IMG/VR virus record: IMGVR_UViG_3300009500_000011
Coordinates: 104,585-168,584 of that record
DNA: 64,000 nucleotides
From: a virus
Lineage: Duplodnaviria > Heunggongvirae > Uroviricota > Caudoviricetes
Reading direction: 5' to 3' (one strand)
Shown here: piece after piece, positions 1-64,000 of the stretch
Layout: every line of letters starts with the position of its first letter
How positions within the stretch are numbered: position 1 is the first letter of the stretch
Notes under the pieces: generated by a model
The model's database searches: none
What the model saw: the letters and a program-made list of their open reading frames with translations, nothing else
What the model was told of the DNA's origin: nothing
Translations under genes and position numbers: made by a program

Positions 1-1
1 A

Positions 2-112
2 GAAGAAATAGATTCTATGCAAAAACAATTAACAGAATTGTGTGAAAATCCTGAAATGGTCTTAGTCTCTCATAGAAGATTAAAAGTTGAAAGGCTTAGA
101 AATCCTAAATAA
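2..112 (+). CDS. C-terminal fragment of an upstream gene (hypothetical)
   Basis: Open frame from window edge to TAA at 110-112 overlapping the next ATG (TAATG). Confidence 0.3.
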   Translation, partial: EEIDSMQKQLTELCENPEMVLVSHRRLKVERLRNPK

Positions 113-1179
113 TGAAACCGGGGTTTAAATTAGACCCGGTTGCTGACCAATTCTGTGAAGTTTATGGTGTTAAGCAATTACTTGAAGATTGTGGTCTAAA
201 AAAAATTAGAAGTAGCGGAGATTATTTGATGGCTCTTTGTCCTTTTCATGATAATTCGCGTGAACCTGATTTTCAGATTACAAAGAAAAATGGTTTATAT
301 CTTTGCTTTGGCTGTGGTGCCGCAGGCAATCTTTATACTTTTGTTTCGCAAATTCATGGAATTTCAACCAAAGATGCAAATTCTTTTATTCAAAAATTAG
401 CAGGATTTGATTCTTCTATTAGTGTTGAAGATATCAAGTTTAGAGCAAATCTAAAAAATATATTTGGATTAAATAAAAATGGTGAAGAAGAGGAAGCAGA
501 AAGCAAGGCTCAATTTAAAATTACAGATTCTATAATTGCCAGAATGAATACGGGTCCAGACCCATATAATTATCTTTCCTCTAGAGGTTTCACTCCTGAA
601 ACAATCGCATATTTTGAATGTACGTTCACTAATAAGTGGCGAGTTTATAATCAAGAAACGGACCAATACGAATTCCAAGAACGTATTGTAGTTCCTGGTC
701 ATAATATAGATGGGTCTTTGTGTGGTTATATAGGTCGAACGCCTGTAAATCAAACACCTAAATATAGGTATACCGCACTTTATCCTAAATCAACATCTTT
801 ATTTAATTTACATAGAGTTAAAAATGAGATAAGTTCTACGGGAGTTATTCTTGTAGAAGGACCATTAGACGCTATGCAAATTCATAACTTGGGAATACCT
901 TATGTTTGCTCTATTTATGGAGCGAAATTACATCCCGCTCAAATTCAATTATTATGTAAATATACAAATAAAGTTTACTTAATGTTCGATAATGATAAAG
1001 CAGGACAAAATGTAATGAAAGAAAGTATCTTAAGTCTTAACGAATTATTAGATGTAAATATTGTGAGTCTTGATACTTATAAAGACCCTGGAGAAATTTT
1101 AATTCGTTCAGAATTAGATAGATTGTTAAAATCTTCTTTAAATTTTTCTACTTGGAAATTAATGAATGCAATTACATAA
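112..1179 (+). CDS. DnaG-like DNA primase (CHC2 zinc finger + TOPRIM)
   Basis: N-terminal CPFHDNSREPDF...GLYLCFGCG zinc-binding motif; TOPRIM-like VILVEGPLDAMQ and MFDNDKAGQ acidic motifs. Confidence 0.7.
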   Translation: MKPGFKLDPVADQFCEVYGVKQLLEDCGLKKIRSSGDYLMALCPFHDNSREPDFQITKKNGLYLCFGCGAAGNLYTFVSQIHGISTKDANSFIQKLAGFDSSISVEDIKFRANLKNIFGLNKNGEEEEAESKAQFKITDSIIARMNTGPDPYNYLSSRGFTPETIAYFECTFTNKWRVYNQETDQYEFQERIVVPGHNIDGSLCGYIGRTPVNQTPKYRYTALYPKSTSLFNLHRVKNEISSTGVILVEGPLDAMQIHNLGIPYVCSIYGAKLHPAQIQLLCKYTNKVYLMFDNDKAGQNVMKESILSLNELLDVNIVSLDTYKDPGEILIRSELDRLLKSSLNFSTWKLMNAIT

Positions 1180-1366
1180 AAAGGTAGAAATTATGGCTAT
1201 TAGAAAATTTGGAGCCCCTTCAACATCACACGTTAAAGGCATTATTGCTGAAGATGTTCAAGAAGTTTTAATTAAGGCAAGTGAAAAATTATCCCAAACA
1301 GAAAAAGATAAATTAAATGAAAAAGAACATGACAGCAATGAAGATGAAAGAAAAGAAGACAAATAA
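1166..1366 (+). CDS. hypothetical small protein
   Basis: Track ORF overlapping the primase stop; Lys/Glu-rich; weak support. Confidence 0.25.
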   Translation: MQLHKKVEIMAIRKFGAPSTSHVKGIIAEDVQEVLIKASEKLSQTEKDKLNEKEHDSNEDERKEDK

Positions 1367-1730
1367 CCCAGAAGAAAAGGCTTCTTTTATTCTTTCAGAA
1401 TTACAAATTATTTTAAATGAGCAAACCTTATCTGATATTGAAAAAGTCAAAAAGGTTTGCTCTTTAATTGAAAATTACTCTAATTTAGAATTTGCTGAAA
1501 TTGATGATACTGCTGAAAAAAATTGGTATCAAGAACAAATTTTAAATTTAGATGAACAAATATCTTTTTTGCAGGCAGAATTAGATGGTCTTATTAAACA
1601 AGGCTCAATGCTTAATGAAACATCTATTATAAAAATACAGAATGATGCTAGATTAAAGCAATTAGACCTAGATAAAAGAATTTTAGAAAATAAAAAACAA
1701 AGTTACTCCAACAAATTAAAAGGAATTTAA
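1317..1730 (+). CDS. hypothetical coiled-coil protein
   Basis: Track ORF, heptad-like Leu/Ile spacing; no catalytic motif. Confidence 0.35.
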   Translation: MKKNMTAMKMKEKKTNNPEEKASFILSELQIILNEQTLSDIEKVKKVCSLIENYSNLEFAEIDDTAEKNWYQEQILNLDEQISFLQAELDGLIKQGSMLNETSIIKIQNDARLKQLDLDKRILENKKQSYSNKLKGI

Positions 1731-1732
1731 TC

Positions 1733-4195
1733 GTGATTGTTGCTACAAAATCTATCGAAGATGTTTTAAAAGTTACCGCTGAAGAATTTTTCAAGAATGA
1801 AAAGATGGCAGTTGATGTATTTAATAGTAAATATGCATTGCAAAAAAAAGATGGAAGTTTAGAAACTCCAGGCGAATGTTTTTATAGAGTAGCAAAGTAT
1901 ATTGCATCTGCTGAAATTGATGATGGATTTACAAAAGAACAGGCAGATGATTTAGCTTCACAATGGTTCTGGGCAATGTGGAATAGAGACTTTATTCCAG
2001 GCGGAAGAATTATGTATGGTGCAGGTAATCCTGATAATGTTTCATTAGTGAATTGTACTACTGTGTCTTTAGGACCTAATGCAGAATTTCCAAATCAAGA
2101 TGATGATAATATTGAAGGTATTTATCGTTCTGCTTATGAAATGGCCCGTGTGCTTTCTAAAGGTGAAGGTGTTGGTATTGATGTAACTGCTTTACGTCCT
2201 ATAAATTCGCCTGTTAATAATGCTGCGAAAACAACTTCTGGTGCAGTTTCTTGGATGAGTTTATATGATTATACTACTGGAACTATTGCACAAAATGGTC
2301 GCCGTGGTGCATTATTAATTTCAATGAAAATTACTCATCCAGAAGTTTTTGAATTTATTAAAGTTAAATCTGATTTAAATAAAATTCAAAATGCTAATAT
2401 TTCTCTTCAAATTAATGATGCATTTATGAAGGCATATAAGAATGATGAAGAGTGGGAATTTAAATGGTCTTCTCTTGATGGGAAAAAAGTTATAACTTCA
2501 ACAGCCCCAGCAAGACAAATAATGAAGGCTATTGCAGAACATAGCGCAATGTTTGCAGAACCGGGTTTGCAATTTTCAGATACTGCGGCCAGGTATTCTA
2601 ATTCTGATGCTGTGGGTTATCCTGTAATAAGTACGAATGCTTGCTCTGAACAATTTTTAACACATTTGGATTCATGTGTTCTTGGTCATGCTAATTGGGC
2701 TACATTACCATTAAACTTAGAAGAAGCAGAAGTTGAAGCAGAAAAACGAGGATACTATATTTCTTGGTTTTTAGATAATGTTGTGACTAAGCAATTAGTT
2801 GATAAACGTTCTCCACTTCCAGGTTCAGCAGAAAAATCAAGATTATTGCGTCGAATTGGTCAAGGTTTCACAGGGTTAGCAGATTATTTATCTAAGATAG
2901 GCATTTCATATGATAGTGATGCAGCAATACAAGTTGCATCTAGATTATCAAAAGCAATGACCAAAGGCGCTTATAGACGTTCTATGGATGCTGGTAAAGA
3001 ACGTGGAAGTTACTTGGCTTTTAATAAAACAAAACTTTTAAATTCAAAATTTATTCAAAATATGATTGAAGATGGAGTTATTCCTGAAAATTTTGAACAC
3101 ATGAGAAATGTTTGTAATACTACGGTTGCACCTGTTGGTACAGGTAATCTTATGGTGCAAGGATGGGCCAATGGAACTGAACCAGGTATTGGTTTTGTTT
3201 ATTGGCGTAGAACGCGCGTTTCCGGTGAATATGTATGGTACTTTGTTGTTAACGAATTTGTTTTTGAATTGCTTAAAGATTATCCAGAATTAGTTGATGA
3301 AATAAAGAACAAAGTTGCAGAAATTAATGCCACTCCAATTGGCCAAAAACGTTTTGATATGGAAGATTCGGTATTTAATTTAATTGACGGAAAAATTAAT
3401 TTAAATATTCACAAATTCTCTCATTTAGTTGACCCTATAAAAAAAGCCGATTTGATGGGCGCTGTTCAAAGATATATTGATTCTGCTTTATCAGTTACTT
3501 ATAACATGCCTTTTTCAACAACAGTTGAACAAATCGAACAATTATATGTACGTTGTTGGGAAAATGGATTAAAAGGTGTTGCAATTTATCGTGAAGACCC
3601 TCAAAATAGAGAGCCAATCTTTATGTTTCAACGTCCAGAATCATATAATTATCGTCAAGTTCCAATTTCTCCTGTCATAAAGTATATGTTATCAGAAGAA
3701 AGAGTTGTTGACAAACGTCCACCTGAATTAACAGGTAAAACACAAGTTGTAAATGCAGAAGGTCATAAATTTTATTTTACATATAATTTTAATGAAGTTG
3801 GAGATTTGTATGAAGTCTTTTGTACAACGAACAGTCGTGAGCCCAAGATTTCAACAGAAGCTGCTCAAAATGTATTGGTCAATCTTTTAGAAGAATGTAA
3901 TGTTCCGAAAGATTTTATTAATGACCAATTAGAGAAATCAAGTCACCAAGGTTCTGCACAAAAAATCACTAGATTGGTTTCATTGGCTTTACGTCACTAC
4001 ATTAGTGTTCCTTTAATCGTACTTGCTCTTGATGAACTTGAAGTTCCTGTTTCTTCATATATTTATCATTTACGCAGAGGGCTTTCGCAATTTTTACCAA
4101 GACAGGTAGAAAAATGTGCTAGTTGTGGAGAAGATTCAATGATTATTGAGAGTGGATGTGAACATTGCGATAATTGCGGCGCTAGTAAGTGTTAA
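1733..4195 (+). CDS. ribonucleotide reductase, class II (NrdJ)-like large protein
   Basis: 820 aa, GTG start after AAGGAA. STNACSEQFL...SCVLGHANW resembles the RNR NPCGE/active-site Cys region. C-terminal CxxC...CxxC zinc ribbon. Confidence 0.55.
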   Translation: MIVATKSIEDVLKVTAEEFFKNEKMAVDVFNSKYALQKKDGSLETPGECFYRVAKYIASAEIDDGFTKEQADDLASQWFWAMWNRDFIPGGRIMYGAGNPDNVSLVNCTTVSLGPNAEFPNQDDDNIEGIYRSAYEMARVLSKGEGVGIDVTALRPINSPVNNAAKTTSGAVSWMSLYDYTTGTIAQNGRRGALLISMKITHPEVFEFIKVKSDLNKIQNANISLQINDAFMKAYKNDEEWEFKWSSLDGKKVITSTAPARQIMKAIAEHSAMFAEPGLQFSDTAARYSNSDAVGYPVISTNACSEQFLTHLDSCVLGHANWATLPLNLEEAEVEAEKRGYYISWFLDNVVTKQLVDKRSPLPGSAEKSRLLRRIGQGFTGLADYLSKIGISYDSDAAIQVASRLSKAMTKGAYRRSMDAGKERGSYLAFNKTKLLNSKFIQNMIEDGVIPENFEHMRNVCNTTVAPVGTGNLMVQGWANGTEPGIGFVYWRRTRVSGEYVWYFVVNEFVFELLKDYPELVDEIKNKVAEINATPIGQKRFDMEDSVFNLIDGKINLNIHKFSHLVDPIKKADLMGAVQRYIDSALSVTYNMPFSTTVEQIEQLYVRCWENGLKGVAIYREDPQNREPIFMFQRPESYNYRQVPISPVIKYMLSEERVVDKRPPELTGKTQVVNAEGHKFYFTYNFNEVGDLYEVFCTTNSREPKISTEAAQNVLVNLLEECNVPKDFINDQLEKSSHQGSAQKITRLVSLALRHYISVPLIVLALDELEVPVSSYIYHLRRGLSQFLPRQVEKCASCGEDSMIIESGCEHCDNCGASKC

Positions 4196-4198
4196 ACA

Positions 4199-4236
4199 AA
4201 AAGGACCTAAAGCGTAAATGTTTTAGGTCCTTTACT
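4199..4236 (+). terminator. intrinsic terminator after the RNR gene
   Basis: 12-bp stem AAAGGACCTAAA/TTTAGGTCCTTT, then T-rich tail. Confidence 0.6.
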
Positions 4237-4282
4237 ACAATTACTAAGTACACAACAATATAAATCTAAGGATAAATTTTTA

Positions 4283-5812
4283 ATGTTAGATGCCGATTCT
4301 GATTCTCTTTTTGATGTACCTGTGTCACACAATTCTTTATTTTCATCTGTTACTCCAACTCCAAATCCACCCAAAAGTAGTATTTCTAGTTTTAATGAAA
4401 ATAATCCTAATAAAAGTCGTTTGGATAAATTTTTTAAAGGTTTAAGCAAAGAAGAAAAACAAGAATTAAAACGTAAAATTCAAGATGAAGCATATACATT
4501 TACTGATTCTTTGTATTCAATTATTGTTGATATAGCTCGCGGGCAAGGAAAACAAGTAATAGATTATCCTGAACGTTGGTTATTACCAGAAGACCAAAGT
4601 GATGTTGATGAAACATCAATGGCTTCATTAACTAAAAATCTTGTTATCGGGTATACAAAATATATCAATGTTGTTTACTATTTGTCATTTGATTATTTAG
4701 TTCACACGAAATATTCTATCGTTAAAAGTTTTTTAATGAGAGGTGATGAACATAGACCTCCATATAAATCTAAATTTGATATTTCTTTGGATGAACAAAA
4801 AGAAGTTGTTATTCAAGGTATTTTTCACATCATAAATAATGAAAACAAAAATAAACTTCAAGTTGAAGTTACTGATGAAGCTATTATTATTACTGGATTA
4901 AACACGGATAATGAAGCTGAAAAATTTCGTGAAACTTTTGAAGAAGAACTAAAAAATAATGATGTTTTTAAAAATAAAACTTTCACTTTTACAGATAAAT
5001 TATTTCCAAAATTTATTAAACAAAGTGGTGTTGAAAGAGCGGATGTTGTTTTCCCAAAAGAAATTTGGAAAGAAATTGAAATTAATGTTATAAATGTATT
5101 TTTAAAAAATGAACAATATGTCGCCAAAAATATACCTACTAAACGCGGTATTATTTTGGAAGGACCTCCAGGTAATGGAAAATCGTTACTTGTAAAATAT
5201 ATAGAGAATGCTCTTGCTGATAAGGTAACTTTTATTTATGTTACTGATGCTTTAGTTGCAAATCCTAATTCTTTAAGTAAAATATTTGATATTGCTCGTC
5301 GGTATACTCCGTGTGTTCTTGTTTTAGAAGATGTAGATTCTATTGGTTCTTCTAGAGAATACGGAAATCCAAGTATTACTGCTGAACTTCTTTCACGATT
5401 AGATGGTTTGGAAGAATTAGTAGATTTTGTTACTATTGCTACTACAAATTTTCCTGAAAAAATTGATGATGCATTAAAAAATAGACCTAATCGTTTTGAT
5501 AGAAGAATCAAAATTAAATTGCCAAGTCCAGAAAGATGTGCCGAACTTTTAAAAATTTCCCTAAATCATAGAGGCGTTTTAAATATAAAAAATGAAGAAG
5601 TAAATCAAATTAGTGAAAAATTAAATGGGTTTTCAGGGGCACAAATTAAAGAAGTTATTATTACTGCACAGATGATTGCTCTTTATGAAAATAGAGAAGT
5701 TGAATACAAAGATTTAATTCAATCTGTTGAATTTTTAAAAGAAAACTATTATGATGACAAAAATATCGGAGTTGGAGATACTTCTAAGAAAAAAGTAGGA
5801 TTTAGAGGATGA
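4283..5812 (+). CDS. AAA+ ATPase
   Basis: Walker A ILEGPPGNGKSLL, Walker B VLVLEDVDS, sensor and arginine-finger-like region. Confidence 0.6.
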   Translation: MLDADSDSLFDVPVSHNSLFSSVTPTPNPPKSSISSFNENNPNKSRLDKFFKGLSKEEKQELKRKIQDEAYTFTDSLYSIIVDIARGQGKQVIDYPERWLLPEDQSDVDETSMASLTKNLVIGYTKYINVVYYLSFDYLVHTKYSIVKSFLMRGDEHRPPYKSKFDISLDEQKEVVIQGIFHIINNENKNKLQVEVTDEAIIITGLNTDNEAEKFRETFEEELKNNDVFKNKTFTFTDKLFPKFIKQSGVERADVVFPKEIWKEIEINVINVFLKNEQYVAKNIPTKRGIILEGPPGNGKSLLVKYIENALADKVTFIYVTDALVANPNSLSKIFDIARRYTPCVLVLEDVDSIGSSREYGNPSITAELLSRLDGLEELVDFVTIATTNFPEKIDDALKNRPNRFDRRIKIKLPSPERCAELLKISLNHRGVLNIKNEEVNQISEKLNGFSGAQIKEVIITAQMIALYENREVEYKDLIQSVEFLKENYYDDKNIGVGDTSKKKVGFRG

Positions 5813-6513
5813 ATTTAAAATTTAAAAATCGAATTGCTTTAATTGGTAGAATGGGTAGTGGAAAATCAGAAATTGCAAAACACTTTGTCAATAGTTTAAA
5901 TTTTAAGCGTGTTGCTTTAGGTGATGCTTTAAAAGAAGAAATTGTTAATTATGGTTTAATACCTGGAAGTATTATTGAAAAAAGTAGAGATAGAAAAACA
6001 CTTCAAGATTGGGGACAACATCGCAGAGGTGAAAAAGAACGTTTTGTTTTTAAATCCAAACTTTTTCATAATAAAAATAAAGTTTCTGATGGTGTAACCA
6101 ATTATATAAATTATCAAGGGAAAAAATTAAGTCTTGTAACATACAATGTTGATTCATATAATATGATTTCCAAAAGTTTTGGTGAATGTTACCTAGATTA
6201 TTGGATTGATTTATTGATGCCAAATGTCAAAAAATTAATTGCTCAAGGTAATTATGTAATTAATGATGATATTCGTCGTCAAAATGAACTTGATGCTTTT
6301 AAATATATGGGATTTACTACTGTAAAAATATCTGTTGAAAACGATATAAGATATAAACGATTAAAAATTAGAGATAATCAATCTGATTTTGATGAGTCTA
6401 TTATGAATGATATTTCAGAAAATGAAATAGATTCATTAATTGCTGATTTCGATATTAGTAATAATGGTACAATTGAAGAAACTTTGAGTACACTATATCA
6501 ATATATAATGTAA
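5809..6513 (+). CDS. P-loop nucleotide/nucleoside kinase (dNMP-kinase-like)
   Basis: N-terminal Walker A IALIGRMGSGKSEIAK; start overlaps the upstream stop (ATGA). Confidence 0.45.
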   Translation: MNLKFKNRIALIGRMGSGKSEIAKHFVNSLNFKRVALGDALKEEIVNYGLIPGSIIEKSRDRKTLQDWGQHRRGEKERFVFKSKLFHNKNKVSDGVTNYINYQGKKLSLVTYNVDSYNMISKSFGECYLDYWIDLLMPNVKKLIAQGNYVINDDIRRQNELDAFKYMGFTTVKISVENDIRYKRLKIRDNQSDFDESIMNDISENEIDSLIADFDISNNGTIEETLSTLYQYIM

Positions 6514-6542
6514 CATTTAATTAAATATTCCCTATAATATTA

Positions 6543-6572
6543 AAGAAGAAATTTTAATTTTCTTCTTTTTTC
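6543..6572 (+). terminator. intrinsic terminator
   Basis: AAGAAGAAA-TTTTAA-TTTCTTCTT + TTTTT. Confidence 0.55.
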
Positions 6573-6605
6573 TATTCTTTATATCGAAAGAAGTAATTTA
6601 TTATA

Positions 6606-6983
6606 GTGAGAACATTTGACGACGTAAGTCCAGAAAAACATAAAGAAATATCTATAAAAGTTTTAAAATATTGGTTAAAAAACATTTATAAGATGGATGG
6701 TTTATCAACTCCGTCTAATGGTGTTATCAAGCAAGAAGATATTTTATTGCAATCTCAACAACTAGGTAATGTTTTTTGTTTAAAATTAGATATTACTGCT
6801 GCAATTGATACGTTACCACTTCGCTTAAAAAAAATTGTTTATCTTCATTATATAATTGGTTTCCCGGTTAGTAAAATTTGTTTAATGTTAGGGTTTAAAT
6901 TTCGTGTTGACCTTTATAGAAGACTTGACGAATGCTTTGAAATAATGTATGATTTTTTAGGACCTAATTGGTTACGTTCTTAA
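6606..6983 (+). CDS. sigma-70 region-4-like HTH protein (possible second subunit of a bipartite sigma)
   Basis: LPLRLKKIVYLHYIIGFPVSKICLMLGF...LYRRL resembles sigma region 4.2 (LxxRER...HTH); GTG start. Confidence 0.35.
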   Translation: MRTFDDVSPEKHKEISIKVLKYWLKNIYKMDGLSTPSNGVIKQEDILLQSQQLGNVFCLKLDITAAIDTLPLRLKKIVYLHYIIGFPVSKICLMLGFKFRVDLYRRLDECFEIMYDFLGPNWLRS

Positions 6984-6994
6984 TAAGAATCAAT

Positions 6995-7546
6995 ATGGAA
7001 AATCTTTTAAAATCAGCAAAAAATATAGGATGTATTGGGACTAAGGATGATTTAGACGAGATTAGAATTAAAACTTGTCTTTTGATTGGTTATTGGATAG
7101 CAAAACAAAATAAGTTTGTTCATAGTGGAAACGCTAAAGGTTGTGATAATTTGTATGCAACTGGAGCAAATAATGTTAATCCATCTTTGGTTCACTTATA
7201 TTTAAGTGATAATAAGCATAATTCTAAATTCATAGTAGATGGAAATATTTTACATTATCAAGAAGATTTTCCTGATTGGTCTGGAATTGCTGAAATGTAT
7301 CATCCGCGATACAATTTCTTGCCGAAATATGCACAAAAACTGTTTAATCGTAATGCTGGAATTGTTCTTGCTTCGGATTTAGTTATCGCTATGCCAAGTA
7401 GATTAAAGTCTTGGGGTGGTGGAACAGGACATGGAATGAAGATAGCCAAAGGTCTTGGTATCCCAGTTATTAATTTGAGCCGAGAAGAAGAAAGAGAAGA
7501 AATTATTAAATTTATATTAAATGATAGCGACGTTTTTTCGTTGTAA
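6995..7546 (+). CDS. SLOG-family (DprA/LOG-like) Rossmann-fold protein
   Basis: GGGTGHGMKIAKGLGIPVINL resembles the DprA/Smf-LOG C-terminal motif; start set at ATG 6995. Confidence 0.3.
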   Translation: MENLLKSAKNIGCIGTKDDLDEIRIKTCLLIGYWIAKQNKFVHSGNAKGCDNLYATGANNVNPSLVHLYLSDNKHNSKFIVDGNILHYQEDFPDWSGIAEMYHPRYNFLPKYAQKLFNRNAGIVLASDLVIAMPSRLKSWGGGTGHGMKIAKGLGIPVINLSREEEREEIIKFILNDSDVFSL

Positions 7547-7561
7547 ACAAGATGGTGATTT

Positions 7562-8041
7562 ATGGAAATTATAGAAACTACTACTTCCGAAAGCGCAAAC
7601 CCACTTATAATAGATGAATTAGACTCAAAGACTCAGGAAATGGTTGAAGAAATTATTGCAAAGGAACCTCAACAACCCTTGCATGTTGTTTCAGAGATTC
7701 CAATAACTATGGATAATTTTGATTTATTAAAGAAAAAATATCGTCCATTAATGTGGAGATATATTCGTTTGGTGCATAATATGCATAATAAATCTGTTGA
7801 ATTTGATGATTTAGAACAAGAAGCAGATTGGGCATTATGGAATTCAATTAAAAATTTTGATGATACTAGAAATGTATTTTTTCCTGTTTATTTAGGTAAA
7901 GCTGTGCTAAATCGCTTATTATGTTATTGTCGAAATTACTTACCTCATTTCTATAAAAAAGACCCCGAAAAAGAAGGTAAGTTTAAGCGTGTTAAAGTTA
8001 ATGTTGATACTTTAGACGACCCAAATACTTATAATTTTTAA
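7562..8041 (+). CDS. sigma factor, region-2-only type (gp55/SigO-like)
   Basis: FDDLEQEADWALWNSIKNFDDTRN.VFFPVYLGKAVLNRL matches sigma-70 regions 2.1-2.4 (DLIQEG..GL..A..KFD...G..F.TYA..I); no region 4. Confidence 0.4.
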   Translation: MEIIETTTSESANPLIIDELDSKTQEMVEEIIAKEPQQPLHVVSEIPITMDNFDLLKKKYRPLMWRYIRLVHNMHNKSVEFDDLEQEADWALWNSIKNFDDTRNVFFPVYLGKAVLNRLLCYCRNYLPHFYKKDPEKEGKFKRVKVNVDTLDDPNTYNF

Positions 8042-8045
8042 TTAA

Positions 8046-8411
8046 ATGCAAAAACAAGATATAGACAAAATTTTATCTACGGTATATGAATTGTACGATT
8101 TGCGTCTTCAAATGGCTAATCTTATTCAGGATTTACAAGAAAATTTAGGTAAAATAGAAAATTCTGAAAATCAATTGGTTAATATGTCATATATATTAAG
8201 AGATTTTTGGGAAACTTTGTCTAACATAGATTTAAATGAATCTTTTTCTTTTATTAATGATATAGAACAAAATGCAAATGAACTATCATATAAAGTGAGG
8301 AAGGCAGAAGAAGAGATTAGAACGGCTGTAAATCCTATATTAAAAAATACGCCAGTATATTTTGATGCACTTCATCCACCAAACGAATTAGATTATTTTA
8401 GTAAGGAATAA
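8046..8411 (+). CDS. hypothetical protein
   Basis: Track ORF; no motif recognised. Confidence 0.35.
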   Translation: MQKQDIDKILSTVYELYDLRLQMANLIQDLQENLGKIENSENQLVNMSYILRDFWETLSNIDLNESFSFINDIEQNANELSYKVRKAEEEIRTAVNPILKNTPVYFDALHPPNELDYFSKE

Positions 8412-8417
8412 AAATTT

Positions 8418-8780
8418 ATGTCAGTAAATACACCAACTGCTCCTACAAGTGGAGCAACTACTCCAACGAATACAACTTCGGACCAAATCAAAGCAGTTCT
8501 TGTTCATGTTGGAATTTTAGCTGCATTAGGCGCAGGAGTCGCATTAATTCCAGCATTAATTGCTTGGTTAACAAATGCAAACTTTTCTACCTTATTGCCT
8601 CCAGCATTAGCTGTATATGGCTCTATGATTGTACCACTTGTTGTTTCTGCTTTACAAAAAGTTCAAGCACAATTGCAAGCACAACTTGCACAAGAACAAG
8701 CCGCAGTTGCAAATGCTCAAGTTTCGGCACTTCAAGCCAAATTGTTAACTTTAACGCCTAAGTCTAAAAAAACTTCATAA
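8418..8780 (+). CDS. membrane protein, two TM helices + C-terminal coiled coil (holin-like?)
   Basis: Hydrophobic stretches VLVHVGILAALGAGVALIPALIAWL and LAVYGSMIVPLVVSAL, then Gln/Ala-rich repeats. Confidence 0.4.
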   Translation: MSVNTPTAPTSGATTPTNTTSDQIKAVLVHVGILAALGAGVALIPALIAWLTNANFSTLLPPALAVYGSMIVPLVVSALQKVQAQLQAQLAQEQAAVANAQVSALQAKLLTLTPKSKKTS

Positions 8781-8781
8781 A

Positions 8782-9054
8782 ATGGACTTAGTGAGAAAAA
8801 CCGTTGAGCTTTCTGAATTACCGTTTCAATTTGAAGGTGCTTCAGTAAGAATAAAGTATAAAGGTCCAAATATAAATAAAGACAATATAGTGATTCCAAC
8901 ATCGGACAATTATATTGTCGAAGTTTATGACCCAAAAGATAATGAATGGAAAGTTTGGCATATGGTTCAATCAATTAAGATTGAAATAGATGTAAATACA
9001 AAAATTCCAAAATTAGAAATATCTTGGATTGATAAAACAAACGGTATTTTTTAA
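8782..9054 (+). CDS. hypothetical protein
   Basis: Track ORF followed by a hairpin terminator. Confidence 0.35.
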   Translation: MDLVRKTVELSELPFQFEGASVRIKYKGPNINKDNIVIPTSDNYIVEVYDPKDNEWKVWHMVQSIKIEIDVNTKIPKLEISWIDKTNGIF

Positions 9055-9057
9055 AAT

Positions 9058-9090
9058 AAAGGAACCTAAAAACAGGTTCCTTTATTGTTT
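9058..9090. terminator. bidirectional intrinsic terminator between convergent genes
   Basis: AAAGGAACCT-AAAAAC-AGGTTCCTTT flanked by T-runs on both sides. Confidence 0.55.
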
Positions 9091-9113
9091 ATGAGTCAAC
9101 CAATAGGCGCTTT

Positions 9114-9836
9114 TTATGTTGGGTCTTGGTCAAGAGCCCATAGGTCACTTATTAAGGAAGCATCAGCTTTAATGAGATGAGCCATATTACGAATCCATGC
9201 CGCAGATGAATGAACGGAAGCAATTGCTGTTGTTGCATCATTTAATAAATGATTTTGACTTGGGTCTAAACATGCAATGTCCCAGCGACAAGAAGAATCT
9301 CCTGAAAAGATTCCATATCCTCTTTGAGGAACGGTATCTTCTCCATCGTCATTTGTTTGAAGTGCGCGTTCACCGTGAGTTGAAACAATATAAATAGGTC
9401 CATTTATTAAAACAGATGGTTCTACAGAAACATTAAATGAACCGTTTGCTTCAATATTTTTTATTTTACAAACTCTTGCTACAATTCCGGCATGAATCCA
9501 TGCATGTGCAAAAGTATAAGGATTTGGACCCCAAGAACCTGTAGTAGTTACATCTGAACCATCCATCGTAAGAGCAGCGATTTCAACGTTTGCGCTTCCA
9601 TCACGGGGGTCAGAATTAAGGTGCCATGTTCCGTATGTCGTAACATCAGTTAAGTTGTTGTTTTTATAAATTGTGAATGCGTTTTTAAGAGTTTTCCAAT
9701 CAATTTTTGAGGGGTCGGTTACAGTTCCAAGAGAGGCGATATATTCACTTGAAAGATTGCCTGTTAAAGCAAATTCAATATGATAATCTCTCTGTCTTGT
9801 TGGTGGAGTAACGCTCCAATGACATGTTAAAATCAT
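9114..9836 (-). CDS. hypothetical protein (minus-strand island)
   Basis: 240-aa ORF, non-repetitive composition, convergent with the upstream + gene across a bidirectional hairpin. Confidence 0.4.
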   Translation of the reverse strand: MILTCHWSVTPPTRQRDYHIEFALTGNLSSEYIASLGTVTDPSKIDWKTLKNAFTIYKNNNLTDVTTYGTWHLNSDPRDGSANVEIAALTMDGSDVTTTGSWGPNPYTFAHAWIHAGIVARVCKIKNIEANGSFNVSVEPSVLINGPIYIVSTHGERALQTNDDGEDTVPQRGYGIFSGDSSCRWDIACLDPSQNHLLNDATTAIASVHSSAAWIRNMAHLIKADASLISDLWALDQDPT

Positions 9837-9846
9837 TTTAAAAATC

Positions 9847-10038
9847 CTAATTTAATTTTTGAATAGTAATAGTAGTTCCGCCTTCAGTAATAGAAACGTC
9901 TCCAAGACCATAGGCAGATAAATTAGCTGTTGTAGTCATTGTTGGAATTTGAACAACGATTGGTTTATTATCTTCAAAATTAGAAATATCTTTTAAAATA
10001 GCACCAATCATGCGAAGGTCTGTAAGTGGATTGCTCAT
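9847..10038 (-). CDS. hypothetical small protein
   Basis: 63-aa ORF immediately upstream of 9114..9836 on the same strand. Confidence 0.3.
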   Translation of the reverse strand: MSNPLTDLRMIGAILKDISNFEDNKPIVVQIPTMTTTANLSAYGLGDVSITEGGTTITIQKLN

Positions 10039-10110
10039 AATTATACCCTTTATGTATCAATTCTGGTTATATAATAAGAATATGCAATTGATACAAAATG
10101 AGAGTCAAAT

Positions 10111-10644
10111 ATGTTAAGACAATTAGAAGATTTAGATGAATTTTTTAAACTAAAATCTGCCGATGCTGATATTTATGCCGAACATGTTGCTGCCGAACTA
10201 TTTCGGTTTCAAACTGCTGTAAGAGCAGGAATAGAAACTGTTTTAGAAACTGCTAAACCGCACCATAATGGTATGAGTCGGGCTGTTAAAATTTTAGCTT
10301 TATGTTCGAGTATGGAAATTATACAGGCTCTTAGAAGATATTTTGCTAAAAAATCTTCTGAGGAAAGAGATACAAATATCAAAATTTTGATTCGTTCAAT
10401 TTTGGAGAATCATTCTATTGATATTTACTCAAAAATTGATATACTTCAAAATTATATTGGCAATCCAAGATTTGAACAATCTATAGATATTAAACATGAA
10501 ATAATTGATGCTTTATGTATCCTTAAATATCAATTAGATGATATAATTGAAGAAATTAAGCAATTATTGTTTAAATATTACTCAGATAAAGATGTTCGCG
10601 AGATATCTAAAAAAACTGTTGCAAAATTATTTTCATCTGATTAA
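10111..10644 (+). CDS. hypothetical protein
   Basis: Track ORF; divergent from the minus-strand pair. Confidence 0.4.
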   Translation: MLRQLEDLDEFFKLKSADADIYAEHVAAELFRFQTAVRAGIETVLETAKPHHNGMSRAVKILALCSSMEIIQALRRYFAKKSSEERDTNIKILIRSILENHSIDIYSKIDILQNYIGNPRFEQSIDIKHEIIDALCILKYQLDDIIEEIKQLLFKYYSDKDVREISKKTVAKLFSSD

Positions 10645-10647
10645 ATG

Positions 10648-10676
10648 TTGACAATATTTAACTTTTATGGTATTAT
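10648..10676 (+). promoter_or_regulatory. sigma70-type promoter (TTGACA-N17-TATTAT) upstream of the AdoMetDC/ligase/Thg1 block
   Basis: Exact -35 hexamer, 17-nt spacer, 5/6 -10. Confidence 0.5.
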
Positions 10677-10714
10677 AATAATTTGTTCGTCTTCTTAAAG
10701 GATTTTATGTTAAA

Positions 10715-11146
10715 TTGGAAGCTTTTGGAACTCATGTGATTCTTGAATTATCACAATGCGTAAATATACATTCATTTGATTCTAACGAAACGCTTGAAGT
10801 GATGATGTTGGAATCTGTGCAAAAAGGAAATTTAAGTCCTTTGCTAATAAAGACTCATAAATTTGACCCTCAAGGCATTAGCTCTGTAGCTATTTTGCAA
10901 GAAAGTCATTTAAGTTGTCATTTATTTCCTGAGATAGGATATGCTTCAATGGATGTTTATACCTGTGGAGAACAAAATAGAGTGGGTGCATATCTTGCTG
11001 CATCTAATTTTGCTTTTTGTATAGGTGCAAAAGAAATAACTATTTTAGGCTTAAAAAGAGGTATTCCCTTTACTAAAGGTTATACCTATAGAATAGATAC
11101 AGAATCATATAATTTATTTTATGATGATTTCTTAGGGAAAATATAA
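10715..11146 (+). CDS. S-adenosylmethionine decarboxylase proenzyme homologue (pyruvoyl-dependent, SpeH/class 1B)
   Basis: GTHVILELSQC...LQESHLSCHLFPEIGYASMDVYTCGE matches the bacterial AdoMetDC motifs (G.H...E..C ... ESH.S.HT.PE.GYA..D.FTCGE), including the self-cleaving Glu-Ser site. TTG start. Confidence 0.7.
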   Translation: MEAFGTHVILELSQCVNIHSFDSNETLEVMMLESVQKGNLSPLLIKTHKFDPQGISSVAILQESHLSCHLFPEIGYASMDVYTCGEQNRVGAYLAASNFAFCIGAKEITILGLKRGIPFTKGYTYRIDTESYNLFYDDFLGKI

Positions 11147-11659
11147 ATGGATTTTTTAGTTGGCGATATATTAGTTTTAAAACAAGATGCTCTTGACCTT
11201 GAAGATAAAACTGGCAAAACAATTTTATATCCCGCAGGTTCCGAAGCTGAAATTATACAAATAAAAAATGAAAATGAATATCATCTGCAATTTCCAGATG
11301 CCAAAATATGGCCTCATGACTTGGCAACTTTATTGATTTTCTTTAATCGTAAAAAAGATGGTAAAAATGTTTATACTCGCCAGGTTTCAGAGTATGGTAC
11401 GCCACCAAAAGAGCTTGCTTTTTATATACCTAGAGAAGTTGATTGGCGTAAAAACTATAGGTATACTGTCAGAATTGAAGCAGAAGATTGTGGCTTTAAA
11501 AAATTGATTTGTCCTAGTTGTTTCAATGACCTGGGAGAAAATGGCGAACCAGATAATGAAGGTTTGCAAAAATGTCAAAAATGTGGTACAATGGTTCTCC
11601 CGATAGACCCATTAACATTCAAGTATCCACATGATGACGGAAATGAACACACAACTTAA
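11147..11659 (+). CDS. hypothetical protein with C-terminal CxxC...CxxC zinc ribbon
   Basis: CPSCFNDLG...CQKCGT. Confidence 0.35.
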   Translation: MDFLVGDILVLKQDALDLEDKTGKTILYPAGSEAEIIQIKNENEYHLQFPDAKIWPHDLATLLIFFNRKKDGKNVYTRQVSEYGTPPKELAFYIPREVDWRKNYRYTVRIEAEDCGFKKLICPSCFNDLGENGEPDNEGLQKCQKCGTMVLPIDPLTFKYPHDDGNEHTT

Positions 11660-12935
11660 GAGTAATTCTCAAAAATTCTTAGAAGCAGCAAATTGGGCTC
11701 TTGTAAAAGAACGCTTTGGCGAAGATACAGGAGTTAATATTCGTCGCGCTTCTATAGATAATGTGCAAAATATTACGCTTTTCAATGGTTCAAAAGGTTT
11801 ACTTTTTGATGGATATTCGTTTCCTGAACAAGAACATCTTAAAGGCTTGATTGTTCACGAAGTATTAGGAAGCGCACATTCGGTTATAGCGGCATGTTTT
11901 CCTAAATTCTATAACTATGGCGAACCTGCTGAAAAACAAAAGCATCTTGAATACTTAAATGACGATTCTATGAGTGTGTTATTTGCTAAGAAAGAGGATG
12001 GAGTAAATATTCGTCCTTATTTCAATGCTGCAACAAATAGAGTTGAATTTGCTACGCGCGGAACCTTGCTTGTTGTTTCTGATATTGAAGAAACGTCTAA
12101 TCTTGATTATGGCGCAATGGCTCGTTCAATTGCAGAAGAAAAATATCCAATTCTTTTGGATGAGGAATTTGTAAAGAAATACTCTTGTATTTTTGAAATG
12201 ATTCATCCTGATTCCAAAATTCTTACGGATTATGGACAAAGAAAAGACCTTATTCTTCTGTCAGTATTTGATTTAGAAAATAACTGCTATGAATTTTCGC
12301 GTGAATGGGTAGCATCTTGGGCAAATATAATTGGGTTAAATTATGTTGAATATTGGTTTGACCAATATGCGCCTGTTTCTGAATTTTCTTCTTTAGTTGA
12401 AAAACTACTTAAAAAATGGAACGAAACGGATGTAGAAGGTTCTGTTGTTATATTTGTAAACTCTGAAGCAGAACCTGTATATCGTCTTAAAGTTAAAAAT
12501 GCTTATTATTTACAAATGCTTCGACTTGCAAAATTTTGCACTTTGAAGAATTTAGTCTCAATCATGGAAGAAAATAACTTTTCAAATTGGGAACAACTTC
12601 GTGCATATTTGTACGAAAGCCCTTCAATGAATGAAGAATTAGAAATGGCATATAAGGCTCATTTTGATGTATATGAAAATTGGTTAGCAAATCTTGAAAT
12701 CGAAAAACAAAATGTTTTAAAAGAATATCAAGAATTACCTTCTTTCGAATTACAAAAAGATTTTGCTTTATACATCTTAAAAGATGGCGCTTATCCATAC
12801 AATCCGCTATTCTTTGCTATTCGCAAATGGTTAGCAGAAGCCAAAAATCCTAATTTAGAACAATTCTTTGAAGAAAATGTTAAAGCAACAGTAATGTTGA
12901 AGAAAATCTATCCACTATCGGAAGTAGAGGAATAA
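11631..12935 (+). CDS. RNA ligase (T4 Rnl1-like nucleotidyltransferase)
   Basis: Motif I FAKKEDGVN (KxDG), motif IV-like DVEGSVVIF, motif V-like YRLKVK. Confidence 0.55.
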   Translation: MMTEMNTQLKSNSQKFLEAANWALVKERFGEDTGVNIRRASIDNVQNITLFNGSKGLLFDGYSFPEQEHLKGLIVHEVLGSAHSVIAACFPKFYNYGEPAEKQKHLEYLNDDSMSVLFAKKEDGVNIRPYFNAATNRVEFATRGTLLVVSDIEETSNLDYGAMARSIAEEKYPILLDEEFVKKYSCIFEMIHPDSKILTDYGQRKDLILLSVFDLENNCYEFSREWVASWANIIGLNYVEYWFDQYAPVSEFSSLVEKLLKKWNETDVEGSVVIFVNSEAEPVYRLKVKNAYYLQMLRLAKFCTLKNLVSIMEENNFSNWEQLRAYLYESPSMNEELEMAYKAHFDVYENWLANLEIEKQNVLKEYQELPSFELQKDFALYILKDGAYPYNPLFFAIRKWLAEAKNPNLEQFFEENVKATVMLKKIYPLSEVEE

Positions 12936-12936
12936 C

Positions 12937-13443
12937 ATGGGTTTATTTGATTATGTAATTTGTGATTATCCTTTACCTGATTCATATAAAGGGAGTATTA
13001 AGTTTACAACTAAAGACTTAAATTCTTTTATGAATACTTTTACTATTACTGAATCAGGTCAACTTTTAGAACACAAATTTCATTTTGAAGAAGTTCCTGA
13101 AGAAGAACGTCCTAAATTTAATACACCCGAATGGAATTCTGATAACGAAACAATTAAAACTTGGACACGCTTAATGGGTTCAAAGATTCAAGTATTTGAT
13201 GGCTTGGAACCCTACCTTTACACAGGTGCTGTTTGTTTTTACGGTTCAAATTTAGATAGTTGTAATTCGGATGGATATTATACTACAGAAAATGATGAAC
13301 CTTATGAATACAAAGAATACATTGCTTTGTTTAAAAATGGTATGTTAATTAACATTATTGAAAATAATGAAAAAGACAATGAATTTTTTACTCCAGAATG
13401 TTTTTTAACACAAAAACAGTATAAAGAAAAATATAATGAATGA
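12937..13443 (+). CDS. hypothetical protein
   Basis: Track ORF between the ligase and the Thg1-like gene. Confidence 0.4.
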   Translation: MGLFDYVICDYPLPDSYKGSIKFTTKDLNSFMNTFTITESGQLLEHKFHFEEVPEEERPKFNTPEWNSDNETIKTWTRLMGSKIQVFDGLEPYLYTGAVCFYGSNLDSCNSDGYYTTENDEPYEYKEYIALFKNGMLINIIENNEKDNEFFTPECFLTQKQYKEKYNE

Positions 13444-14197
13444 CTCGCTTGGCGACCGAATGAAAACATATTATGAAGATGTGACGCGGCATTACTTGCC
13501 TCGGCGAACTCATACAATTATTCGGTTAGATGGAAAATCTTTTCATACGTATACAAAAAAATTAGCAAGACCATTTGATGCTGGTTTGATTGAAGATATG
13601 CAAAAAACCACAATTCGACTTTGTGAGAATATTCAGGGCGTTGTTCTTGGTTATACGCAATCTGATGAAATATCTCTTGTTTTATGTGATTATAAAGAAA
13701 AAGAAACTGAATCCTTTTTTAAAGGTAATATTCAAAAAATTTGTTCAGTATCTGCAAGTATGGCTACTGCATTCTTCAATGCTTTTAGACAAGCCCGTAA
13801 TTTTGAAGGTGGTCCAGCATTTTTTGATGCTAGAGTATTTACTATTCCAGAAAAGGTAGAAGTTCTTAATTATCTTATTTGGAGACAAAAAGATGCAACA
13901 AGAAATTCTATTCAAATGGCCGCACAATCTGTTTATTCTCATAAAGAACTTAATAAAAAGAAGTGGTCTGATTTAAATGAAATGCTTTTTCAGAAAGGTA
14001 TTAATTTTAATGATTATTCTTCTTCTGAAAAACGTGGTTCTTTAATTGTGAAAGAATATTTTGAAGGGGAAGCCTATGATAAGCGTAAGCAAGAAAATGT
14101 TATAGTTACTCGGTCGCGTTGGATTGTAGAACCTGAAACACCTCTTTTTACTGCTGAAGAAAATAGAGATTTATTTGAAAGGTATTTATATAAATAA
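13436..14197 (+). CDS. Thg1-like protein (tRNA-His guanylyltransferase / 3'-5' polymerase family)
   Basis: N-terminal GDRMKTYYE...HTIIRLDGKSFHTYTKK and SDEISLV match the Thg1/TLP signature. Confidence 0.6.
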   Translation: MNDSLGDRMKTYYEDVTRHYLPRRTHTIIRLDGKSFHTYTKKLARPFDAGLIEDMQKTTIRLCENIQGVVLGYTQSDEISLVLCDYKEKETESFFKGNIQKICSVSASMATAFFNAFRQARNFEGGPAFFDARVFTIPEKVEVLNYLIWRQKDATRNSIQMAAQSVYSHKELNKKKWSDLNEMLFQKGINFNDYSSSEKRGSLIVKEYFEGEAYDKRKQENVIVTRSRWIVEPETPLFTAEENRDLFERYLYK

Positions 14198-14282
14198 ATT
14201 TAGTTATTTTCTGACTTCTTTTCATGTCGAATCGCGTACTCTATTGACATGAAGAAATTTCTCGGAAATTTTCCCTACAAAA

Positions 14283-14322
14283 AAGCCAACCATTTGTAAT
14301 AATAATGGGTGGCTTTTTGTTT
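14283..14322 (+). terminator. intrinsic terminator after the Thg1-like gene
   Basis: AAGCCAACC...GGGTGGCTT + TTTTGTTT. Confidence 0.45.
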
Positions 14323-14349
14323 GAAAAACACTATTTATGATGGAGAGCA

Positions 14350-15051
14350 ATGTATATGCCAAAAAAACAATCTTCTCAAACACCTAGAAGAATTCCAACC
14401 ATAAGAACGGTACAATTTGAAGCCCAAACAATAAATCAAGAGAAGTTTGTAAAAAATATAGAAAGAAATGTTGTTTCATTCGGAATAGGTATACCAGGTT
14501 CAGGAAAAACGTATTTAGCATTAGCAACTGCTCTTAAAGCATTAGTTGAACAAAAATGTGAACGAGTTGTAATAACTAGACCAATGGTTGAAGCAGGTCC
14601 TTCTATCGGATTCCAACCTGGAAATGAAGAAGAAAAACTTGGAGTATATTTAAAACATATTTATGATATGATATATAAATTACTACCAAAAGTTTTGGCA
14701 GATGATTTGCTTGATTCAGGAAAAATATCAATTGGTGCTATTACATTTATGAGAGGAATGAATTTTGAAAACTCATATGTAATAATAGATGAAGCCGAAA
14801 ACTTAGACAAAAAATCATTTTATTTGTTATTAACAAGAATTTGTGAAGGGTCTAAAATGATTTTTTGTGGTGATACTGGCCAGGTTGATTTAAAAAATCC
14901 TAGTGAAAGCGGATTAAATGATGCAGTTTTAAAATTTCAAGGTAAAGAAAATTTTAGTGTAACTGAATTTACTATTGAAGATTGTCGCAGAAGTAAAGTT
15001 GTTATGGAAGTTATTAAAGCATATTTCCCTAACTCAACCAAGACAAAGTAA
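14350..15051 (+). CDS. phoH: PhoH-like ATPase
   Basis: GIGIPGSGKTYLALA Walker A, VIIDEAENL Walker B, typical PhoH length and GDTGQVDL motif. Confidence 0.75.
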   Translation: MYMPKKQSSQTPRRIPTIRTVQFEAQTINQEKFVKNIERNVVSFGIGIPGSGKTYLALATALKALVEQKCERVVITRPMVEAGPSIGFQPGNEEEKLGVYLKHIYDMIYKLLPKVLADDLLDSGKISIGAITFMRGMNFENSYVIIDEAENLDKKSFYLLLTRICEGSKMIFCGDTGQVDLKNPSESGLNDAVLKFQGKENFSVTEFTIEDCRRSKVVMEVIKAYFPNSTKTK

Positions 15052-15102
15052 AACAAATTGCGTACTTAATTATGCAAACTTATTTTATGAGGCTTTTTTA
15101 GT

Positions 15103-16095
15103 ATGTTGTTTTTTGCAAATAAAATTAAAAAAATTGCATCAACCCCTTTATGGGCAAATGTTGTAAATTTAGATGACGGCTCTGGTCCTGTACAAGGGTT
15201 TTGGGTTGATTCAAGTTTGGGTATGCCATTCTTTTTAAGAAAATCCGACCATGTGATTTGGTTGCCTAAAACTTTACGTGGCAAAAAAATTGATTCTTTA
15301 ACACCAGAAGAATTACAAAATGTTCCGAAAGAAGATTCTGGAAAAGTTCATTATAAAAATTGGAAAGCAAATTCAGATAAAAGAAATATTGCCGCAAAAT
15401 TATTTAATGGATATGCTTTTACGGACGCTGGAATTCAATTAGTTCAAGGATTAAAAAAATTAGCAGATAAATATGAATTAGATGATGTTACAAATGTTCG
15501 TCTTGAACGTCGTCTTTCCATCAATCCTGGTCTTTTTGATAGACTTTTACAATGTAATAATCTTCAAGATGTTCAACGTCTTGGGCGTCTTATAGTAAGA
15601 AAATTTGTTTTCATTATTAAAAATATGAGTTTAACTGAACCTAAAATTGCCAAAAGATTAGATGCTGATTTTATGTATCAATACAAAAAAATTGAACCTC
15701 TTTTTGATATTGACCCGCTATCTATAGATGTAGAACTTCCTGAAACATTTGAAGAAAATGAAATTCCAGACCCACGTTTAGACCATGTTAAAGTTTTAAT
15801 GCAAAATTGTGAAGCAGAAATAGAACCAATGATGGATAATGACCTTCAGCTTTCTGCACCTCTCACTTGGCTAAAAGATGCTTCTAAAGTGCTTAAAAAA
15901 GCTCAAGATATTCAATCTGAAAATATAATGGAAGAAGTAAAATTTTATCTTATTTCAATGATTTTTTCTCTTCAAAAATTAGCAAAGGTTGCTCCTGCTG
16001 ACCATCCTCTTGTAGGTAAAGTCGAGCAAATTTTGAATGCTAAAAGTCTAAGTGCCATTTTAATGGCACTTGCAAAGACTGACCCGCAAATGTAA
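15103..16095 (+). CDS. hypothetical protein
   Basis: 330-aa track ORF with a GAGG RBS; no motif recognised. Confidence 0.4.
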   Translation: MLFFANKIKKIASTPLWANVVNLDDGSGPVQGFWVDSSLGMPFFLRKSDHVIWLPKTLRGKKIDSLTPEELQNVPKEDSGKVHYKNWKANSDKRNIAAKLFNGYAFTDAGIQLVQGLKKLADKYELDDVTNVRLERRLSINPGLFDRLLQCNNLQDVQRLGRLIVRKFVFIIKNMSLTEPKIAKRLDADFMYQYKKIEPLFDIDPLSIDVELPETFEENEIPDPRLDHVKVLMQNCEAEIEPMMDNDLQLSAPLTWLKDASKVLKKAQDIQSENIMEEVKFYLISMIFSLQKLAKVAPADHPLVGKVEQILNAKSLSAILMALAKTDPQM

Positions 16096-16302
16096 TATAG
16101 AGTCATGGAAGAAATAATTCGGGGTCGTTCTAATGAAGTTATTGGACGCCTCATCAAATCAAATGGCGAAACTAGTGTGTACGGTGACCGAGGTCAATAT
16201 CTTGGTTATGCTAACCAAAATGGAACTTTCGATGCTTCTGGGCGTCTTGTAAGCAATTCGGAATCTCCTACCCTACTTCTTCGGTAATAGTCGATAAAAT
16301 TG

Positions 16303-16331
16303 TTGACAAATCTATTTTAATAGACTATACT
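16303..16331 (+). promoter_or_regulatory. consensus promoter TTGACA-N17-TATACT (sRNA candidate)
   Basis: Exact -35, 17-nt spacer. Confidence 0.55.
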
Positions 16332-16337
16332 TTCAAT

Positions 16338-16468
16338 AGGACCCGTTGTAGGGACACCCGCCTGGGTATGACAGTCACTTGTCGTTTTGCCGGGCTGACC
16401 AAGAAATAGTGAACATTTTGCGGTCGTATTAAATAACCCCAGCGTGACTTATGTTCGCTGGGTTTTTA
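16338..16468 (+). ncRNA. candidate small RNA (~130 nt) between a consensus promoter and an intrinsic terminator
   Basis: TTGACA(16303)-N17-TATACT(16326-31) then no ORF, GC-rich hairpins, terminator CCCAGCG...CGCTGGG+TTTTT at 16437-16468. Confidence 0.4.
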
Positions 16469-16509
16469 ATTTGTTGGAAAACACTCTCAAAAATTTTTTT
16501 GAACGAATG

Positions 16510-16538
16510 TTGACAAAACTAAAAAAATGGCATATACT
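16510..16538 (+). promoter_or_regulatory. consensus promoter TTGACA-N17-TATACT (small ORF 16653..16775 and the tRNA cluster)
   Basis: Exact -35, 17-nt spacer. Confidence 0.55.
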
Positions 16539-16652
16539 ATAAATGCGAGCGGGCGGTTTAGTATCGCGTGAGTCTCATAAGCTCATCAAACTGGCGCAAA
16601 TCCACGGCTACGCAACCAATTTTTTAAATATTGAGGGAAGGAGATAATCAAA

Positions 16653-16775
16653 ATGTTGAACATTGCTTGTATTAATGAATGCATCAATTATCAAGGTACG
16701 AACGATAATCAGTTCGATACCCAATTTTTTCCGATTATCTCAGACTTCAATTCCGCAAGGGCTGTACCGGCTTAA
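16653..16775 (+). CDS. small protein (40 aa, Cys-containing)
   Basis: ATG 8 nt after AGGAGA, downstream of a consensus promoter and followed by a hairpin terminator. Confidence 0.3.
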   Translation: MLNIACINECINYQGTNDNQFDTQFFPIISDFNSARAVPA

Positions 16776-16804
16776 TAAAACCGAAAAAGCCTAAAAAGAG
16801 TCAA

Positions 16805-16840
16805 GGACTGAGATAGTAAAAATCTCGGTCCTTTTTGTTT
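16805..16840 (+). terminator. intrinsic terminator after the small ORF
   Basis: AGGACTGAGAT...ATCTCGGTCCT + TTTTTGTTT. Confidence 0.5.
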
Positions 16841-16875
16841 AATAGAACTTTGAAAACTGAATAAGATTTATTTTT

Positions 16876-16950
16876 GGCTCTATAGTGTAGTGGTCTGCAT
16901 AAAAGCTTGTCACGCTTTAGGTCGGGGGTCGGAACCCCGTAGAGTCGCCA
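16876..16950 (+). tRNA. tRNA-Asp (anticodon GTC)
   Basis: Acceptor GGCTCTA/TAGAGTC, anticodon stem AAAGC/GCTTT, loop TTGTCAC, G73, CCA encoded; unusual T-loop GTCGGAA. Confidence 0.65.
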
Positions 16951-16951
16951 T

Positions 16952-17027
16952 CCCCTTGTCGCTTAATGGTCTAAAGCAACTTACTGATAATGAGTAGATG
17001 AAAGTTCGATTCTTTCCGAGGGGACCA
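16952..17027 (+). tRNA. tRNA-Ile (anticodon GAT)
   Basis: Acceptor CCCCTTG/CGAGGGG, anticodon loop CTGATAA, T-arm GAAAG-TTCGATT-CTTTC, A73-CCA. Confidence 0.65.
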
Positions 17028-17049
17028 AAATACATATAATTTGGAATAT

Positions 17050-17126
17050 GGCAACATAGCCAAGGGGATAAAGGCGAAGGTCTGCAAAACCTTCATGCGT
17101 TGGTTCGAATCCAACTGTTGCCTCCA
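17050..17126 (+). tRNA. tRNA-Cys (anticodon GCA)
   Basis: Acceptor GGCAACA/TGTTGCC, loop CTGCAAA, T-arm GTTGG-TTCGAAT-CCAAC, U73-CCA. Confidence 0.75.
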
Positions 17127-17137
17127 ATTTAATTTAT

Positions 17138-17224
17138 GGAAGTATCGCATAGCGGCGATTGCATCTGACTGTAAATCAGACGCGCGAAAGCGCCTCGGAG
17201 GTTCGAGTCCTTCTACTTCCACCA
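17138..17224 (+). tRNA. tRNA-Tyr (anticodon GTA), type II
   Basis: Acceptor GGAAGTA/TACTTCC, loop CTGTAAA, long variable arm CGCGCGAAAGCGCCTC, T-arm GGAGG-TTCGAGT-CCTTC, A73-CCA. Confidence 0.75.
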
Positions 17225-17234
17225 TTTTAATAAT

Positions 17235-17308
17235 ATTTTGAGTTGCGCTAGAATAAAGTTACTTCGTCTGTAAAACGAGGAATCCGGGTTCGAGTCCCGG
17301 TCGGAATC
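17235..17308 (+). tRNA. tRNA-like element / possible pseudo-tRNA (anticodon loop CTGTAAA = GTA)
   Basis: Acceptor ATTTTGA/TCGGAAT (with G-U pairs), anticodon stem TTCGT/ACGAG, canonical T-arm CCGGG-TTCGAGT-CCCGG. No convincing D-stem; no CCA. Confidence 0.3.
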
Positions 17309-17399
17309 TAACGATTTCGGTACTTTAATCGGTAAAATCCTAAACACTTTGTTCGCTACCTTCGCTCAAAATATTTTAAAAACTTGTTGCCCATAGTAT

Positions 17400-17474
17400 G
17401 CCGAACTAGTATAATGGCTATTACATCTGTTTCGTAATCAGAGAATCTCAGTTCAATTCTGGGGTTCGGCCCCA
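17400..17474 (+). tRNA. tRNA-Thr (anticodon CGT)
   Basis: Acceptor GCCGAAC/GTTCGGC, loop TTCGTAA, T-arm CTCAG-TTCAATT-CTGGG, CCA encoded. Confidence 0.55.
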
Positions 17475-17485
17475 AAAAAATTTAT

Positions 17486-17562
17486 TCCTCTATAGCACAA
17501 TTGGTAGTTGCATCTGACTGTTAATCAGAGGGTTCCTGGTTCGACCCCAGGTAGAGGAGCCA
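17486..17562 (+). tRNA. tRNA-Asn (anticodon GTT), copy 1
   Basis: Acceptor TCCTCTA/TAGAGGA, stem TCTGA/TCAGA, loop CTGTTAA, G73-CCA. Confidence 0.7.
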
Positions 17563-17567
17563 ATTAT

Positions 17568-17641
17568 TCCTTCTTCGTTCAATGGTAGGACGTCTGGTTG
17601 TTACCCAGATAATCGCGGTTCAAGTCCGTGAGAAGGAGCCA
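17568..17641 (+). tRNA. tRNA-Asn (anticodon GTT), copy 2
   Basis: Acceptor TCCTTCT/AGAAGGA, stem TCTGG/CCAGA, loop TTGTTAC, G73-CCA. Confidence 0.6.
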
Positions 17642-17712
17642 ATTTATTCAGTTCGAAAATTATTATAAATTCAAACTAACTTACATACTATACATTTCAG
17701 AGGTACAAAATA

Positions 17713-18174
17713 ATGAAATGTAGAGTATGTAAAATAGAAAAAGAAATTGAATTATTCCCTTGGGCTAAAGTAGGTGCTAGACGTAGTTCTCGTTGTAAAG
17801 ATTGTCAAAAAATTTTAAGTAAAAAACACTATCAAAATAATAAAAAATATTATCAAGATAAAGAAAAAATTCGCCGCGAAAAATATTATAGTGAAACCAA
17901 TAAATTACTTTATGATTATTTAATTGAGCATCCATGTGTAAAATGTGGCGAATCTGAACCATTATTTTTGGATTTTGACCATTGTACTGGAACAAATGAT
18001 AAAATAGCAAATATTTCAGTTTTAGTTTCAATTAAAGTAAATTTTGATAAAATTCTTAAAGAAATAGAAAAATGTCAAGTATTATGTTTAAAATGCCACA
18101 GAATAAAAACTGCCAAAGAAGGTAATTGGTATAAATATCAAAGATATATAGAAAAACAAAATTTAAAAAATTAA
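17713..18174 (+). CDS. HNH homing endonuclease (family copy 1)
   Basis: CxxC pairs and HNH core FDHCTG...N...CLKCHRIKT; embedded in the tRNA cluster. Confidence 0.6.
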   Translation: MKCRVCKIEKEIELFPWAKVGARRSSRCKDCQKILSKKHYQNNKKYYQDKEKIRREKYYSETNKLLYDYLIEHPCVKCGESEPLFLDFDHCTGTNDKIANISVLVSIKVNFDKILKEIEKCQVLCLKCHRIKTAKEGNWYKYQRYIEKQNLKN

Positions 18175-18270
18175 AATCTTGCAGTTTGGGTATACTGCGT
18201 TCGTCGTCGTGGAGAAAGACTTTCTGATTAAGGATGTTTCCAAGGACAGTAAAACAAAAATACTCGTTAT

Positions 18271-18345
18271 GGCCCAGTCGTCTAGTGGCTAGGATTGCTG
18301 ATTTTCACTCAGTAGAAGGCGGGTCGGAACCGCTCTGGGCTACCA
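18271..18345 (+). tRNA. tRNA-Glu (anticodon TTC)
   Basis: Acceptor GGCCCAG/CTGGGCT, loop TTTTCAC, T-arm with GTCGGAA loop (as in tRNA-Asp), A73-CCA. Confidence 0.65.
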
Positions 18346-18372
18346 AATTTTAGATTAAGAAAAGAGAAGAGA

Positions 18373-18615
18373 ATGCAAAAAATTCAAATTGTTTATACAG
18401 ATAATCCAAGTGAAATAGAAGCAGTTTTTATTGATGGTAAGATAGTTGCTGCTTGGTATTTAAGTGATGCAAGTTGGCGTGGTGAATATTTTAATGGATT
18501 CATGGGAAAACTTGGTATTGAAGTAGATGATTATAGTCGAGCAACTTCGGAACAAATTGAATCTATTAAAGATTGGTTTAATTTAGATGAAGATGAATTA
18601 CTTTATGCCTTATGA
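18373..18615 (+). CDS. hypothetical protein
   Basis: Track ORF; its 3' end overlaps the tRNA-Gln 5' end. Confidence 0.4.
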   Translation: MQKIQIVYTDNPSEIEAVFIDGKIVAAWYLSDASWRGEYFNGFMGKLGIEVDDYSRATSEQIESIKDWFNLDEDELLYAL

Positions 18616-18676
18616 TGTAATGGTAGCATAAGATGCTCTGAACATCTTTGTAATCGTTCGAGTCGATTTAAGGCAG
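18606..18676 (+). tRNA. tRNA-Gln (anticodon CTG)
   Basis: Acceptor TGCCTTA/TAAGGCA, stem AGATG/CATCT, loop CTCTGAA, T-arm AATCG-TTCGAGT-CGATT, G73, no CCA. Confidence 0.6.
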
Positions 18677-18684
18677 CGATTTAA

Positions 18685-18759
18685 TCCCTTGTCGTCTAAT
18701 TGGTAGGACGCGAGATTTTGGTTCTCGCTATCGTGGTTCGAGTCCATGCGAGGGAACCA
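18685..18759 (+). tRNA. tRNA-Gln (anticodon TTG)
   Basis: Acceptor TCCCTTG/CGAGGGA, stem CGAGA/TCTCG, loop TTTTGGT, T-arm CGTGG-TTCGAGT-CCATG, A73-CCA. Confidence 0.55.
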
Positions 18760-18766
18760 GTTTTAT

Positions 18767-18843
18767 TGGAGAATGGCCAAGTTGGTAAGGCACCTCGCTT
18801 TGAACGAGGAAATGCGAAGGTTCGATGCCTTCTTCTCCAGCCA
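18767..18843 (+). tRNA. tRNA with anticodon TTG (Gln-type loop CTTTGAA), atypical 6-nt variable region
   Basis: Acceptor TGGAGAA/TTCTCCA, D-arm GCC-AAGTTGGTAA-GGC, stem CCTCG/CGAGG, T-arm GAAGG-TTCGATG-CCTTC, G73-CCA. Confidence 0.45.
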
Positions 18844-18867
18844 AATTTTTTAAATATCAAACATCGA

Positions 18868-18943
18868 CCGGGTTTAGCTGAGACGGTTCAAGCGTGTCCC
18901 TGAAGAGGACGAGACGGGGATTCGAGCGCCCCAACCCGGACCA
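18868..18943 (+). tRNA. tRNA-Phe (anticodon GAA)
   Basis: Acceptor CCGGGTT/AACCCGG, stem TGTCC/GGACG, loop CTGAAGA, A73-CCA; T-stem has one A-G mismatch. Confidence 0.55.
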
Positions 18944-18948
18944 ATCAT

Positions 18949-19020
18949 TGGAGTGGTAGCATAGAGGTAATGTACCGTTTTATCGCGAGCGGGATGAAGG
19001 TTCGAGTCCTTCCCCTCCAG
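18949..19020 (+). tRNA. tRNA-like gene with 8-nt anticodon loop (TTATCGCG) - identity unclear
   Basis: Acceptor TGGAGTG/CCCTCCA (one mismatch), D-arm GCAT-AGAGGTA-ATGT, stem CCGTT/AGCGG enclosing 8 nt, canonical T-arm GAAGG-TTCGAGT-CCTTC. Confidence 0.35.
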
Positions 19021-19040
19021 TTCTTTTTTAAAAAGAAATC

Positions 19041-19214
19041 ATGATTAATAAACAATTAGTAAAAGAAGTTGCTGCTCGAATTAAAAATCCATCACCACGT
19101 ACAGCAAAGCGTGAATCTTTTGCTATTGCTTCTATGGTAGCAGAATCTTTAAAATTATCAGGAATAATGACAACTCTAGAAGATGTTTTAAAATCTTATT
19201 ATGGAGATAAATAA
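19041..19214 (+). CDS. hypothetical small protein (57 aa)
   Basis: ATG after AAAAGAAATC, open frame to TAA 19212-19214; below the ORF-track length cut-off. Confidence 0.3.
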   Translation: MINKQLVKEVAARIKNPSPRTAKRESFAIASMVAESLKLSGIMTTLEDVLKSYYGDK

Positions 19215-19217
19215 TTT

Positions 19218-19496
19218 ATGATGAGATTCAAACCTGGTGATAAAGTAACAGCAGTTTTTTCTGCTGATAAGACAGCCCACATAATGAAATATCCAAATGG
19301 TTTGCCCGGATATGACCATTGTTGTGACAAATGCCGTGGCGTTGCTCGCATGGTTTGTTTGGCGTTTATGCATTATGATTTTGGAATTAAAGAGGGAACG
19401 CTTTTACCTACTTGTGAGTTTTGTGCAAAAGGTTTAATTGATGAAGGTAATTTATCTCCTGCTCTTGGAAAATATTTAAAAGAGATACAGGTATGA
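19218..19496 (+). CDS. Cys-rich (zinc-binding) small protein
   Basis: HCCDKCRG...CEFC. Confidence 0.35.
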   Translation: MMRFKPGDKVTAVFSADKTAHIMKYPNGLPGYDHCCDKCRGVARMVCLAFMHYDFGIKEGTLLPTCEFCAKGLIDEGNLSPALGKYLKEIQV

Positions 19497-19696
19497 AATA
19501 CAAAGTTGTTTATGAATATTATGCCGGAATGGGTGATTATGGTATTGATGAACGATTTATAGAATCAAGAGAAGAATTAATTAAAATTTTAAATAATGTT
19601 TTTAGGGACGATATAATGATTAATGCTATCAAAATTTATCGTTTAAATCCAAATAGCGAATATTTAGGAGAAATAGATTATCATGACAAAATTTGA
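19493..19696 (+). CDS. hypothetical protein
   Basis: Track ORF, overlapping start/stop. Confidence 0.3.
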   Translation: MKYKVVYEYYAGMGDYGIDERFIESREELIKILNNVFRDDIMINAIKIYRLNPNSEYLGEIDYHDKI

Positions 19697-19913
19697 AGCC
19701 TTGCCTCAATCTCAAGAAAAATATAACCGTAATACAACAACTGACAAAGTTCCTAATGCTACTCAGGCTTCTTTTCGTCGTGCTGAAATGTTAATATGTA
19801 AACATTGCAAGAAAAACTGGAATGAGCATTTAGGTTATTTTGTTGGCAAAGCAGTTCCTGGAATGTGTTTAACTGAAGAAAATTTTAAAGAAACAGGAAC
19901 AAAAATCTCTTAG
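19683..19913 (+). CDS. hypothetical protein
   Basis: Track ORF; CKHCKK motif. Confidence 0.3.
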   Translation: MTKFEALPQSQEKYNRNTTTDKVPNATQASFRRAEMLICKHCKKNWNEHLGYFVGKAVPGMCLTEENFKETGTKIS

Positions 19914-19950
19914 TATAAGATAATAATAGAAATTATATTGTCTTTGATTT

Positions 19951-20026
19951 GCAGGTGTCGTATAATGGATAATTACAGGGCATTGCCAATGCTCAAATAG
20001 GAGTTCGATTCTCCTTACCTGCTCCA
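19951..20026 (+). tRNA. tRNA-Gly (anticodon GCC)
   Basis: Acceptor GCAGGTG/TACCTGC, stem GGGCA/TGCTC, loop TTGCCAA, T-arm AGGAG-TTCGATT-CTCCT, U73-CCA. Confidence 0.75.
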
Positions 20027-20045
20027 ATATATAAAAAAAGGCAAT

Positions 20046-20414
20046 ATGTTTTCGCGTAAAATTTTTAAACCAGTTGAAATTCCAAAGTTTGATTTAAGAC
20101 CAATTAAATTACAAAGATTAGCATTTATAAAAAATTCTTGCTTTCACTCTGATTATTTATGTGTAGAACCCAATGTTGTTGAAGAAATAAAATTCTTTAA
20201 AGACAAATTTTATCCAGTTCAATTCTTTGAAAAAGTAACTCAATTTACTCTATACAGAAGTTTAGACTATTTAGATAATAATACTACTATTGGATTTTAT
20301 AAATATTCTAATATATTTAATATTAATACTAATTTAATAGATTGGATAGGACAAGAATTTGATACCGAGGAATTTCTTAATTATCATGAAGTTATAAAGG
20401 TTACGCGCAAATGA
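20046..20414 (+). CDS. hypothetical protein
   Basis: Track ORF. Confidence 0.35.
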   Translation: MFSRKIFKPVEIPKFDLRPIKLQRLAFIKNSCFHSDYLCVEPNVVEEIKFFKDKFYPVQFFEKVTQFTLYRSLDYLDNNTTIGFYKYSNIFNINTNLIDWIGQEFDTEEFLNYHEVIKVTRK

Positions 20415-20578
20415 CAGATTCAACTGTAGATGCAATAAAAAATATGAATCAATTTAAAGATAAACATAGACGTATGCAACTTATGGCTGATATTTTTGAT
20501 GCTTCAAAAGATTTTGAAGAAGATGAAGAAAATAATATAGAAGTAAAAAAAGAAGTTAAAAATAATGCAAATAAATGA
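20411..20578 (+). CDS. hypothetical small acidic protein (55 aa)
   Basis: ATG at 20411, frame closes at TGA 20576-20578; overlaps neighbours by 4 and 14 nt. Confidence 0.3.
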   Translation: MTDSTVDAIKNMNQFKDKHRRMQLMADIFDASKDFEEDEENNIEVKKEVKNNANK

Positions 20579-20777
20579 AACATCTGTTTACGAACTTCGT
20601 TTAAAATATCCTCTTAATGGCGCTTCTTCTCAGGAAGAAGTTCATAAACGCCTTAAGGATATTTCTGCTTTATTAAAAGAGCATGGGTTTACTTCTGTTG
20701 AAATAACTGCTGCGGGTCTTGAAGTTGCTAGTGGAGATTTAGACATTAGAACTTTTAAAACTCCTTTGAAATACTAA
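20565..20777 (+). CDS. hypothetical protein
   Basis: Track ORF. Confidence 0.3.
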   Translation: MQINETSVYELRLKYPLNGASSQEEVHKRLKDISALLKEHGFTSVEITAAGLEVASGDLDIRTFKTPLKY

Positions 20778-21223
20778 TGTTAGAGCGTAATCAAGATATA
20801 TTAACTCAAATTAATGAACCTCATGTAGCAACCTGTGTGACAACGAATGCAGTAGTCAAACAGGATGGTAAAGCGGTAATGGGTGCAGGGGTTGCAAAAG
20901 TTATTAGAGACATGTATAGTGGTTCCGACACAATTTTAGGTGCGCTTATTAAAACTTATGGGCATAAAGTTCAACAGTTTTGGATAACACCTGCATTAGT
21001 ATCTTTTCCTACTAAAGACCATTTCAAAAATAAATCAAATATTTCTTTAATTCAACGTTCTGCAAAAGAACTTTACGAATGGGCAAATCTTAATACACAA
21101 TATTTGACCATAATATTGCCAAGACCTGGTTGCAATAATGGGGGTTTAAATTGGGAAGATATAAAACCAACACTAGAATCAATCTTAGTAGATAATAGAT
21201 TTGTTGTAATAGATAAAGGATGA
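20777..21223 (+). CDS. macro-domain-like protein (ADP-ribose binding/hydrolase?)
   Basis: TCVTTNAVVKQDGKAVMGAGVAKVI resembles the macro-domain N-terminal motif (V.AAN..L.GGGV). Confidence 0.35.
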   Translation: MLERNQDILTQINEPHVATCVTTNAVVKQDGKAVMGAGVAKVIRDMYSGSDTILGALIKTYGHKVQQFWITPALVSFPTKDHFKNKSNISLIQRSAKELYEWANLNTQYLTIILPRPGCNNGGLNWEDIKPTLESILVDNRFVVIDKG

Positions 21224-21227
21224 AAGA

Positions 21228-21500
21228 ATGAGAATTGTTATTAATACGTGTTATGGCGGATTTAGTCTTTCCAAAGAAGCATATAAATATTTAAACAAAG
21301 AATGGGATGGATATGGATACGATTTTAATTTGTCAAGACATGACCCAAAACTTGTTGAATGTGTTGAAAAACTTGGTGCATCAGCAAATGGTACGTATGC
21401 AGAATTGAAAGTCATAGAAATTCCTGATGATGTTGATTACATAATCGAAGAATACGATGGAATAGAACATGTTGCAGAACGTCATAGAGTCTGGAATTAA
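21228..21500 (+). CDS. hypothetical protein
   Basis: Track ORF. Confidence 0.3.
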   Translation: MRIVINTCYGGFSLSKEAYKYLNKEWDGYGYDFNLSRHDPKLVECVEKLGASANGTYAELKVIEIPDDVDYIIEEYDGIEHVAERHRVWN

Positions 21501-21741
21501 AATGAATAACGAATATTATTGGGTCATATCCTGTTCTGAAGATGGCGATGTAAGAATAGAACCATATAGTAAACCTATACTTTTAAGAGGGTTAAAAGAA
21601 AAATGGTGGGGTCAACCTTTGGAAAATATACCATACGGAGGAATTGACCCCCAAGATTGGGGTAATAGAATACTAATAATTAAAGGTTCTCAAGTAGTTC
21701 CTTTTGAAAAAGAAATTGTTACGGAGTACGATATTATTTAA
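21469..21741 (+). CDS. hypothetical protein
   Basis: Track ORF. Confidence 0.3.
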   Translation: MLQNVIESGIKMNNEYYWVISCSEDGDVRIEPYSKPILLRGLKEKWWGQPLENIPYGGIDPQDWGNRILIIKGSQVVPFEKEIVTEYDII

Positions 21742-21742
21742 A

Positions 21743-21925
21743 ATGGGTAAAGTTGAATTTATTTATGATAATTATAGTGGAGAACTTCGTTTAGTTGTTA
21801 TTAATGGTCGCATGTTTAGAATTTTTGATGATACAATAACTTCTTTTAAAGATATTTTTGAACATCTTCGTTATGATGTTACGGTTAAAGGAATTGAACC
21901 CGAAGAATTTGAAGAATTAATGTGA
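21743..21925 (+). CDS. hypothetical protein
   Basis: Start moved to ATG 21743 to avoid overlap with the upstream ORF. Confidence 0.3.
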   Translation: MGKVEFIYDNYSGELRLVVINGRMFRIFDDTITSFKDIFEHLRYDVTVKGIEPEEFEELM

Positions 21926-22161
21926 GCAATTCAACTTGCGAAATGATTGCTTATGGCACTCCTTGTCGCAAAAACAACAATTTGACAAAATGTGAAACTT
22001 GCGGTAAAGTATTTTGTGGTAAGTATCATGAACGAAGTCATAATTGTCCAAAAGGCACCATTGATTCCAAAGAAGAATATAATCAATGGTTAAAAGATAC
22101 AAATTCAGAACCTTGGAGAATAGATACAGAAGCATCAAGATATAAACATCCAGGAGTATAA
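21922..22161 (+). CDS. zinc-finger small protein
   Basis: CETCGKVFCGKYHERSHNC (C2H2/zinc-ribbon-like). Confidence 0.35.
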   Translation: MSNSTCEMIAYGTPCRKNNNLTKCETCGKVFCGKYHERSHNCPKGTIDSKEEYNQWLKDTNSEPWRIDTEASRYKHPGV

Positions 22162-22163
22162 GA

Positions 22164-22454
22164 ATGACTAAAGAATTTGACCCTATAACACTTCGAAATT
22201 TAGTTTGGGAAGAACTAGATGAAAATGAAGATTATAAAGTGATTGTAGATGAAATAATATCAACTACAAGATGGGCGGTAGTTCACAAGCTTATTTTTAA
22301 GCACGACGGTAAATTTTGGCAAACTACATATAATGTGCCTGCAACCGAAATGCAAGAAGAAATGCCTTTTGAATATCAAGAAGTAGTAAATTGTCGTCAA
22401 GTTGTTCCTAAAGAAGTAACCACAATAAAATACGTGCCTGCTAATGATGAATAG
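22164..22454 (+). CDS. hypothetical protein
   Basis: Track ORF. Confidence 0.3.
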   Translation: MTKEFDPITLRNLVWEELDENEDYKVIVDEIISTTRWAVVHKLIFKHDGKFWQTTYNVPATEMQEEMPFEYQEVVNCRQVVPKEVTTIKYVPANDE

Positions 22455-22803
22455 TATAACTTTAAATTATACAATTTCGGGTTCTGCCGCAAAGTGTGCC
22501 GCTGCTGCATCGCTTCTTATTAAAAAATTTGAAGAAGTCATTTTCTTAAATGAAAGTGGTCAATTTGAAAATGCTACAAAAATTTCATTGTTTAATTTTC
22601 AGAATCAGTATCCAAATGCTTACAAAGGTATAATTGAATTTAAATCAAAGGAAAATATCCATAGAATCTCTCAATTATTAGGCGGAACATGGAAGAAACC
22701 TGTTGACCACAATATCTATTTAATTTCAGAAAAAGGTTTTCAAGAAATAGGAATTGATTGGGCTTGTCTGGAATACAGCGGAGAATGGCCTAAAATAAAA
22801 TAA
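22444..22803 (+). CDS. hypothetical protein
   Basis: Track ORF. Confidence 0.3.
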   Translation: MMNSITLNYTISGSAAKCAAAASLLIKKFEEVIFLNESGQFENATKISLFNFQNQYPNAYKGIIEFKSKENIHRISQLLGGTWKKPVDHNIYLISEKGFQEIGIDWACLEYSGEWPKIK

Positions 22804-22893
22804 ATCTAAACAGATTTATATACAAACAATCTTTACTACAATATAAATGCCTATAGGATTCACTAATTAATTCTAAATATTTTATGAGGACAT

Positions 22894-23004
22894 ATGGACG
22901 AATACGGCGAAGACGAAGATTTATTTGATAATTTATATGATGATGATTTCGTTGATAATGAAGACGAAGAAGACATTTATATAGAAGACGAAGAAGAATT
23001 TTAA
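22894..23004 (+). CDS. very acidic 36-aa protein (DNA-mimic-like composition)
   Basis: MDEYGEDEDLFDNLYDDDFVDNEDEEDIYIEDEEEF; ATG 22894 to TAA 23002-23004. Confidence 0.3.
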   Translation: MDEYGEDEDLFDNLYDDDFVDNEDEEDIYIEDEEEF

Positions 23005-23091
23005 AATTTGCACGGGCGTTGGTGACAAGGGACAGGGAAACGACCAACGAAGAATGATGACGGGCGTGGGGTTGTCATTCAAAATAATAAT

Positions 23092-23174
23092 GCTGGGGTG
23101 GCTCAGAGGCGACAGCGCCAGTTTTGTAAACTGGTATACAAACAACGTGGGTTCGAGTCCCACCCCCAGCCCCA
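23092..23174 (+). tRNA. tRNA-Thr-like (anticodon TGT) with 12-nt unpaired variable region
   Basis: Acceptor GCTGGGG/CCCCAGC, stem CCAGT/ACTGG, loop TTTGTAA, variable TATACAAACAAC, T-arm GTGGG-TTCGAGT-CCCAC, CCA encoded. Confidence 0.5.
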
Positions 23175-23388
23175 ATTATGTTATATAATGAGTATTAAGC
23201 AGATACAATATTCTAGTAGTCTAGATGGGACCCGAGCTTGTCATCCCACGGACGTTAAAGTGGTGCGGCGATAGATGTGGTTCAAGCATATGAACGACAC
23301 ATATTATTAACTGAAATAAATGCCAAATAAACAGCCTTTTGAAAGGTGTTAAATTAAGGTAATTATTGTCTTAGAAAGAAAATTAAAT

Positions 23389-24129
23389 ATGTCAAAAACA
23401 ATAAAACGAACAGTCACAACCATCGTTGAAGAAGAAGTTGTGCCTACTAATGAAGGTCTTTATACCGAAGTATTAGTAGATATGTCAGGTTCTATGTCAA
23501 ATGTTTGGGACTCTACAATTGCCGGTATCAATGAATTAAAAAACGGCCCATCTGGTTCCAATGATACAATGTCATTGACGTTTTTTGATAACGTTGTTGA
23601 ACGTCCATATATCAACAAATCTGTTAAATCAATTCCAGATGTAACTCGCGAATTATATCATCCACGCGGTTCTACTGCGTTACTTGATGCAATTGGAACA
23701 ACAATTAGAAGTGTTGAAAATATGAAAGATAGACCTTCTAAAGTTTTGTTTGTCATCATAACTGATGGTCAAGAAAATGCAAGTCGTGAATTTAATAATT
23801 CTCAAGTCTCTGCTCTTATTCGTGAAAAAGAAGCACAAGGCTGGGAATTTCTTTATATGGGAGCAAACCAAGATGCTTGGTCAACTGCTACGAATATTGG
23901 TATTCAAGGTGTAGGTAAATTTAATTTTGCTTCTAATCCTACTGTTACTGCTGCTGCTTTTAAAGGTGCTTCAGCAACACGTTCTGCTTATTCTAGTGGT
24001 ATGTCATACAATGCATCGGTTGGTGCGACATACAGCACGTTAAATGCTGTAGCACCAGAACTTAATGCAAACTATCTTGACAATAGTGGAAACACTTCTA
24101 TAATCGACACAGATATTACAAAGATTTAA
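23389..24129 (+). CDS. von Willebrand factor A (vWA) domain protein
   Basis: MIDAS-like VLVDMSGSMS ... TALLDAIG ... VIITDGQEN. Confidence 0.55.
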   Translation: MSKTIKRTVTTIVEEEVVPTNEGLYTEVLVDMSGSMSNVWDSTIAGINELKNGPSGSNDTMSLTFFDNVVERPYINKSVKSIPDVTRELYHPRGSTALLDAIGTTIRSVENMKDRPSKVLFVIITDGQENASREFNNSQVSALIREKEAQGWEFLYMGANQDAWSTATNIGIQGVGKFNFASNPTVTAAAFKGASATRSAYSSGMSYNASVGATYSTLNAVAPELNANYLDNSGNTSIIDTDITKI

Positions 24130-24165
24130 TTTGTACGCCCAGCCCAAGCGTTATTGGGCTCCTTT

Positions 24166-24240
24166 GCCTCTATCTTTCAACGGCTAGGAAACATCATTGG
24201 TAATGATGCAATGAAGGTTCGATTCCTTCTAGGGGCTCCA
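24166..24240 (+). tRNA. tRNA-Thr (anticodon GGT)
   Basis: Acceptor GCCTCTA/TAGGGGC, stem CATCA/TGATG, loop TTGGTAA, T-arm GAAGG-TTCGATT-CCTTC, U73-CCA. Confidence 0.7.
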
Positions 24241-24446
24241 ATTCTTAAGAGGATAGAATGTTTGATAGATTAAAAGAAATATTTGCGGTTAGATTAATTA
24301 TTAAACTTGGTTTTGAAGATAAATTAATGGGCGCTCATCTTCCTAAGATTACTGATATGGATATTAAAGCAATTTTGGTCCAGATGAGAAAAGAGGGCTA
24401 TTATAGTCCTCATGGTTTTATATAAAATTAAAAAGATTGATGTAAA

Positions 24447-24935
24447 TTGAAATATTTTTTTGATACCGAATTCATAGAAAATGGAGAAACTATAGACCTA
24501 GTAAGTATAGGTATTGTTTCTGAAATTGGACGTACTTACTATGCAATTAGTAAAGAATTTGACCCTACCAAGGCTGACCCTTGGGTTATTGAAAATGTTC
24601 TAACTCTTTTAGTTAAAGATGGTAAGCCAATCGAACCTGAAAATTGGAAAAGTCGAGAACAAATTAAGAATGATATTTTAACATTTGTTGATGATGAACC
24701 TGAATTTTGGGCTTGGTACGGAGCTTATGACTGGGTATGTTTAGCACAATTGTTTGGTAAAATGGTAAATTTACCAAAACATTTTCCCATGTATGCCAGA
24801 GATATAAAATTATTATCAGAATTAAAGGGTAATCCTCCTAAGCCTCCTCAAGCAGGAAGTAAGCATAACGCTCTTGAAGATGCAAAATGGAATAGAATGT
24901 TTTATAATATGCTTATCAAGATGCCTTACGTTTGA
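24447..24935 (+). CDS. DEDDh 3'-5' exonuclease
   Basis: Exo I FFDTEF, Exo II YGAYDW, Exo III HNALEDAKW. Confidence 0.55.
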   Translation: MKYFFDTEFIENGETIDLVSIGIVSEIGRTYYAISKEFDPTKADPWVIENVLTLLVKDGKPIEPENWKSREQIKNDILTFVDDEPEFWAWYGAYDWVCLAQLFGKMVNLPKHFPMYARDIKLLSELKGNPPKPPQAGSKHNALEDAKWNRMFYNMLIKMPYV

Positions 24936-24938
24936 TAC

Positions 24939-24967
24939 TTGACAAAATATTTGAAATAGAGTAATAT
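24939..24967 (+). promoter_or_regulatory. promoter TTGACA-N17-TAATAT directly in front of the Cys-rich mini-ORF (near-leaderless)
   Basis: The -10 ends 6 nt before ATG 24974. Confidence 0.45.
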
Positions 24968-24973
24968 GTAAAT

Positions 24974-25093
24974 ATGAATACTAATCATAGAGTCTGCCGT
25001 TGCGACGGTAAACCATATCCAAAAAGTCTAAGATGCAAGTGTAATTGCCAATGCGAAGGTTGTTCAGGAGCCCGCAAGGCAAGAAGCAAATAA
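24974..25093 (+). CDS. Cys-rich 39-aa protein
   Basis: MNTNHRVCRCDG...CKCNCQCEGC; a consensus promoter lies immediately upstream. Confidence 0.3.
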   Translation: MNTNHRVCRCDGKPYPKSLRCKCNCQCEGCSGARKARSK

Positions 25094-25103
25094 ACTGAAT
25101 ATT

Positions 25104-25188
25104 GGGACTTTGGCAGAGCGGTTATGCAACGGACTCTTAATCCGTGAGGGAAACCTCTATGTGGGTTCGACCCCCACAGGTCCCACCA
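25104..25188 (+). tRNA. type-II tRNA (15-nt variable arm) carrying a Lys-type anticodon loop CTCTTAA (CTT)
   Basis: Acceptor GGGACTT/AGGTCCC, stem ACGGA/TCCGT, variable arm GAGGGAAACCTCTAT, T-arm GTGGG-TTCGACC-CCCAC, A73-CCA. Confidence 0.5.
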
Positions 25189-25197
25189 AATAACTAT

Positions 25198-25274
25198 GGG
25201 ATAGTAGGAGAATTGGCATATCTACCACGTTTAGACCGTGGGTTCTGTGGGTTCAAGTCCCACCTATCCTACCA
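25198..25274 (+). tRNA. class-I tRNA (5-nt variable loop) carrying a Leu-type anticodon TAG
   Basis: Acceptor GGGATAG/CTATCCT, stem CCACG/CGTGG, loop TTTAGAC, T-arm GTGGG-TTCAAGT-CCCAC, A73-CCA. Confidence 0.55.
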
Positions 25275-25281
25275 AATATTT

Positions 25282-25310
25282 AAAAGACCTGATATCAGGT
25301 CTTTTATCAT
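25282..25310 (+). terminator. intrinsic terminator after the tRNA pair
   Basis: AAAAGACCTGA-TA-TCAGGTCTTTT + ATCATT. Confidence 0.6.
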
Positions 25311-25587
25311 TCAAAAAGTTTAATTTAATATGGCAAGAAAAAACATAGATGATATTTATAACGAAAACAATTATGTTCAGAAAAATTATACAGGCAGCGG
25401 TTTTGCCCTTGGTTTAGCCTTGGCGGCGACATGTTTGATAGCGTTGCACCTTCTGGGAGTTAAATTGATTTAATATGGTAAGATTAAAATTAAAATGGAA
25501 AATAAAAAAAGATGGATATGGTTTAAAATCATCTTGGAAAAAGAAAAACAAACATAAAAAATCTTTTATTATCTGGAAATAAAAATA

Positions 25588-26253
25588 ATGCCTTTAAAAA
25601 TCGTGTGTATTTCTGATACTCACAATTCATTAAATCAACTTGAACTTAATGGATTAAAAATGCCAGAAGCAGATGTTCTTATACATGCTGGTGATTTAAC
25701 ATTTAAAGGCCAACTTCCAGAAATTTCAAAAGCAAATTATCATTTAGGGAAAATTAAACATAAGTATAAACATGTGGTTTTTGTTCCAGGAAATCATGAT
25801 TTTCTTTTTCAAAAAGATGAAGCAATTGCAAGGGCTGTATTGTCTAATGCAACCGTATTAATTGACCAACCTTTAGAAATTGAAGGTTATAAATTTTACG
25901 GTAGTCCTTGGCAACCCTGGTATCAAGATTGGGCATTTAATTTTAAAAAATATTCAGCAGGAGGAAAAGAACAGTCAATTCGTATTTGGGGAGCTATTCC
26001 TGAAGAGACTGATATTTTAATTACTCATGTCCCGCCATATATGATGATGGATAAAACTGAATATGGTGAAAATATTGGTGATGCTTGGCTTGCTAAACGT
26101 TTGAAAGAACTTCCTAATCTTAAACTTCATGTTTTTGGGCATGTTCATGAAAGATACGGTAAAGTAGAAGCAAAAATTACCTTTGTTAATGCAGCTTCTA
26201 TGAACCGTAGATATAGCATTGTGAATCCACCAATTGTTATAGATTTGCCTTAA
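25588..26253 (+). CDS. calcineurin-like metallophosphoesterase
   Basis: CISDTHN, GDLTFKG, GNHD, GHVH motifs. Confidence 0.6.
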   Translation: MPLKIVCISDTHNSLNQLELNGLKMPEADVLIHAGDLTFKGQLPEISKANYHLGKIKHKYKHVVFVPGNHDFLFQKDEAIARAVLSNATVLIDQPLEIEGYKFYGSPWQPWYQDWAFNFKKYSAGGKEQSIRIWGAIPEETDILITHVPPYMMMDKTEYGENIGDAWLAKRLKELPNLKLHVFGHVHERYGKVEAKITFVNAASMNRRYSIVNPPIVIDLP

Positions 26254-26262
26254 AATAAGAAT

Positions 26263-26742
26263 ATGGATAACAAAGATTTGGTAGTTCATTGTAAGATAAA
26301 ACCTTACGACGTTTATATTGGGCGAAGCAAAGACCCTAAAAAAGGTAAGTGGGGGAATCCTTATTCTCATGAAGAAGGAACCCTTGCCGAATATAAAGTG
26401 GCAACCCGAGAAGAAGCGGTAGAATGTTTTCGTAAATATTTATTAAAAAATGTCGATTTAATGAAACAAATTTTAACCTTAAAAGGTAAAGTTTTGGGAT
26501 GCTGGTGTAAGCCTAAATCTTGTCATGGAGATATTATTGTAGAATTTATTAATAAAATTGACAATGGTGAATCCTTGTGCGATAATTGTGAAGAGGAAGA
26601 TTGTTATTATTGCAATCTTGGTTGTCCTTGGTGTGGACATGCACACAGTTTAGATGGTTCATGTAAAAATTGTTGGTTAGAAGCATGTCAAATAAATGAT
26701 GAAGAAATGCTTCTAAGAATAAAAGATTTAATACCTAAATAA
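26263..26742 (+). CDS. hypothetical protein (DUF4326-like N-terminus, Cys-rich C-terminus)
   Basis: GNPYSHEEG ... LGCWCKPKSCHGDII, then a CxxC cluster. Confidence 0.3.
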   Translation: MDNKDLVVHCKIKPYDVYIGRSKDPKKGKWGNPYSHEEGTLAEYKVATREEAVECFRKYLLKNVDLMKQILTLKGKVLGCWCKPKSCHGDIIVEFINKIDNGESLCDNCEEEDCYYCNLGCPWCGHAHSLDGSCKNCWLEACQINDEEMLLRIKDLIPK

Positions 26743-26746
26743 AATT

Positions 26747-26833
26747 GGCCGAATGGCGGAATTGGTAGACGCGGCAGACTCAAAATCTGTTGTCCGAAAG
26801 GGCGTGTGGGTTCAAGTCCCACTTTGGCCACCA
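26747..26833 (+). tRNA. tRNA-Leu (anticodon CAA), type II
   Basis: Acceptor GGCCGAA/TTTGGCC, stem GCAGA/TCTGT, loop CTCAAAA, long variable arm, T-arm GTGGG-TTCAAGT-CCCAC, A73-CCA. Confidence 0.7.
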
Positions 26834-26862
26834 CAAATTGAATTCTTTAAGAAGAGGAAAAA

Positions 26863-27309
26863 GTGATTAACTTTATTAAAAAGATTTTTAAACTAGGTAG
26901 TACCCAACCGAAGAATATTTCGTCAAATTCAAAACCATCGACAGCGAGTAATTCAATTAATTACAATGTTCATCCCATTGTGATTGAGCGACCTCTTCCG
27001 ACTCCTAAGCCGGTGTATTACGATGATACATCTTCGCAATTAACGAATATGTTGTTAATGGAAGAGATTATTGATTCAAGTTATCAACCTACCACAACGG
27101 TAATTGTAGAACCACCAGCACCTGTTGATAATTACAATAACTATTCGGCACCAGAACCTTCGCCGTCTTCGTCGCCAAGTCCATCATATGATAGCGGTTC
27201 ATCATATTCAGATAGTAGTTATTCGTCGTCTTCTTCATGGTCTTCTTCGTCATATGATAGCGGTAGTAGTAGTTCGTCTTCATCATATGATAGTGGTGGT
27301 GGTTGGTAA
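26863..27309 (+). CDS. Ser/Tyr/Pro-rich low-complexity protein
   Basis: C-terminal SSSPSPSYDSGSSYSDSSYSSSSS repeats; flanked by two tRNA-Leu-type genes. Confidence 0.35.
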   Translation: MINFIKKIFKLGSTQPKNISSNSKPSTASNSINYNVHPIVIERPLPTPKPVYYDDTSSQLTNMLLMEEIIDSSYQPTTTVIVEPPAPVDNYNNYSAPEPSPSSSPSPSYDSGSSYSDSSYSSSSSWSSSSYDSGSSSSSSSYDSGGGW

Positions 27310-27320
27310 ATAATAATAAA

Positions 27321-27403
27321 GGGCAAGTGGTGGAACTGGTATACACGTATGTCTAAGAAGCATATGCGAAAGCATGTGGGTTCGAGTCCCACCTTGCCCA
27401 CCA
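27321..27403 (+). tRNA. type-II tRNA, Leu-like body, anticodon loop CTAAGAA (reads AAG; A34 unusual)
   Basis: Acceptor GGGCAAG/CTTGCCC, 7-bp anticodon stem, variable arm TGCGAAAGCAT, T-arm GTGGG-TTCGAGT-CCCAC, A73-CCA. Confidence 0.5.
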
Positions 27404-27425
27404 TAATTTAAGGGAATATAAATCT

Positions 27426-27881
27426 TTGATGTTAGATGATTTAATTACGCCACTTAATTCTTTTCAAGAATTAAAAAATATTCTTGAAGAAAATCCTAGA
27501 CTACATTATAGCAAAGGTTATGCAGGTAATATTTCTACGATACCTGGTCCTGTAATTCTTTATCCAATTATTGGTGTGGTTAGAAATAAGGCTAATTGGC
27601 GTTTGATAAATGGCAAAATTTATGGCGGAGAAATTTTAATAAAAGTTTTTGCAGAAGTCGATTATACAACTACTGTTTATCCTTTAGATTATTTACTTGA
27701 TGATTTAAATGAACTTACTCTTGAAGAATTAGCACGACCTATTTTGATTTCTCCATGTAAGAGAAATCAAAATATCGAAGAAGTCACTCTATATGCAGAG
27801 TGTGCAGGAATTTTAACTCGACCAGATGAATTTGATACCAACCTATATTTAGGTTTTGGAAAATTGCCAGAAATCATATAA
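27426..27881 (+). CDS. hypothetical protein
   Basis: Track ORF. Confidence 0.4.
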   Translation: MMLDDLITPLNSFQELKNILEENPRLHYSKGYAGNISTIPGPVILYPIIGVVRNKANWRLINGKIYGGEILIKVFAEVDYTTTVYPLDYLLDDLNELTLEELARPILISPCKRNQNIEEVTLYAECAGILTRPDEFDTNLYLGFGKLPEII

Positions 27882-27889
27882 TGAAATTT

Positions 27890-27979
27890 GGGGATATGGT
27901 GAAATTGGTCAGACACAACAGGCTTAAACCCTGTCGGGCGTTATATCCCATGTCGGTTCGAATCCGACTATCCCTACCA
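27890..27979 (+). tRNA. tRNA-Leu (anticodon TAA), type II
   Basis: Acceptor GGGGATA/TATCCCT, stem ACAGG/CCTGT, loop CTTAAAC, 17-nt variable arm, T-arm GTCGG-TTCGAAT-CCGAC, A73-CCA. Confidence 0.75.
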
Positions 27980-28138
27980 ATTAAATAATGAAATGCATTG
28001 AAAACACTAAATCCTGTAGTAATATAATTTTTACTTGCAGGATTTGTAATAATAAGAATTGTTTTATTCATTCTAATTTGCTTCATTGGTCAACAATGAA
28101 AGCGATTTGTTTGCATTGTCAAAAGGAAAAGAAGAGTA

Positions 28139-28615
28139 ATGATGCACAATTATAAAGTGTCAGAAAAATATTGGGCGCAATTTGATACTGATGAGAAACT
28201 TATAGAATTTGCGTATAGTCGTCTTTTAAAATATTCTTTAAAAGATTTAAATAAATTAGCGCGCGAATGGTTATCCGAGATTGGTGCCATTGAAGGTAAA
28301 GAATTTTATATAGAATATATTATTGAAAATAATATTGATACTGATGATGTTGAATATCATGAACTAGATACACTTGATAAATGGGATTTAGAAGATTACA
28401 TCGTTTCAGATATGTATTTTTATACACCTTCTGATGTTGTTCTTTGGTTAAAAGATACAAATTATTTTAATCTTGATAAAGAAATTCTTCGTAGTGAACT
28501 TATTGCTTTTGTAGAAAATACTTTTAGCGATTTTGATGATTGGCCAGATGAACAATCTATAATTGAAGTGTTCAAGAACCCTAATCAATTAGAATTTAAT
28601 TTTGATGAAATATAA
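28139..28615 (+). CDS. hypothetical acidic protein
   Basis: Track ORF. Confidence 0.35.
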   Translation: MMHNYKVSEKYWAQFDTDEKLIEFAYSRLLKYSLKDLNKLAREWLSEIGAIEGKEFYIEYIIENNIDTDDVEYHELDTLDKWDLEDYIVSDMYFYTPSDVVLWLKDTNYFNLDKEILRSELIAFVENTFSDFDDWPDEQSIIEVFKNPNQLEFNFDEI

Positions 28616-28862
28616 AACCATAAAATACTTTGATTGTCAAGATATGCCTGAAAAAGTAAAAGAGGCATTTTTTAATACTTTTGAAATTTTTGAAAAATAT
28701 TATCCAAATAATATCATTATTGAATGGTTTGAAGAATATTCAAAAAGTGGATTTAAAAAACAATTTCCAAATAATGCTGATAATTTAAACAAAGTAAATC
28801 TTTGGTTGAAAAAAAATGGAGCATTACCTGGAGAATTAGTATTAATTAAACATTGGTGGTAA
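28602..28862 (+). CDS. hypothetical protein
   Basis: Track ORF. Confidence 0.3.
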   Translation: MMKYKTIKYFDCQDMPEKVKEAFFNTFEIFEKYYPNNIIIEWFEEYSKSGFKKQFPNNADNLNKVNLWLKKNGALPGELVLIKHWW

Positions 28863-28864
28863 AT

Positions 28865-29404
28865 ATGTCTAAAGAAATTTTAACCGTGTATTTAGCCGGT
28901 CGTATAGATGGTATTAGTGCAGATAGAGCAACAAATTGGCGCGATGAAGCATTAAAGTTACTTGCAAAAAATAAATTTGCAGGTCTTTGTCCTATTACTC
29001 ATGGTGTTGATTTAGAACTTAACTCTGGTGTTCCCGCCGATTTGACTAAACCAGAAATACATAATAAAATTTTTGAAATAGATTTAGATTTAATTTTTAG
29101 AAGCGATGCAGTTATTGCAAATATGGAATATATATCGTTTGGAACCGCACAAGAAATATTTTATGCAGATAAAATATTAAATATTCCTGTAATTGCATTT
29201 AATAATAAAAGTTGCACTTCTGCTTTTCTTTATGCAACAACTTACAAAATAGTTGACACATTAGAAGATGCTATTGAAGTGTTAAAAACATTAAATAAAA
29301 AATCAGAAATGTTAACAATTGGTGGTTTAAGAGAAGTTCTTTGGAGTACAAGAGAGACATACGATATTCCTTTAGAAAAACTAAAAAAACGTAATTCTTT
29401 TTAA
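28865..29404 (+). CDS. nucleoside 2-deoxyribosyltransferase-like protein
   Basis: N-terminal VYLAGRIDG motif (YLAGP/F-type) and overall size; ATG 28865. Confidence 0.4.
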   Translation: MSKEILTVYLAGRIDGISADRATNWRDEALKLLAKNKFAGLCPITHGVDLELNSGVPADLTKPEIHNKIFEIDLDLIFRSDAVIANMEYISFGTAQEIFYADKILNIPVIAFNNKSCTSAFLYATTYKIVDTLEDAIEVLKTLNKKSEMLTIGGLREVLWSTRETYDIPLEKLKKRNSF

Positions 29405-29408
29405 AAAT

Positions 29409-29609
29409 ATGGGTTGTTTTGATGACTTTCAAGCATATTATAATGCTATATGTCCTAACTGTGACCCCGATGATATTCATGAAAATTTCGCATCTTTGCA
29501 TCAACGATGTTTTGAATATTACACATCCTTAATAATTATGCGTTTAGATTATGGCCTTCATATGAATATCCTAAATCTTATACTAGGATTAGAAGATTTA
29601 GGATATTAG
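29409..29609 (+). CDS. hypothetical small protein
   Basis: Track ORF; weak. Confidence 0.2.
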   Translation: MGCFDDFQAYYNAICPNCDPDDIHENFASLHQRCFEYYTSLIIMRLDYGLHMNILNLILGLEDLGY

Positions 29610-29682
29610 GAACAATTCTCGTTTGACTTTTCTTTCTAAATATGTTATCATATAAGGGTAATATAAAAAAAGGAAAAGAAAA

Positions 29683-30408
29683 ATGATTAATACATATGTT
29701 GTAGGGGACGTACACGGTTGCTACGATTCTCTAATCGAATTACTAGAATTGGTTAATTTTAATGTTGACCGAGATATGTTAATAAGTGTTGGCGACCTTG
29801 TAGATAAGGGTCCAAAAACCAAGGAAGTTTTAGACTTCTTTATGAAGTATGGTTATCCTGTGGTTAGAGGCAATCATGAAGATAAGATTGCTCGTCTTGC
29901 CAAGGGAAACAAGATTAAGATTAACTCTGAAATTCAAGATACTGTTGAACAACTTGGAGAAGGTTGGCAGGAAACGTATGGCCTATTTCTTCAATCAATG
30001 CCATTATATCTTCCGTTTGAAGATGCTTTGGGTAAGGGATATATTGTCCACGGTGGCGTTGCACCAGACCTTCCTATCGAAAGGCAAAGTTCTAATTTCT
30101 TAATGCGTCTTAGAACGTGGCCTTTTGAAGAATATGTACGTGGGGTAGAGGCAACTCAACCTCCTTGGCAGACTGAATATAGAGGTCACTTAGGAACAAT
30201 ACTTCACGGGCATATTCCAAGTGCAGGCGTAATGTATGCAGGTTCTGAAAAGCATGGAAATCCCAATGTATATTCATTGGATGGTGGATGTGTTTACGGG
30301 AATGACCGTCCTTGGGGCGGTAGTCTTCGGGCTATTAAACTTGATACTAGAGAGATTTTCTCTGTTCCCGGTAATCAAGAACAAACAGAACATTATAACA
30401 GTTTGTGA
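29683..30408 (+). CDS. PPP-family Ser/Thr (lambda-type/ApaH-like) phosphatase
   Basis: GDVHGCYD, GDLVDKGP, RGNHE signature motifs. Confidence 0.65.
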   Translation: MINTYVVGDVHGCYDSLIELLELVNFNVDRDMLISVGDLVDKGPKTKEVLDFFMKYGYPVVRGNHEDKIARLAKGNKIKINSEIQDTVEQLGEGWQETYGLFLQSMPLYLPFEDALGKGYIVHGGVAPDLPIERQSSNFLMRLRTWPFEEYVRGVEATQPPWQTEYRGHLGTILHGHIPSAGVMYAGSEKHGNPNVYSLDGGCVYGNDRPWGGSLRAIKLDTREIFSVPGNQEQTEHYNSL

Positions 30409-30420
30409 AATAATCACAAA

Positions 30421-30462
30421 TTGACAAAACAATAGCCTACATTGTAATATATGTAGGCTATT
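30421..30462 (+). promoter_or_regulatory. promoter TTGACA-N18-TAATAT overlapped by a perfect 12-bp inverted repeat (AATAGCCTACAT / ATGTAGGCTATT)
   Basis: The inverted repeat at 30431-30462 ends 1 nt before the dCMP-deaminase ATG; possible operator or 5' hairpin. Confidence 0.4.
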
Positions 30463-30888
30463 ATGTTTTCTGAAGAACTTGCCACTTTACCTTTTGGTTT
30501 GAAGATGGCTCAAAAAGTATTTCAAAATACTCCTGATAAAAAGAAGCGGGTAACTGCTTGTTTTGTGAAAGGAGGTTTATTTCTTGCTGACACCAATCAA
30601 TTTAAGACCGACCCTACAGGCCATAAATTGAATAGTCGGGGTTGTCGCCTTCATGCTGAAATGAAAGTTCTAAAAAGACTTCGTTTCCAAGAAACAAATG
30701 GTGGCAAGTTGTTTGTTTATAGAGAAGATATGTCCGGTGCAATTAAAAATGCCAGGCCGTGTCGTGCTTGTAGAAAAATGATAGTAGAATGTGGAATTAA
30801 CACAGTTTACTATACAATAGAAGAAGGATACATAAAAGAGAAGATAAACAACTCAGCAGATTATATAGGCTCAGATAATGAATATTGA
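30463..30888 (+). CDS. dCMP/cytidine deaminase (zinc-dependent)
   Basis: HAEMKVL and PCRACRKM (H-x-E ... PC-xx-C) motifs. Confidence 0.6.
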   Translation: MFSEELATLPFGLKMAQKVFQNTPDKKKRVTACFVKGGLFLADTNQFKTDPTGHKLNSRGCRLHAEMKVLKRLRFQETNGGKLFVYREDMSGAIKNARPCRACRKMIVECGINTVYYTIEEGYIKEKINNSADYIGSDNEY

Positions 30889-31186
30889 TGATAAGTGCGA
30901 AACATGCGATGGTAAAGGTACATGGGAAGTACCCTGGGATGAAGTTGATGATGCAACCAAGGCTATGCTTGGTGGCATTGATGACTTGATAAGTAAATTT
31001 CCTGGTTCTAAATTGGGTCCATTAGTTTATAATTGTCCTGATTGTCAACAAACTGGTTCGCAAGCCGTTCGAGAACAATGGTCAATAAATCGTTTAGACC
31101 CTAAAAAACATGAGTATGTTTTTCAATGTACTGATGGTGACCCTTGTTGGGAATGTAAAGCAGAGAAAAAAGAGCATTTAAAATGA
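30878..31186 (+). CDS. zinc-ribbon protein
   Basis: CETCDG ... CPDCQ ... CWEC. Confidence 0.35.
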   Translation: MNIDDKCETCDGKGTWEVPWDEVDDATKAMLGGIDDLISKFPGSKLGPLVYNCPDCQQTGSQAVREQWSINRLDPKKHEYVFQCTDGDPCWECKAEKKEHLK

Positions 31187-32001
31187 TTGATTATACAACA
31201 AAACCGGATTTAGGAAAATTATCTGAATCAGAATTTTTTGATTTAGATAATCCGCCTTTTGATATTCAAAAACATTGTTTATATTCAGTCATATCTGGTT
31301 CAAAAGCATATGGATTAGATACGCCTACAAGCGATACTGATATTCGTGGAGTTGTATATTTACCAGAAAGAATGTTGCTTGGTTTAGGTAGATTTGAACA
31401 AATTGAAAATCAAAGCAAAGATATTTGTTATTACAGTCTACAAAAACTTTTTAATTTGGCATTAAAAAATAATGTTCATGCAATGGAAATGCTTTGGATG
31501 CCAAAAAGAACGGTTAACTTTATACATCCTTTATTTGAGCAAGTTCTAGATAATAAAAATTTATTTATGTCTAAACGCATTGCATATACTTGTGGTGGAT
31601 ATGCTTTCCAACAAGTTAAGGTTGCCTTTACAAAGATGAAAAATAAGACTGGTAGAGTTAGTTTATTAGAACAATTTGGCTATGATACTAAATTTATGAG
31701 TCATAGTATTCGTATTTATAGAATGGCCCGTGAAGCATTAGAAACAGGTTTTCTAAATGTCTATCGACCTGATAGAGAGTTTTTACTTGATGTTAAGGTT
31801 GGTAAATATAAACTTGAAGATATTGTTGTTATGGGTAAAAATTCAGAAGGTAAAGATACTTTTGTTGGTGGATTATTAGCAGAAGAATTGCGACTTTTTA
31901 ATGAAGCACTTGCAAAAACAAAATTACCAACCGACCCTCCTTTCCAAAAAATTGAAAATCTTTTAATTAAAGTTCAAAAAGAAGCTTTATCTTTTAATTA
32001 A
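31183..32001 (+). CDS. nucleotidyltransferase-fold protein (pol-beta superfamily)
   Basis: GSKAYGLDTPTSDTDIRGV fits the GS-x(9-13)-D-x-D motif. Confidence 0.4.
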   Translation: MIDYTTKPDLGKLSESEFFDLDNPPFDIQKHCLYSVISGSKAYGLDTPTSDTDIRGVVYLPERMLLGLGRFEQIENQSKDICYYSLQKLFNLALKNNVHAMEMLWMPKRTVNFIHPLFEQVLDNKNLFMSKRIAYTCGGYAFQQVKVAFTKMKNKTGRVSLLEQFGYDTKFMSHSIRIYRMAREALETGFLNVYRPDREFLLDVKVGKYKLEDIVVMGKNSEGKDTFVGGLLAEELRLFNEALAKTKLPTDPPFQKIENLLIKVQKEALSFN

Positions 32002-32003
32002 CC

Positions 32004-32321
32004 ATGCCTTTTTCCCGAATAAATAGTATTTCTGATTTAGAATATCTTCCCAAGTTTAATAAAGCAATTCAACAACGATATAATAAGAATGCTGTTGGAA
32101 TTACTATTTATCATTCTTATTCTGATTTGAATAAACTAGAAATAGTTTTTGATTTCAGAATCGTTAAAAGAGAAAATATTAAATTAATAAAAAGATTACC
32201 TTTTTGTATATTGAAGGATAATTGTGCAAAAACAGCCAATTTAGTTTCTTTTGTAGACGAAGCAAGAGAAGAATTAGAACAGAATTTCTTTGAGAAAGCA
32301 CATTTTAGTGTATTTGAGTAA
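32004..32321 (+). CDS. hypothetical protein
   Basis: Track ORF. Confidence 0.35.
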   Translation: MPFSRINSISDLEYLPKFNKAIQQRYNKNAVGITIYHSYSDLNKLEIVFDFRIVKRENIKLIKRLPFCILKDNCAKTANLVSFVDEAREELEQNFFEKAHFSVFE

Positions 32322-33611
32322 TTGATGAGTTTTGATATAACACCAGTAACAACATTTATAAAATCAAATCCTTGGGTAATTGGAGGATTTTCTTTTATCG
32401 CAGGCGGAAGTTTTGTTGCAGCAATAAAAGAAATTCCTATTGCTATTTTTCAAGGTATTCGTCGTCAATGTATTCTTAGTTTAGATATTACTGATGAAAC
32501 AGAATTATATAATATTGTTCTTGAATGGTTAAATGACCATCAATATTCAAAAAAAACAAGACTTGTTACTGCTAATATTGACGACGATGACGACGATGAT
32601 AACAGACCTGGAACAAGTTATTCTTCTAATAAAAAGCAAAATGTTTATAATTTAAAAATGACACCTGCTCCGGGTAATCATTTTATTTGGCATAAACGTA
32701 AATTGATTTGGATGAATAGATATCGTCGTCCCTCTAATGCTGGTAATCACAAAAGTTATGTTCAAGGTTTCGAGATTGTTTGTGTAGGTAGAAATCAGAA
32801 ATTTCTTCGTACTTTTCTTGAAGAAATAATAAAATCTTATGCAGAAAAACATGAAGATAAAATTTCACTTCATGCCAATGTTGATGGAAGTTGGCGTTTG
32901 GTTAAAGAATTACCACAACGTGAACTTTCAAGTGTTATTTTAAAAGAAAATGAAATGGAAAATATTATAAATGATTTAACTGAATTTCAATCTAATGAAG
33001 AATGGTATCATAAATTAGGTATACCCTATCATAGAGGTTATCTTTTATATGGTTTGCCTGGAACAGGAAAATCAAGTTTAATTCAAGTCTTAGCACAAAA
33101 TTTTAAGAAAAATCTGTATGTTATCAATCTATGTGAAAAATATATGAGTGATGCTACATTAACTAATCTTATTTTGAGAATGCCTCATAGTTCTTTTCTA
33201 TTATTAGAAGATATTGATGCTGTTTTTAAATCTAGAGAAGAAATTCAAAATAAAACAGATTATCAAGGTGATGATAGCGAAGTAACCCTTTCTGGTTTGT
33301 TAAATGTATTAGATGGCGTAGTTGCTAAATCTGGTATTATCACATTTATGACAACAAATTATAAAGAAAAATTAGATACAGCATTAATTCGCCCAGGTCG
33401 TATAGACTATGAGTTGGAATTTACTTATGCAGATAAATTTCAGTTTAAAAAAATGTTTGAACGATTTTATCCAAATGCTGGAAAATCAGAAATGACAGAA
33501 CTTTTAAAAATAATTCAAGATAAACAAATGACAATGGCACAAATTCAAATGATTTTCTTAAAGAATAAAGACAATCCAAAAGGCGCAATAAAGGATATTG
33601 CAAAAATATGA
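32322..33611 (+). CDS. BCS1-like AAA ATPase with N-terminal TM segment
   Basis: YHRGYLLYGLPGTGKSSLIQ (BCS1-type Walker A context), Walker B LLLEDID, hydrophobic N-terminus; DDDDDDD linker. Confidence 0.6.
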   Translation: MMSFDITPVTTFIKSNPWVIGGFSFIAGGSFVAAIKEIPIAIFQGIRRQCILSLDITDETELYNIVLEWLNDHQYSKKTRLVTANIDDDDDDDNRPGTSYSSNKKQNVYNLKMTPAPGNHFIWHKRKLIWMNRYRRPSNAGNHKSYVQGFEIVCVGRNQKFLRTFLEEIIKSYAEKHEDKISLHANVDGSWRLVKELPQRELSSVILKENEMENIINDLTEFQSNEEWYHKLGIPYHRGYLLYGLPGTGKSSLIQVLAQNFKKNLYVINLCEKYMSDATLTNLILRMPHSSFLLLEDIDAVFKSREEIQNKTDYQGDDSEVTLSGLLNVLDGVVAKSGIITFMTTNYKEKLDTALIRPGRIDYELEFTYADKFQFKKMFERFYPNAGKSEMTELLKIIQDKQMTMAQIQMIFLKNKDNPKGAIKDIAKI

Positions 33612-34465
33612 GCAGAATTTATTTTCATTCACTAGATAAAGAATCAGAAGTTTATGGTTCTGAAAGAGCATATATGGGTCATTTGTGTACAGACTTGGCT
33701 TATAGTGTTTCAGACCTTGATTCGTTCTTTTTTGAAAAATCTCCGATGCTTAAAATTTTAGAAGAATCTAATAATCGTAAATACAACAAAGAAGATGCAA
33801 AAATGGCATTTAATCCATTTAATTCAATGTTTTTTAATATTAACTGGAAGGTCAACGATAGAAATGTAAATCCTTTTGCAGTTGTTTTAAATACAGCAAT
33901 GGCTCTTGGCGGTGATGCCATAAAACTATATGCCAGATTACATGGCCAATGCGAGATTCATGCATATGTTGAAGGAGAATACAGAAGTTGGCTTGCTGAT
34001 ATTATTGATAAAGGCGTCGAATCAAAAATTTTGCGTGTTTTTCCTGAAGATGGCGAAAAAGAATATTTACAAAATCAAAAAAGATTTATTGGATGGAATC
34101 AAGTTTCTAAACATTTAAGAGAAAATAATGTTAATCCTGTTGTAACTTCTTATAGTGTTTGTGAATCTTTTCCCAATTATCAATTTACTTTTGATTATCA
34201 AAATTTAAAAGATAAGTTGTCCAAAAAAGAAGATTTATCAAAAGATAATTTTCACAAGAAAATTGAGGATTGGACTGAAAAGAATTATTATTCATGGTCA
34301 ACAGAAATGCAATGGAGAGAGTGTATGCATTATTTGAGAACATGTGACAACGGATTGAGGGAAATTTGTCCTGAAACTTGGGATAATTTTTATTTTGGAC
34401 CACAAAATGATACTGTTTTTTCAATAATAGAAGAAGTGAATACCGCACAAAAGGAATTAATTTAA
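33608..34465 (+). CDS. hypothetical protein
   Basis: Track ORF. Confidence 0.4.
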   Translation: MSRIYFHSLDKESEVYGSERAYMGHLCTDLAYSVSDLDSFFFEKSPMLKILEESNNRKYNKEDAKMAFNPFNSMFFNINWKVNDRNVNPFAVVLNTAMALGGDAIKLYARLHGQCEIHAYVEGEYRSWLADIIDKGVESKILRVFPEDGEKEYLQNQKRFIGWNQVSKHLRENNVNPVVTSYSVCESFPNYQFTFDYQNLKDKLSKKEDLSKDNFHKKIEDWTEKNYYSWSTEMQWRECMHYLRTCDNGLREICPETWDNFYFGPQNDTVFSIIEEVNTAQKELI

Positions 34466-35905
34466 TTGAACAAAATTTACGACCTTATCATTATTGGAAC
34501 TGGCCCAGCAGGTTTTTTCTGTGCAATAGATTTAGTTAGAAAAGGATATACAAATATCCTTATGATTGATAAAGGTTCTCTTCGTACAGGTAAATCAGAC
34601 GAAAATGTGACAGAAGGATGGGCAGGGGCTGGGGCACATTCCGATGGTAAGGTCAATATGACTCATAAAGTCGGAGGAATCTTAGCCGACGTTATTGGGT
34701 TAAAGCGTTTCCATGAGTTATTAGAAAAACAAGACCAAATGTGGCTTGATTTTTCTCCAACAAATGAACAAAAAAAATTACGTCAACAAAAATCTCCTGA
34801 TGCTGATTTAGATGTAAGGTTATTCGTTCCAACTGATGAATCTAAAATTTTAAGAGCTAAAGCCTTAGCAAATCACATGGAACTTGAAACATATCCAATA
34901 AGACATTTGGGCACAGATAATATGTTAGATTCAACTAACAATATGCTCGAATATCTTAAATCTAATGGTGTTGAAGTAGTATTAGAGGCTGAAGTAAAGC
35001 AAATCTGTAAATATAAAAATGAAGAAGAATTTGTAGTAAGAGTTCAAAAAAAAGATAGTTGGTGTGACCCAGAATTTGGAGACTATGAACTTGAACATTA
35101 TGACGGGAAGAATGTTCTTATTGCTACAGGACGCTCTGGGGGGCATTTCTTCCGTGAAACCATGCAATGCTTAGATATTCCTATGTTAAATAATGGCGTT
35201 GATATTGGTGTTCGTGTCGAAGTTCCAAATGAGATTACAGATGGACTCTTAAAAGCCGGTATTTATGAACCTAAAATGCTTTATAGAACACCAACATTTG
35301 ACGATTCCGTTCGCACATTTTGCTGGTGTAATAGTGGATTTGTTGCAATAGAAGAATATCGTGATACCGGAATTAAGACAGTTAATGGTCATTCCTATGC
35401 CGACAAGAAATCTAACAATACAAATTTTGCTTTACTTGTTACAAAAACATTTACTTCGCCATTCGATAACCCACAAGCATATGCAGAATCAGTTTCAAGA
35501 ATGGCCAATCTTTTATCGGGTAATTCTGTTTTAGTTCAAAGATATGGAGATTTTAAAGCAGGTAGACGTACAACAGAAAAAAGATTAAATGAAGGAGCCC
35601 TTGTTCCAACTCTTGATGCAGTACCAGGAGATTTATCTCTTGCTATTCCTTATCGTCAAATGTTGGCAATCGGAGAAATGTTAGAAGCTATGGACAAAGT
35701 TTTACCAGGTATTGCAAGTAAATACACCTTGTTATACGGTATTGAAGCTAAATTCTATAGCAATCGAGTTAATATTGATTCAAATAGTATGACAGAAATT
35801 AAAGGTCTTTATGTTGCTGGAGACGGTTCTGGATGGACAAGAGGGTTAAATCAAGCGGCAATTCAAGGACTTGTTGTTAGTGAAGGAATTTTAAATGCAA
35901 AATAA
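34466..35905 (+). CDS. FAD/NAD(P)-binding oxidoreductase (COG2509-like)
   Basis: N-terminal dinucleotide fold DLIIIGTGPAGFFCAIDL and C-terminal GLYVAGDGSG. Confidence 0.55.
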   Translation: MNKIYDLIIIGTGPAGFFCAIDLVRKGYTNILMIDKGSLRTGKSDENVTEGWAGAGAHSDGKVNMTHKVGGILADVIGLKRFHELLEKQDQMWLDFSPTNEQKKLRQQKSPDADLDVRLFVPTDESKILRAKALANHMELETYPIRHLGTDNMLDSTNNMLEYLKSNGVEVVLEAEVKQICKYKNEEEFVVRVQKKDSWCDPEFGDYELEHYDGKNVLIATGRSGGHFFRETMQCLDIPMLNNGVDIGVRVEVPNEITDGLLKAGIYEPKMLYRTPTFDDSVRTFCWCNSGFVAIEEYRDTGIKTVNGHSYADKKSNNTNFALLVTKTFTSPFDNPQAYAESVSRMANLLSGNSVLVQRYGDFKAGRRTTEKRLNEGALVPTLDAVPGDLSLAIPYRQMLAIGEMLEAMDKVLPGIASKYTLLYGIEAKFYSNRVNIDSNSMTEIKGLYVAGDGSGWTRGLNQAAIQGLVVSEGILNAK

Positions 35906-36149
35906 TAAAACAGATTTATGTTTAAAGGCTTGGTTCTTTGCTTTTAATGTCGGAGATAGAATTTCTTTCACTTATAATAGCGCAGAATGTCAAGGCGAAA
36001 TTATTGAAATTCTCTATCAAACAGAATCAGATAATGAATTTGTAGCAGCCGTTAGCTTCTGTAATGATTGGCCAGCACTTGGTAATAGTACGCAGGTGAC
36101 ACTCACTAACAGTAATAACCTTAAATTACTTTATCCTCAAAATTGGTAA
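35895..36149 (+). CDS. stand-alone 'PQNW' domain protein (paralogue of the C-terminus of the 41543..44878 gene product)
   Basis: Shares F.YN...CQG.II...FC..W.A.G..T...N.L...PQNW with residues ~1040-1111 of the 1111-aa protein. Confidence 0.4.
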   Translation: MQNNKTDLCLKAWFFAFNVGDRISFTYNSAECQGEIIEILYQTESDNEFVAAVSFCNDWPALGNSTQVTLTNSNNLKLLYPQNW

Positions 36150-36233
36150 ATAATTAAACCACTTGAGTATAGTATACTTGTGTGGCCATAACTATTATAT
36201 CATGGCTTAATTTTGAAGGAGTATTTAAATTTT

Positions 36234-36779
36234 ATGTTCGAAAAACTAAAAACTTTTTTAAGCGTTGCCTATGATGTAATTCGCGGACGCGCTTTAGTAG
36301 AAACGCTTCATCCACGTAAACGTAATAAAGTTCGTTTGGAAATTATTCGTGCTGATGGCACAAGAGAATTACTTTCCGCAGGATGCAATAGTCGTGTAAA
36401 TAGCGGAGCAAACTGGCAAGCTTCACTTATGGGAAGTGCCGCAGGTACACCAGCAAATTATATGGCCCTTTCAACGGCAACATTATCTCCTGCTCTTACA
36501 GATACTTCACTTACCGGAGAAATTACTTCAGGTACAAATGCTGGACTTGCAAGAACACAAGCAACATATCAAAACTATACAGCACCAACAACCTTGGGCG
36601 GTCCTGCTTCATATCAATTGCAACATACATTTACTTCTTCAGCAACCGCTACAGTAAATAGTGCTGCTCTTTTTAATGCGTCTTCTTCTGGAACAATGTT
36701 CGTTGAAGCAAACCTTTCCCCCTCTGCCACACTTGCTTCTGGGGACCAGATAGTTTTAACGTGGAGTGTTCAAATTTAA
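36234..36779 (+). CDS. Ala/Thr/Ser-rich protein, possibly structural
   Basis: ATG 36234 with GAAGGAG upstream (the track start is TTG 36213); low-complexity surface-like composition. Confidence 0.35.
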   Translation: MFEKLKTFLSVAYDVIRGRALVETLHPRKRNKVRLEIIRADGTRELLSAGCNSRVNSGANWQASLMGSAAGTPANYMALSTATLSPALTDTSLTGEITSGTNAGLARTQATYQNYTAPTTLGGPASYQLQHTFTSSATATVNSAALFNASSSGTMFVEANLSPSATLASGDQIVLTWSVQI

Positions 36780-36826
36780 TAATTAATCAATGTTAGGTAA
36801 TTGTTAAATTTGACTTTCTATATTTT

Positions 36827-37306
36827 TTGTTATATGATTCTATCATGGAAGATATGAATTTATTCAAAAAATGTGGTCATTGCAAATTAGTTTATCGTAA
36901 AACTTTCTTTTTTAATAATAAAGCAAGATATGATGGATTAAGTAGTCAATGCAAAAAGTGCCATCAAGAAGACACTACCAAACGATATAATTCATTAAAA
37001 CAAAAATGTTTTGAAAAATATGGTGGTAAATGTATAAAATGTGGCGATACTGATAGTCGAGTTCTTCAATTTGACCATATAAATGGTGGTGGTGCAAAAG
37101 AATTAAAAAGTCAAATTTTTGGCGGAACTTATGTACCTTCTACTTACTTTCAAAAAGTTTTAAAAGATACTACAAATAAATTTCAATTATTATGTGTAAG
37201 ATGTAATTGGATAAAGAGACATGAGGAACGTGAGCAGTTTACTCGTCTGAATGAGCAGCCAATTACAGGTGAATTACTTCAAAGGTTTATAGAATATAGG
37301 GGCTAA
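36827..37306 (+). CDS. HNH homing endonuclease (family copy 2)
   Basis: CGHCK...CKKCH ... QFDHINGGG ... CVRCNWIKRHEE. Confidence 0.6.
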   Translation: MLYDSIMEDMNLFKKCGHCKLVYRKTFFFNNKARYDGLSSQCKKCHQEDTTKRYNSLKQKCFEKYGGKCIKCGDTDSRVLQFDHINGGGAKELKSQIFGGTYVPSTYFQKVLKDTTNKFQLLCVRCNWIKRHEEREQFTRLNEQPITGELLQRFIEYRG

Positions 37307-37310
37307 TTAA

Positions 37311-40300
37311 ATGCCAGAAGGCTTTGTTTCAGTCCCAGATAATAGTGATGCAAGTATAACAGTTAAGGTAGTTGATACAAATGAAATAAGCATTATATCA
37401 ACTACCTTAACCACAGCAGTTACAGGTGCAGGTATATTTACCGTAACGCCTGCATCTATTACTGGAATTGGTATCGGAACACCATTAATTGTTGACACTC
37501 TTGTAAGTGGTGTACAAGAATCTGTCAATGTTCTTTCTATTGTTGGTTCAAGTTTTTCTGCAAAATTTGCATATGCTCATGCTTCAGGTGTTCCATTAGT
37601 ATTAAATGTAGAGCGCCAGAATATGAGTATAGCAGACCCAACAACTTATGGCAATATTGCTAAGGTTGCAAGTGGTACTGCATCTATAACTGATATTGGT
37701 TTAACTGTAAGACCTATTCCTACTTCGATTCCTGCTGGGACAAATACCATTGGAAATGTTGCTATAACTAGTCCTAATGGTGCTGCTGCTGGTATATATG
37801 GCCTTGTTAATCCTTATGGTACTACTCGTATTAGTGGAGAGCCAATAGGTTTATTTACTGATACTTTTGATGGTACAACTTTTGATACTGTAAATCGTTG
37901 GAATACGCCTACTGTGGTTAATGGTGGTGCATATTCACAAAATAATGGAGATTTAAGTTTAACAACTGGTCTTACTGCTAATGCTCAATCTATTGTTACA
38001 TCGCAACCAAATTTTGTGCATGTAGGTAGTAGTTTTCTTGAATATACAACAGTTGTTCAATTAGAATCTAGTCCAATAGCTACAGGTTGTCATCGTTATT
38101 GGGGAACAGGAACTTCTCCAACAGTTATTTCTGCGACAAACCCTGTTCAAAATGGATATGGATTTGAAGTAACAACTACAGGAACAATGAATGCAGTTGT
38201 TTATGCATCTGGAACTAAAGTTGGTTCTTATCCATTATCTATTCCAACGGATGGACTTCCACATAGATATGCAATTATTATTCGTTCAGATGTTGTTTTT
38301 TATTATGTAGATAACATCGAAGTTCCAGTTGCCGAATTTATGTTTGTTTTACCATCTGTACAAACTCTACCAATAAGATTTCATATTTTAAATGGAACTT
38401 CTGCTTTAACAAAAGCGCCAATTCTTTATGCTTATGGTGTTGCTATGTCCGATACGGCAGAAAATTCATCTGCTATTTCTGATGGTACTTATCCTTGGCG
38501 TAAGGCTTCTGTTGAAAATATAAATCCTAGTTCATCTGATTATGGGTTAGTAACTAGAAATATTCCCAATAGTACATCTAATCAAGCAATCGTTTCAAAT
38601 GATTTATCTACGACAGGAACTATACAAAATTTAAATGATACTGTTTCTTTAACATTAAATGGTATATCAAGTTGGATTGCTGAATTACAAGGAACTTGGA
38701 CAGGAACAGTACAATTTGAAGCATCAATTGATGGTATTAATTTTGTACCATTACGCGGCAGACAAAGTGGTATGGGTGGAAACACTATACTTTCAACTCA
38801 GGTTACAAGTACAAATGGGTATTGGCGTGGTAATGCTGCTGGGTTTAATATTTTTAGAGTACGTGCAATAACTGCTTTAACTGGTCCTGCAACTATAAAT
38901 ATTAAAGCAAGCATTGGTACAGATGCTGTCTTTTTAGATGCAGGTTTACCTCCAGGAACTGATTATATCGGTCAGGTTGGAGGAACTACCACAACATATC
39001 CTGTTACAGCCGGTGCAGTAATTACAACTACTCCAGGAACTACTGGTGTATCCGTTTATTCAGATACATATGGTAATATGAGAACTATTGTTTCTGATTA
39101 TGTTCAAACAGGAACACTTGTTAATTTAAATGATACTATTGTTGTAAATCAAAATGGTGGTTATACTGCTTGGAATGTATCATTATCTGGAACTTGGACT
39201 GGCGTAGTAACTTTTGAAGGTTCAGTAGATGGTACTAATTGGCAATCTATTACGGGTAGATTAGCCGGTGTAGAAAGTGGTCCTTTATATAATTCAACAG
39301 GTCTTAACGGTGTGTATAGAGGAAATGCTGCTGGTCTTCAATTCAGAGTAAGATTAAGTGCTATAACTAGCGGAAGTGTTACTGTTACAATTCGTTTAGG
39401 TCAAGGACCTTATGGAGTTTTCTTAAATTCTGCATTACCTGTTGGAACTAATAATATCGGTAGTATTTCTACTAGCACATTTCCTTCAACAGGCGTAAAC
39501 AATGCCCCAGGTACAGTTGGACAGACGCTATTATCTGATAGTGACGGTTCATTAAGAATACATGCTGCTGATATTTATTCTTCGGGAACAATTAATACAT
39601 TAGGCGCTACTGTTCAAATACAACCTGTTGGTCATGCTACTGCTTTAATTAATATTCAAGGAAGTTTTGTTGGTACGTTTCAATTTGAAGTTTCATTAGA
39701 TAGTTTAACGTATTATCCTATTGAAGTCAAACAAGTAGGTGTTTCAACAACGACATTATTAACAACCTCTAATGTTGGTGGAATTTTTAGAGGAAATATT
39801 GCCGGGGCTTTATATTTTCGTGTTCGCGCAACAAGTTGGACTTCAGGAAGTGCTACAGTTTATATTAACGGTTCACATGCTACTGCCCCTGTATTTTTAG
39901 ATGCTGGTCTTCCTATAGGTACAAATAACCTTGGAAGCACACAATTAGCGGACGGAACAAATAGTTCTCAATTAGCCAAGGTAACATCTGATGGGGCTCA
40001 ACTTGTTGCTATAGATTCAACAACATCATTGCCTGCTGGAACTAATTCAATTGGAAATGTTACATTAAATAACGACCTTACCTATACTGGAACTATTCTT
40101 GCCGGAACACAATTAAGCCATATTATTATACCTTTAAATGGTGCTAATACTATCGGTGTTAGCTGGACAAATAACAGTACAAATGCTATTTTACAATTTC
40201 AAGCAAGTGTTGATGGAGTAAACTATGTAGGTATTGTTCCTTATGAATCAAGTGTTTTGAATTCTTATGTTTCTACAGTATCGTCAGTATTATTTAACGG

Positions 40301-40886
40301 GCGTGTAAGTGTTGCTGGTTATAGTTACTTTAGAATTAGTAATCAATCCGCAACAGGTAGTGTTGGTTCAAATACAATCAATGTTAATTTTACTGTTAGT
40401 GGTAATTCTTCTATTGTAACTCTTGTAGACCCTATTCCACCTGGTACAAATGCTATCGGTACTGTTGGAGTAACAGCATTGCCATCAATACCTGCTGGTG
40501 GTAATACAATTGGAAATGTAAAATTAGTTGATACTGCTGGAAGCAATCAAGCTTCTGTAAATACAAATGGTTCTCTTTCGGTTTTATCTTACAATGATTC
40601 AACTACGACATATTATTATGCTACCGCAGCTAGTGCAAATGTTCTTGTTAAAAATGGTCCCGGCAGATTAATCTCTGTTACTGTTTTTAGTGCAAGTACA
40701 GGCATTTATGGTATTCTTTTTGATACTAATGGAACTCCAGTAGCAGGAACAACCACTCCATTAGTTGTTATACCTGCTTATGCCCCGGCAGGATATACAG
40801 TTTTTTGTGATATTCCTTTTGCAAATGGTTTGACTATTTTTGGAACCGGCTCAACCGGACCTACATATACTGTAAATTATCGTTAA
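37311..40886 (+). CDS. tail fibre / receptor-binding structural protein with 4 tandem ~200-aa domain repeats
   Basis: 1191 aa, Gly/Thr/Ser/Asn-rich. Recurring ...GTWTG.V.FE.S.DG.N...I.GR...G...RG.AAG...FRVR...T.G...I... module four times. Confidence 0.5.
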   Translation: MPEGFVSVPDNSDASITVKVVDTNEISIISTTLTTAVTGAGIFTVTPASITGIGIGTPLIVDTLVSGVQESVNVLSIVGSSFSAKFAYAHASGVPLVLNVERQNMSIADPTTYGNIAKVASGTASITDIGLTVRPIPTSIPAGTNTIGNVAITSPNGAAAGIYGLVNPYGTTRISGEPIGLFTDTFDGTTFDTVNRWNTPTVVNGGAYSQNNGDLSLTTGLTANAQSIVTSQPNFVHVGSSFLEYTTVVQLESSPIATGCHRYWGTGTSPTVISATNPVQNGYGFEVTTTGTMNAVVYASGTKVGSYPLSIPTDGLPHRYAIIIRSDVVFYYVDNIEVPVAEFMFVLPSVQTLPIRFHILNGTSALTKAPILYAYGVAMSDTAENSSAISDGTYPWRKASVENINPSSSDYGLVTRNIPNSTSNQAIVSNDLSTTGTIQNLNDTVSLTLNGISSWIAELQGTWTGTVQFEASIDGINFVPLRGRQSGMGGNTILSTQVTSTNGYWRGNAAGFNIFRVRAITALTGPATINIKASIGTDAVFLDAGLPPGTDYIGQVGGTTTTYPVTAGAVITTTPGTTGVSVYSDTYGNMRTIVSDYVQTGTLVNLNDTIVVNQNGGYTAWNVSLSGTWTGVVTFEGSVDGTNWQSITGRLAGVESGPLYNSTGLNGVYRGNAAGLQFRVRLSAITSGSVTVTIRLGQGPYGVFLNSALPVGTNNIGSISTSTFPSTGVNNAPGTVGQTLLSDSDGSLRIHAADIYSSGTINTLGATVQIQPVGHATALINIQGSFVGTFQFEVSLDSLTYYPIEVKQVGVSTTTLLTTSNVGGIFRGNIAGALYFRVRATSWTSGSATVYINGSHATAPVFLDAGLPIGTNNLGSTQLADGTNSSQLAKVTSDGAQLVAIDSTTSLPAGTNSIGNVTLNNDLTYTGTILAGTQLSHIIIPLNGANTIGVSWTNNSTNAILQFQASVDGVNYVGIVPYESSVLNSYVSTVSSVLFNGRVSVAGYSYFRISNQSATGSVGSNTINVNFTVSGNSSIVTLVDPIPPGTNAIGTVGVTALPSIPAGGNTIGNVKLVDTAGSNQASVNTNGSLSVLSYNDSTTTYYYATAASANVLVKNGPGRLISVTVFSASTGIYGILFDTNGTPVAGTTTPLVVIPAYAPAGYTVFCDIPFANGLTIFGTGSTGPTYTVNYR

Positions 40887-40892
40887 TAAATT

Positions 40893-41540
40893 ATGCCTGG
40901 TTTACAAACGTTATATCTTACAAACACAGAATCCGTTATAACACCTGTTACTTCAATAAAACAGATGAATTTAGCATATGGTACAGCAAGTGATTCGTCT
41001 ACAAAAGTTGTTAATACAGCAAGTGGAACATATCAATTTATTCCAGCAAATGCTGCTAATGGAACTGCTGCAACTGTAAGCACTTCGCCGACTTCTAAAG
41101 GTTGGATATTTGAAAATACAATACCAGGGAGATATTGGCCTGGAACATGGACAATTCAGGCTTATGTTGCTTGTTCAAATAGTGGAGTTTGGACAGGTGA
41201 AACAGGGAATCTTGAAGCAAAATTTTATATTGTAACTCCAGGAACAACCACCGTTACAGAATATGCTGGTAATGCAAGCGGTACATTTACGTCAACAGCA
41301 CAAAATTTATCAGCAAATAATTTTACATTTTCTTCAAATTTAACTGTTAATCAATTTTTTTACATTTATCCAACTGCTTTATTATATGTAGAGCTTTATT
41401 GGGTTCTTGCCAATAATGCTTTTACTACAACAACTGCTTTATGGTTGGATTCACCAAACACATTTATTAAAACTTCATTTTTTGAAGAATATACAAATTT
41501 CAATTATCAAACTAGAAGAAGAACAGGAATGGGGAATTAA
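40893..41540 (+). CDS. tail-fibre-associated structural protein
   Basis: Thr/Ser/Asn-rich 215-aa ORF between two fibre genes. Confidence 0.35.
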   Translation: MPGLQTLYLTNTESVITPVTSIKQMNLAYGTASDSSTKVVNTASGTYQFIPANAANGTAATVSTSPTSKGWIFENTIPGRYWPGTWTIQAYVACSNSGVWTGETGNLEAKFYIVTPGTTTVTEYAGNASGTFTSTAQNLSANNFTFSSNLTVNQFFYIYPTALLYVELYWVLANNAFTTTTALWLDSPNTFIKTSFFEEYTNFNYQTRRRTGMGN

Positions 41541-41542
41541 AA

Positions 41543-44500
41543 ATGTCGCTACTCTTGTTGTATAACCGTAAACTTTTTCAGTCTACATTAACTAATTCTA
41601 ATTTAACTTCTGATTCAAATTCAAGAAAAACTTATTTTTCAAGAACTAATGTAGATTCAAGTTTGTTTTCTGATTCTTCTGCTAGAAGTGCAAATTATAA
41701 TAGAGCATCATCAGATATATTCAACTTATCTGATAGTCTTTTGCGTAATACGTTTTATGCACGTAGTTTTCAAGAAATATATTCTTTTTTCGATTCATTA
41801 AATAGACAAGTTGATAACAGTAGAAGTGAATCAGAAATTTTTAGTACGATTGATATTCAAAATTTATCACGATTTTATAATCGTTCATCCACAGATTCTT
41901 TTAATTTTTCTGATAGTAATTCTCGGTTTTTAGATTTTGCTCGTCTTCAATCTGATGTTTTAATTTTTAATGACTTAATTAATCGTTCCACTAATGTAAA
42001 TCGTTCTATAACCGACCAATCTATAGAGATAGATTCTTTAACAAGACAAATTATTGATAATCGCCAAACTTCGGACGTATTCAATACTATTTTATCTTTT
42101 ACAGAACAGCAGTTTTTATCTAGGTCAACTACCGATGGATTAAGTTCTTTTACAGATTCTTCATCGTATAGTCGAGTTTTGCCACGTTCTGTTATGGATA
42201 CTTTTAGTTTTTCGGATTCAAATTCTATTTCTCAATTACTTCTAAGAACATTTAGTGAAAGTTATTCTTTCAATGATGTTCTTAGTAATTCTGGAACTCA
42301 TATCGCTTTTTTAAGTGATGTATTAACAAATTTTGTAGATTCAATAAGCGCCGAACAGTTTGTTTCAAGAACAATGTCTGATAATCTAACGACATTAGAT
42401 TTAGTAACTTCAGTTAAGACTTTTTATAGATTAAATTCAGATAATACTAACTTTGCAGATGCTATCTCTTCTGCTAATATTTTAAATAGATTTAATATTC
42501 AAAATTTAAATTTTAATGATTCACTTAATAATCAAAATATTTTTAATAGAAATAATAGTGATTTAGTTAATAATTTTAATGATTCCACTTTAATATCTCA
42601 ATTTTTAAATCGAACCTCAAATGAGGTGTTTTCAACATCTGATATTTTATCTTTGGCGCAATTTTTGTCTCGTAATCCAACAGATATTCTTACAACGTTA
42701 GATAATAACGGTAGAAATATCTTTATTTCTAAATCAGTAATTGATTCTATTTTAACTTTCGATAGTCTTCAAAGCACGAAGATTGCTAATTTAAATCTTC
42801 AAGAAACATTTAGCTTTAGTGATGTTCTTTTAAGAAATATTATAGATTTCCGTACAAATTCAGACAGTTTTGCGTTTGTTGATTTTGTCAATAATTATAA
42901 TATATTTACAAAATCAATTGTTGAATCTTTCCAAACAAATGATTTGCTAACAAGGGAGTATATCTCAAATCAAAATCTTCAAGAAAACTTTAATTTTTTA
43001 GATATATTATCTGAAAGTCAATTTTTACAAAGACAATGTTCAGAACAATTTAATTTTATTGATGGTATATTGAGAGAAGTAATCATTAATAGGGCCATGA
43101 ACGAAACTCTATTGGAATCAGATGACATTACTACTGCTTTAGTTTTCTTTAGGAATATAAATGAACAATTCTCTACCGCAGCATCTGTAAGTTATGTACA
43201 TTCATTCGTTAGAAATTTGTTAGAAAATTTTGCAACTTCTAATTCCATTAGCAGGGCTCTTATTTCTCCAAGAAATACTTCTGATTTCTTTAATCAAATT
43301 GTCGATACTTTAAATTCATATAAAATTGCCAATTTTAATCTTGATGAAACTTTTGCATTTAATGATTCTTTATCTCAAATGTCTCTGGTTTTTAGGAATT
43401 TTTCAGATTTATTTAGTTTTTTTGATTTTACAACAAGTAATGCAATAATTCCTAGAAATATTGAAGAATCATATCCTATAAGTGATTCATTGTCCAATAA
43501 CAATTTGTTTTCAAGACTTTTCGAAGAAGAATTTAATTTTACTGATGCTGTTAATATAAGTCAGAGTTTGGCGCGTCAATTCTTAGATAGTTTTATTTTT
43601 TTTGATAATGTTTCAACAAATAGTTCAGGCGGTTTGTTTTTAAGAGTAATATCAGATGTTTTAAATACTAATGATTCTAGTGAAATAAATCAATTTTTAA
43701 ATCGTGAAAATACCGATACATCATTAACTAGTGATTCGCTCCAAAACTCCAATATTTTAAATAGACAATTTCAAGACTTATTAAGTATAGCAGATACCTT
43801 AACTTCTACTAATGAATTTAATAGATTTTTTTCTGATTTGTTGCAAACTAATGATGCTGCAAATTCAAATTACGTTTATAATTCAAATTTATCTGATAAT
43901 TTAAACACAAGTGATTCGCTAAATAGATTTTTTCTAAATATTGCAAACTTAGCAGAAACATTTACAACAACAGATTCCAACTCCAGAGAATCTATTTTGG
44001 CGCGAAGTCTATCTGAAACATTTTCTCTATTGGATTTATTAACTAGAGTTTTATCTAAAGTAAGGTTATTAAACGATAATCTTCCCTTTACTTTTGATTC
44101 ACTTGCAACATATAGTACGTTTTTTAGAGAACTGCAAGAAGAGTATATATCATCCGAAGAATTAATTAACGAATCTATTTATAAAAGGCAACTTGAAAAT
44201 ACATTTACAACTTTGGATGAGTTGATGCGTGTTTTACTTATTGCTAGGGAAGTATTTGAAGTCGGAGAAATATCAGATACTGTTGCAAGTAAAGCAGTTA
44301 TTCTAAGATTTGTAGAAGAATTTTTTGAATTAGTAGATAATATTGCCTTAAATCAAAGAATTAATCGTAGTTCTGAGTATCAAAGTAACTTCTCGGATAT
44401 TCTAAATAGAGAAGTTATATTAGAAAGATTTTTGTCTGATTCAAGTCAATTTTTTGACAATTCTTTACTTCAAAAAGTTGGTGCAAGATTTTTCGTTAAT

Positions 44501-44878
44501 TTATTTGATGAATACTCATTTACTGATGAACTTATTGGGACAAGTTTGTTAGAAAGATTTTCTCAGGACATATTACAAACAGCCGATGAAGTTGCTCGTT
44601 TAGTAAATAATAATAGAAGTGTAGAAGAAATTTTTGAATTCTTAGATATTGCTTCGCGTAAACCAGTATTTAAAATTGGTCAAAGAGTTAAATTCAGATA
44701 TAATGGTGCCTTATGTCAAGGTAAAATTATTTTAAGATATTATGCAACAAATCCTAGTGAAGGCATTAGATATCAAGTTAATGTTGATTTTTGTAGTAAT
44801 TGGAAAGCAATTGGAAAAACAACACGAATTGATGTAGATTTAAATGATTTATTATCAATTAATCCTCAGAATTGGTAA
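41543..44878 (+). CDS. large fibrous repeat protein (~21-aa period S/N/D/F repeats) with C-terminal PQNW domain
   Basis: 1111 aa. Dozens of F-[NST]-x-[ST]-D-[ST]-L-x-R/N-type repeats; distinct globular last ~70 aa. Confidence 0.5.
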   Translation: MSLLLLYNRKLFQSTLTNSNLTSDSNSRKTYFSRTNVDSSLFSDSSARSANYNRASSDIFNLSDSLLRNTFYARSFQEIYSFFDSLNRQVDNSRSESEIFSTIDIQNLSRFYNRSSTDSFNFSDSNSRFLDFARLQSDVLIFNDLINRSTNVNRSITDQSIEIDSLTRQIIDNRQTSDVFNTILSFTEQQFLSRSTTDGLSSFTDSSSYSRVLPRSVMDTFSFSDSNSISQLLLRTFSESYSFNDVLSNSGTHIAFLSDVLTNFVDSISAEQFVSRTMSDNLTTLDLVTSVKTFYRLNSDNTNFADAISSANILNRFNIQNLNFNDSLNNQNIFNRNNSDLVNNFNDSTLISQFLNRTSNEVFSTSDILSLAQFLSRNPTDILTTLDNNGRNIFISKSVIDSILTFDSLQSTKIANLNLQETFSFSDVLLRNIIDFRTNSDSFAFVDFVNNYNIFTKSIVESFQTNDLLTREYISNQNLQENFNFLDILSESQFLQRQCSEQFNFIDGILREVIINRAMNETLLESDDITTALVFFRNINEQFSTAASVSYVHSFVRNLLENFATSNSISRALISPRNTSDFFNQIVDTLNSYKIANFNLDETFAFNDSLSQMSLVFRNFSDLFSFFDFTTSNAIIPRNIEESYPISDSLSNNNLFSRLFEEEFNFTDAVNISQSLARQFLDSFIFFDNVSTNSSGGLFLRVISDVLNTNDSSEINQFLNRENTDTSLTSDSLQNSNILNRQFQDLLSIADTLTSTNEFNRFFSDLLQTNDAANSNYVYNSNLSDNLNTSDSLNRFFLNIANLAETFTTTDSNSRESILARSLSETFSLLDLLTRVLSKVRLLNDNLPFTFDSLATYSTFFRELQEEYISSEELINESIYKRQLENTFTTLDELMRVLLIAREVFEVGEISDTVASKAVILRFVEEFFELVDNIALNQRINRSSEYQSNFSDILNREVILERFLSDSSQFFDNSLLQKVGARFFVNLFDEYSFTDELIGTSLLERFSQDILQTADEVARLVNNNRSVEEIFEFLDIASRKPVFKIGQRVKFRYNGALCQGKIILRYYATNPSEGIRYQVNVDFCSNWKAIGKTTRIDVDLNDLLSINPQNW

Positions 44879-44904
44879 CTTTACAGTTTCTTTACATAGC
44901 ATTG

Positions 44905-44933
44905 TTGCAAATATTGGTATGCTTGTCTATAAT
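44905..44933 (+). promoter_or_regulatory. promoter TTGCAA-N17-TATAAT driving the noncoding region upstream of Ro60
   Basis: 5/6 -35, 17-nt spacer, perfect -10. Confidence 0.5.
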
Positions 44934-45036
44934 CTCTAATAGAGTTGAAGCTGAAGGAAACGAAGCAGGTGGTTTAAATGCCATCGGAAGCAAGTGCAAG
45001 TCTTGCCATCTCTGCCATAAAAAACTAAATAAATTT

Positions 45037-45070
45037 GAGTTGCGTTAGAGTACGGTTACTTCTTAATTGA
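45037..45070 (+). repeat. repeat copy R1 (tTGCG-N-TAC-G-TTACTTCTTaatTGA)
   Basis: gagttgcgttagagtacggttacttcttaattgac, shared with R2/R3. Confidence 0.5.
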
Positions 45071-45278
45071 CATATACCTAATGTCCCACCTCAATAAAGG
45101 AGTAAAATCTTTTATTGGGCTAGTCACCTGAGTCGTGGTGAGACGCATTGTGCAAATGTTAGTGGAGGCTCGTAAAATAAGCCTAGAACTAAAAATTCTT
45201 AGACTTAAGATGTAAAAATCAAAAGTCGGTCCCGTACTTGCCCTCTTCTCTCAAATTTATTTTAAAAATTAAAAACTT

Positions 45279-45312
45279 GGGTTGCGACAGATTACAGATA
45301 CTTCTTATATGG
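45279..45312 (+). repeat. repeat copy R2
   Basis: gggttgcgacagattacagatacttcttatatgg. Confidence 0.5.
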
Positions 45313-45367
45313 AATAAAAAAGCTGTATTCGCTACCTTCTCCCGAGTATAAATTTTATAATATTTAA

Positions 45368-45400
45368 ATTGCGTTAATTACAGATACTTCTTGTATATTG
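45368..45400 (+). repeat. repeat copy R3 (followed by tRNA-like T-loop GGTTCGAGTCC)
   Basis: aaattgcgttaattacagatacttcttgtatattgg. Confidence 0.5.
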
Positions 45401-45519
45401 GTTCGAGTCCATTAAGTGTAGTCGGTACACAACTGTAGTTGTTCCATTCGTTTAAATTTTATTTAATCCTTGGGAATATATTTCTCAAGGATTTTTTTGT
45501 TGTCATAAAGGAAAAAAGA

Positions 45520-47205
45520 ATGAAATACAATACTAAAACAGTAAATGCTGGTCCAGGAACAAAAATGATAAATCTTGCAGGCGGAGAAGCTTTTAAAGTT
45601 GATAATCGTACTGCATTATATTTAACTTCTGCAACTTCTTTAGGTGGCGGTCAAGGAAATAAATATTATGTTTCTGCAAATCAAGAATACAAAAATATTC
45701 TTGAACTAATTGAAAAGGTTTCCGCTCAAGACCCAGAATTTATTTTCCAATTGGCTGCATATTGTCGTCAAGATTTATACCTTCGTAGTATTCCAACGGT
45801 ATTATTTATCGAAGGTATTCGTGCAATGCATAAGCAAAAAAAGGCCAATGCACCATATCCAGTAGATGCATCTAAGTATGCAAATGCTATTTTTGGTCGT
45901 GCTGATGAAATTGTTGAAGCAGTTGCATATTGGCTTGGAGTTGAAGGCCATCACAAATTGCCTTCCCCTCTTCGTAAATCTTTGACCATTGCTTTAAATT
46001 CATTTGATGAATACCGCTTGCTTAAATATAATCAAGAAGATAAGCAAGTTACATTTAAAGATATTGTTCGTCTTGTGCATCCAGAACCAAAAACTGATGT
46101 GCAAAGTGCAATTTTCAAATACTTCATCAAGGATGAAATCAGTCCAGAATTAATGCCAAAGGCAACTGCCCGCAAGGCTTTGCTTTCACGTACTCAATTT
46201 GATGAAGAAGCACAACGCTTGATGAGAGATTCATCTGCTACTTGGGAAACTGTAATTGCTAAATTCGGTTCGACTAAAGAAATTTGGGAAGCAGTTATTC
46301 CAAATATGGGATACATGGCTTTATTACGTAATCTTAATAATTTTCTTAAAAAAGAAGTAGATTTAGATTTAGTAATTCCTCGCCTTGTGAATCCGCAAGA
46401 AATTCGTAAAAGCAAGCAATTGCCTTTCCGTTTTTACACAGCAATGAAACAACTTGGTGTAGAAGATAACAATAAGAATTCTACGATGACATATTATGGA
46501 TATTCCGATTCAGTAAAAACAGCATTTGAAAAATGGCGTAATGTAAATTCTAGCGATGGAATTTCTCGTTTACGTAATGCTCTTGGTGTTGCTATGAATA
46601 TTGCAGTAGAAAATGTTCCTCACCTTTCAGGTCGTACCGTTGTTGCGGCAGACCTTTCTGGTTCTATGAGTCAACCTCTTAATAACAAATCAAATGTAAC
46701 TTATCGTGAAATCGCTTGTATTATGGCTGGTATTGCTGGTTCAATAGCACCAGATAATGTAATTTGTGGATTTGGTTGTTCATTTGCTGTTGCTAAAAAA
46801 GGCAAAGATATTCTTGAAACTGCAAATAATATTGATAAATTAAATGTTGGAATGTCAACGGATGCATGGCGTATTCTTGATTACTTGCTTACAAACAAAA
46901 TTTTTGTAGATAGAGTCATGTATTTTACAGATACACAATGTTATAATTCATATGGGGGCGCAAATTTAAACGAACTTTGGAAAAAATACAAAGTTCTTTG
47001 CCAATCAACTGGTAAAAAAGTTCCTGTTCTTTATGAAGTAAATCTTGCAGGTGGTAATACATCTAGTTTTAATTCTGAACAAAGAGTTGCTACCATTGGT
47101 GGATGGTCTGAAAGAATTTTTGATTTAATTACTACTTATGAAACTGACCCTCGTCAAGCAATAAGTAAAATTAAAGAAAAATATTCAGATTTAGTATCTG
47201 TTTAA
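45520..47205 (+). CDS. Ro60/TROVE-domain protein with C-terminal vWA/MIDAS
   Basis: Size, helical N-terminal repeats and C-terminal VVAADLSGSMS MIDAS motif as in Ro60/Rsr orthologues. Start set at ATG 45520 (AAAGGAAAAAAGA upstream). Confidence 0.5.
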   Translation: MKYNTKTVNAGPGTKMINLAGGEAFKVDNRTALYLTSATSLGGGQGNKYYVSANQEYKNILELIEKVSAQDPEFIFQLAAYCRQDLYLRSIPTVLFIEGIRAMHKQKKANAPYPVDASKYANAIFGRADEIVEAVAYWLGVEGHHKLPSPLRKSLTIALNSFDEYRLLKYNQEDKQVTFKDIVRLVHPEPKTDVQSAIFKYFIKDEISPELMPKATARKALLSRTQFDEEAQRLMRDSSATWETVIAKFGSTKEIWEAVIPNMGYMALLRNLNNFLKKEVDLDLVIPRLVNPQEIRKSKQLPFRFYTAMKQLGVEDNNKNSTMTYYGYSDSVKTAFEKWRNVNSSDGISRLRNALGVAMNIAVENVPHLSGRTVVAADLSGSMSQPLNNKSNVTYREIACIMAGIAGSIAPDNVICGFGCSFAVAKKGKDILETANNIDKLNVGMSTDAWRILDYLLTNKIFVDRVMYFTDTQCYNSYGGANLNELWKKYKVLCQSTGKKVPVLYEVNLAGGNTSSFNSEQRVATIGGWSERIFDLITTYETDPRQAISKIKEKYSDLVSV

Positions 47206-47282
47206 TAATGAAGGGGTAGGGGAAATCTTACCCCTTCGTTATATAATTAGACTATATAAACTTTAATAAAAGGAATGATTTT

Positions 47283-47858
47283 ATGATTTCTTGTTGCGAT
47301 GAATGTGTAAATTATGTTGAGTGTGATAAATGTGAAGGATGTTATGAGTGTGATTCTTGTATTTGTTCGCAATCAAACTCTGGAGAAGAAGACTTTGTGG
47401 CAGAACTTCCTGATGCACCATTTGAAACTTATTATGCTCAAGATGGTTTAATTTCTTTTGGCGCATATTTAGACATTATCTTAATGTATAAAAAATTATT
47501 TTCACCTAATTTAGAAAATTCATTAAGTGTAAATGAAATGTCTATTAATTCTATGCGTGAATTTATTTGGGAAAAACTAAAAGAGCTTTCAACAGAAAAT
47601 GATGAATTTAAAGAATCTGTCGTAAATACTCAACAAAATGTTGATAAAATGCGATTAGAGTTTGAAGCAAATAAAAATAAAATGCAAAGCTTAGAGCAAG
47701 AAAACGTTAATCTTGGTAAAAATATGATTGACAAAGATGCTGAACTTGAAAGATTAAGACGAGAAATAGATACTTTAAAGAGTGAACTTAGAGTTGCCCG
47801 TGGAGTCAATTATTTTCAATCACATAATATTAAAACGGAAGACATGAAGCATGAATGA
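47283..47858 (+). CDS. Cys-rich N-terminus + coiled-coil protein
   Basis: CCDECVNYVECDKCEGCYECDSCIC, then a heptad-rich segment. Confidence 0.35.
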   Translation: MISCCDECVNYVECDKCEGCYECDSCICSQSNSGEEDFVAELPDAPFETYYAQDGLISFGAYLDIILMYKKLFSPNLENSLSVNEMSINSMREFIWEKLKELSTENDEFKESVVNTQQNVDKMRLEFEANKNKMQSLEQENVNLGKNMIDKDAELERLRREIDTLKSELRVARGVNYFQSHNIKTEDMKHE

Positions 47859-48468
47859 AAATAAAAAATACACAGGCATAATTTTTGTTGGTCCTCTTGG
47901 TTCAGGGAAAGATTTTATTTTATCTCGTATTCGTAAAGCTTTTGATGAAAGTTTGACAGAATATCATGTCTGGAATGTTGGAGATTATTATTATAAGCAT
48001 TTAGGCAAACAAATTAATAAATCCGTTAAATATATTGTTGATAATAAAGCTCGTTTTAGAAGTCAACTGCAAGCAATAGGAACAACTCCATCTATTGTTG
48101 AACAAGGTGTTGCGTATTCACTCGGGAAATATCAAGACCTTAGTGCTTGGGGTGTCTTACCTGTTTTAACAGGTAGATTAAAAAATGAAGTTATTGCTTT
48201 AAAAGAATTAGGTATTGCAGTTATTTTTGTTAAAACTTCTGTTGAAACAAGAGCAAGACGTATATATCAAAGAGACGGAAAATTTCCTTCTGAATCCCAA
48301 TTAAATCATCCAGTAGAACCTAAATTTGAAGATTTTGAAGAATTGGCAGATGCAGTAATCATAAATGAAGATGAATCTGGAGATTTTTATGTAAAATTTA
48401 ATCCCGATGTTAATGCATTAACATATCTTAATAAATCATGTCAAGGCAAACTTATTTTTGACATTTAA
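47851..48468 (+). CDS. P-loop kinase (polynucleotide/dNMP kinase-like)
   Basis: Walker A IIFVGPLGSGKDF. Confidence 0.45.
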   Translation: MNENKKYTGIIFVGPLGSGKDFILSRIRKAFDESLTEYHVWNVGDYYYKHLGKQINKSVKYIVDNKARFRSQLQAIGTTPSIVEQGVAYSLGKYQDLSAWGVLPVLTGRLKNEVIALKELGIAVIFVKTSVETRARRIYQRDGKFPSESQLNHPVEPKFEDFEELADAVIINEDESGDFYVKFNPDVNALTYLNKSCQGKLIFDI

Positions 48469-48495
48469 TGTGTTTTATGATATAGAGAAATAGTT

Positions 48496-49146
48496 ATGGA
48501 AACTCAAAAAACCTTCTTTACTAGTGATAATCACTTCAATCATGAGAATATAATTAAATTTTGTTTTCGTGGTTATGGTTCTTATGAAGAAAGAAAAAAT
48601 AACCCAGAACTTCATTTCAAATCAATAGGTGAAATGAATGAAATTATGGTTCAACGTTGGAATGAAGTGGTTGGACCAACCGATACTGTATATGTACTCG
48701 GTGATTTTGCTATGGGTGATAAATATAAGTCTGTTGAATATTTTAATAGGCTAAATGGAACAAAACATCTAGTTCTTGGAAATCATGATTGTAGTAACTT
48801 TGTCAAAAAAGAAGTTCACCCTGCAATCCTTGAAATGGGTTTTGCTTCAATTACTGAAGAACTATACGCAAAAATAGATGGTCGAAATGTATGGATGGCT
48901 CACATTCCATATGGTCATAATAATGATAAACGTAACTATCTTCGTGAAAAAGTTAAGCCAGGTTTTTCTCTTAAAAAAGATGTTATTCTAAGTGGCCATG
49001 TACATGATAAATGGATTATAAATAATCATAATTCCATTAATGTGGGAACAGATGTTTGGGATTTTTACCCTCAAACCTTGTCTCAACTTCTGGAAAAAAC
49101 AAAAGACCTTCCTCGTTTTGATTCTTCAATATTTCTTCCTGTTTAA
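48496..49146 (+). CDS. calcineurin-like metallophosphoesterase
   Basis: TSDNHFNH, LGDFAMGD, GNHD, GHVHD motifs. Confidence 0.6.
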   Translation: METQKTFFTSDNHFNHENIIKFCFRGYGSYEERKNNPELHFKSIGEMNEIMVQRWNEVVGPTDTVYVLGDFAMGDKYKSVEYFNRLNGTKHLVLGNHDCSNFVKKEVHPAILEMGFASITEELYAKIDGRNVWMAHIPYGHNNDKRNYLREKVKPGFSLKKDVILSGHVHDKWIINNHNSINVGTDVWDFYPQTLSQLLEKTKDLPRFDSSIFLPV

Positions 49147-49147
49147 G

Positions 49148-49402
49148 ATGTGGCGACCTTTTTTCTTTTTTTCAAAGGAACCTATTGCCATTGCTAATGG
49201 TAAATTAGATGTAAACGATTATATTTGTGAAAATATGACTGATTTAAAATATGGATTTCCTACACTTTCAGATTTTAAAATAGGTCGCATGTTAGGCATG
49301 AAATATTGTAATTTATTATGGACGAGTGAAACAAGTTTTACTCCTCTTGTAATTGATTATATTAATATACATAAATTCTTTAATTTTGGTAGTGTTCCAT
49401 GA
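49148..49402 (+). CDS. hypothetical protein
   Basis: Internal ATG of track ORF 49040..49402; the earlier part overlaps the phosphoesterase. Confidence 0.25.
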   Translation: MWRPFFFFSKEPIAIANGKLDVNDYICENMTDLKYGFPTLSDFKIGRMLGMKYCNLLWTSETSFTPLVIDYINIHKFFNFGSVP

Positions 49403-49680
49403 ATCTCTATTTAGCTATTTATTTAATAATTGGGTTAATATGTGTATTAATTGGTTATTTTTTTGCTGAGTATGGCGAAGGATTGGCGATAACAGCAAAA
49501 GAATTTGAAAATCAATATACAAAATATGAATATGAAAATATAAATGAATTAATCGAATATTTTCACTATCTAAAAAATAGACCATTTTTTTCAAGAGTTT
49601 TTGGAGCATTATTGTTTGTATTTATTTGGCCAATATTCTTTTTATTAGTTATATTTCAATTAATTGCTATGCAAAAATAA
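49399..49680 (+). CDS. small membrane protein (2 TM)
   Basis: Hydrophobic N- and C-terminal segments. Confidence 0.35.
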   Translation: MNLYLAIYLIIGLICVLIGYFFAEYGEGLAITAKEFENQYTKYEYENINELIEYFHYLKNRPFFSRVFGALLFVFIWPIFFLLVIFQLIAMQK

Positions 49681-49723
49681 AAATTGTATATCTTATTAAA
49701 GACTTTAAGTTTTTTTAAGAAAT

Positions 49724-50029
49724 GTGGTGGTTGCTATGGCAAGAGATACAGTTTACATCACAATTGATATACAATTAGATTCATATGAAATAGCAAACCT
49801 ACTTTTGGCTTTAGACTATGTTCCAAAAACTGGCGAATGGTATGATAAAATTGTAAATAAAATAGCAGATGCTATGGCTCTAAAAGGTGTGAAAATAGAA
49901 GAATTTTATTATAAGCCTAATTCAGGTTTAAATTTAAAATCTGTTCATAGACACCTCGAACTTATGGAACACAAAGAAAAATATCCACATTTAAAAACAA
50001 AAAAAGTTGACAAAACTACTGAAAAGTGA
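49724..50029 (+). CDS. hypothetical protein
   Basis: Track ORF; a promoter for tRNA-His overlaps its 3' end. Confidence 0.35.
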   Translation: MVVAMARDTVYITIDIQLDSYEIANLLLALDYVPKTGEWYDKIVNKIADAMALKGVKIEEFYYKPNSGLNLKSVHRHLELMEHKEKYPHLKTKKVDKTTEK

Positions 50030-50035
50030 TAAAAT
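50007..50035 (+). promoter_or_regulatory. promoter TTGACA-N17-TAAAAT for tRNA-His
   Basis: Ends 12 nt before the tRNA 5' end; overlaps the upstream stop codon. Confidence 0.45.
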
Positions 50036-50046
50036 GTAAGAATCTT

Positions 50047-50124
50047 GGTGTTTGTAGTGTAGTGGTTTTAGCACGTTAGCCTGTGAAGCTGAAAGGGCCG
50101 TTTCGAATACGGTCAAACACCCCA
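50047..50124 (+). tRNA. tRNA-His (anticodon GTG) with genomically encoded G-1
   Basis: G-1 + acceptor GTGTTTG/CAAACAC, stem TTAGC/GCTGA, loop CTGTGAA, T-arm GCCGT-TTCGAAT-ACGGT, C73-CCA. Confidence 0.7.
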
Positions 50125-50155
50125 ATTAAATCTTTCTTGAAGAAGAGAAAAATAA

Positions 50156-50284
50156 ATGCACATTATAAAAACTTACTCACCTTATCATGTTGCTTGTACA
50201 TGTAATCATCCTAAATATAAACATATTGAAGGAGCAAAATGTGTAAAAGCAGAATGTAATTGTGAGTCATTTAACCGTAAGTAA
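50156..50284 (+). CDS. Cys-rich 42-aa protein
   Basis: MHIIKTYSPYHVACTCNHPKYKHIEGAKCVKAECNCESFNRK between tRNA-His and tRNA-Gly. Confidence 0.25.
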   Translation: MHIIKTYSPYHVACTCNHPKYKHIEGAKCVKAECNCESFNRK

Positions 50285-50291
50285 AATTTTT

Positions 50292-50369
50292 GCGAGTATG
50301 GTGTTTAACGGTTCAGCATGGGTGCCTTCCAAGCATTTGGTGCCGGTTCAAATCCGGCTACTCGCTCCA
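50292..50369 (+). tRNA. tRNA-Gly (anticodon TCC)
   Basis: Acceptor GCGAGTA/TACTCGC, stem GGTGC/GCATT, loop CTTCCAA, T-arm GCCGG-TTCAAAT-CCGGC, U73-CCA. Confidence 0.7.
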
Positions 50370-50387
50370 ATTATTTAAGGAATTATA

Positions 50388-50858
50388 GTGGCAAAACATA
50401 GATTAAGTTTTTTTCAACGTTTATCTGGTTTAACAACTGAACTTGATGGATATAAACTTGATGACAATGCCTACTTTATTTATAGTTATCGACCTCATAA
50501 ATTAAATGACGTTTATAGATATGAAATCACATTAGCCCAGGGCAAAATTGTTCAAATATCTACATTTGATTTTGATGATGACTTTCATCCTTACACTATT
50601 AAAACTGAAAAAATTTATCACCATATTCTGGATATTTTCAGAACAAGACAAAAAGTTACACCACTAGTTGATATTGATAGAAACATTGGTGTTAACCGAA
50701 ATAATATTTTTGTTAGTTATGATGCTGCACTTGAAAAATATGAAAAAATTGTTACTGAAACATTTTACTTTTTTAAAGATATGGAAGCAGCATCTTCATT
50801 TAAGAACCAAGCAGACGAATTGAATGCTCATCATGAATATCTTTTGAAGTTTTTGTAA
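50388..50858 (+). CDS. hypothetical protein
   Basis: Track ORF. Confidence 0.4.
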   Translation: MAKHRLSFFQRLSGLTTELDGYKLDDNAYFIYSYRPHKLNDVYRYEITLAQGKIVQISTFDFDDDFHPYTIKTEKIYHHILDIFRTRQKVTPLVDIDRNIGVNRNNIFVSYDAALEKYEKIVTETFYFFKDMEAASSFKNQADELNAHHEYLLKFL

Positions 50859-51162
50859 GAGTTGTTTGCATAAAATCAAGACAATCTTTACACATTAAAA
50901 TTAATTTTGGATTTTGAAAATTTTCTTCATCAATAATTTCAACAAAATTATTTTTTTCTGTCTTGCAAAGCAAACATAAATGTGGTATTCCATCATTAAC
51001 TGCCAAAAAATATAAAGAATTGGAAAATTTTTCAACAATAATAAATGGCCTCATTTGATGAACAATTTCTCCAATATTTAAAAGATATTTTTCCATTAAA
51101 TCGAATTCTTCATCGGTACTAAACCCAGCAGATGTTCCATCGGGCTTGAATTTGAATAGCAT
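50800..51162 (-). CDS. hypothetical protein (minus strand), Cys-pair containing
   Basis: 120-aa ORF with ordinary composition; convergent with and overlapping 50388..50858 by ~58 nt. Confidence 0.3.
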   Translation of the reverse strand: MLFKFKPDGTSAGFSTDEEFDLMEKYLLNIGEIVHQMRPFIIVEKFSNSLYFLAVNDGIPHLCLLCKTEKNNFVEIIDEENFQNPKLILMCKDCLDFMQTTLTKTSKDIHDEHSIRLLGS

Positions 51163-51174
51163 ATATTGTATAAT
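51146..51174 (+). promoter_or_regulatory. promoter TTGAAT-N17-TATAAT for the atypical tRNA-like gene 51187..51263
   Basis: 17-nt spacer, perfect -10. Confidence 0.4.
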
Positions 51175-51186
51175 CTCCTTATATAT

Positions 51187-51263
51187 GGCCGTATACCAGC
51201 CTAATTTCCTAAATTAGTAACTGTAGATGGACAAGGTAGGTTCGAATCCTATTGCGGCCTCCA
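51187..51263 (+). tRNA. tRNA-like gene with aberrant core (hairpin CTAAT-TTCCTAA-ATTAG = CCT anticodon-like; no canonical D-arm)
   Basis: Perfect acceptor GGCCGTA/TGCGGCC and T-arm GTAGG-TTCGAAT-CCTAT, U73-CCA, 77 nt; the interior does not fold as a cloverleaf by eye. A consensus promoter sits just upstream. Confidence 0.35.
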
Positions 51264-51286
51264 TATAATTATAAGAAGATAATAAT

Positions 51287-51637
51287 ATGCTTGAAGATTT
51301 TAGTATTCGTGTATATCCAAATCAAAGCCTTACTCATGAAGAAGTGGTATTTTTTCTAAAAAATCGAATATTATGTTCTGATAGGATAACAAAAAAATTT
51401 ATTGCTTTAAAGAAAAAAACTATTCTAAATGGACTTTTTAGAAATTGTATAACTAGAGGTTCAAAGTGGAAACAAGCTTTTCAAACTAAAGAAGAAGCTA
51501 ATACTTTTGTTGAAAAACGATTTGGTAAAGATAAAGCATATAGTTATAAATGTGAACTTCATGGTTATCACATATCTTGCATAGATGAAAGTACGTATCG
51601 AAGAGGATATTTGAAAAGAGAAGAAGAGACGAGATAA
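51287..51637 (+). CDS. hypothetical protein
   Basis: Track ORF. Confidence 0.35.
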   Translation: MLEDFSIRVYPNQSLTHEEVVFFLKNRILCSDRITKKFIALKKKTILNGLFRNCITRGSKWKQAFQTKEEANTFVEKRFGKDKAYSYKCELHGYHISCIDESTYRRGYLKREEETR

Positions 51638-51670
51638 ATTTATTGGACCTTTCTCAAAGGAAATAATAAA

Positions 51671-52426
51671 ATGCGCGCTCTTGGTTTAAAATCTTTAGTA
51701 GACCCACGTAGGGACCAATATCCAAAATTAATTTTAAAAGATGGTCCAATTCCTTCAAAAGTTGAATATGCTCCTTTATATCCTCCGGTTGATGACCAAG
51801 GAAATTTTGGTACATGTGTTGCATTTGGAACCGGCAAAGTCTTTGAATACTTTTATAATAAGCAGAACAACAAACAACTTTTAATTTCAAAACGTGCCCT
51901 TTTTTCAGAAATTAAACAAAATTTTTACCCTCATGATACTCAAGATGATGGTGCCCAAGTTTCTGATGGATTACAAATATTATCTTTAAATTACATCTTA
52001 GAATCTGATTTTCCTTATGAACCGGCTGGAGATTTTAGTCAGTTTTTACATGGGGTTCCAGCAAATCTTGAAAAAACAGATTTTAAAATAAAACATTTTG
52101 TATCGGTAAATCCCGTCATTGATGATATGAAAAATGCATTATTTCATCAAGGCCCTTTAGCTATCGGAACATCCTTTGCAAACGAATGGATGGAGATTGG
52201 TAGTGATGGTCGTTTACCTGGTTCTAATCTTACATCTGCTGGTGGACATTGCATGTCTATTACCGGATATGATGATGACTTTGTAAATCTAGATGGTTCA
52301 AAAGGTGCTTTCCATTATATTAACAATTGGTCAACTGCTTGGGGCCAAGAAGGATATGCTTGGTTGCCATATAACGTTGATACAGACTTTTTTCCAACCG
52401 ACCTTTTTACAGTTCAAGTTCAATAA
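51671..52426 (+). CDS. papain-like (C1A) cysteine peptidase
   Basis: Catalytic Cys motif QGNFGTCVAFG, His motif GGHCMSITGYDDD, Asn/Trp motif NNWSTAWGQEGYAWLPY. Confidence 0.6.
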   Translation: MRALGLKSLVDPRRDQYPKLILKDGPIPSKVEYAPLYPPVDDQGNFGTCVAFGTGKVFEYFYNKQNNKQLLISKRALFSEIKQNFYPHDTQDDGAQVSDGLQILSLNYILESDFPYEPAGDFSQFLHGVPANLEKTDFKIKHFVSVNPVIDDMKNALFHQGPLAIGTSFANEWMEIGSDGRLPGSNLTSAGGHCMSITGYDDDFVNLDGSKGAFHYINNWSTAWGQEGYAWLPYNVDTDFFPTDLFTVQVQ

Positions 52427-52437
52427 TAATCAAACTG

Positions 52438-52466
52438 TTGACAAAACAGAGGAAATTGATTATACT
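52438..52466 (+). promoter_or_regulatory. consensus promoter TTGACA-N17-TATACT (large ncRNA candidate)
   Basis: Exact match to the 16303 and 16510 promoter type. Confidence 0.55.
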
Positions 52467-52472
52467 ATAGAT

Positions 52473-53097
52473 ATGGTCGTAAGAGACTAGTCGCGGTCTG
52501 AAAAAAAGCCGCCTTGCGTTGACCCTCTTATCACGCCCGTAAACTCGGGACTTAGTAAGTCCTTCCAGAACAAGTCTAATAAACACTCTGGAAGGCAAAC
52601 TTGGGATATAGCAGTTTTGACTGGAAAACCAAGGGCTATAAGACAAGCAGTAGAGCATTAGGCTACTATAAAAAATGCAAACAAACAATCGCAGACTTTT
52701 CTGTAACTGGGTTCAACGACTTCATCGCTCGCGAAGCGGTCGCTGCCTAAAACCTCTCTAGGCTCGTAGAGTAATACGGGCTAAGGGAAACATAGTTTCC
52801 CTACCTTATCCGTGGGGCCACACGGAAGGTTCGATTCACGTTTCAGAGGTTACTACTCTGTAGCACCATAAACGAGAATATTACCCTTATGAATAAGGGC
52901 GACCGGAGGGCTAGGTCGTAAATGGCGCTCATTGTAGGCTGAAATTTCCTACAAAACCAAGTCCTGGTTGAGGGAATAAATATCAGGAAGCTTGTATAAT
53001 CAAATAGTTCGAAGATTCTAGGACTCGGGGGGCGGCTCCCCGAATATTCCACCAAATAATAATAAACCTTCAATGTAAAAGTTGAAGGTTTATTTAT
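52473..53097 (+). ncRNA. candidate large structured noncoding RNA (~620 nt)
   Basis: Consensus promoter TTGACA(52438)-N17-TATACT(52461-66); terminator AAACCTTCAA-N8-TTGAAGGTTT+ATTTATT (53064-53097); locally elevated GC; many local helices; no credible ORF on either strand. Confidence 0.45.
53064..53097 (+). terminator. intrinsic terminator closing the large ncRNA candidate
   Basis: AAACCTTCAA-TGTAAAAG-TTGAAGGTTT + ATTTATT. Confidence 0.55.
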
Positions 53098-53125
53098 TGA
53101 CATTCTTAGGTAATTCTGATATAAT
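53097..53125 (+). promoter_or_regulatory. consensus promoter TTGACA-N17-TATAAT
   Basis: Perfect consensus 7 nt before ATG 53132. Confidence 0.55.
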
Positions 53126-53131
53126 ATTGAT

Positions 53132-53335
53132 ATGTACCCAATGAATATTCAAGTAATTTATAAAGATATTCCTGGTTTTAAAGGAATGGGTCGCGTTGTC
53201 GGTGTTGCATCTTATGCTTTTCCTGGAATGGGCTGCATGTATATTGTTGAAGACTTAGATGGTAATATTCCGACCAAAGAATATCCTTATAAAACTTTTA
53301 TTGTTCAAGAATCTTTATTACATTTTTGTACTTAA
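53132..53335 (+). CDS. hypothetical protein
   Basis: Track ORF just downstream of a consensus promoter. Confidence 0.35.
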   Translation: MYPMNIQVIYKDIPGFKGMGRVVGVASYAFPGMGCMYIVEDLDGNIPTKEYPYKTFIVQESLLHFCT

Positions 53336-53538
53336 TAAAAATGACAGTTAAAGAATTAATTTTGGGATTATCTAAATTTGACGAAAATTTTACTATTGTT
53401 ACCAGGACTGGAAAATATTATTTAGCAGATAAAGTAACAACCGTTGAAGATGGATGGTTTGATGAAGAAAATATGATTTTTTATATTGAATCTTCATTTA
53501 AAGACATAAATATTAAAAACGCTGTATTAATAGAGTGA
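53326..53538 (+). CDS. hypothetical protein
   Basis: Track ORF. Confidence 0.3.
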   Translation: MYLIKMTVKELILGLSKFDENFTIVTRTGKYYLADKVTTVEDGWFDEENMIFYIESSFKDINIKNAVLIE

Positions 53539-53624
53539 TGGGTGAATTGGTCAAACCACCTTCCTGCTAAGAAGGCGCGACCCCTCAAAAGGTCTTCCGG
53601 GTTCGAGTCCCGGTCACTCTGCCA
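53532..53624 (+). tRNA. tRNA-Ser (anticodon GCT), type II
   Basis: Acceptor AGAGTGA/TCACTCT, stem CCTTC/GAAGG, loop CTGCTAA, 21-nt variable arm with GACC/GGTC stem, T-arm CCGGG-TTCGAGT-CCCGG, G73-CCA. Confidence 0.7.
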
Positions 53625-53646
53625 ATTTAAATCTAAGAAAATTATA

Positions 53647-53868
53647 ATGCGAAATATAAATGATTCTGTTGCAATTATAGCTTATTCTCAAGATGATTAT
53701 ATTATTGTTACATCTGGAAGAATAGTAGGTATAAAAATCCATGTTACTAAACCTGATTTATATAATGTTCTTAGTATAGATGGCAACATTTATAGTGTAT
53801 CAGATGATAAAATTTTTGATTCTTTTGAATCTGCTTTAGAAATAGCCAAATCAAAACCAAATTTATAA
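53647..53868 (+). CDS. hypothetical protein
   Basis: Start moved to ATG 53647 because the track ORF's 5' part is the tRNA-Ser gene. Confidence 0.35.
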   Translation: MRNINDSVAIIAYSQDDYIIVTSGRIVGIKIHVTKPDLYNVLSIDGNIYSVSDDKIFDSFESALEIAKSKPNL

Positions 53869-54287
53869 TGTCTTATAAATTATTAAAAATTATACCTGGG
53901 GCTTCAAAAGGCATAAAATTATTTAGAACAAGTAAATTTAATCGTGATGGTATGCCTAAAATAAAGCCCAAATCTAGCAAATATAGGTCTTCTATGTTTG
54001 CTTCTTATTTTATAGAACATACCCGTTGTGCTTTTAAAGGTCATGTTCCTAAACCTTCGGGTCGCAAAAATCATTTGCCAACATGTAAATATTGTTATCA
54101 TATTTTGCCTGAATATGGATACGGTTATGGATGGACAAAAGAATTAGAAATTTCTATATATGGTGAAAAGGATTGTCGTCGGTATTGTGAGAATTGCACA
54201 TCAGGTTATTATTTAAAGCCAGATTCGATTAAATGTAATAACTATTTTTGCGGTAAAGAAAGAAAATATATTATTAATCATGCATAA
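53868..54287 (+). CDS. Cys-rich protein
   Basis: CKYCYH, CRRYCENC, CNNYFCGKE clusters. Confidence 0.35.
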   Translation: MSYKLLKIIPGASKGIKLFRTSKFNRDGMPKIKPKSSKYRSSMFASYFIEHTRCAFKGHVPKPSGRKNHLPTCKYCYHILPEYGYGYGWTKELEISIYGEKDCRRYCENCTSGYYLKPDSIKCNNYFCGKERKYIINHA

Positions 54288-54567
54288 ATATGCTGTTTTC
54301 CATCAAAATTATAATGAAAAATATGATAAACGTTTGATTGCAGTAGTTGAAATTGCAGAAGGTGTTAATCCTCATGCTGCTCATATGTATGGGCAATCAT
54401 TTTTAAATGACCCTGAGCATTATTATACCATTGTCGAAAGATATGAAGAACCAAAGGTTGTATTGATAACAGAAAAAGTTCTTCAAGCAAGATTGTCTAT
54501 AATAGAAAAGCAACGTGAAATTGCTGAAAGACAAAAAGAAATTAATAAGTTATTAAAGGTTGGATAA
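54280..54567 (+). CDS. hypothetical protein
   Basis: Track ORF. Confidence 0.3.
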   Translation: MHKYAVFHQNYNEKYDKRLIAVVEIAEGVNPHAAHMYGQSFLNDPEHYYTIVERYEEPKVVLITEKVLQARLSIIEKQREIAERQKEINKLLKVG

Positions 54568-54881
54568 TGAAACCAGCAAATAAACCATGTTCAAAAGAGT
54601 ATTGTTTTAAAGAGGCAAAAGAATTTGAAGATGCTTTAATTGAAGATGGCATGGTTGTCACACGAACAAAACCTAAACTTTTTAAGTGTGGCAAATGTGG
54701 TATTCTTGTTTGTGCCTACCATTCGACGGCATTAGTTATGTTTAGGGATGAACATGGAAATCGAAAACAAATTGCGTATAAACCAGCAATTTGTCGTCGT
54801 TGTTCTTGGTTAGAAGATAATGCTGGTTTACATGGTAGACCCGCAGGTTGGATTGCAACGAGAGTCCCTATTCCTTGGTAA
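54567..54881 (+). CDS. zinc-ribbon protein
   Basis: CSKEYC ... CGKCGILVC ... CRRCSW. Confidence 0.35.
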   Translation: MKPANKPCSKEYCFKEAKEFEDALIEDGMVVTRTKPKLFKCGKCGILVCAYHSTALVMFRDEHGNRKQIAYKPAICRRCSWLEDNAGLHGRPAGWIATRVPIPW

Positions 54882-54924
54882 TAATCAAAATAATAATTGA
54901 CAACACTAGAAAAGAAAGTAAGAT

Positions 54925-55179
54925 ATGAACATGGATACTAAATCACAGAATTCGGAAGAAACAAAAATTGTAGGTCGTACTGCTTTAGTTACTGGCAAAA
55001 TTGGCCCAGACACACTTGGTCAAGTTACTGTTGCTATACGTGAAGGCACAGATACATATTCTGCGCGTTCGGCTCATCCTGACGAAGTAATATCTGTTGG
55101 TTCTGAAGTTGTAATTTCAAAGTTTTTTCCTCCACGGACTGTTTTAGTTTCAAAAACTACTACTTCTACGAAAGAATAA
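54925..55179 (+). CDS. NfeD-like OB-fold protein (short form)
   Basis: GRTALVTGKIGPDTLGQVTVAIREGTDTYSARS...ISVGSEVVI resembles the NfeD C-terminal beta-barrel, and sits directly upstream of an SPFH gene. Confidence 0.45.
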   Translation: MNMDTKSQNSEETKIVGRTALVTGKIGPDTLGQVTVAIREGTDTYSARSAHPDEVISVGSEVVISKFFPPRTVLVSKTTTSTKE

Positions 55180-55185
55180 TAAATC

Positions 55186-56619
55186 TTGACTAGTTTACTT
55201 ATGACATATGGAATTCCGGTAGGTATCGGATTATTAGCATTATTTTTCATCGTTGGACTTCTTCGTTCAATGTATAAAGTCGCAGAACCGAATGAAGCTT
55301 TAATTATTTCAGGTTTTGGGGCAGGCAAAAAAGGTTCTGACTTAGATTTCAAATCAGTTGCTGGCGGTGGCACATTTGTAATTCCTGGCCTTCAAATTGT
55401 GCGTAAACTTTCTTTAGAAGCCCGTACTGCTAAATTGGTTACAAGTTGTGTTTCTAAGCAGGGTATTGGTGTATCTATTGAAGGTGTTTGTATGTACAAA
55501 ATTGGTGATAGCGCACAATCTATTGCCAACGCTGCACGACGTTTTCTAGGTCAACCAGATGACTTAATTGATAGCAATATTCAAACAGTTCTTGACGGTC
55601 ATCTTCGTTCAATTATCAGTAATTTAACGATTGAAGAAATTCTTCAAAATCGTGAAAAACTTACTGGTGAGACAAGAAGTGCTGCTGATGATGAACTTGC
55701 ACAGATGGGTCTAGTTATTAACTCGCTTCAAATCATTAGTATCAAAGATTCTAGTAATTATGTTGCAAGCATGGCTGCTCCTCATGTTGCAGAAGTTCAA
55801 AAGAATGCTCGTATTGCACAGGCTGCTGCTGAACAAGCAGCAACAATTGCTGAACAAGAGGCTGCTGCTCAAAAGGCCGCTGCTACTAGAGATTCAGAAG
55901 TCAAACAGGCTGCATATTTAGCAGAGATTGAATCTGCGAAAGCAACAGCAGCACAACAAGGCCCTCTAGCGGCTGCTAAAGCGCAACAAGCCGTTATGGT
56001 TGAACAAACTAAAATGACGGAACTTGAAGCTAATCGTAAAGAACAAGAACTTCAAGTTAGTGTTCGTCGTCCTGCTGATGCAGAAGCCTATGCTGTTACA
56101 GTTAAGGCAAATGCTCAAAAGGTTGCTACGATTGCTGCTGCTGAAGCAAATGCACAACAAACTAAACTTGAAGCTGAATCTCGCGCTGCCGCAGCTAGGG
56201 TTCTTGGTGAAGGTGAAGCAGAGGCTACAAAGGCCCGTGGTGCTGGTGAAGCTGCTGCTATTGAAGCCAAAGGTCTTGCTGAAGGTAAAGCAATTCAAGC
56301 GCGTGTACTTGCCGAAGCCGAAGGTATTGCCGCTAGTGGTAAAGCATTCGCTGAAAATAAAGAATCTGTTATTCAAAAGATTCTTGCAGAACATATGCCT
56401 GAAATTGTTAAAGAAGCTGCACAACCATTTGCTGCAATTAAAAACTTCATGGTTCTTGATGGTGCCCAAGGTGTAAATCGTACACTTACCGGAATCATCG
56501 GTGTGGGTGCAACCTTGCTTCCACAAATCATGCAGACTTTTAAAGATGGTGCAGAGGTTGTTAAGAATCAAGTATCACTCACGAATTCTGGAACAGACTC
56601 TGAAAAACCCAAGAAGTAA
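55186..56619 (+). CDS. SPFH/band-7 (flotillin/YqiK-like) membrane protein
   Basis: N-terminal TM helix, SPFH core (IISGFG...VIPGLQIV...) and a long Ala/Glu/Gln-rich coiled-coil tail. Confidence 0.6.
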   Translation: MTSLLMTYGIPVGIGLLALFFIVGLLRSMYKVAEPNEALIISGFGAGKKGSDLDFKSVAGGGTFVIPGLQIVRKLSLEARTAKLVTSCVSKQGIGVSIEGVCMYKIGDSAQSIANAARRFLGQPDDLIDSNIQTVLDGHLRSIISNLTIEEILQNREKLTGETRSAADDELAQMGLVINSLQIISIKDSSNYVASMAAPHVAEVQKNARIAQAAAEQAATIAEQEAAAQKAAATRDSEVKQAAYLAEIESAKATAAQQGPLAAAKAQQAVMVEQTKMTELEANRKEQELQVSVRRPADAEAYAVTVKANAQKVATIAAAEANAQQTKLEAESRAAAARVLGEGEAEATKARGAGEAAAIEAKGLAEGKAIQARVLAEAEGIAASGKAFAENKESVIQKILAEHMPEIVKEAAQPFAAIKNFMVLDGAQGVNRTLTGIIGVGATLLPQIMQTFKDGAEVVKNQVSLTNSGTDSEKPKK

Positions 56620-56690
56620 GTAATTTACTACAATCACATAGCAGGTAGATTAATCTCTACCTGCTATGTTTATTTAAAAGGTTCATATAT

Positions 56691-56993
56691 ATGTTAAGCG
56701 AAGAATTTAAAGAAAAAAGATTTAAAGAAAACACATCATTAGATAAAGACCGCATTCTATATTCAGGTGCTTTATATGATGATGTTAGAGCGGCAATATA
56801 TGCTGTAGTTCGTCAATGGCGCGCTTCACATAATAATTTTGGTAAAAATTCTACAATGAAACATGTAGATGAAATTATGACTATGCCTGAAGTAATTCGA
56901 TTATATGACCCATTTTATACAACAAAAAGTTGGTTTAATTATACAGGTTGCACCTGTCGCGGTGATTGCTGCGAAAATCATGAAGAGGAATAA
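56691..56993 (+). CDS. hypothetical protein
   Basis: Track ORF. Confidence 0.35.
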   Translation: MLSEEFKEKRFKENTSLDKDRILYSGALYDDVRAAIYAVVRQWRASHNNFGKNSTMKHVDEIMTMPEVIRLYDPFYTTKSWFNYTGCTCRGDCCENHEEE

Positions 56994-57000
56994 TAAAAAA

Positions 57001-57228
57001 ATGCCGTTTTACAAATTTCGTTGCTCAAATTTTGAATGTAGTTATAACCAAAAAGATTTAAAACCATTAGTATTTGAATTAAATATGTCAATGACAAATT
57101 ATTCTCAATTATCTAAAGATAGTATCACCGGGAATCCAATGGTAAAATGTCCAGAATGTTCTTATGATGCTATTAGAGTATTTGAAGCCCCAGCAGTTCA
57201 TACAGAAACGGGAGTTAAATCAAGATAA
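57001..57228 (+). CDS. FmdB-family zinc-ribbon protein
   Basis: MPFYKFRCSNFECSY ... CPECSY (CxxC...CxxC; MP.Y.FRC.) signature; ATG at 57001. Confidence 0.45.
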   Translation: MPFYKFRCSNFECSYNQKDLKPLVFELNMSMTNYSQLSKDSITGNPMVKCPECSYDAIRVFEAPAVHTETGVKSR

Positions 57229-57443
57229 TGAATCAAAAAGTTTACCAACCTAGAAAAGAAGATAGAAGAAAATCTTCAAGACGCGAAGCTGATGATAAAG
57301 TTATGGTAACCTTTGAACTTGATAGAGAAGTTTATTTCGAAGTTTTAAAAATTTGTATTGAGACAAAACAAACCTTTGAAGAATTTGTTGTCAAAGCGGT
57401 AAAAGAACAATTAGAAAGAATTAAAAATTCGGATGTTGGGTAG
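57228..57443 (+). CDS. ribbon-helix-helix (CopG/Arc-like) protein
   Basis: VMVTFELDREVYFEVLKICIETKQTFEEFVVKAVKEQLERI beta-strand + two-helix pattern. Confidence 0.35.
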   Translation: MNQKVYQPRKEDRRKSSRREADDKVMVTFELDREVYFEVLKICIETKQTFEEFVVKAVKEQLERIKNSDVG

Positions 57444-57681
57444 ACAACAATCTTTGTACAATTCTTGTAAAATTAATTTTAATACTTTAAAACAAAATGT
57501 TAAAATTTTGTTGGGTGATAATAAAAAAGTTTTAGATGCCTTACAAGTTGTTGAATTAGAACTAATTAAAGTCAATCCTTATTGTAAAATAACTTCAATT
57601 AAAAATGTTACAGAAGAAGAAAACAATTCTCCTGTTCTAGAAAAAGAGAATACTACTGATGAAAGCAAAACAAGCAATTAA
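57433..57681 (+). CDS. hypothetical protein
   Basis: Track ORF. Confidence 0.3.
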   Translation: MLGRQQSLYNSCKINFNTLKQNVKILLGDNKKVLDALQVVELELIKVNPYCKITSIKNVTEEENNSPVLEKENTTDESKTSN

Positions 57682-57853
57682 AATGCTAAAAAACATAGGA
57701 TTTGATATAGAGCGTATGGGAAAAGGTGACCATATATTATTGCGGAGTCCTGATAATAAAAGAATTGTTCTGCAAAATGGTGCATTAGAATTATCTCCAG
57801 GTTTGACAGGTAAAGTTAGAAGTCTTTTGCAAAAAGGTAAGTTAAATGAGTGA
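57659..57853 (+). CDS. HicA-like toxin-fold protein (YcfA/HicA family)
   Basis: K..IKMLKNIGF...R.GKGDHILLRSPD.KRIVLQNG...LSPGLTGKVRSLLQKGKL matches the HicA pattern including the conserved His. Confidence 0.5.
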   Translation: MKAKQAIKMLKNIGFDIERMGKGDHILLRSPDNKRIVLQNGALELSPGLTGKVRSLLQKGKLNE

Positions 57854-58106
57854 CCATTATACTTATTCCTATGATTCTCCTCCTTTTTGTTATAAATGTA
57901 AAACATTACATAATAATAATCTAATTTGTGATGTTCTTAAAGAAGAATATCTTAAAAAAAGTTTAGAACCCGAAAGATTTATAAAAGTCCACGAAGAAAA
58001 ACGCTGGATTGATTCGACTAATTTCCGAATAATAGAATATTTCAATCTTTTGCCTAAAAAAATTTATGGAAATTGGGCTAAACCAATATTGTTGACAAAA
58101 CAATAA
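57846..58106 (+). CDS. hypothetical protein (overlaps the hicA-like stop by 8 nt)
   Basis: Track ORF; no HicB signature seen. Confidence 0.3.
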   Translation: MSDHYTYSYDSPPFCYKCKTLHNNNLICDVLKEEYLKKSLEPERFIKVHEEKRWIDSTNFRIIEYFNLLPKKIYGNWAKPILLTKQ

Positions 58107-58120
58107 AATTGTGCTATTAT
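58092..58120 (+). promoter_or_regulatory. promoter TTGACA-N17-TATTAT for tRNA 58131..58213
   Basis: Ends 10 nt before the tRNA 5' end. Confidence 0.5.
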
Positions 58121-58130
58121 AAAAGTATAT

Positions 58131-58213
58131 CGGCGGGTTCCCGTAGCGGCGAACGGTCTGCTTTTACATGGCAGCATACCACATCGTGGGTTCGAGTCCC
58201 ACCCTGCCGACCA
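58131..58213 (+). tRNA. tRNA-Val-like (anticodon TAC) with ~11-nt unpaired variable region
   Basis: Acceptor CGGCGGG/CCTGCCG, stem CTGCT/GGCAG, loop TTTACAT, variable CATACCACATC, T-arm GTGGG-TTCGAGT-CCCAC, A73-CCA; a consensus promoter lies 10 nt upstream. Confidence 0.45.
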
Positions 58214-58230
58214 CTTTAGCAGAGAAACAA

Positions 58231-58560
58231 ATGGCAAAAGTAACAAAAAAATTAGAGCATTGCCCTGATTGTTATGTTAAGATAAATGAACGCCATCATA
58301 AAGGCTGTGACATTGAAAGATGTACGGTTTGTGGCGGTCAAAGACTTGTTTGCGGTTGTAAAGGTCATAAGCCTTGGAGTGCTGTTTGGACCGGATTTTG
58401 GCCCGGTGTAATTGAATGTCAAGTTTTAGGATGGTATTCAAAATTTATTCCGAATTATGGTTGGCGTCAAACTACCCAAGATGACCCAGATGGAATGGAA
58501 GATTTAAACCGATGGGTTATCTATAACATGGAAGTTCATCAGTTGACAAATCTTTCCTAA
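58231..58560 (+). CDS. Cys-rich protein
   Basis: Start moved to ATG 58231 because the track ORF's 5' part is a tRNA gene; CPDC...CTVCGG...CGCKGH. Confidence 0.35.
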   Translation: MAKVTKKLEHCPDCYVKINERHHKGCDIERCTVCGGQRLVCGCKGHKPWSAVWTGFWPGVIECQVLGWYSKFIPNYGWRQTTQDDPDGMEDLNRWVIYNMEVHQLTNLS

Positions 58561-58571
58561 TTTAGTATCAT
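58543..58571 (+). promoter_or_regulatory. promoter TTGACA-N17-TATCAT ahead of the structured leader and tRNA 58686..58776
   Basis: Exact -35, 17-nt spacer. Confidence 0.4.
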
Positions 58572-58685
58572 ATAATTGTAAGCACCAAGCGGGTAAGAGA
58601 ATGAATGTAAGAAGTTCTCTCTTCGTAGTGCAATTCCGTGGTTCTTGTCGTCTTAAACCGAACGGCGCTTTTTCGGTTAAAATAT

Positions 58686-58776
58686 CTCGGTGTGGTGTAA
58701 CTGGATAGCACAAAACGCTACGAACGTTTAGGGAGCCGCAAGGCCATTGGGGGTTCGAATCCCTCCATCGAGGCCA
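58686..58776 (+). tRNA. type-II tRNA (Ser-like body, G73) carrying an Arg-type anticodon loop CTACGAA (ACG)
   Basis: Acceptor CTCGGTG/CATCGAG, D-arm GTGT-AACTGGATA-GCAC, perfect stem AAACG/CGTTT, variable arm AGGGAGCCGCAAGGCCATT (GCC-GCAA-GGC hairpin), T-arm GGGGG-TTCGAAT-CCCTC, G73-CCA. Confidence 0.5.
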
Positions 58777-59009
58777 ATTAAAAAATTCCTTCTAGTAAAG
58801 AAGGGTAAGAGCATGAGTTAGGCGGGTAAACTGTACTATGCCAGGCCAAGGTAGTGGCAGCACAAATCTACTGTAGAGCAAGAGTCGAACAGTTTACATA
58901 AGAACACCTAGCAAACTGGGAGAGTTGAGGCCCAGGGATGCCGCCGAACATTCACTCTGTACAATTCGGCATTCAAAATTTCAAACTGCAAATTGAGTGC
59001 AGTATTTAA

Positions 59010-59294
59010 TTGAAACATTATAGATATCAAAGTCAAGAAGATGGTTACTGTCTTTCAAAAGAAGAATGGTGCTATCTTTGGTCATTAGAAGATGATTATT
59101 TAGGTCCAAATTGGACTCATGAAGATAGTTGGGAAGTTTATTTTGATGAAAGGTTGAATAACAAAAGCTTTATATCTATTGAAGATGAACAACATTCATG
59201 CAATAGATATAAAGGACAAACAATTCAACAAATAGAAGAAGAAATGATTCACTACTTTGAAAAAATTGAAGGAATGAAAAAAATTTCAAAGTAA
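59010..59294 (+). CDS. hypothetical protein
   Basis: Track ORF. Confidence 0.3.
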   Translation: MKHYRYQSQEDGYCLSKEEWCYLWSLEDDYLGPNWTHEDSWEVYFDERLNNKSFISIEDEQHSCNRYKGQTIQQIEEEMIHYFEKIEGMKKISK

Positions 59295-59297
59295 GAC

Positions 59298-59326
59298 TTG
59301 TCTTTTCCACAACAATGATATATAAT
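59298..59326 (+). promoter_or_regulatory. promoter TTGTCT-N17-TATAAT for the 27-aa peptide gene
   Basis: Perfect -10, 17-nt spacer. Confidence 0.45.
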
Positions 59327-59382
59327 GCTACAAGTGTGGATTTTCCACATAATTTGATTAAAGAAGAAAGGAACTTATCGAA

Positions 59383-59466
59383 AATGCAAACTGCTAATAA
59401 CGTTGCAATGGCCCCGGTTGTTGTCGTTCCCGCACCTCAAGGTGTGTTAGTTAGTTATGCCCGATA
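59383..59466 (+). CDS. 27-aa hydrophobic peptide
   Basis: ATG 9 nt after AAGGAA, bracketed by a consensus promoter and a strong terminator. Confidence 0.3.
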
Positions 59467-59496
59467 AGTAACCTTAAGGTCTAAAAAAGAATTTAG

Positions 59497-59525
59497 AACC
59501 CCTGGTGAAAACCGGGGGTTTTTTG
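59497..59525 (+). terminator. intrinsic terminator
   Basis: ACCCCTGG-TGAAAA-CCGGGGGT + TTTTTTG. Confidence 0.6.
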
Positions 59526-59590
59526 TATAATCGGGGGTAGGCAAGCGGTGAGCCATCTGGCCTGGACTCATTGTTATTAATCCAAATCAA

Positions 59591-60082
59591 TTGAGTATTT
59601 CTCCTTTAGAAGGAGATTATTCAAAAATGAAAACTTGTTTAAACTGCAAACAAATTAAAGACGAATCTTTATTTAGATGGAAAAATAAATCCAAGGGTTG
59701 GAAAAAAGCTAATTGTATAGAATGTGATAAAGTCTACGATAGAAAATATCATCAAAATCGACCATTAGAAAAGAAAAAAAATAAATTAATTTTAAGTAAA
59801 AAAAGAATAGACGATATAACAGAAAAAATTTGTTTACTTTTATTAAATAAAAAATGTATTGATTGTGGTCAATCTGATATTAGAGCTTTAGATTTTGACC
59901 ATCAAGAAAATAAAACTAATAATATTGGTAATCTTACTAGTATTAAATGGAGTTGGGAAAGAGTTCAAGAAGAAATCGAAAAATGTGTAGTTAGATGTGC
60001 TAATTGTCATAGAATTAAAACTCATAAAGAGAGAAAAACACGAAAATATTTATTTGGTTTAAAATATAATCTCTGGGAGTAA
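59591..60082 (+). CDS. HNH homing endonuclease (family copy 3)
   Basis: CLNCKQ...CIECDK ... DFDHQENK ... CANCHRIKTHKE. Confidence 0.6.
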   Translation: MSISPLEGDYSKMKTCLNCKQIKDESLFRWKNKSKGWKKANCIECDKVYDRKYHQNRPLEKKKNKLILSKKRIDDITEKICLLLLNKKCIDCGQSDIRALDFDHQENKTNNIGNLTSIKWSWERVQEEIEKCVVRCANCHRIKTHKERKTRKYLFGLKYNLWE

Positions 60083-60122
60083 CTCAAAAGTAGAGTGCTA
60101 TGTTTGGAACATAGAAGTTGGG

Positions 60123-60515
60123 ATGGCAGAATTCCCCTCTCAGACCAATCTTTTAGAAAGAAGAGACATGGGACTGTTTAGAAAAATATCTACGGCCACT
60201 TTACCATCAAATAACGCTGTAATGAAAAGTTATTTGGTAGATACAAAAAATCCAAATCCCTATAAGTATAAAATTTTAAAAACAGAACAATTAGGTGAAT
60301 ATTTGATTGTCAAAATTAATTATCCTAATTGTGAAAATTACGAAGGAAATAAAATTTTAGTTTATAAAAATACTACAATAGATAAATTAGTATCAGGAAA
60401 ATATATAGACCCGCATTTTTTTGATAATAAAATTTACAATTCTCCAATTGCTAGATTTCGACCAACCAAAGAAGGTTGGAATATGGCAATTAATTTTGTA
60501 AAAGGTTTAAAATAA
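60123..60515 (+). CDS. hypothetical protein
   Basis: Track ORF. Confidence 0.35.
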   Translation: MAEFPSQTNLLERRDMGLFRKISTATLPSNNAVMKSYLVDTKNPNPYKYKILKTEQLGEYLIVKINYPNCENYEGNKILVYKNTTIDKLVSGKYIDPHFFDNKIYNSPIARFRPTKEGWNMAINFVKGLK

Positions 60516-60519
60516 ATAT

Positions 60520-60593
60520 AGCGGAGTGGTGAAATGGTATCATGCGTGGTTTGGGACCATGTGGCGAGGGTTCGATTCCCTCCTCTGCTACCA
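60520..60593 (+). tRNA. tRNA-Pro (anticodon TGG)
   Basis: Acceptor AGCGGAG/CTCTGCT, stem CGTGG/CCATG, loop TTTGGGA (G37), T-arm GAGGG-TTCGATT-CCCTC, A73-CCA. Confidence 0.7.
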
Positions 60594-60597
60594 ATTT

Positions 60598-60672
60598 CCC
60601 CGGTTAGTTCAGCGGGAGAACGCCACATTGACATTGTGGAGGTGGTAGGTTCGACACCTACACCGGGGACCA
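60598..60672 (+). tRNA. tRNA-Val (anticodon GAC)
   Basis: Acceptor CCCCGGT/ACCGGGG, D-arm GTTC-AGCGGGA-GAAC, stem CCACA/TGTGG, loop TTGACAT, T-arm GTAGG-TTCGACA-CCTAC, A73-CCA. Confidence 0.75.
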
Positions 60673-60792
60673 ACAAACTTAAAGAAGTTGCGCTCAATCC
60701 GACGCTACAAGGTCGCTCCTTGTATCTTGTATAGAGAATATCGGAGTGCGAGACGTTTTCGGTTCACTACGAGTAAGAAGGGAACCGTTTAA

Positions 60793-60867
60793 GGGGAACT
60801 AGTGCTAATGGTAACACGACTCGCTTGCACCGAGTAATTCAGAGTTCGATTCTCTGGTTCTCCACCA
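60793..60867 (+). tRNA. tRNA-Ala (anticodon TGC), G3:U70 present
   Basis: Acceptor GGGGAAC/GTTCTCC, stem ACTCG/CGAGT, loop CTTGCAC, T-arm CAGAG-TTCGATT-CTCTG, A73-CCA. Confidence 0.75.
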
Positions 60868-60891
60868 AATTTATTCAAGGTAAATAGTAGT

Positions 60892-61110
60892 ATGTCATTT
60901 AGAAAATTTGTATTTGAAAGAAGTGAAGATGTAAGCGGAGTATCAGGAATCGGTATTGTTGCTGAAGGCGTAGAATTTTCAAATGGTAAAACAGTAATTG
61001 CTTGGTGCGTTCCTGGAAAACCAAATTCAGCAGTTATATACGATAATATACACGAAGCAATAGAAGTACATGGTCACGAAGGCCGAACAGTAATAAAATG
61101 GATAGATTAA
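60892..61110 (+). CDS. hypothetical protein
   Basis: Track ORF. Confidence 0.3.
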   Translation: MSFRKFVFERSEDVSGVSGIGIVAEGVEFSNGKTVIAWCVPGKPNSAVIYDNIHEAIEVHGHEGRTVIKWID

Positions 61111-61111
61111 G

Positions 61112-61513
61112 ATGGATGAATTTGAAGAAATTATTGATGTTTTAGTCCGAAAAATTGAACTATCTGATGATAGATATGTTTTGGTTATAAATGGTAAATA
61201 TCAATTAGTAGTTGATGCAGATTGTTGCTCTGAAACATGGATTGAACATATTATTGGTGTAAAACAATTATTAGGTTCAAAAATAAGAAGTGTAAAAAGA
61301 TTAGAATTTCCATCTGAATATATTGAATGCTTGACGAAAGCAGAACCATCTGCCGACTATACACAATATTATGGATTAGCTATAACTTCTAGAAATGGGC
61401 AAATGATTATTGATTTTCGTAATCGGAGCAATGGTTATTATGGTGGAAGTATTCAGTTGCTTATTAGCGAAAAAATTCCTTCAAATTTAAGATTGATAAC
61501 CGAGGATGAATAA
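61112..61513 (+). CDS. hypothetical protein
   Basis: Track ORF. Confidence 0.35.
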   Translation: MDEFEEIIDVLVRKIELSDDRYVLVINGKYQLVVDADCCSETWIEHIIGVKQLLGSKIRSVKRLEFPSEYIECLTKAEPSADYTQYYGLAITSRNGQMIIDFRNRSNGYYGGSIQLLISEKIPSNLRLITEDE

Positions 61514-61515
61514 TA

Positions 61516-61716
61516 ATGTTCTGCGGTAAAAAACCAACTCAAGATGAAATAATGAAAATCAAAGAGTTTGCTGCTTTCTTAAGAAATATAAATTCTATCG
61601 AAAAAGATGAGAACTTGACAAAAGAAGAAAAAAAAGATAAACTAAACGAAATTATAGCGCAAGCAAATAATAAAATACAAAAAGAATGGGAAAATGGCAG
61701 AAAAAAACGACGATAA
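61516..61716 (+). CDS. hypothetical protein
   Basis: Track ORF. Confidence 0.3.
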   Translation: MFCGKKPTQDEIMKIKEFAAFLRNINSIEKDENLTKEEKKDKLNEIIAQANNKIQKEWENGRKKRR

Positions 61717-61924
61717 GTTTGAACTAAAAGGTTTTGTACTTAAATCACATCCCGGAGCAACTTTTTCAGTTCGATTAGAAGGAATAGAAAAAGATGTTCT
61801 TTGTCATCTTTCTGGGAAAATGCGAATGAATAATATTCGTGTTCTAGAAGGTGATACTGTGGATGTTGAAATGGATGTATATGATTTATCTAGGGGTAAA
61901 ATCATATTTAGGTATAAGAAATAG
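61694..61924 (+). CDS. hypothetical protein
   Basis: Track ORF. Confidence 0.3.
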   Translation: MAEKNDDKFELKGFVLKSHPGATFSVRLEGIEKDVLCHLSGKMRMNNIRVLEGDTVDVEMDVYDLSRGKIIFRYKK

Positions 61925-62081
61925 ATGGTCGATAGACTATTACATTTTCTTCAAAATAAATATGTTCCCGCACTATGGGCAGTTTTATTAACAGTATGGT
62001 TAATTGGTGCTATAATTGATACAACTCCCAAAGTATATAATGTAATAAATTTAATAAATAAACAAATAAAGGTCAATCATC

Positions 62082-62360
62082 ATGTTTGAAATTGAATTTG
62101 TTGGTGGATATCATGATGGAAGAATTGAAAAGGTTGCTAAAACAAATCCTACAAAAACATTAACAATTAGCCAAAAAATGTCTACGAATGATTTAACTGG
62201 AGAAATTAAATCTCTTGTAAGCAGCTACAAATTAGATAGGAAAACTGAAGGTGTAAATGGTTTTCCACGCATTATTTATATAATTGATGCAGAAATTATA
62301 GAAACATCATTGATGCAAGATTTAATTAAAAATACAAGACACCTTCCAGAAGGATTATAA
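62082..62360 (+). CDS. hypothetical protein
   Basis: Track ORF. Confidence 0.3.
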   Translation: MFEIEFVGGYHDGRIEKVAKTNPTKTLTISQKMSTNDLTGEIKSLVSSYKLDRKTEGVNGFPRIIYIIDAEIIETSLMQDLIKNTRHLPEGL

Positions 62361-62361
62361 A

Positions 62362-62562
62362 ATGGCAGAAAAAGTTCAAAGTGATTCAACTATGTTTTTT
62401 AATTCGCGAGAAGATTCTGAAAAATTAATTAAAGAAGTTAAACATATTTCGACTACTAAGGTTCAAATTCCATTGCATGATGAATTACAAAAATTGATAT
62501 CCCATTCTGTTGGGATACCTCCTGAAGTAATGAATATTGACAAAACTAAAGAAAAAGAGTAG
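62362..62562 (+). CDS. hypothetical protein
   Basis: Track ORF. Confidence 0.3.
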   Translation: MAEKVQSDSTMFFNSREDSEKLIKEVKHISTTKVQIPLHDELQKLISHSVGIPPEVMNIDKTKEKE

Positions 62563-62577
62563 TATATAAATAAATAT

Positions 62578-62652
62578 GGGGTTATCATATAGTGGCTATT
62601 ATGACGGTTTTGCAAATCGTTCACCTCAGTTCGACTCTGAGTAGCTCCACCA
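62578..62652 (+). tRNA. tRNA-Ala (anticodon TGC), second copy, G3:U70 present
   Basis: Acceptor GGGGTTA/TAGCTCC, stem ACGGT/ATCGT, loop TTTGCAA, T-arm CTCAG-TTCGACT-CTGAG, A73-CCA. Confidence 0.6.
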
Positions 62653-62662
62653 AACAAAAATT

Positions 62663-62863
62663 ATGGAACATAATGATATAGACCAAAAAACAGTTCATGC
62701 TCTTGTATATAAATTTGCAAATGATTTAAATGCATTATTTGGCTGTGAAACAACTTTTAAAATTTCTAAAATGCCCCATGCAAAATATGGAATGGCTATG
62801 GAAATAAAGGTTCATCCACATTATCCAGTTAATGAAATAAACATTGATTTAACAATAAATTAA
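62663..62863 (+). CDS. hypothetical protein
   Basis: Track ORF. Confidence 0.3.
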   Translation: MEHNDIDQKTVHALVYKFANDLNALFGCETTFKISKMPHAKYGMAMEIKVHPHYPVNEINIDLTIN

Positions 62864-62868
62864 AATAT

Positions 62869-62944
62869 GGCTCTATCGTATAGCGGTTTATTATAGGGGT
62901 TTCATAAGCCTTTGACGAAAGTTCGACTCTTTCTAGAGCCTCCA
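62869..62944 (+). tRNA. tRNA-Met-type (anticodon CAT; elongator or Ile-lysidine type, G1-C72 paired)
   Basis: Acceptor GGCTCTA/TAGAGCC, stem GGGGT/GCCTT, loop TTCATAA, T-arm GAAAG-TTCGACT-CTTTC, U73-CCA. Confidence 0.65.
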
Positions 62945-62969
62945 AAATTCTTACTTTTAAGGAAATCCT

Positions 62970-63194
62970 GTGCAAGTAAACAAGAACGGTATTCCCATTG
63001 CCGGTTTTCGGGTTAAAAATATACCTGCTAGTTGCAGGAATAAAAGCCGTCAAACTGGCATGAAGAAAAGTTTTCAAACTCAAGCCAGCGCACAAAAATG
63101 GCTTGATAAAAAATTTCATGTAGATTTTATAGGAATGGAGCCTTATCCTTGTAGCATACATGGTTGGCATGTAGGCCATTCTATACGTAATTGA
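62970..63194 (+). CDS. hypothetical basic protein
   Basis: Track ORF. Confidence 0.3.
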   Translation: MQVNKNGIPIAGFRVKNIPASCRNKSRQTGMKKSFQTQASAQKWLDKKFHVDFIGMEPYPCSIHGWHVGHSIRN

Positions 63195-63219
63195 TTTTTC
63201 TTGTGCATTCTGGTACAAT

Positions 63220-63738
63220 TTGTGTATGAAAATTACTGATAAATACGTTTTGTTTTTTGGGCCAGAAGATTGTCCTTCCCAATGGTATCCTGTAAAGTTC
63301 AAAACTAGATTATTCGATTTTGAAAATTTAGAATTTAATTGTAGTGAACAATTCATGATGGCTGCAAAAGCATTATTCTTTGATGACAAAGAATCATTTG
63401 TTAAAATCATGAATACGTCTAGCCCCAATCAACAAAAATCTTTAGGTCGAAATGTTCAAGGTTTTGATAAAGATAAATGGAATGCTGTTTGCCGACCTTT
63501 AGTGACAGTTGGCAATATGGCTAAATTTACTCAAAATGATGATTTAAAGCAGTTTATGTTAGACAATGAGGGGAAAATTTTTGTTGAGGCTTCTCCTTAT
63601 GACGATATTTGGGGTGTTAAACTTGGGGCCAACGACCCTAGAATTTTAGACCCTTCTAAATGGAGAGGGACTAATTGGCTTGGAGAAATTTTGACTAGAA
63701 TTAATATTATAATTTGCAAAAAGGAGAAGTCAAAATGA
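63220..63738 (+). CDS. NADAR-domain (YbiA/DUF1768-like) protein
   Basis: FN.SEQFMMAAKALFFDD ... KFTQN..L...L..EGKIFVEASPYDDIWGVKLGANDP match the NADAR signature blocks. Confidence 0.55.
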   Translation: MCMKITDKYVLFFGPEDCPSQWYPVKFKTRLFDFENLEFNCSEQFMMAAKALFFDDKESFVKIMNTSSPNQQKSLGRNVQGFDKDKWNAVCRPLVTVGNMAKFTQNDDLKQFMLDNEGKIFVEASPYDDIWGVKLGANDPRILDPSKWRGTNWLGEILTRINIIICKKEKSK

Positions 63739-64000
63739 GTATTTGGGAACCTTTCACGGAAAGAGCTAGACGTTCAATTGTTTTAGCCCAAGAAGAATCT
63801 CAACGTCTTGGTAGGGATTATATTGGAACCGAACATATTTTGCTTGGTATAATTTCTGAAAATGCATCTTTTGCAGCAGAAACATTAATCAATGAAGGTT
63901 TAAATCTTCAATCTGTGAGAGGAGAAGTTGAAGCAATTGTAGGTAGAGGTCAAAGAGCAAACAACAATGAAATGGTGTTTACTCCTCGTTCTAAAAAAGT
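63735..64000 (+). CDS. Clp ATPase N-terminal-domain protein (partial, continues past window end)
   Basis: FTERARRSIVLAQEESQRLGRDYIGTEHILLGII is a Clp_N repeat. Confidence 0.45.
   Translation, partial: MSIWEPFTERARRSIVLAQEESQRLGRDYIGTEHILLGIISENASFAAETLINEGLNLQSVRGEVEAIVGRGQRANNNEMVFTPRSKK

What the first reader, a model, noticed from the sequence alone, without database searches (positions are those of the whole stretch)
44880..47205. Ro60/TROVE-vWA gene preceded by a promoter-driven, repeat-bearing noncoding region: candidate phage Ro60 / Y-RNA module
- 45520..47205 encodes a ~560-aa protein with a C-terminal MIDAS (VVAADLSGSMS); size and layout fit the Ro60/Rsr family.
- The 560 nt upstream (44880-45440) contains no ORF.
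- That region begins with a near-perfect promoter (TTGCAA-N17-TATAAT, 44905-33).
- It carries three ~35-nt degenerate repeats (45037, 45279, 45368; core TTGCG..TAC.G.TACTTCTT..T).
- The last repeat runs into a GGTTCGAGTCC tRNA T-loop motif (45400-10).
- In bacteria, Ro60 orthologues are normally encoded next to their Y RNA, which has a tRNA-like domain.
- A phage-borne Ro60 with its own Y-RNA-like RNA, in a genome full of tRNA and RNA-repair genes, would form a coherent RNA quality-control or anti-defence system.
Basis: partly seen in the sequence, partly recalled or inferred. Interest (0 to 1): 0.8.

Follow-up and report, generated by a model that had tools for sequence, protein, structure and literature searches.

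The report
Phage Ro60 gene with Y-RNA array
A phage gene for a Ro60-type RNA-binding protein is preceded by three small non-coding "Y RNA" genes, with a fourth in the phage's tRNA cluster; this protein-RNA pairing is already known in bacteria and some phages, so this is a divergent new example, not a new kind of system.

Summary

- **Protein.** 45520-47205 encodes a Ro60/TROVE + vWA protein. Pfam TROVE scores 3.5e-32. The best solved relative is the Ro60 of Thermus phage phiLo.
- **Upstream region.** It is a non-coding operon: a sigma70-like promoter, a tRNA-like leader, three units (WA 45027-45262, WB 45275-45347, WC 45362-45457), then an intrinsic terminator.
- **Unit architecture.** Outer stem, conserved internal loop (5' UUGC(G)NYA, 3' GYNN-CUUCU), inner helix, UACUUC, then a variable core.
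- **Fourth unit.** 17232-17375 has the complete YrlA-type V/T/acceptor-like/D tRNA-like core. It lies in the tRNA cluster, and ARAGORN mis-calls it tRNA-Tyr.
- **Conservation.** Nine related metagenomic phage loci with upstream sequence carry arrays of 1-7 such units upstream of TROVE. Covariation over 40 units is strong: 88% paired against 55% when shuffled.
- **Independent models.** Covariance models built without window sequences recover the window units. They also hit unannotated arrays in Arthrobacter phage Atuin and Streptomyces phage BRock.
- **What fails.** The Rfam YrlA threshold and the published CGAA motif are not met.

Phage Ro60 with upstream Y-like RNAs is published (2014, 2025). 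Function is inferred by analogy.

The parts
44905..44933 (+). Sigma70-like promoter of the non-coding operon (TTGCAA-N17-TATAAT). The predicted start is about 44940-44941.
   Evidence: scores it 10/12. It is identical in L001. By eye, equivalent promoters precede the arrays in L004, L005, L006, L007, L133 and L135. On its own it is not above shuffle expectation.
44941..45017 (+). tRNA-like leader element: a cloverleaf with an encoded CCA. Its anticodon loop and T loop are non-canonical, so it is probably not a decoding tRNA.
   Evidence: Rfam tRNA scores 32.0 bits (gathering score 29) in the 4-kb scan. ARAGORN does not call it and it is missing from the whole-window gathering scan. The MFE fold is a cloverleaf in both the window and L001. 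The anticodon loop differs by an indel between the two. The acceptor stem is 6/7 pairs in the window and 7/7 in L001.
45027..45262 (+). Unit WA, a long Y-RNA-like gene of about 236 nt. It has a 13-bp outer stem, 5' loop UUGCGUUA, an 8-bp inner helix, UUACUUC, a ~170-nt multi-hairpin core with no T-loop, and 3' loop GCCCUCUUCU.
   Evidence: Searches give the fold and architecture. The nhmmer 5' half scores E 7.3e-4 and the 3' half E 0.14. R2 gives only a partial hit of 14.3 bits. This is the weakest of the four units statistically.
45275..45347 (+). Unit WB, a short hairpin-type Y-RNA-like gene of 73 nt with no tRNA-like core (YrlB-like).
   Evidence: R1 scores 37.8 bits, E 7.6e-9, in the whole window. 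R2 scores 41.8 bits. Differences from L001 cluster in the terminal loop.
45362..45457 (+). Unit WC, a 96-nt Y-RNA-like gene with a minimal tRNA-like core. It has a short V hairpin, a T arm (GGUUCGAGUCC) and a D arm (GUGUAGUCGGUACAC), but no acceptor-like hairpin.
   Evidence: R2 scores 41.2 bits, E 6.3e-7, end to end. The L001 homologue scores 41.4 bits. The T-loop motif was located.
45465..45503 (+). Intrinsic terminator closing the array: a 12-bp stem, a 5-nt loop and a T-run. It is followed directly by the TROVE ribosome-binding site.
   Evidence: One search finds it as the only terminator-like site in 44500-47600. It is identical in L001. By eye, an equivalent hairpin plus T-run ends every related array.
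45507..45512 (+). Shine-Dalgarno-like AAAGGA, 7 nt before the ATG. There is no room for a separate promoter between the terminator and the ATG.
   Evidence: Read directly from the sequence.
45520..47205 (+). Ro60/TROVE + vWA (MIDAS DLSGS) protein of 561 aa.
   Evidence: Pfam TROVE 3.5e-32. PDB sequence search: phiLo Ro60 8e-34, Rsr 3.7e-6. AF2 model pLDDT 75. Foldseek: 9kop 1.1e-20, 2nvo 8e-15, then Xenopus and human Ro60. MIDAS-type residues D378, S380, S382, T447 and D471 are invariant in 13 homologues.
17232..17375 (+). Unit W17k, a full YrlA-type Y-RNA-like gene of 144 nt in the tRNA cluster, 28 kb upstream. It has the same stem/loop module plus a V hairpin, a T arm, an 8-bp acceptor-like hairpin and a D arm.
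   Evidence: R2 scores 84.4 bits, E 2.5e-16. The nhmmer 5' half scores 9.6e-5. Rfam YrlA gives a partial hit of 15.5 bits on the T-AS-D part. ARAGORN mis-calls 17242-17308 as tRNA-Tyr; Rfam tRNA scores only 24.8 bits against a gathering score of 29.

Best explanation
This is a phage-encoded Ro60 / Y-RNA ribonucleoprotein module.

Shown by the sequence and by comparison with related loci:
- A sigma70-like promoter (44905-44933) precedes about 560 nt of non-coding sequence that ends at an intrinsic terminator (45465-45503).
- That sequence holds a tRNA-like leader and three Y-RNA-like units: WA 236 nt, WB 73 nt and WC 96 nt. AU-rich spacers of 12-14 nt separate the units.
- The Ro60 gene follows immediately, with no promoter of its own.
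- In each unit the 5' and 3' ends pair into an outer stem.
- Next comes a conserved asymmetric internal loop (5' UUGC(G)NYA; 3' G(C/U)NN(N)CUUCU).
- An 8-10 bp helix and a UACUUC motif follow.
- A variable core closes the unit. It is a bare hairpin, a circularly permuted tRNA-like domain (V, T arm, closed acceptor-like stem, D arm), or a long lineage-specific multi-hairpin domain.
- A fourth unit with the complete tRNA-like domain sits in the tRNA cluster at 17232-17375.

Inferred by analogy with D. radiodurans, Salmonella and M. smegmatis Y RNAs and with Thermus phage phiLo:
- The precursor is cut in the spacers into separate RNAs.
- The conserved stem/internal-loop module is the Ro60 docking site.
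- The variable cores act as adaptors that tether or gate Ro60 towards host partners, most likely a 3'-5' exoribonuclease such as PNPase, and tRNA-handling enzymes.
- During infection the RNP would therefore redirect or damp host structured-RNA decay, or police the phage's own large tRNA set, alongside the phage's Rnl1-type ligase and Thg1-like enzyme.
- Because Ro60 lies behind the terminator, the RNAs should be made in excess over the protein.
For: Protein:
- TROVE 3.5e-32.
- phiLo Ro60 8e-34 by sequence.
- All 13 Foldseek matches with E <= 0.001 are Ro60 structures.

RNA architecture:
- 41 curated units from 10 loci share the same layout.
- The 16 stem pairs, counted over 40 of these units, are 88.4% paired against 54.6% in shuffles and 33-47% when slid.
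- There are 217 cells with changes on both sides against 69 in shuffles, and all 16 pairs show compensatory changes.
- RNAalifold on an unguided MAFFT alignment of 12 tRNA-like units recovers the outer stem, inner helix, T arm, 7-bp acceptor-like stem and D arm. 22 of its 26 pairs show compensatory changes.

Detection independent of the window:
- R1 finds WB at E 7.6e-9.
- R2 finds W17k at 2.5e-16, WB at 4.6e-7 and WC at 6.3e-7.
- The nhmmer top four hits in the window are exactly the four units.

Synteny:
- Every related locus with upstream sequence (TROVE 51-94% identical) has 1-7 units upstream on the same strand. By eye each complete array has a terminator behind it.
- R2 hits sit beside the Ro-like genes of cultured phages. 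Atuin scores 73.9 and 56.9 bits. BRock scores 78.5 and 57.1 bits.
- The 73.9-bit Atuin hit overlaps a partial Rfam YrlA match.

Precedent:
- YrlA was found in 254 bacteria and 22 phages. M. smegmatis YrlA and YrlB are processed from one precursor upstream of rsr (PMC4201824).
- phiLo Ro60 binds two upstream Yrl RNAs and host PNPase, and attenuates PNPase (PMC12135203).

Context:
- 32 ARAGORN tRNA calls, at least one of them spurious, and 29 Rfam tRNA hits above gathering.
- An Rnl1-type ligase, a Thg1-like enzyme and PhoH in the window.
Against: - There is no expression, processing or binding evidence of any kind.
- The Rfam YrlA gathering score is not reached: 15.5 bits partial on W17k, nothing on the array, against a gathering score of 69.
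- The published Ro-recognition motif GNCGAAN0-1G / CGAA is absent from all four units.
- WA is supported only weakly by the models, and its long core has no detectable relative in other loci.
- Unit boundaries, and the register of the inner helix, were partly chosen by maximising pairing. This inflates the pairing statistics somewhat.
- The host, and so whether it has PNPase or a Ro60 of its own, is unknown.
- R2 found nothing within 2.5 kb of TROVE genes in five other phage lineages, so the RNA family is not universal among phage Ro60 loci.
Confidence: 0.85

Rival explanations
1. The upstream region is mainly a cis-acting leader of the Ro60 mRNA. On this view the repeated stem/loop modules are autoregulatory binding sites through which Ro60 controls read-through of the terminator at 45465-45503. 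They would not be genes for stand-alone RNAs.
For: In the window and L001, and by eye in L134, L135 and L136, the terminator abuts the TROVE ribosome-binding site with no intervening promoter. Ro60 expression must therefore depend on read-through of the array transcript.
Against: - A fourth unit sits 28 kb away in the tRNA cluster and scores highest of all.
- By eye, five or six relatives (L005, L006, L007, L008, L133, possibly L004) have a separate consensus promoter between the terminator and TROVE.
- In Atuin, units lie downstream of the Ro gene, among tRNAs.
- Experimentally studied homologous systems yield discrete trans-acting RNAs.

Autoregulation could still be an added layer on top of the main function.
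Confidence: 0.08
2. The units are decaying or rearranged tRNA pseudogenes and repeat debris in a phage tRNA island. On this view they are next to TROVE only because both are accessory cargo, and there is no functional partnership.
For: T- and D-arm motifs are tRNA-derived. Phage Ro-like genes often sit in tRNA clusters. ARAGORN and the Rfam tRNA model partly match W17k and the leader.
Against: - The conserved part is the non-tRNA stem/internal-loop module.
- It is kept by compensatory changes across 40 units.
- It is present in short units that have no tRNA-like sequence at all.
- The units keep fixed strand, order, promoter and terminator relative to TROVE across proteins only 49-59% identical, and in actinophages at about 26-29% identity.
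Confidence: 0.04
3. The RNAs are real and structured but work independently of Ro60. They could be tRNA-mimic decoys for host anticodon nucleases or tRNA-modifying enzymes, or scaffolds for another phage protein.
For: - The V hairpin loop of W17k (CUGUAAA) is identical to the anticodon loop of the adjacent phage tRNA-Tyr.
- The related unit L133d carries an Asn-like loop, CUGUUAA.
- The window encodes tRNA-repair enzymes.
Against: - The V loop is not conserved: L004 has CUGAUAAA, and other units have no such hairpin.
- The invariant feature is the terminal stem/internal-loop module. It corresponds in position to the Ro-binding module of the Rfam YrlA consensus (outer stem, AUGCu / aAaAcUuG loops, next stem).
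- Co-occurrence with TROVE is strict in every locus examined.
Confidence: 0.03

Closest known systems
YrlA / YrlB bacterial and phage Y RNAs (Chen et al. 2014, PMC4201824; Rfam RF02553)
   Same: - Encoded upstream of Ro60 on the same strand, several per locus, and apparently co-transcribed.
- 5' and 3' ends pair into a stem interrupted by a conserved internal loop, followed by a second helix.
- A YUAY-type motif (UUAC/AUAC) opens the V region.
- The permuted tRNA-like domain runs V, T arm, closed acceptor-like stem, UA, D arm (W17k; partly WC).
- Short partners without a full tRNA domain exist (WB resembles YrlB).
- The Rfam YrlA consensus has the same topology.
- The R2 model built from this clade scores 74-78 bits on actinophage elements (Atuin and BRock). 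The Atuin element overlaps a partial Rfam YrlA match.
   Different: - The GNCGAAN0-1G / CGAA motif is absent. The outer-stem sequence is free, and the loop starts UUGC rather than A(U/G)GC.
- Rfam YrlA scores are far below gathering.
- Arrays hold up to 7 units in relatives, against the two (YrlA and YrlB) described per species in Salmonella and M. smegmatis.
- A class of 200-280-nt units has lineage-specific non-tRNA cores.
- One unit is dispersed 28 kb away, in the tRNA cluster.
Thermus phage phiLo Ro60 with Yrl1/Yrl2 (Hu et al. 2025, PMC12135203; PDB 9KOP, 9L5Y)
   Same: - It is the closest solved protein: 8e-34 by sequence and Foldseek 1.1e-20.
- It is a phage Ro60 whose Y-like RNAs are encoded in the upstream non-coding region.
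- The RNAs have a stem-bulge-stem design.
- It gives the only experimental mechanism for a phage Ro60: RNA binding, host PNPase recruitment and attenuation of PNPase.
   Different: - Protein identity is only about 23-26%.
- The phiLo RNAs were identified by their CGAA motif and are described as simple hairpins without a tRNA-like domain.
- R2 finds no hit in the phiLo locus.
- The window has three adjacent units plus one dispersed unit and a tRNA-like leader.
D. radiodurans Rsr-Yrn1-PNPase (RYPER) and metazoan Ro60-Y RNA RNPs
   Same: A ring-shaped TROVE + vWA protein. The partner non-coding RNA has paired termini that carry the protein-binding site and a distal module that binds an effector.
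   Different: Metazoan Y RNAs and Yrn1 use a GGUCCGA-type bulged helix. Metazoan Y RNAs lack a tRNA-like domain, and Yrn1 has T and D elements in a different orientation. No PNPase link has been tested here.

Membership tests
Ro60 / TROVE protein family | TROVE (HEAT-repeat ring) domain detected by profile | tested here: met
   Pfam PF05731 scores 3.5e-32, 112.6 bits against a cut-off of 23. The PDB sequence search gives phiLo Ro60 8e-34, Rsr 3.7e-6 and human/Xenopus Ro60 1.8e-4 to 8.3e-4.
Ro60 / TROVE protein family | C-terminal vWA domain with a MIDAS motif (DxSxS ... T ... D) | tested here: met
   PF25045 vWA_Ro60 scores 27.4 bits, marginally under its 27.7 cut-off. DLSGS is present. D378, S380, S382, T447 and D471 are invariant in 13 homologues. 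The model shows an alternating beta/alpha fold over residues 373-527.
Ro60 / TROVE protein family | Overall Ro60 fold over the full length | tested here: met
   AF2 model pLDDT 75, pTM 0.70. The top 13 Foldseek PDB hits are all Ro60 proteins, aligned over 540-577 columns. TM-score normalised to the target is 0.57-0.76. The model is of moderate confidence only.
Ro60 / TROVE protein family | Binds Y RNA or misfolded RNA | not testable with these tools
   Requires EMSA, RIP or a structure.
YrlA-type Y RNA (Rfam RF02553; Chen et al. 2014) | Reaches the Rfam gathering score (69 bits) | tested here: not met
   W17k scores 15.5 bits over model positions 30-81 only. The 44000-48000 region has no YrlA hit at E <= 10. 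The two actinophage loci tested also reach only 31.5-31.7 bits.
YrlA-type Y RNA (Rfam RF02553; Chen et al. 2014) | GNCGAAN0-1G motif near the 5' end | tested here: not met
   The units carry [variable stem]-UUGC(G)NYAG instead. The Atuin homologues do keep ...CCGA|AGCG....
YrlA-type Y RNA (Rfam RF02553; Chen et al. 2014) | Within about 4 kb of Ro60 on the same strand | tested here: met
   WA, WB and WC lie 60-490 nt upstream on the + strand. W17k is on the same strand but 28 kb away, so it does not meet this feature.
YrlA-type Y RNA (Rfam RF02553; Chen et al. 2014) | Paired 5'/3' termini forming a stem, internal loop and stem module | tested here: met
   Covariation across 40 units and the RNAalifold result. 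The topology is the same as the Rfam consensus.
YrlA-type Y RNA (Rfam RF02553; Chen et al. 2014) | Permuted tRNA-like domain in the order V, T arm, acceptor-like stem-loop, D arm, with YUAY opening V | tested here: met
   W17k has all four elements and aligns end to end with R2 at 84.4 bits. WC has T and D arms only. WA and WB have none, so they are YrlB-like or of another class.
YrlA-type Y RNA (Rfam RF02553; Chen et al. 2014) | Homology to accepted phage or bacterial YrlA sequences | tested here: inconclusive
   R2, built from this clade, hits Atuin at 73.9 bits where Rfam YrlA has a partial sub-threshold match. It hits Rabbitrun at 29 bits, overlapping a full-length sub-threshold YrlA match. 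No experimentally validated YrlA sequence was available to compare directly, because the paper's supplements are not held.
YrlA-type Y RNA (Rfam RF02553; Chen et al. 2014) | Expressed and bound by the cognate Ro60 | not testable with these tools
   No transcriptome or binding data.
Canonical tRNA (for the leader element 44941-45017) | tRNA profile score, 7-nt anticodon loop, and a T loop of the canonical U-U-C type | tested here: not met
   - Rfam tRNA scores 32 bits (gathering score 29) only in the small scan. The element is absent from the whole-window gathering scan.
- ARAGORN is negative in both the window and L001.
- With the Rfam 5-bp anticodon stem the loop is 8 nt in the window and 9 nt in L001. 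In the MFE folds (6-bp stem) it is 6 and 7 nt. The two differ by an indel either way.
- The T loops are UGCAAGU and CGUGAGU.

The most novel reading that the evidence does not exclude
In this phage clade the Y-RNA locus has expanded into a toolkit of 4-7 adaptors. All share one Ro60-docking module but carry interchangeable, fast-evolving effector modules: a bare hairpin, a permuted tRNA mimic, or lineage-specific 150-230-nt multi-hairpin cores with no detectable similarity between loci. On this reading a single phage Ro60 is programmed against several different host targets at once, such as exoribonucleases, tRNA-modifying or tRNA-cleaving defence enzymes. The rapid turnover of the cores would then reflect an arms race. 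The V hairpin of W17k copies the anticodon loop of the adjacent tRNA-Tyr and would be one such decoy.
Probability: 0.2. Interest if true: 0.7.

Novelty: new member of a known kind. Interest (0 to 1): 0.42.

Why it matters
- **A broader definition of the family.** Bacterial and phage Y RNAs are poorly catalogued. Rfam YrlA misses this clade and scores below threshold on the two actinophage loci tested. GenBank records of cultured phages leave the arrays unannotated or covered by small hypothetical ORFs. The module defined here (outer stem, UUGC.../...CUUCU internal loop, helix, UACUUC) and the two covariance models give a broader working definition. It does not depend on the CGAA motif.
- **Tractable systems.** The models identify Arthrobacter phage Atuin and Streptomyces phage BRock as cultured phages in which arrays of several Y RNAs could be studied.
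- **A testable prediction.** The diversity of cores attached to one conserved docking module fits the adaptor or tether model of Y RNA function and makes it testable: different cores should recruit different partners.
- **An annotation pitfall.** tRNA finders and gene callers mislabel these elements. Examples are the false tRNA-Tyr call at 17242-17308 and ORF calls laid over arrays in related contigs.

Tried and rejected
1. **Nucleotide searches found no relatives.** A blastn search of the region against 50,697 phage records gave no match. A protein-pattern search of IMG/VR with the single protein gave nothing. With an alignment it gave one viral locus and two metagenome loci. Most relatives came from exact-protein look-ups instead.

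2. **Motif scan of viral contigs was uninformative.** At 14 specified bases the pattern is too weak.

3. **First structural guess abandoned.** I first proposed that GCGA in the 5' loop pairs with UCGC in the 3' loop. Other clades have UUGCC or UUGCA with the 3' CGC unchanged. The helix instead starts at the G of YAG, pairing with the C before the 3' loop.

4. **MAFFT misaligned the short units.** Whole short units (A3) and constructs that included the loops (A4) were misaligned at the 3' end. I used motif-anchored, loop-free constructs for pair counting (A5) and fixed-length constructs for R1 (A6).

5. **R1 misses long units in the window.** R1 is built from core-deleted constructs. It finds only WB in the window, even with filters off or on 1-kb slices. 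It did find units up to 146 nt in other loci. R2 and nhmmer half-models were needed for W17k, WC and WA.

6. **Rfam gave little.** It returned nothing beyond the tRNA family and sub-threshold YrlA matches.

7. **The long cores have no relatives.** BLAST of the WA core against all other cores found no similarity.

8. **Five other phage lineages were negative.** R2 found nothing around the TROVE genes of megaphage LR745206, crAss-like cr111_1, HGTV-1, Mx1 and Vibrio phiKT1024.

9. **Supplements unavailable.** The supplementary alignments of Chen et al. 2014 are not held, so no direct model-to-model comparison was possible.

Full report
**1. Observation**

The region was read directly and all six frames were listed. 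The ORF from the ATG at 45520 to 47205 (561 aa) contains GRTVVAADLSGSMS. Its ATG coincides with the called gene start in the 94%-identical homologue in L001. No ORF of 60 aa or more lies in 44880-45440.

The promoter TTGCAA-N17-TATAAT is at 44905-44933. A single intrinsic terminator (12-bp stem plus T-run) is at 45465-45503. The three repeats are confirmed by the repeat finder, and GGTTCGAGTCC is at 45400-45410. One correction: the MIDAS motif opens the vWA domain at about residue 374 and is not at the C-terminus.

**2. The protein**

- Pfam gives TROVE at 3.5e-32. vWA_Ro60 scores 27.4 bits, marginally under its 27.7 cut-off.
- The best solved relative by sequence is the Ro60 of Thermus phage phiLo (9KOP/9L5Y, 8e-34). 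D. radiodurans Rsr and vertebrate Ro60 follow.
- An AlphaFold model built from 13 homologues has pLDDT 75. By Foldseek it matches only Ro60 proteins at the top: 9kop 1.1e-20, 2nvo 8e-15, then Xenopus and human Ro60, each aligned over about 540-577 columns.
- Ro-like proteins occur in 202 GenBank phage records, all below 30% identity to this one.

**3. Anatomy of the non-coding region**

The nearest relative (L001/L002) differs at 50 of about 644 upstream positions. The changes are spread over the elements. The promoter has none, and the terminator/RBS segment has one.

The decisive comparison is with more distant loci. Ten distinct contigs encoding TROVE proteins 51-94% identical were fetched, and nine of them include upstream sequence. 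Each of the nine has, directly upstream of TROVE on the same strand, a run of 1-7 units of one family. By eye, a sigma70-like promoter precedes the arrays in L004, L005, L006, L007, L133 and L135, and each complete array ends in a hairpin plus T-run.

Forty-one units were curated. They share this layout, 5' to 3':
- outer stem, mostly 5-14 bp, of free sequence;
- 5' loop UUGC(G)NYA;
- a helix of 8-10 bp that begins with a G-C pair and often has a mismatch at positions 3-5;
- (A/U)UACUUC;
- a core of 9-232 nt;
- the 3' strand of the helix;
- 3' loop G(C/U)NN(N)CUUCU;
- the 3' strand of the outer stem.

In the window the units are WA 45027-45262, WB 45275-45347 and WC 45362-45457. A fourth unit, W17k at 17232-17375, turned up in a motif scan of the whole window.

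**4. Is the structure real?**

I took seven outer-stem and nine inner-helix pairs, anchored on the conserved loop motifs, from 40 units.
- 88.4% of cells form standard pairs, against 54.6% in shuffles and 33-47% when the partner is slid by 1-3 columns.
- 217 cells have changes on both sides, against 69 in shuffles.
- All 16 pairs show compensatory changes.

One caveat applies. Some boundaries and the helix register were chosen with pairing in mind, so these numbers are somewhat optimistic.

Independently, RNAalifold on an unguided MAFFT alignment of 12 tRNA-like units from other loci recovers the outer stem, inner helix, T arm, a 7-bp acceptor-like stem and the D arm. 22 of its 26 pairs show compensatory changes.

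**5. Is it more than chance in this window?**

All models were built without any window sequence.
- R1 (stem module only) finds WB at 37.8 bits, E 7.6e-9.
- R2 (full tRNA-like units) finds W17k at 84.4 bits (E 2.5e-16), WB at 41.8 bits and WC at 41.2 bits, each end to end. It gives only a partial 14.3-bit hit on WA.
- A 5'-half HMM ranks WB, W17k, WA and WC as the top four hits in 64 kb, at 3.8e-5, 9.6e-5, 7.3e-4 and 0.51. Everything else is at E >= 4.

WA is thus the least secure unit. It rests on the motifs, on its 13-bp outer and 8-bp inner helices, and on its position in the array.

**6. Cores**

The cores fall into four groups.
- Short units of 58-75 nt have only an A-rich hairpin loop (WB).
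- Units of 130-152 nt have a V region, a T arm (GGUUCGAAUCC type), a closed 7-bp acceptor-like hairpin, UA, a D arm (GCUCAGUGGUAGAGC type) and an AAAAU tail. This is a tRNA opened at the anticodon stem, the arrangement Chen et al. described for YrlA. W17k is of this kind. In some relatives (L6e, L6f, L133b) the acceptor-like loop even contains ACCA.
- WC is a cut-down version with T and D arms only.
- Long units of 199-280 nt (WA and others) have multi-hairpin cores with no detectable similarity between loci.

**7. The leader**

44941-45017 folds as a cloverleaf with an encoded CCA. It scores 32 bits on the Rfam tRNA model in a 4-kb scan. ARAGORN rejects it. Its T loop is non-canonical, and its anticodon loop differs by an indel between the window and L001. 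No equivalent is present in the other loci examined. I treat it as a tRNA-like structural or processing element of unknown role, not as a decoding tRNA.

**8. Comparison with what is known**

Rfam contains YrlA (RF02553, gathering score 69). It gives 31.5 bits (full length) just upstream of the Ro-like gene of Gordonia phage Rabbitrun and 31.7 bits (partial) in Arthrobacter phage Atuin. It gives only 15.5 bits (T-AS-D part) on W17k and nothing on the array.

The YrlA consensus printed has the same topology as the units here: outer stem, 5' loop AUGCu, next helix, CUA..., T arm, acceptor-like stem, UA, D arm, 3' loop aAaAcUuG, outer stem.

By eye, the Rabbitrun element reads GAUGCGUAGAGACGUUGGUUACUUCC...GACGAGG + T arm, nearly the same string as WA's 5' half.

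R2 hits lie beside the Ro-like genes of cultured phages.
- Atuin: strong hits of 73.9 and 56.9 bits, plus four weaker ones. All lie in unannotated gaps among tRNAs flanking the gene.
- Streptomyces phage BRock: 78.5, 57.1 and 26.4 bits, in the unannotated gap upstream of the gene.

The family is therefore the phage/actinobacterial YrlA lineage in a divergent form. The published CGAA signature is lost here. It spans the end of the outer stem and the first loop base, and is still visible in Atuin as CCGA|AG. In this clade the outer stem is free and the loop begins UU.

Two papers set the precedent.
- Chen et al. 2014 reported YrlA in 254 bacteria and 22 phages. They showed that M. smegmatis YrlA and YrlB are processed from one precursor upstream of rsr, and that YrlA is cut by RNase P and gains CCA.
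- Hu et al. 2025 showed that phiLo Ro60 binds two upstream Yrl RNAs, recruits host PNPase and attenuates it.

**9. Mechanism**

Shown:
- the gene order and the transcription signals;
- the conserved module and its covariation;
- the tRNA-like cores;
- the Ro60 fold;
- synteny across lineages.

Inferred:
- co-transcription and processing at the AU-rich spacers;
- Ro60 docking on the stem/internal-loop module;
- the cores acting as adaptors for host factors such as PNPase or tRNA enzymes;
- RNA made in excess over protein, because Ro60 lies behind the terminator.

The window also encodes an Rnl1-type RNA ligase (11631-12935), a Thg1-like enzyme (13436-14197), PhoH and two metallophosphoesterases. 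It has at least 29 tRNA genes. A role in tRNA or structured-RNA surveillance, or in countering host RNA-targeting defences, would fit this context but is untested.

**10. Rivals**

- A purely cis-regulatory leader is disfavoured by three things: the dispersed W17k copy, the separate TROVE promoters seen by eye in several relatives, and units lying downstream of the Ro gene in Atuin. Autoregulation as an added layer is not excluded.
- tRNA debris is disfavoured because the conserved, covarying part is the non-tRNA module, and it is present in units with no tRNA-like sequence.

**11. Verdict**

It is a new, divergent member of a known kind of system. The added value is threefold: a motif-independent definition of the RNA module, a fourth copy in the tRNA cluster, and evidence that such arrays (up to seven units, three size classes) are common and unannotated in phages, including cultured ones.

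Noticed in passing
window 17242-17308 (inside unit W17k, 17232-17375): ARAGORN labels this 'tRNA-Tyr (gta), 67 nt'. It is the 5' half of the Y-RNA-like unit. The 7-nt V-hairpin loop CUGUAAA is identical to the anticodon loop of the true tRNA-Tyr immediately upstream (17138-17224). The related unit L133d has an Asn-like loop CUGUUAA, and L004 has CUGAUAAA. From my own knowledge, both UGU-containing loops would fit the U33-G34-U35 element recognised by tRNA-guanine transglycosylase.
   Followed up: partly
window 51150-51262 (+): A promoter-like TTGAAT-N17-TATAAT is followed by a tRNA-like element. It has GGTTCGAATCC, a 7-bp acceptor (GGCCGUA/UGCGGCC) plus U plus CCA, and an anticodon-like hairpin CUAAU-UUCCUAA-AUUAG (CCU). 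There is no obvious D arm. Neither ARAGORN nor the Rfam gathering scan calls it.
   Followed up: no
window 44941-45017: A tRNA-like leader with an encoded CCA sits at the predicted transcription start of the Y-RNA operon. It is present only in the window and L001, not in the other arrays. Its role is unknown; it could be a processing handle, a stabiliser or a decoy.
   Followed up: partly
L137 (Arthrobacter phage Atuin OK040794.2) 1940-2009, 4242-4314, 4395-4536, 4546-4686, 4694-4814; L143 (Streptomyces phage BRock KX925554.1) 1836-1980, 1991-2085, 2190-2323: Cultured actinophages carry unannotated arrays of the same RNA family in the 'empty' gaps between tRNA genes next to their Ro-like genes.
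   Followed up: partly
L004 3079-3591 (-); L008 603-875 and 914-1114 (+); L138 1915-2272 (Rabbitrun gp93/gp94): Called or annotated small ORFs lie on top of Y-RNA-like units: L4b in L004, and the R2 hits at L008 716-1129 and L138 1973-2306. They are probably spurious gene calls.
   Followed up: no
L006 2558-2698 and 2714-2852; L133 1235-1373: In these tRNA-like units the loop of the 7-bp acceptor-like hairpin contains ACCA directly after the 3' strand. The unit therefore looks like a circularly permuted tRNA with an encoded CCA end. This recalls the RNase P cleavage and CCA tailing of M. smegmatis YrlA.
   Followed up: no
window 45494-45520, compared with L005, L006, L007, L008 and L133: In the window, L001, L134, L135 and L136 the array terminator abuts the TROVE ribosome-binding site. 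In five other relatives a consensus TTGACA-N17-TATAAT promoter is inserted between them. These are two different ways of expressing Ro60 relative to its RNAs.
   Followed up: partly
window 11631-12935, 13436-14197, 14350-15051, 25588-26253, 48496-49146: An Rnl1-type RNA ligase (PF09511), a Thg1-like tRNA-His guanylyltransferase family protein, PhoH and two calcineurin-like phosphoesterases. Together they form an RNA or tRNA repair gene set around the tRNA clusters.
   Followed up: partly
window 41543-44878 (+): The 1111-aa ORF immediately upstream of the operon is made almost entirely of a degenerate repeat of about 20 aa (...F/L-x-D-S-x-x-R/N...). The precomputed Pfam list shows no family for its homologue in L001. 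Its last ~60 residues are non-repetitive.
   Followed up: no
window 18948-19021: ARAGORN reports a 'tRNA-???' with a 4-base anticodon (atcg). Rfam tRNA scores it at only 35 bits. It could be a frameshift-suppressor-like or degenerate tRNA.
   Followed up: no
L001 9078-9695: An IS605 OrfB/TnpB-like gene lies about 3.4 kb downstream of TROVE in the nearest relative. I did not check whether the window has it at the same place.
   Followed up: no

Follow-up and report, generated by a model that had tools for sequence, protein, structure and literature searches.

The open reading frame (ORF)-free stretch downstream of the C1 peptidase gene (Table 1) is very probably a phage ssrA gene encoding a one-piece tmRNA. 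It lies in a 64,000-nt window, the whole stretch of DNA analyzed here, from a large, AT-rich and tRNA-rich phage with a genome of about 275 kb; all positions refer to this window. The original prediction of a structured non-coding RNA, transcribed from its own promoter to its own terminator amid tRNA genes, holds to this extent; the suggested kinship with GOLLD, ROOL or HEARO, or a new kind of RNA, is not supported. Between 52603 and 53054 the landmarks of a tmRNA follow one another in the expected order and at the expected distances, the part equivalent to PK2-PK4 being rich in hairpins with putative knots. What had looked like a mystery RNA becomes an ordinary, though divergent, gene.

Table 1. 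Features of the ssrA locus and its surroundings (window coordinates).
Feature	Position	Strand	Remarks
C1 peptidase gene	51671-52426		Directly upstream of the gap
Mechanical ORF, 93 aa	52407-52688	-	
ORF-poor gap	52427-53131		705 nt; between the C1 peptidase gene and the next ORF
Sigma-70-type promoter	52438-52466	+	TTGACA-N17-TATACT; 11/12 consensus positions
5' leader of the precursor	52473-52602	+	About 130 nt; start predicted from the promoter
Leader hairpin, 9 bp	52561-52569 / 52587-52595		Directly upstream of the mature 5' end
Mechanical ORF, 49 aa	52601-52750	+	Tag frame extended upstream through PK1
Mature one-piece tmRNA (ssrA), 452 nt	52603-53054	+	Rfam RF00023, fold, ARAGORN after T-arm swap
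Acceptor stem, 5' strand	52603-52609	+	GGGAUAU; pairs with 53044-53050; includes G3:U70
D-loop analogue	52610-52621	+	AGCAGUUUUGAC; 'AG' versus 'GG' of standard tmRNAs
H2, 5' strand	52621-52648	+	CUGGAA, GGGCUAU, CAAGC; pair with 53016-53021, 53004-53010 and 52990-52994, respectively
PK1	52649-52678 (nt 47-76)	+	AGUAG-A-GCAUU-AGG-CUACU-AUAAAA-AAUGC
Tag frame	52691-52750	+	Resume codon GCA at 52691, stop UAA at 52748-52750; encodes ADFSVTGFNDFIAREAVAA
Hairpin-rich interior	52745-52989	+	Region of H5 and PK2-PK4 in standard tmRNAs
Interior hairpin carrying the stop codon	52745-52763		
Other interior hairpins	52761-52782, 52784-52802, 52809-52826, 52884-52899, 52899-52919, 52932-52954		
Mechanical ORF, 86 aa	52843-53103	-	
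H2, 3' strand	52990-53021	+	GCUUG, AUAGUUC, UUCUAG
T arm	53025-53043	+	6-bp stem UCGGGG/CCCCGA, 7-nt loop GGCGGCU; Rfam alignment, 20 relatives
Acceptor stem, 3' strand	53044-53054	+	AUAUUCC, then discriminator A and encoded CCA
Intrinsic terminator	53062-53098	+	13-bp hairpin 53062-53074 / 53081-53093, then U-rich tail
Next promoter	53097-53125	+	TTGACA-N17-TATAAT with TG, 12/12; promoter of the downstream gene, 3' limit of the tmRNA unit
Next ORF	53132-53335		Directly downstream of the gap
tRNA-Ser	53532-53624		

An Rfam scan of the window in gathering mode returned no match at the locus; the tmRNA match emerged when 52300-53250 was scanned permissively (E up to 10), model RF00023 aligning to 52603-53054 over positions 1-374 of 374. 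tmRNA had been among the models listed for testing, and RF00023 was the only substantial match. Its score of 45.7 bits falls 1.3 bits short of the gathering cut-off of 47. Since an ordinary tRNA of 75 nt in another contig (L007) reaches 44.7 bits with the same model, score or E-value alone proves nothing, and the identification rests on anatomy rather than on the Rfam score. The model for permuted two-piece tmRNA (RF04321) reached 18.8 bits (cut-off 47, E = 0.16) and covered the tag region only; the two-piece form was rejected given this weak match and the perfect closure of the one-piece form at the acceptor stem.

ARAGORN, run by default and with -ps, did not call the native sequence because its T arm is non-standard. 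When this arm was exchanged in silico for a 5-bp stem with a UUCGAAU loop, exactly 52603-53054 was called; with the standard loop on the retained 6-bp stem, the call was still absent. The 'permuted tmRNA' and tRNA calls that ARAGORN made within the region at low thresholds were dismissed as noise. Unconstrained folding of the 452 nt gave z = -3.95, none of 100 shuffles folding as well, and the minimum free energy structure recovered the acceptor stem, H2 and the T arm.

The tRNA-like domain ends in a 7-bp acceptor stem containing G3:U70, followed by A73 and the 3' CCA. G3:U70 is the identity element of alanyl-tRNA synthetase. The AU-rich sequence of the stem fits the composition of the phage. 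Helix H2 consists of three paired segments, with the H2a pairs in register when anchored on GAC and GGAC; the last G of its 3' strand (53021) doubles as the opening base of the conserved GGAC (53021-53024). An equivalent helix, built from different sequences, was present in 12/12 relatives tested. PK1 is an H-type knot of 5+5 Watson-Crick pairs situated 12 nt before the GCA, and it shares topology and position, with differing stem sequences, with the Rfam consensus and 15 related tmRNAs. Not one of 5000 shuffles formed an H-type knot of 5+5 Watson-Crick pairs in the same position. The interior contains some ten hairpins with stems of 5 bp or more, and any equivalents of PK2-PK4 among them are putative.

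The internal reading frame starts at GCA without an AUG and specifies a tag of 19 residues with the hydrophobic C-terminal sequence VAA, i.e., an Ala-Ala end, followed by the in-frame stop. The resume-codon consensus of ARAGORN, applied at reduced thresholds, selects this ADFSVTGFNDFIAREAVAA frame. A second candidate, VGPHGRFDSRFRGYYSVAP (nt 210-269), was preferred by ARAGORN after the T-arm swap and was rejected: it starts with GUG 134 nt past PK1, its last two residues are Ala-Pro, and nothing equivalent is present in the distant relative L069. The latter, with 60% GC, encodes the tag ANDFSIQGFNEFLAASATKELAVA, homologous to ADFSVTGFNDFIAREAVAA; over 12 aligned codons, four are identical, four synonymous and four conservative replacements. 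With synonymous changes making up four of the eight differing codons, the comparison indicates that the tag peptide is under selection.

The T arm departs from the textbook form of a 5-bp stem and a UUCRANY-type loop. Its loop has no equivalents of the near-universal U54, U55 and A58, and in the Rfam alignment 9 nt stand at the T arm against 7 in the model. The complementary segment CGGGG-GGCGGCT-CCCCG, reported earlier without a specific role, lies at 53026-53042 and proves to be this T arm, and the segment likened to a tRNA T-loop, GGAAGGTTCGATTC, is not; the roles of the two motifs were reversed. GGAAGGTTCGATTC is found at 52824-52837 in the hairpin-rich interior and was rejected as a T arm for want of a complementary flanking stem; a tight PK2 built on it was likewise judged sterically implausible, by reasoning alone. 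The outermost pair of the T stem is formed in 20/20 relatives and takes all four Watson-Crick forms among them. Across viral tmRNAs, the choice of AG or GG in the D-loop analogue tracks the second T-loop base (G or U).

Loci with a 6-bp T stem and a G-second T-loop come from Eremiobacterota genomes and IMG/VR viral contigs (L011-L016, L017-L060, L082-L140). The identical T arm occurs in 43 of the 44 bacterial loci hit by the pattern, almost all of them from Eremiobacterota, the remaining one (L054) being a chance match; seven of these loci were scanned with Rfam and scored 101-120 bits. It is also found in six viral contigs, with Rfam scores of 60-110 bits. The wider 6-bp T-stem class, searched with a single stem sequence, comprises 64 IMG/VR contigs, and all 16 sampled were called tmRNA by Rfam; ARAGORN calls one of 62. 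Because tmRNAs called by Rfam show the same departure, the T arm is best read as a recurrent variant elbow, not as decay or loss.

Two relatives of the RNA itself were identified: a near-identical one (L002) and the distant, clearly related L069, the nearest single relative within the 6-bp T-stem group, which is identical at 277/452 nt in a global alignment and shares the AGCAG...UUUUGAC D-region. L002 is an independently assembled, 99%-related contig of 275 kb in which the locus is syntenic. Its RNA carries five substitutions, four in stems with pairing preserved and the fifth in a loop. They comprise a G-to-A change in H2 (G-U to A-U), an A-U to G-U change at 52784, a compensatory pair in the interior (CCCUUA/UAAGGG to CUCUUA/UAAGAG) and the interior loop change. 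The comparative alignment proposed in the original prediction has so far, for this one 99% relative, given structure-preserving substitutions including one compensatory pair.

No DNA similarity to 50,697 GenBank phage records was detected by blastn of the region, nor did megablast of 24 kb around the locus match GenBank phages. The T arm used as a short query returned nothing from GenBank phages, probably owing to low-complexity masking, and its exact 19-mer had no match in IMG/VR. Neither a degenerate back-translated tag motif nor a 5'-end motif pattern revealed additional relatives of the RNA, the latter giving five chance hits, none with a tmRNA 3' end. Sequence-only nhmmer profiles built from the relatives placed the best 5'-end match of the window at 52610 with E = 0.2. 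Primary sequence alone is insufficient for the identification. The neighboring C1 peptidase had only remote tblastn matches in phages, and no relatives were recovered from IMG/VR by pattern search. Four contigs with a peptidase of 47-59% identity (L004, L005, L007, L008) keep the Ro60-peptidase synteny; no tmRNA was found in the 20 kb examined, and they therefore offer no comparative data.

The unusual elbow and the Rfam score under the cut-off would also be consistent with a tmRNA-derived RNA that no longer takes part in trans-translation, be it a copy in decay or a decoy absorbing SmpB, alanyl-tRNA synthetase or EF-Tu and thereby inhibiting host ribosome rescue instead of providing it. A TLD-only molecule of mycobacteriophage DS6A and an inhibitory TLD mimic have been discussed (PMC4131195), and tblastn of the 64-kb window of the ~275-kb genome with an approximate E. 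coli SmpB query gave no match below E = 2.9. We nevertheless consider this explanation improbable. The molecule is kept whole, beyond the tRNA-like domain, with PK1, resume codon and tag frame intact; the tag is conserved with L069 in spite of the codon differences, and the L002 substitutions preserve structure. Moreover, the Eremiobacterota loci show only this T-arm form of tmRNA, which is presumably their working cellular one.

Another rival reading is a new ornate RNA akin to GOLLD, ROOL or HEARO, or of an unknown class, whose likeness to tmRNA would be superficial. Including its leader, the transcript would span 620 nt, and it is structured, phage-borne and close to tRNA genes, as these large RNAs often are; every Rfam family stays below threshold. 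However, the permissive scan (52300-53250, E up to 10) matched none of the GOLLD, ROOL, HEARO, group I/II intron or RNase P models, and the gathering scan of the window listed no large ornate RNA. The fold and the landmarks are those of a tmRNA, which ARAGORN calls once the T arm is standard, and an ornate RNA is accordingly left with a negligible likelihood.

The gene appears to form a transcription unit of its own. Its promoter, initially described as perfect, is indeed present and is not perfect, since it matches 11 of the 12 consensus positions. It belongs to a family, TTGACA(AAAC)...TAnnnT, for which 15 TTGACA-N16-18-TAnnnT sites were counted, all on the plus strand, against a chance expectation of 5.05 +/- 2.08; several other members lie directly upstream of tRNA genes. 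In L002 both hexamers are intact and the 17-nt spacer carries four substitutions. From the promoter, transcription is predicted to start near 52473, giving a leader that folds at -35.3 kcal/mol (z = -2.4) and contains no Rfam family at E up to 10; a C-to-U change in L002 converts a C-G pair of its 9-bp stem to U-G. The strong hairpin terminator noted at the outset was borne out: the hairpin has about -16 kcal/mol and z = -4.2, no shuffle folds as well, it begins 8 nt after the CCA, and it is kept in L002. A simple terminator scan reports it on the minus strand only, because the stem runs into the T-run.

As an integration relic, the locus would be a fragment captured from a host and not a gene of the phage: temperate elements inserting into ssrA take along a copy of its 3' end, which serves as their attachment site. 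The gene is favored by integrating elements as a site (PMC4131195), and several Eremiobacterota genomes contain two 3'-end copies (L051; L039 and L050). In the phage, by contrast, the gene is full-length, with a promoter of the phage family and its own terminator; its acceptor stem is AT-rich like the phage, the locus is syntenic in the second, independently assembled 275-kb contig, and the gene lists of L001 and L002 contain no integrase nearby. A relic is hardly credible on these grounds.

The gap of about 700 nt without a credible ORF stands in the present analysis, as do the raised GC content and the adjoining tRNA-Ser. GC is 46% in the ORF-poor stretch and 33% in the window; the values are 0.458 within 52603-53054, 0.469 within the leader and 0.326 for the window as a whole. 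A missed protein-coding gene among the three ORFs of 49-93 aa that exist mechanically is extremely unlikely: none has a Pfam match, in L002 a frameshifting 1-nt indel leaves 66 aa of the 93-aa ORF, the 49-aa one is the tag frame extended through PK1, and the gene callers behind the two assemblies (L001 and L002) called nothing in the gap.

Following established tmRNA biology, host RNA polymerase would transcribe the precursor from the promoter, RNase P would cleave off the leader of about 130 nt at G52603, and exonucleases would trim the 3' trailer to CCA. The RNA would then be charged by alanyl-tRNA synthetase via G3:U70 and be brought by EF-Tu and SmpB (the host's, or encoded by the phage outside the window) into ribosomes that have run to the 3' end of a broken mRNA and stalled. 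The nascent chain would pass to the alanine of the tmRNA, and the ribosome would shift to the tag frame at 52691, add ADFSVTGFNDFIAREAVAA and stop at UAA. The ribosome would be released, and the tagged protein would be marked by its C-terminal Ala-Ala for ClpXP-type proteolysis. The likely benefit to the phage is that ribosomes are kept available while degradation of host mRNA yields many non-stop messages. The other translation genes of the phage, namely 32 tRNAs, an IF-1 homolog and an RNA ligase, fit such a role; with these and a Ro60 homolog, its own ribosome-rescue RNA would add to the takeover of translation quality control by large phages.

Compared with the bacterial one-piece tmRNA (RF00023), the phage RNA has the same tRNA-Ala-like domain, H2, PK1 just upstream of an Ala resume codon, short tag ending in Ala-Ala and a stop, and 3' half rich in hairpins, with putative pseudoknots. 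It differs in its length of 452 nt versus 374 in the model, a tag of 19 residues versus a consensus of about 10, a T stem of 6 bp versus 5, a GGCGGCU versus UUCRANY loop, a D-loop analogue that is 2 nt shorter and has AG for GG, an AU-rich acceptor stem (GGGAUAU), and in being phage-borne and preceded by a leader of some 130 nt. The tmRNAs of Eremiobacterota (WPS-2) and of the IMG/VR 6-bp T-stem contigs share the T arm N-CGGGG-GGCGGCU-CCCCG-N', the AG(Y)AG D-loop analogue and the overall plan. Those of Eremiobacterota have 354-361 nt, 56-62% GC, the tag ANNEYALAA and 101-120 bits, in contrast to 452 nt, 46% GC, a long tag and 45.7 bits here.

Phage tmRNAs have been documented in the mycobacteriophage Bxz1 group and Bacillus phage G (PMC4131195), in huge phages (PMC7162821), and in the OM43 phage Melnitz and other isolates (PMC9004378); the window RNA is therefore a divergent addition to known phage tmRNAs. 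As in these, a complete ssrA lies in a large genome of lytic type among tRNA and translation genes, and in Melnitz, too, it is found downstream of a sigma-70-type (early-type) promoter (PMC9004378). Unlike the published examples, which were found with ARAGORN, the window RNA is invisible to this program; no riboswitch was detected in it (Rfam, E up to 10), and it is one-piece rather than permuted.

The existence of a T-arm class missed by gene finders is a modest side result. As a tentative and rather doubtful extension, the window RNA may be a member of a large, so far unremarked class of tmRNAs with a 7 + 6 bp acceptor/T helix and a re-wired elbow, frequent among phage tmRNAs, apparently fixed in Eremiobacterota and missed almost entirely by ARAGORN. 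As this T-arm class is common in viral contigs and fails ARAGORN, phage tmRNA surveys relying on the program probably undercount; if the class reading is true, counts published on the basis of ARAGORN, e.g., 2.3% of phage genomes, would be too low. With its changed elbow and helix length, the RNA could then fit SmpB, EF-Tu or the ribosome differently, and the class would be a natural experiment in how far a tRNA elbow and an acceptor/T helix of 12 bp may vary with trans-translation still working. Within it, G-second T-loops (GGCRGNN, UGCGACU) go with AG for GG in the D-loop analogue, and T-loop positions one and five switch jointly from U...A to G...G. At least one GenBank phage, phAss-1, also has an unannotated tmRNA of the same T-arm class.

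The whole window was scanned with ARAGORN at default settings and with Rfam at gathering thresholds, which returned 32 and 29 tRNAs, respectively, and nothing in the gap at 52427–53131. A permissive Rfam scan of 52300–53250 yielded one substantial match, tmRNA (RF00023), at 52603–53054 on the + strand, spanning model positions 1–374 of 374 with 45.7 bits, under the cut-off of 47. The original prediction had suggested a large ornate RNA of the GOLLD/ROOL type; a new ornate RNA is not supported, as even at E up to 10 the same interval matched no model for GOLLD, ROOL, HEARO, introns or RNase P. An ordinary 75-nt tRNA in L007, a distant phage relative, also scores 44.7 bits with the tmRNA model, and Hudson et al. 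(PMC4131195) name tRNAs as Rfam's most frequent false tmRNA hits. Since the score alone is thus little proof, the anatomy was checked directly. We consider the 52603–53054 RNA very probably a tmRNA.

Features of the tmRNA locus and of the surrounding window (tmRNA numbering plus 52602 gives window coordinates)
Feature	Position	Strand	Details
Promoter	52438–52466	+	TTGACA-N17-TATACT
Acceptor stem	tmRNA nt 1–7 / 442–448		GGGAUAU / AUAUUCC; G1-C72, G2-C71, G3:U70; then A73 and encoded CCA
D-loop analogue	tmRNA nt 8–19		AGCAGUUUUGAC
Helix H2			CUGGAA/UUCUAG, GGGCUAU/AUAGUUC, CAAGC/GCUUG; 3' strands just before conserved GGAC
PK1, H-type pseudoknot	tmRNA nt 47–76		AGUAG-A-GCAUU-AGG-CUACU-AUAAAA-AAUGC
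Tag frame	52691–52750		GCA 12 nt past PK1; reads ADFSVTGFNDFIAREAVAA, then UAA
Stop-codon hairpin	52745–52763		Stop codon at top of small hairpin
T arm	53025–53043		UCGGGG-GGCGGCU-CCCCGA; 6-bp stem
Terminator	53062–53093		13-bp hairpin
T4 Rnl1-type RNA ligase	11631–12935	+	
Ro60/TROVE homologue	45439–47205	+	Pfam TROVE E = 4e-32, Ro60 vWA domain
tRNA-like element	51187–51263	+	77 nt; 7-bp acceptor stem (GGCCGUA/UGCGGCC), UCCA end
IF-1 homologue	61694–61924	+	eIF-1a domain, E = 9e-19
NADAR-domain protein	63220–63738	+	

The acceptor stem, the T arm and all three segments of H2, the long helix joining the tRNA-like domain to the body, were recovered by an unconstrained MFE fold. PK1 has the topology and placement of the knot in the Rfam consensus, and a 5+5 Watson–Crick knot of the same geometry and place appeared in 0 of 5000 shuffles of nt 31–100. 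The tag frame was also chosen by the ARAGORN resume-codon consensus at lowered threshold, and the interior holds about 10 further hairpins besides that at the stop codon. The complementary segment CGGGG-GGCGGCT-CCCCG, singled out in the original prediction, is present and serves as the T arm; the supposedly T-loop-like GGAAGGTTCGATTC (52824–52837) lies in the interior and lacks a surrounding stem. A second 19-codon frame, VGPHGRFDSRFRGYYSVAP plus stop (52812–52871, tmRNA nt 210–269), overlaps this motif and was favored by ARAGORN after the T-arm replacement described below; it was judged fortuitous.

Whereas the standard tmRNA T arm combines a 5-bp stem with a UUCRANY loop, that of the window tmRNA has a 6-bp stem and the loop GGCGGCU, which is why standard finders miss it. 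When a 5-bp stem and UUCGAAU loop were substituted in silico, ARAGORN called a tmRNA at exactly 52603–53054; neither the restored loop by itself nor the restored D-loop by itself gave a tmRNA call. The same swap restored detection in three related tmRNAs (L059, L016 and L069).

The gap lies between a C1-family peptidase gene (51671–52426) and a small ORF starting at 53132. As predicted, it lacks credible ORFs: mechanical frames of 49–93 aa have no Pfam match, a 1-nt indel in L002, the 99%-related contig, truncates the longest, and gene callers placed no call there in two independent assemblies. The anticipated rise in GC (0.46–0.47 vs 0.326 for the window) and the structured fold were likewise found, the 452-nt core having z = -3.95 with 0/100 shuffles equally stable. 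The terminator is real (z = -4.2); the promoter is present, matching the consensus at 11 of 12 positions rather than perfectly. Its hexamers are unchanged in the 99% relative (L002/L003), with four substitutions in the spacer. A structured stretch of about 130 nt (z = -2.4), taken to be a precursor leader, carries a 9-bp hairpin right before the mature 5' end and matched no Rfam family in the permissive scan of 52300–53250.

The promoter belongs to a family defined as TTGACA(AAAC)-N16–18-TAnnnT, often TTGACAAAAC...TAnnnT. It has 15 sites, all on the + (coding) strand, where chance predicts 5.05 ± 2.08 over both strands. These sites include 16510, 24077, 24939, 50007, 52438, 58092, 58543 and 62537 (+), and several to many of them immediately precede tRNA genes. 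Separately, within 53097–53135 (+), a perfect TTGACA-N17-(TG)TATAAT promoter stops 6 nt short of the next ORF's ATG (53132), so its transcript is predicted to be leaderless; L002 has the same arrangement.

Five positions within the tmRNA distinguish the 99% relative (ENA contig, 274,834 bp) from the window: G-U to A-U in H2, A-U to G-U in a hairpin, a compensatory C-G to U-A pair (two positions) and one loop change. The T-arm pattern GGGGGCGGCTCCC-N7-TCCACCA matched six IMG/VR viral contigs and 44 bacterial loci, all of the latter with a tmRNA-like end except L054, a chance match; those with such ends are nearly all from Eremiobacterota/WPS-2 genomes. A refined pattern gave 16 metagenome contigs. 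Rfam identified tmRNA in 13/13 tmRNA-like loci scanned (seven Eremiobacterota loci at 101–120 bits, five viral contigs at 60–110, and the sixth viral contig, L012, as a permuted tmRNA at 85), while ARAGORN detected none of 20 loci tested. Across 20 distinct class sequences, the outermost T-stem pair is always paired, as U-A, A-U, C-G or G-C, and H2a pairs in the GAC/GGAC-anchored register, which selection did not impose; acceptor pairing in this set was imposed by the way 5' ends were located and is not independent evidence. PK1 occurs at nt 45–50 in 15 of 16 sequences tested, with differing stem sequences, and the long H2 forms in 12/12 relatives tested.

The closest relative beyond the near-identical pair is L069, a 407-nt tmRNA on a peat-moss metagenome contig (60% GC), which shares the AGCAG...UUUUGAC D-region and has the tag ANDFSIQGFNEFLAASATKELAVA. 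The 12 aligned tag codons, DFS(V/I)(T/Q)GFN(D/E)F(I/L)A, comprise four identical, four synonymous-only and four conservative replacements, the hallmark of a translated sequence.

Among Eremiobacterota (WPS-2) genomes (loci L017–L060), the cellular tmRNA seems throughout to be the GGCGGCU/6-bp T-arm form, with the tag ANNEYALAA; ARAGORN found nothing in 13 such loci tested. Some genomes (e.g., L051) carry two copies of the ssrA 3' end, which would follow from islands having inserted into ssrA.

A broader 6-bp T-stem pattern (GGAC-N-CGGGG-N7-CCCCG-N5-TCCACCA) matched 64 IMG/VR contigs, with T-loops UGCGACU (22), GGCAGUU (11), GGCGGCU (5), GGCAGCA (5), similar others, and the standard UUC type (4). 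ARAGORN detects 1 of 62 members; Rfam called all 16 sampled tmRNA (65–125 bits, one-piece or permuted), most of them inside tRNA arrays. G-second T-loops accompany the D-region ...UAG-N-UUCGAC, and three of the four UUC-type loops occur with ...UGG...UUCGAC, the fourth with AGG; T-loop bases 1 and 5 change jointly, as U...A or G...G. In tRNA numbering, these changes correspond to the 18:55 and 54:58 elbow contacts, with 19:56 kept. In GenBank OQ749652.1 (phage phAss-1), 92196–92533 (-) is 86% identical to L013, a viral tmRNA of the GGCGGCU class; this copy is unannotated in the record and unmentioned in the paper describing the phage. On the 316,945-bp viral contig IMGVR_UViG_3300041809_000571, an RNase P RNA of bacterial class A (L133 1231–1539 (-), 191 bits) adjoins a 124-bit tmRNA and an array of >15 tRNAs.

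Phage tmRNAs are documented in Bxz1-group mycobacteriophages and Bacillus phage G (PMC4131195), in huge phages (PMC7162821) and, by an ARAGORN-based survey, in 402 of 18,146 phage genomes (PMC9004378); the window tmRNA is thus a new, divergent example of a known RNA type. Its region has no DNA similarity to GenBank phage records. Sequence features are what we observe, and established tmRNA biology suggests the following steps. Host RNA polymerase would transcribe the gene, RNase P would cut the 5' end and exonucleases would trim the 3' end to CCA. AlaRS would charge the RNA with alanine via G3:U70, and SmpB and EF-Tu would carry it to stalled ribosomes on non-stop mRNAs. The template switch at the GCA codon would add the 19-residue tag before termination, and the tagged protein would be degraded via its C-terminal Ala-Ala. 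A plausible pay-off for the phage is that ribosomes are kept free during host mRNA degradation; for phage Melnitz, selective tagging of host proteins was proposed instead (PMC9004378).

The window (33% GC, 32 tRNA genes) encodes a primase, ribonucleotide reductase, T4 Rnl1-type RNA ligase, AAA ATPases, Ro60/TROVE and IF-1 homologues and a NADAR protein, a content in keeping with a replication and translation region in a huge phage (about 275 kb); the ligase, IF-1 homologue and NADAR protein are further translation/RNA-repair genes of this region. An approximate query detected no SmpB gene in the 64-kb window, most of the genome lying outside it. In L002, the tmRNA is followed about 9 kb further on by the gene for a Clp_N-domain protein. 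The Ro60/TROVE gene precedes the tmRNA by about 5 kb, and distant relatives (L007 5754–7346, L008 7635–9371) keep its synteny with the C1 peptidase; no Y-RNA partner was identified. The tRNA-like element has a standard T arm (UUCGAAU loop), an anticodon-like loop CCU and a long variable region, and lacks a D arm; ARAGORN calls it in mitochondrial mode only, and Rfam only as tRNA-Sec (22 bits, E = 0.67). It may be an unusual tRNA, or else a tRNA mimic that resembles a Y RNA and is tied to the Ro60 gene. At 18948–19021 (+), ARAGORN reports a tRNA with a four-base anticodon (atcg) and no assigned identity, which scores just 35.2 bits for Rfam tRNA; it may have an 8-nt anticodon loop or be degenerate. 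In the distant relative L008, a tRNA-like element at 14301–14386 (+) scores 39.4 bits for tRNA-Sec, below the cut-off of 47.

Follow-up and report, generated by a model that had tools for sequence, protein, structure and literature searches.

The gene at positions 58686 to 58776 (+ strand) of the 64,000-nucleotide stretch of viral DNA analyzed here (hereafter, the window) probably encodes, as judged from its sequence, a functional phage tRNA-Arg that is charged by the host arginyl-tRNA synthetase (ArgRS). Class I tRNAs such as tRNA-Arg have variable loops of 4 to 5 nucleotides (nt); a long variable arm is usually regarded as a hallmark of tRNA-Ser, tRNA-Leu, and bacterial tRNA-Tyr and, for serine, as an identity element. 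The 91-nt tRNA appears to be built by placing a small GNRA-capped hairpin in the variable loop of an otherwise ordinary tRNA-Arg(ACG) body.

ARAGORN called a tRNA-Arg(acg) gene with exactly these bounds, 91 nt long with its CCA encoded, and gave it a regular full cloverleaf. Rfam placed positions 58686 to 58773 in the tRNA family (RF00005) with 49.4 bits (gathering score, 29; E = 1.4e-7 for the entire window), and this score is within the range of the other tRNAs in the window. The acceptor stem, CTCGGTG/CATCGAG, has 7 bp including one G-T pair. The D arm (58695 to 58711) is GTGT-AACTGGATA-GCAC, with the stem GTGT/GCAC and a loop in which A20 was located at 58705 from the sequence and from comparison with canonical phage tRNA-Arg(ACG) genes (L121 to L124). 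The anticodon arm (58713 to 58729; AAACG-CTACGAA-CGTTT) carries the anticodon ACG at 58720 to 58722 and is followed by the 19-nt variable region AGGGAGCCGCAAGGCCATT (58730 to 58748), delimited by the Rfam alignment and by a MAFFT alignment with L121 to L123. The T arm (58749 to 58765), GGGGG-TTCGAAT-CCCTC, was delimited by ARAGORN and Rfam, and the discriminator G73 (58773) immediately precedes the encoded CCA (58774 to 58776).

The variable region represents a 15-nt insertion in the Rfam alignment and is about 15 nt longer than that of canonical relatives. With more than 10 nt and a stem-loop, it makes the molecule a type II tRNA. Its hairpin, GCC-GCAA-GGC (58735 to 58744), consists of a 3-bp stem and a GNRA tetraloop; it forms when the four cloverleaf stems are enforced, and the variable region folded in isolation reaches -4.4 kcal/mol. 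The unconstrained minimum free energy fold of the whole tRNA is not a cloverleaf (-28.6 versus -24.7 kcal/mol), as is common among tRNA sequences. ARAGORN, Rfam, the sequence itself, and the constrained fold therefore bear out the molecule that an earlier note on this DNA had described, with its anticodon stem AAACG/CGTTT, loop CTACGAA, anticodon ACG, 19-nt arm containing GCC-GCAA-GGC, and G73.

The window has about 32% G+C, contains 32 tRNA genes according to ARAGORN, and carries nearly all of its genes on the + strand; it appears to be a segment of a large phage. A Pfam scan revealed genes for replication and nucleotide metabolism (primase, ribonucleotide reductase, and PhoH), a sigma factor, several metallophosphoesterases, and a set of RNA or tRNA repair genes that encode an Rnl1-type RNA ligase, a Thg1-like 3'-5' polymerase, an RlaP nucleotidyltransferase, an Rv2179c-like 3'-5' exoribonuclease, and Ro60/TROVE. 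RNA-repair and tRNA-related genes are interleaved with the tRNA arrays at 11631 to 12935, 13436 to 14197, 24447 to 24935, 31183 to 32001, and 45439 to 47205. Among the open reading frames (ORFs) of at least 150 amino acids (aa) in the window, the scan found neither an aminoacyl-tRNA synthetase nor TadA. No close phage relative was found in INPHARED, IMG/VR, or JGI metagenome contigs. Searches of the INPHARED phages gave no match for positions 57500 to 60000 (megablast), for a 1191-aa protein (tblastn), or for the 91-nt tRNA (blastn); a flotillin-based locus search in IMG/VR yielded no relative, an exact protein look-up for relatives returned only a 945-bp contig, and no metagenome contig matched a target-specific pattern that combined the D arm with a long variable region.

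The body of the 91-nt tRNA is of the arginine type. Ordinary 74-nt phage tRNA-Arg(ACG) genes were recovered from viral contigs by a pattern of the D arm and CTACGAA; the D arm of the 91-nt tRNA is identical to that of the canonical genes L121 to L124, and in the alignment with L121 to L123 the variable-loop insertion is the main difference. The bacterial identity set of tRNA-Arg comprises A/G73, G2-C71, C3-G70, A20 (the main determinant), C35, and U/G36 (PMC9976931), and five of these six are found in the 91-nt tRNA: A20 is the A directly after G18G19, C35 and G36 belong to the anticodon ACG, and G73 and C3-G70 are present. The sixth, a minor bacterial arginine determinant, is replaced by U2-A71, a pair shared by 7 of the 70 ordinary phage tRNA-Arg compared. 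In a comparison set of about 1,000 parsed phage tRNAs, an A follows G18G19 in 54 of the 70 ordinary tRNA-Arg (77%), in 10 of 54 tRNA-Ser, and in 53 of 782 tRNAs (7%) of the remaining isotypes, that is, those other than tRNA-Arg, -Ser, -Leu, and -Tyr. Crude home-made isotype profiles (HMMs), built with the anticodon and the variable region removed, ranked Arg first (43.1 bits) and Met next (38.0 bits), with Ser outside the top four; because these profiles were correct for only 14 of the 32 window tRNAs (44%), the ranking gives weak support, and it is partly circular in that the Arg training set included L121 to L124, which had been retrieved by similarity to the target. The nearest neighbors of the whole tRNA core, a mixture of Leu, Arg, Trp, and Met tRNAs, give no guide to its isotype. 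Leucine or tyrosine identity was dropped in view of G73: LeuRS and TyrRS require A73, the discriminator of 91 of 92 phage tRNA-Leu and 21 of 22 phage tRNA-Tyr.

The anticodon loop CUACGAA is the canonical loop of tRNA-Arg(ACG), in which A34 is deaminated to inosine so that CGU, CGC, and CGA are read. By this established behavior, A34 of the 91-nt tRNA would likewise become inosine, and the tRNA would then read the same three codons. It is the sole tRNA for CGT, CGC, and CGA among the 32 that ARAGORN called in the window, and these codons account for half of the arginine codons of the phage (258 of 511). Six of the 11 arginines shared with the ribonucleotide reductase of Thermotoga maritima, including those of the LRP and RRG motifs, are encoded by CGT, CGC, or CGA, which indicates that CGN means arginine in this phage.

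Expression of the 91-nt tRNA is plausible, given a promoter-like site upstream and the encoded CCA. The site is a putative sigma-70-like promoter at 58543 to 58571 (+), composed of TTGACA (58543 to 58548), a 17-nt spacer, and TATCAT (58566 to 58571), and it matches the consensus at 11 of 12 positions; a promoter-like site is also found 11 nt upstream of tRNA-Val(TAC). The earlier note had envisaged transcription from an own promoter through a structured leader. The promoter part of this proposal is plausible, but the presumed 5' leader (58578 to 58685 on the + strand, about 108 nt from the transcription start predicted by the promoter position to the 5' end of the tRNA) is no better folded than its shuffles (z = -0.12, with 78 of 200 shuffles equal or better), and the idea of a structured leader was dropped. 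Past the tRNA, a trailer at 58800 to 58960 (+) is free of ORFs, has 46 to 51% G+C compared with about 32% for the genome, and contains long-range complementary segments; a terminator-like hairpin lies at 58985 to 59003. A structured trailer RNA at 58777 to 59010 was considered and rejected, its folding being not significant (z = -1.1); Rfam gave no match in the trailer.

Long-variable-arm tRNA-Arg(ACG) genes form a recurrent class. A scan for CTACGAA, a long spacer, and a T loop in this order retrieved at least 120 loci from viral contigs; with a canonical D-loop motif added, it retrieved 52 metagenome loci but only 5 loci in 185,579 bacterial and archaeal species (one genome per species), where the pattern is thus nearly missing. 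ARAGORN, run on the scanned viral and metagenomic loci, recognized 36 distinct tRNA-Arg(ACG) whose variable region is 9 nt or longer. This region forms a hairpin of 3 bp or more in 27 of the 36 (mean 10.2 and maximum 18 for shuffled variable regions), and 21 of the 36 have a GNRA tetraloop, GAAA or GCAA (mean 0.4 and maximum 2 for the shuffles). A bias this strong toward compact GNRA hairpins speaks for constraint and against decay, and the recurrence of the design across many phage tRNA arrays suggests that it is being maintained; this class-level evidence comes from non-orthologous tRNAs. Within one subfamily, the stems show compensatory changes (TATC/GGTA, TGTC/GACA, and TATT/AATA). The discriminators of the class are mostly A, with nine G (eight besides the target), so G73 is no feature of the class.

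The designs closest to that of the target are L150 (GCC-GCAA-GGT) and L130, and the hairpin core GCCGCAAGG is found elsewhere in the data set only in the tRNA-Arg of L150. We rejected the idea that the arm had been borrowed from a class II tRNA, as the hairpin sequence is present in no tRNA-Ser, -Leu, or -Tyr of the data set. Candidate long-arm tRNA-Arg in cultured phages were also discarded, the Cellulophaga matches being adjacent ordinary tRNA-Leu and tRNA-Arg genes. Other class I isotypes in the same phage arrays have long variable regions too (for example, 9 of 33 Cys, 9 of 49 Ile, 7 of 57 Val, and 7 of 82 Lys); none were seen in 45 Ala, 49 Asp, 84 Gly, and 37 Trp tRNAs. A literature search of incomplete coverage found no description of a phage long-variable-arm tRNA-Arg.

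Most loci of the first scan, that is, of the at least 120 in viral contigs, were left uncalled by ARAGORN and share a different layout. Its 5' part consists of a 7-bp acceptor stem, TA, four nt, one nt, and a normal anticodon arm; its 3' part consists of 3 to 5 nt, four nt, a D-loop-like AACTGGA motif, 4 to 9 nt, and the T arm. This layout occurs in 57 distinct viral-contig sequences, and the loci concerned are L001 to L120 (for example, L009 at 9413 to 9459 on the - strand, L006, L018, and L057), L184 (about 1501 to 1582), and L185 (about 1494 to 1572). The sequences read as tRNAs with a split D stem, its 3' strand coming first and its 5' strand and D loop following the anticodon arm. The two four-nt segments, which make up the split stem, pair and covary: all 52 sequences form one pair, in four pair types, and 51 of 52 form the next, in three types. 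For three pairs taken together, 125 of 156 positions are paired, versus 83 ± 3.9 when the segments are permuted among sequences. RNAalifold recovered the acceptor, anticodon, and T stems of these tRNAs with many compensatory changes and predicted no D hairpin. In a structure scan for the layout, the arginine anticodons ACG, TCT, CCT, and TCG are all accompanied by GGA (corresponding to A20), whereas the isoleucine anticodons GAT and TAT are accompanied by GGT instead. Two cultured phages, Rhizobium phage RHph_I1_18 and Microbacterium phage Zooman, also have unannotated tRNAs of this layout inside their tRNA arrays, and no description of a rearranged-D-arm tRNA was found in the literature searched. 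In the T5-like Salmonella phage vB_SalS_ABTNLsp4, an unannotated tRNA-like stretch (L186, about 370 to 440) shows an acceptor stem and a T arm together with a GTAACTGGT motif; no anticodon arm is evident there.

The window contains a gene of this kind at 51187 to 51263 (+), unannotated, missed by ARAGORN, and carrying the arginine anticodon CCT. Its acceptor stem has 7 bp and its anticodon stem 5 bp, and a T arm and CCA are present, but there is no D hairpin; Rfam scored it at 27.9 bits, short of the gathering score (29), in an alignment from which the D arm is deleted. A CAG right after T8-A9 pairs with a CTG 3' of the anticodon arm, next to which stands the D-loop-like AGATGGA, and a promoter-like TTGAAT-17-TATAAT (51146 to 51174) lies 12 nt upstream. 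From these features, the gene appears to encode a tRNA whose D arm is rearranged (permuted).

Several further tRNAs of the window are structurally odd. Three more class I tRNAs are enlarged in the variable region: tRNA-Lys(CTT) (25104 to 25188, +) has a 15-nt variable region with a GAGG-GAAA-CCTC hairpin, and 11-nt variable regions are found in tRNA-Thr(TGT) (23092 to 23174, +; ATACAAACAAC) and in tRNA-Val(TAC) (58131 to 58213, +; CATACCACATC). The tRNA-Leu(TAG) at 25198 to 25274 (+) has a 5-nt variable loop and is class I-shaped; short variable loops are found in roughly half of the tRNA-Leu of the phage arrays compared. A 67-nt tRNA-Tyr(GTA)-like gene at 17242 to 17308 (+) has a mismatched acceptor stem and was unconfirmed by Rfam, and an aberrant call at 18948 to 19021 (+), with 35.2 bits in Rfam, has an 8-nt anticodon loop and an anticodon given as "atcg." At 44941 to 45014 (+), about 425 nt before the start of the Ro60/TROVE gene (45439 to 47205), a tRNA-like element was detected under permissive filters only (32.0 bits in Rfam). 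Its anticodon loop is enlarged and its T loop atypical; it may be a Y-RNA-like (YrlA-type) partner of Ro60.

[quoted passage not shown] The proposal has precedents: SerRS ignores the anticodon, and the variable arm is the main basis of serine identity (PMC9976931), and bacterial serine-type tRNAs with non-serine anticodons exist, the allo-tRNAs among them including one with the arginine anticodon GCG (PMC5389517). It rested solely on the arm and G73, however. The bacterial serine set consists of G73, C72, G2-C71, R4-Y69, C11-G24, a large variable region, and G30-C40 (PMC9976931); the 91-nt tRNA shares only G73, R4-Y69 (as G4-C69), and the presence of an arm, and it has G72, U2-A71, U11-A24, and C30-G40 in place of the other four of the seven. 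G73 itself is not serine-specific, because it occurs in 21 of 70 ordinary phage tRNA-Arg (30%) and A/G73 belongs to the arginine set (PMC9976931); nor does C11:G24 discriminate Ser from Arg among phage tRNAs. Of 54 phage tRNA-Ser, 53 carry the G2:C71 pair and 47 carry A3:T70; both pairs are found in the tRNA-Ser(GCT) that this phage encodes. The geometry of the arm is likewise unlike that of serine tRNAs: its stem has 3 bp and 4 unpaired nt follow on the 3' side, whereas the arms of phage tRNA-Ser have a 3' spacer of 0 to 2 nt in 61 of 61 cases and a stem of at least 5 bp in 42 of 61, so that neither size nor orientation is of the serine type. The arm is attached, moreover, to a body with the full set of major ArgRS determinants (A20, C35, and G36). 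Since CGN means arginine and half of the arginine codons would receive serine, those of conserved catalytic-core arginines included, a serine-charged tRNA would harm the phage itself. Sense-codon recoding is not indicated, and the evidence favors the alternative that the earlier note had also raised, a novel architecture of an arginine isoacceptor.

That the gene is decaying or nonfunctional, with the long variable region as insertion damage, is also quite improbable. Aberrant genes do occur in phage arrays, as the 67-nt tRNA-Tyr-like call and the tRNA with an 8-nt anticodon loop illustrate in this window, and the unconstrained fold of the 91-nt tRNA departs from the cloverleaf. Yet all four stems are intact, the loops are canonical, CCA is encoded, and the Rfam score is typical; a strong promoter-like site lies upstream; no other tRNA of the window serves CGT, CGC, and CGA; and the insert, a compact GNRA hairpin, follows a design seen repeatedly among the 36 tRNA-Arg(ACG), with compensatory changes in one subfamily. 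A tRNA-shaped RNA whose main role lies outside translation, for example as a decoy or sponge for a host nuclease or toxin that targets tRNA or as a substrate or guide for the RNA-repair enzymes of the phage, would suit a phage that encodes an RNA ligase, a Thg1-like enzyme, RlaP, and Ro60 and has several structurally odd tRNAs in the window. Such a role is improbable as well, given that every feature for charging and decoding is kept (anticodon loop, A20, T loop, and CCA), that the phage heavily uses CGT, CGC, and CGA, and that the sequence bears no sign of a separate function.

Compared with canonical bacterial and phage tRNA-Arg(ACG/ICG), the 91-nt tRNA has the same D loop with A20, the CUACGAA loop, A/G73, and the 7/5 acceptor/T arrangement, but its variable region has 19 nt with a GNRA hairpin instead of 4 to 5 nt. 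The class II tRNAs of the same arrays (Ser, Leu, and Tyr) resemble it in having short variable hairpins that are often GNRA-capped; GNRA loops are found in 25 of 61 tRNA-Ser and 22 of 51 tRNA-Leu and also in the tRNA-Tyr, tRNA-Leu(CAA), and tRNA-Leu(AAG) of the window. The 3-bp stem and 4-nt 3' spacer are like those of tRNA-Tyr and other long-arm class I tRNAs and not like those of tRNA-Ser, whereas the discriminator is G73 here and A73 in tRNA-Leu and tRNA-Tyr. The nev-tRNAs of nematodes have a tRNA-Leu-like body; that of the 91-nt tRNA is arginine-type, and its anticodon and predicted charging therefore agree. The nev-tRNAs, and eukaryotic noncanonical V-arm tRNAs, are similar to the phage tRNA in combining a class II shape with anticodons of class I amino acids (PMC3333845, PMC4300185); the nev-tRNAs are encoded by nematode nuclear genes and are reported to be misacylated with leucine in vitro. 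Allo-tRNAs share with the 91-nt tRNA a long variable arm, G73 (or U73), and a non-serine anticodon, including an arginine one, but they differ in their 8/4 or 9/3 acceptor/T stems, in a D arm that resembles the one of tRNA-Sec, and in their serine identity (Mukai et al. 2017; PMC5389517). The 91-nt tRNA has a 7/5 arrangement and an arginine-type D arm and lacks the serine determinants of the acceptor stem.

For a tRNA-Arg of this architecture, the host ArgRS would recognize A20, C35, G36, and G73, with C3-G70 also present. ArgRS is a class I synthetase, and enzymes of this class bind tRNA with the variable region toward the solvent, so the enzyme should accommodate the inserted hairpin of about 15 nt. 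Long variable arms are compatible with the ribosome and EF-Tu, as the class II tRNAs show. As for the hairpin itself, it is distinctly possible that it is a near-neutral, structurally constrained add-on. Perhaps, more tentatively, it alters how proteins other than ArgRS see the tRNA, such as tRNA-targeting defense nucleases and toxins or modification enzymes. The set of RNA-repair genes suggests a phage in conflict over tRNAs, which makes shielding against nucleases or toxins plausible. A specific form of this idea, which we consider somewhat unlikely, takes the hairpin as an adaptation to a phage-host tRNA conflict, yielding a tRNA that ArgRS can charge but that would be attacked poorly by tRNA-targeting defense nucleases or toxins, or by a factor with which the phage destroys the tRNAs of its host. 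The hairpin would then be one of several structural disguises of tRNA-Arg, together with the rearranged-D-arm tRNA-Arg of the window.

In phage arrays, tRNA-Arg and further class I isotypes thus repeatedly bear compact variable hairpins with GNRA caps. For annotation, isotype calls based on the length of the variable arm can err; for synthetase specificity, such tRNAs bear on how SerRS avoids a long-arm tRNA-Arg; and for tRNA engineering, the variable arm of the tRNA-Arg scaffold appears to be naturally tolerant of insertion. If the hairpin does shield the tRNA, it would help to explain how phage tRNAs escape tRNA-directed immunity.
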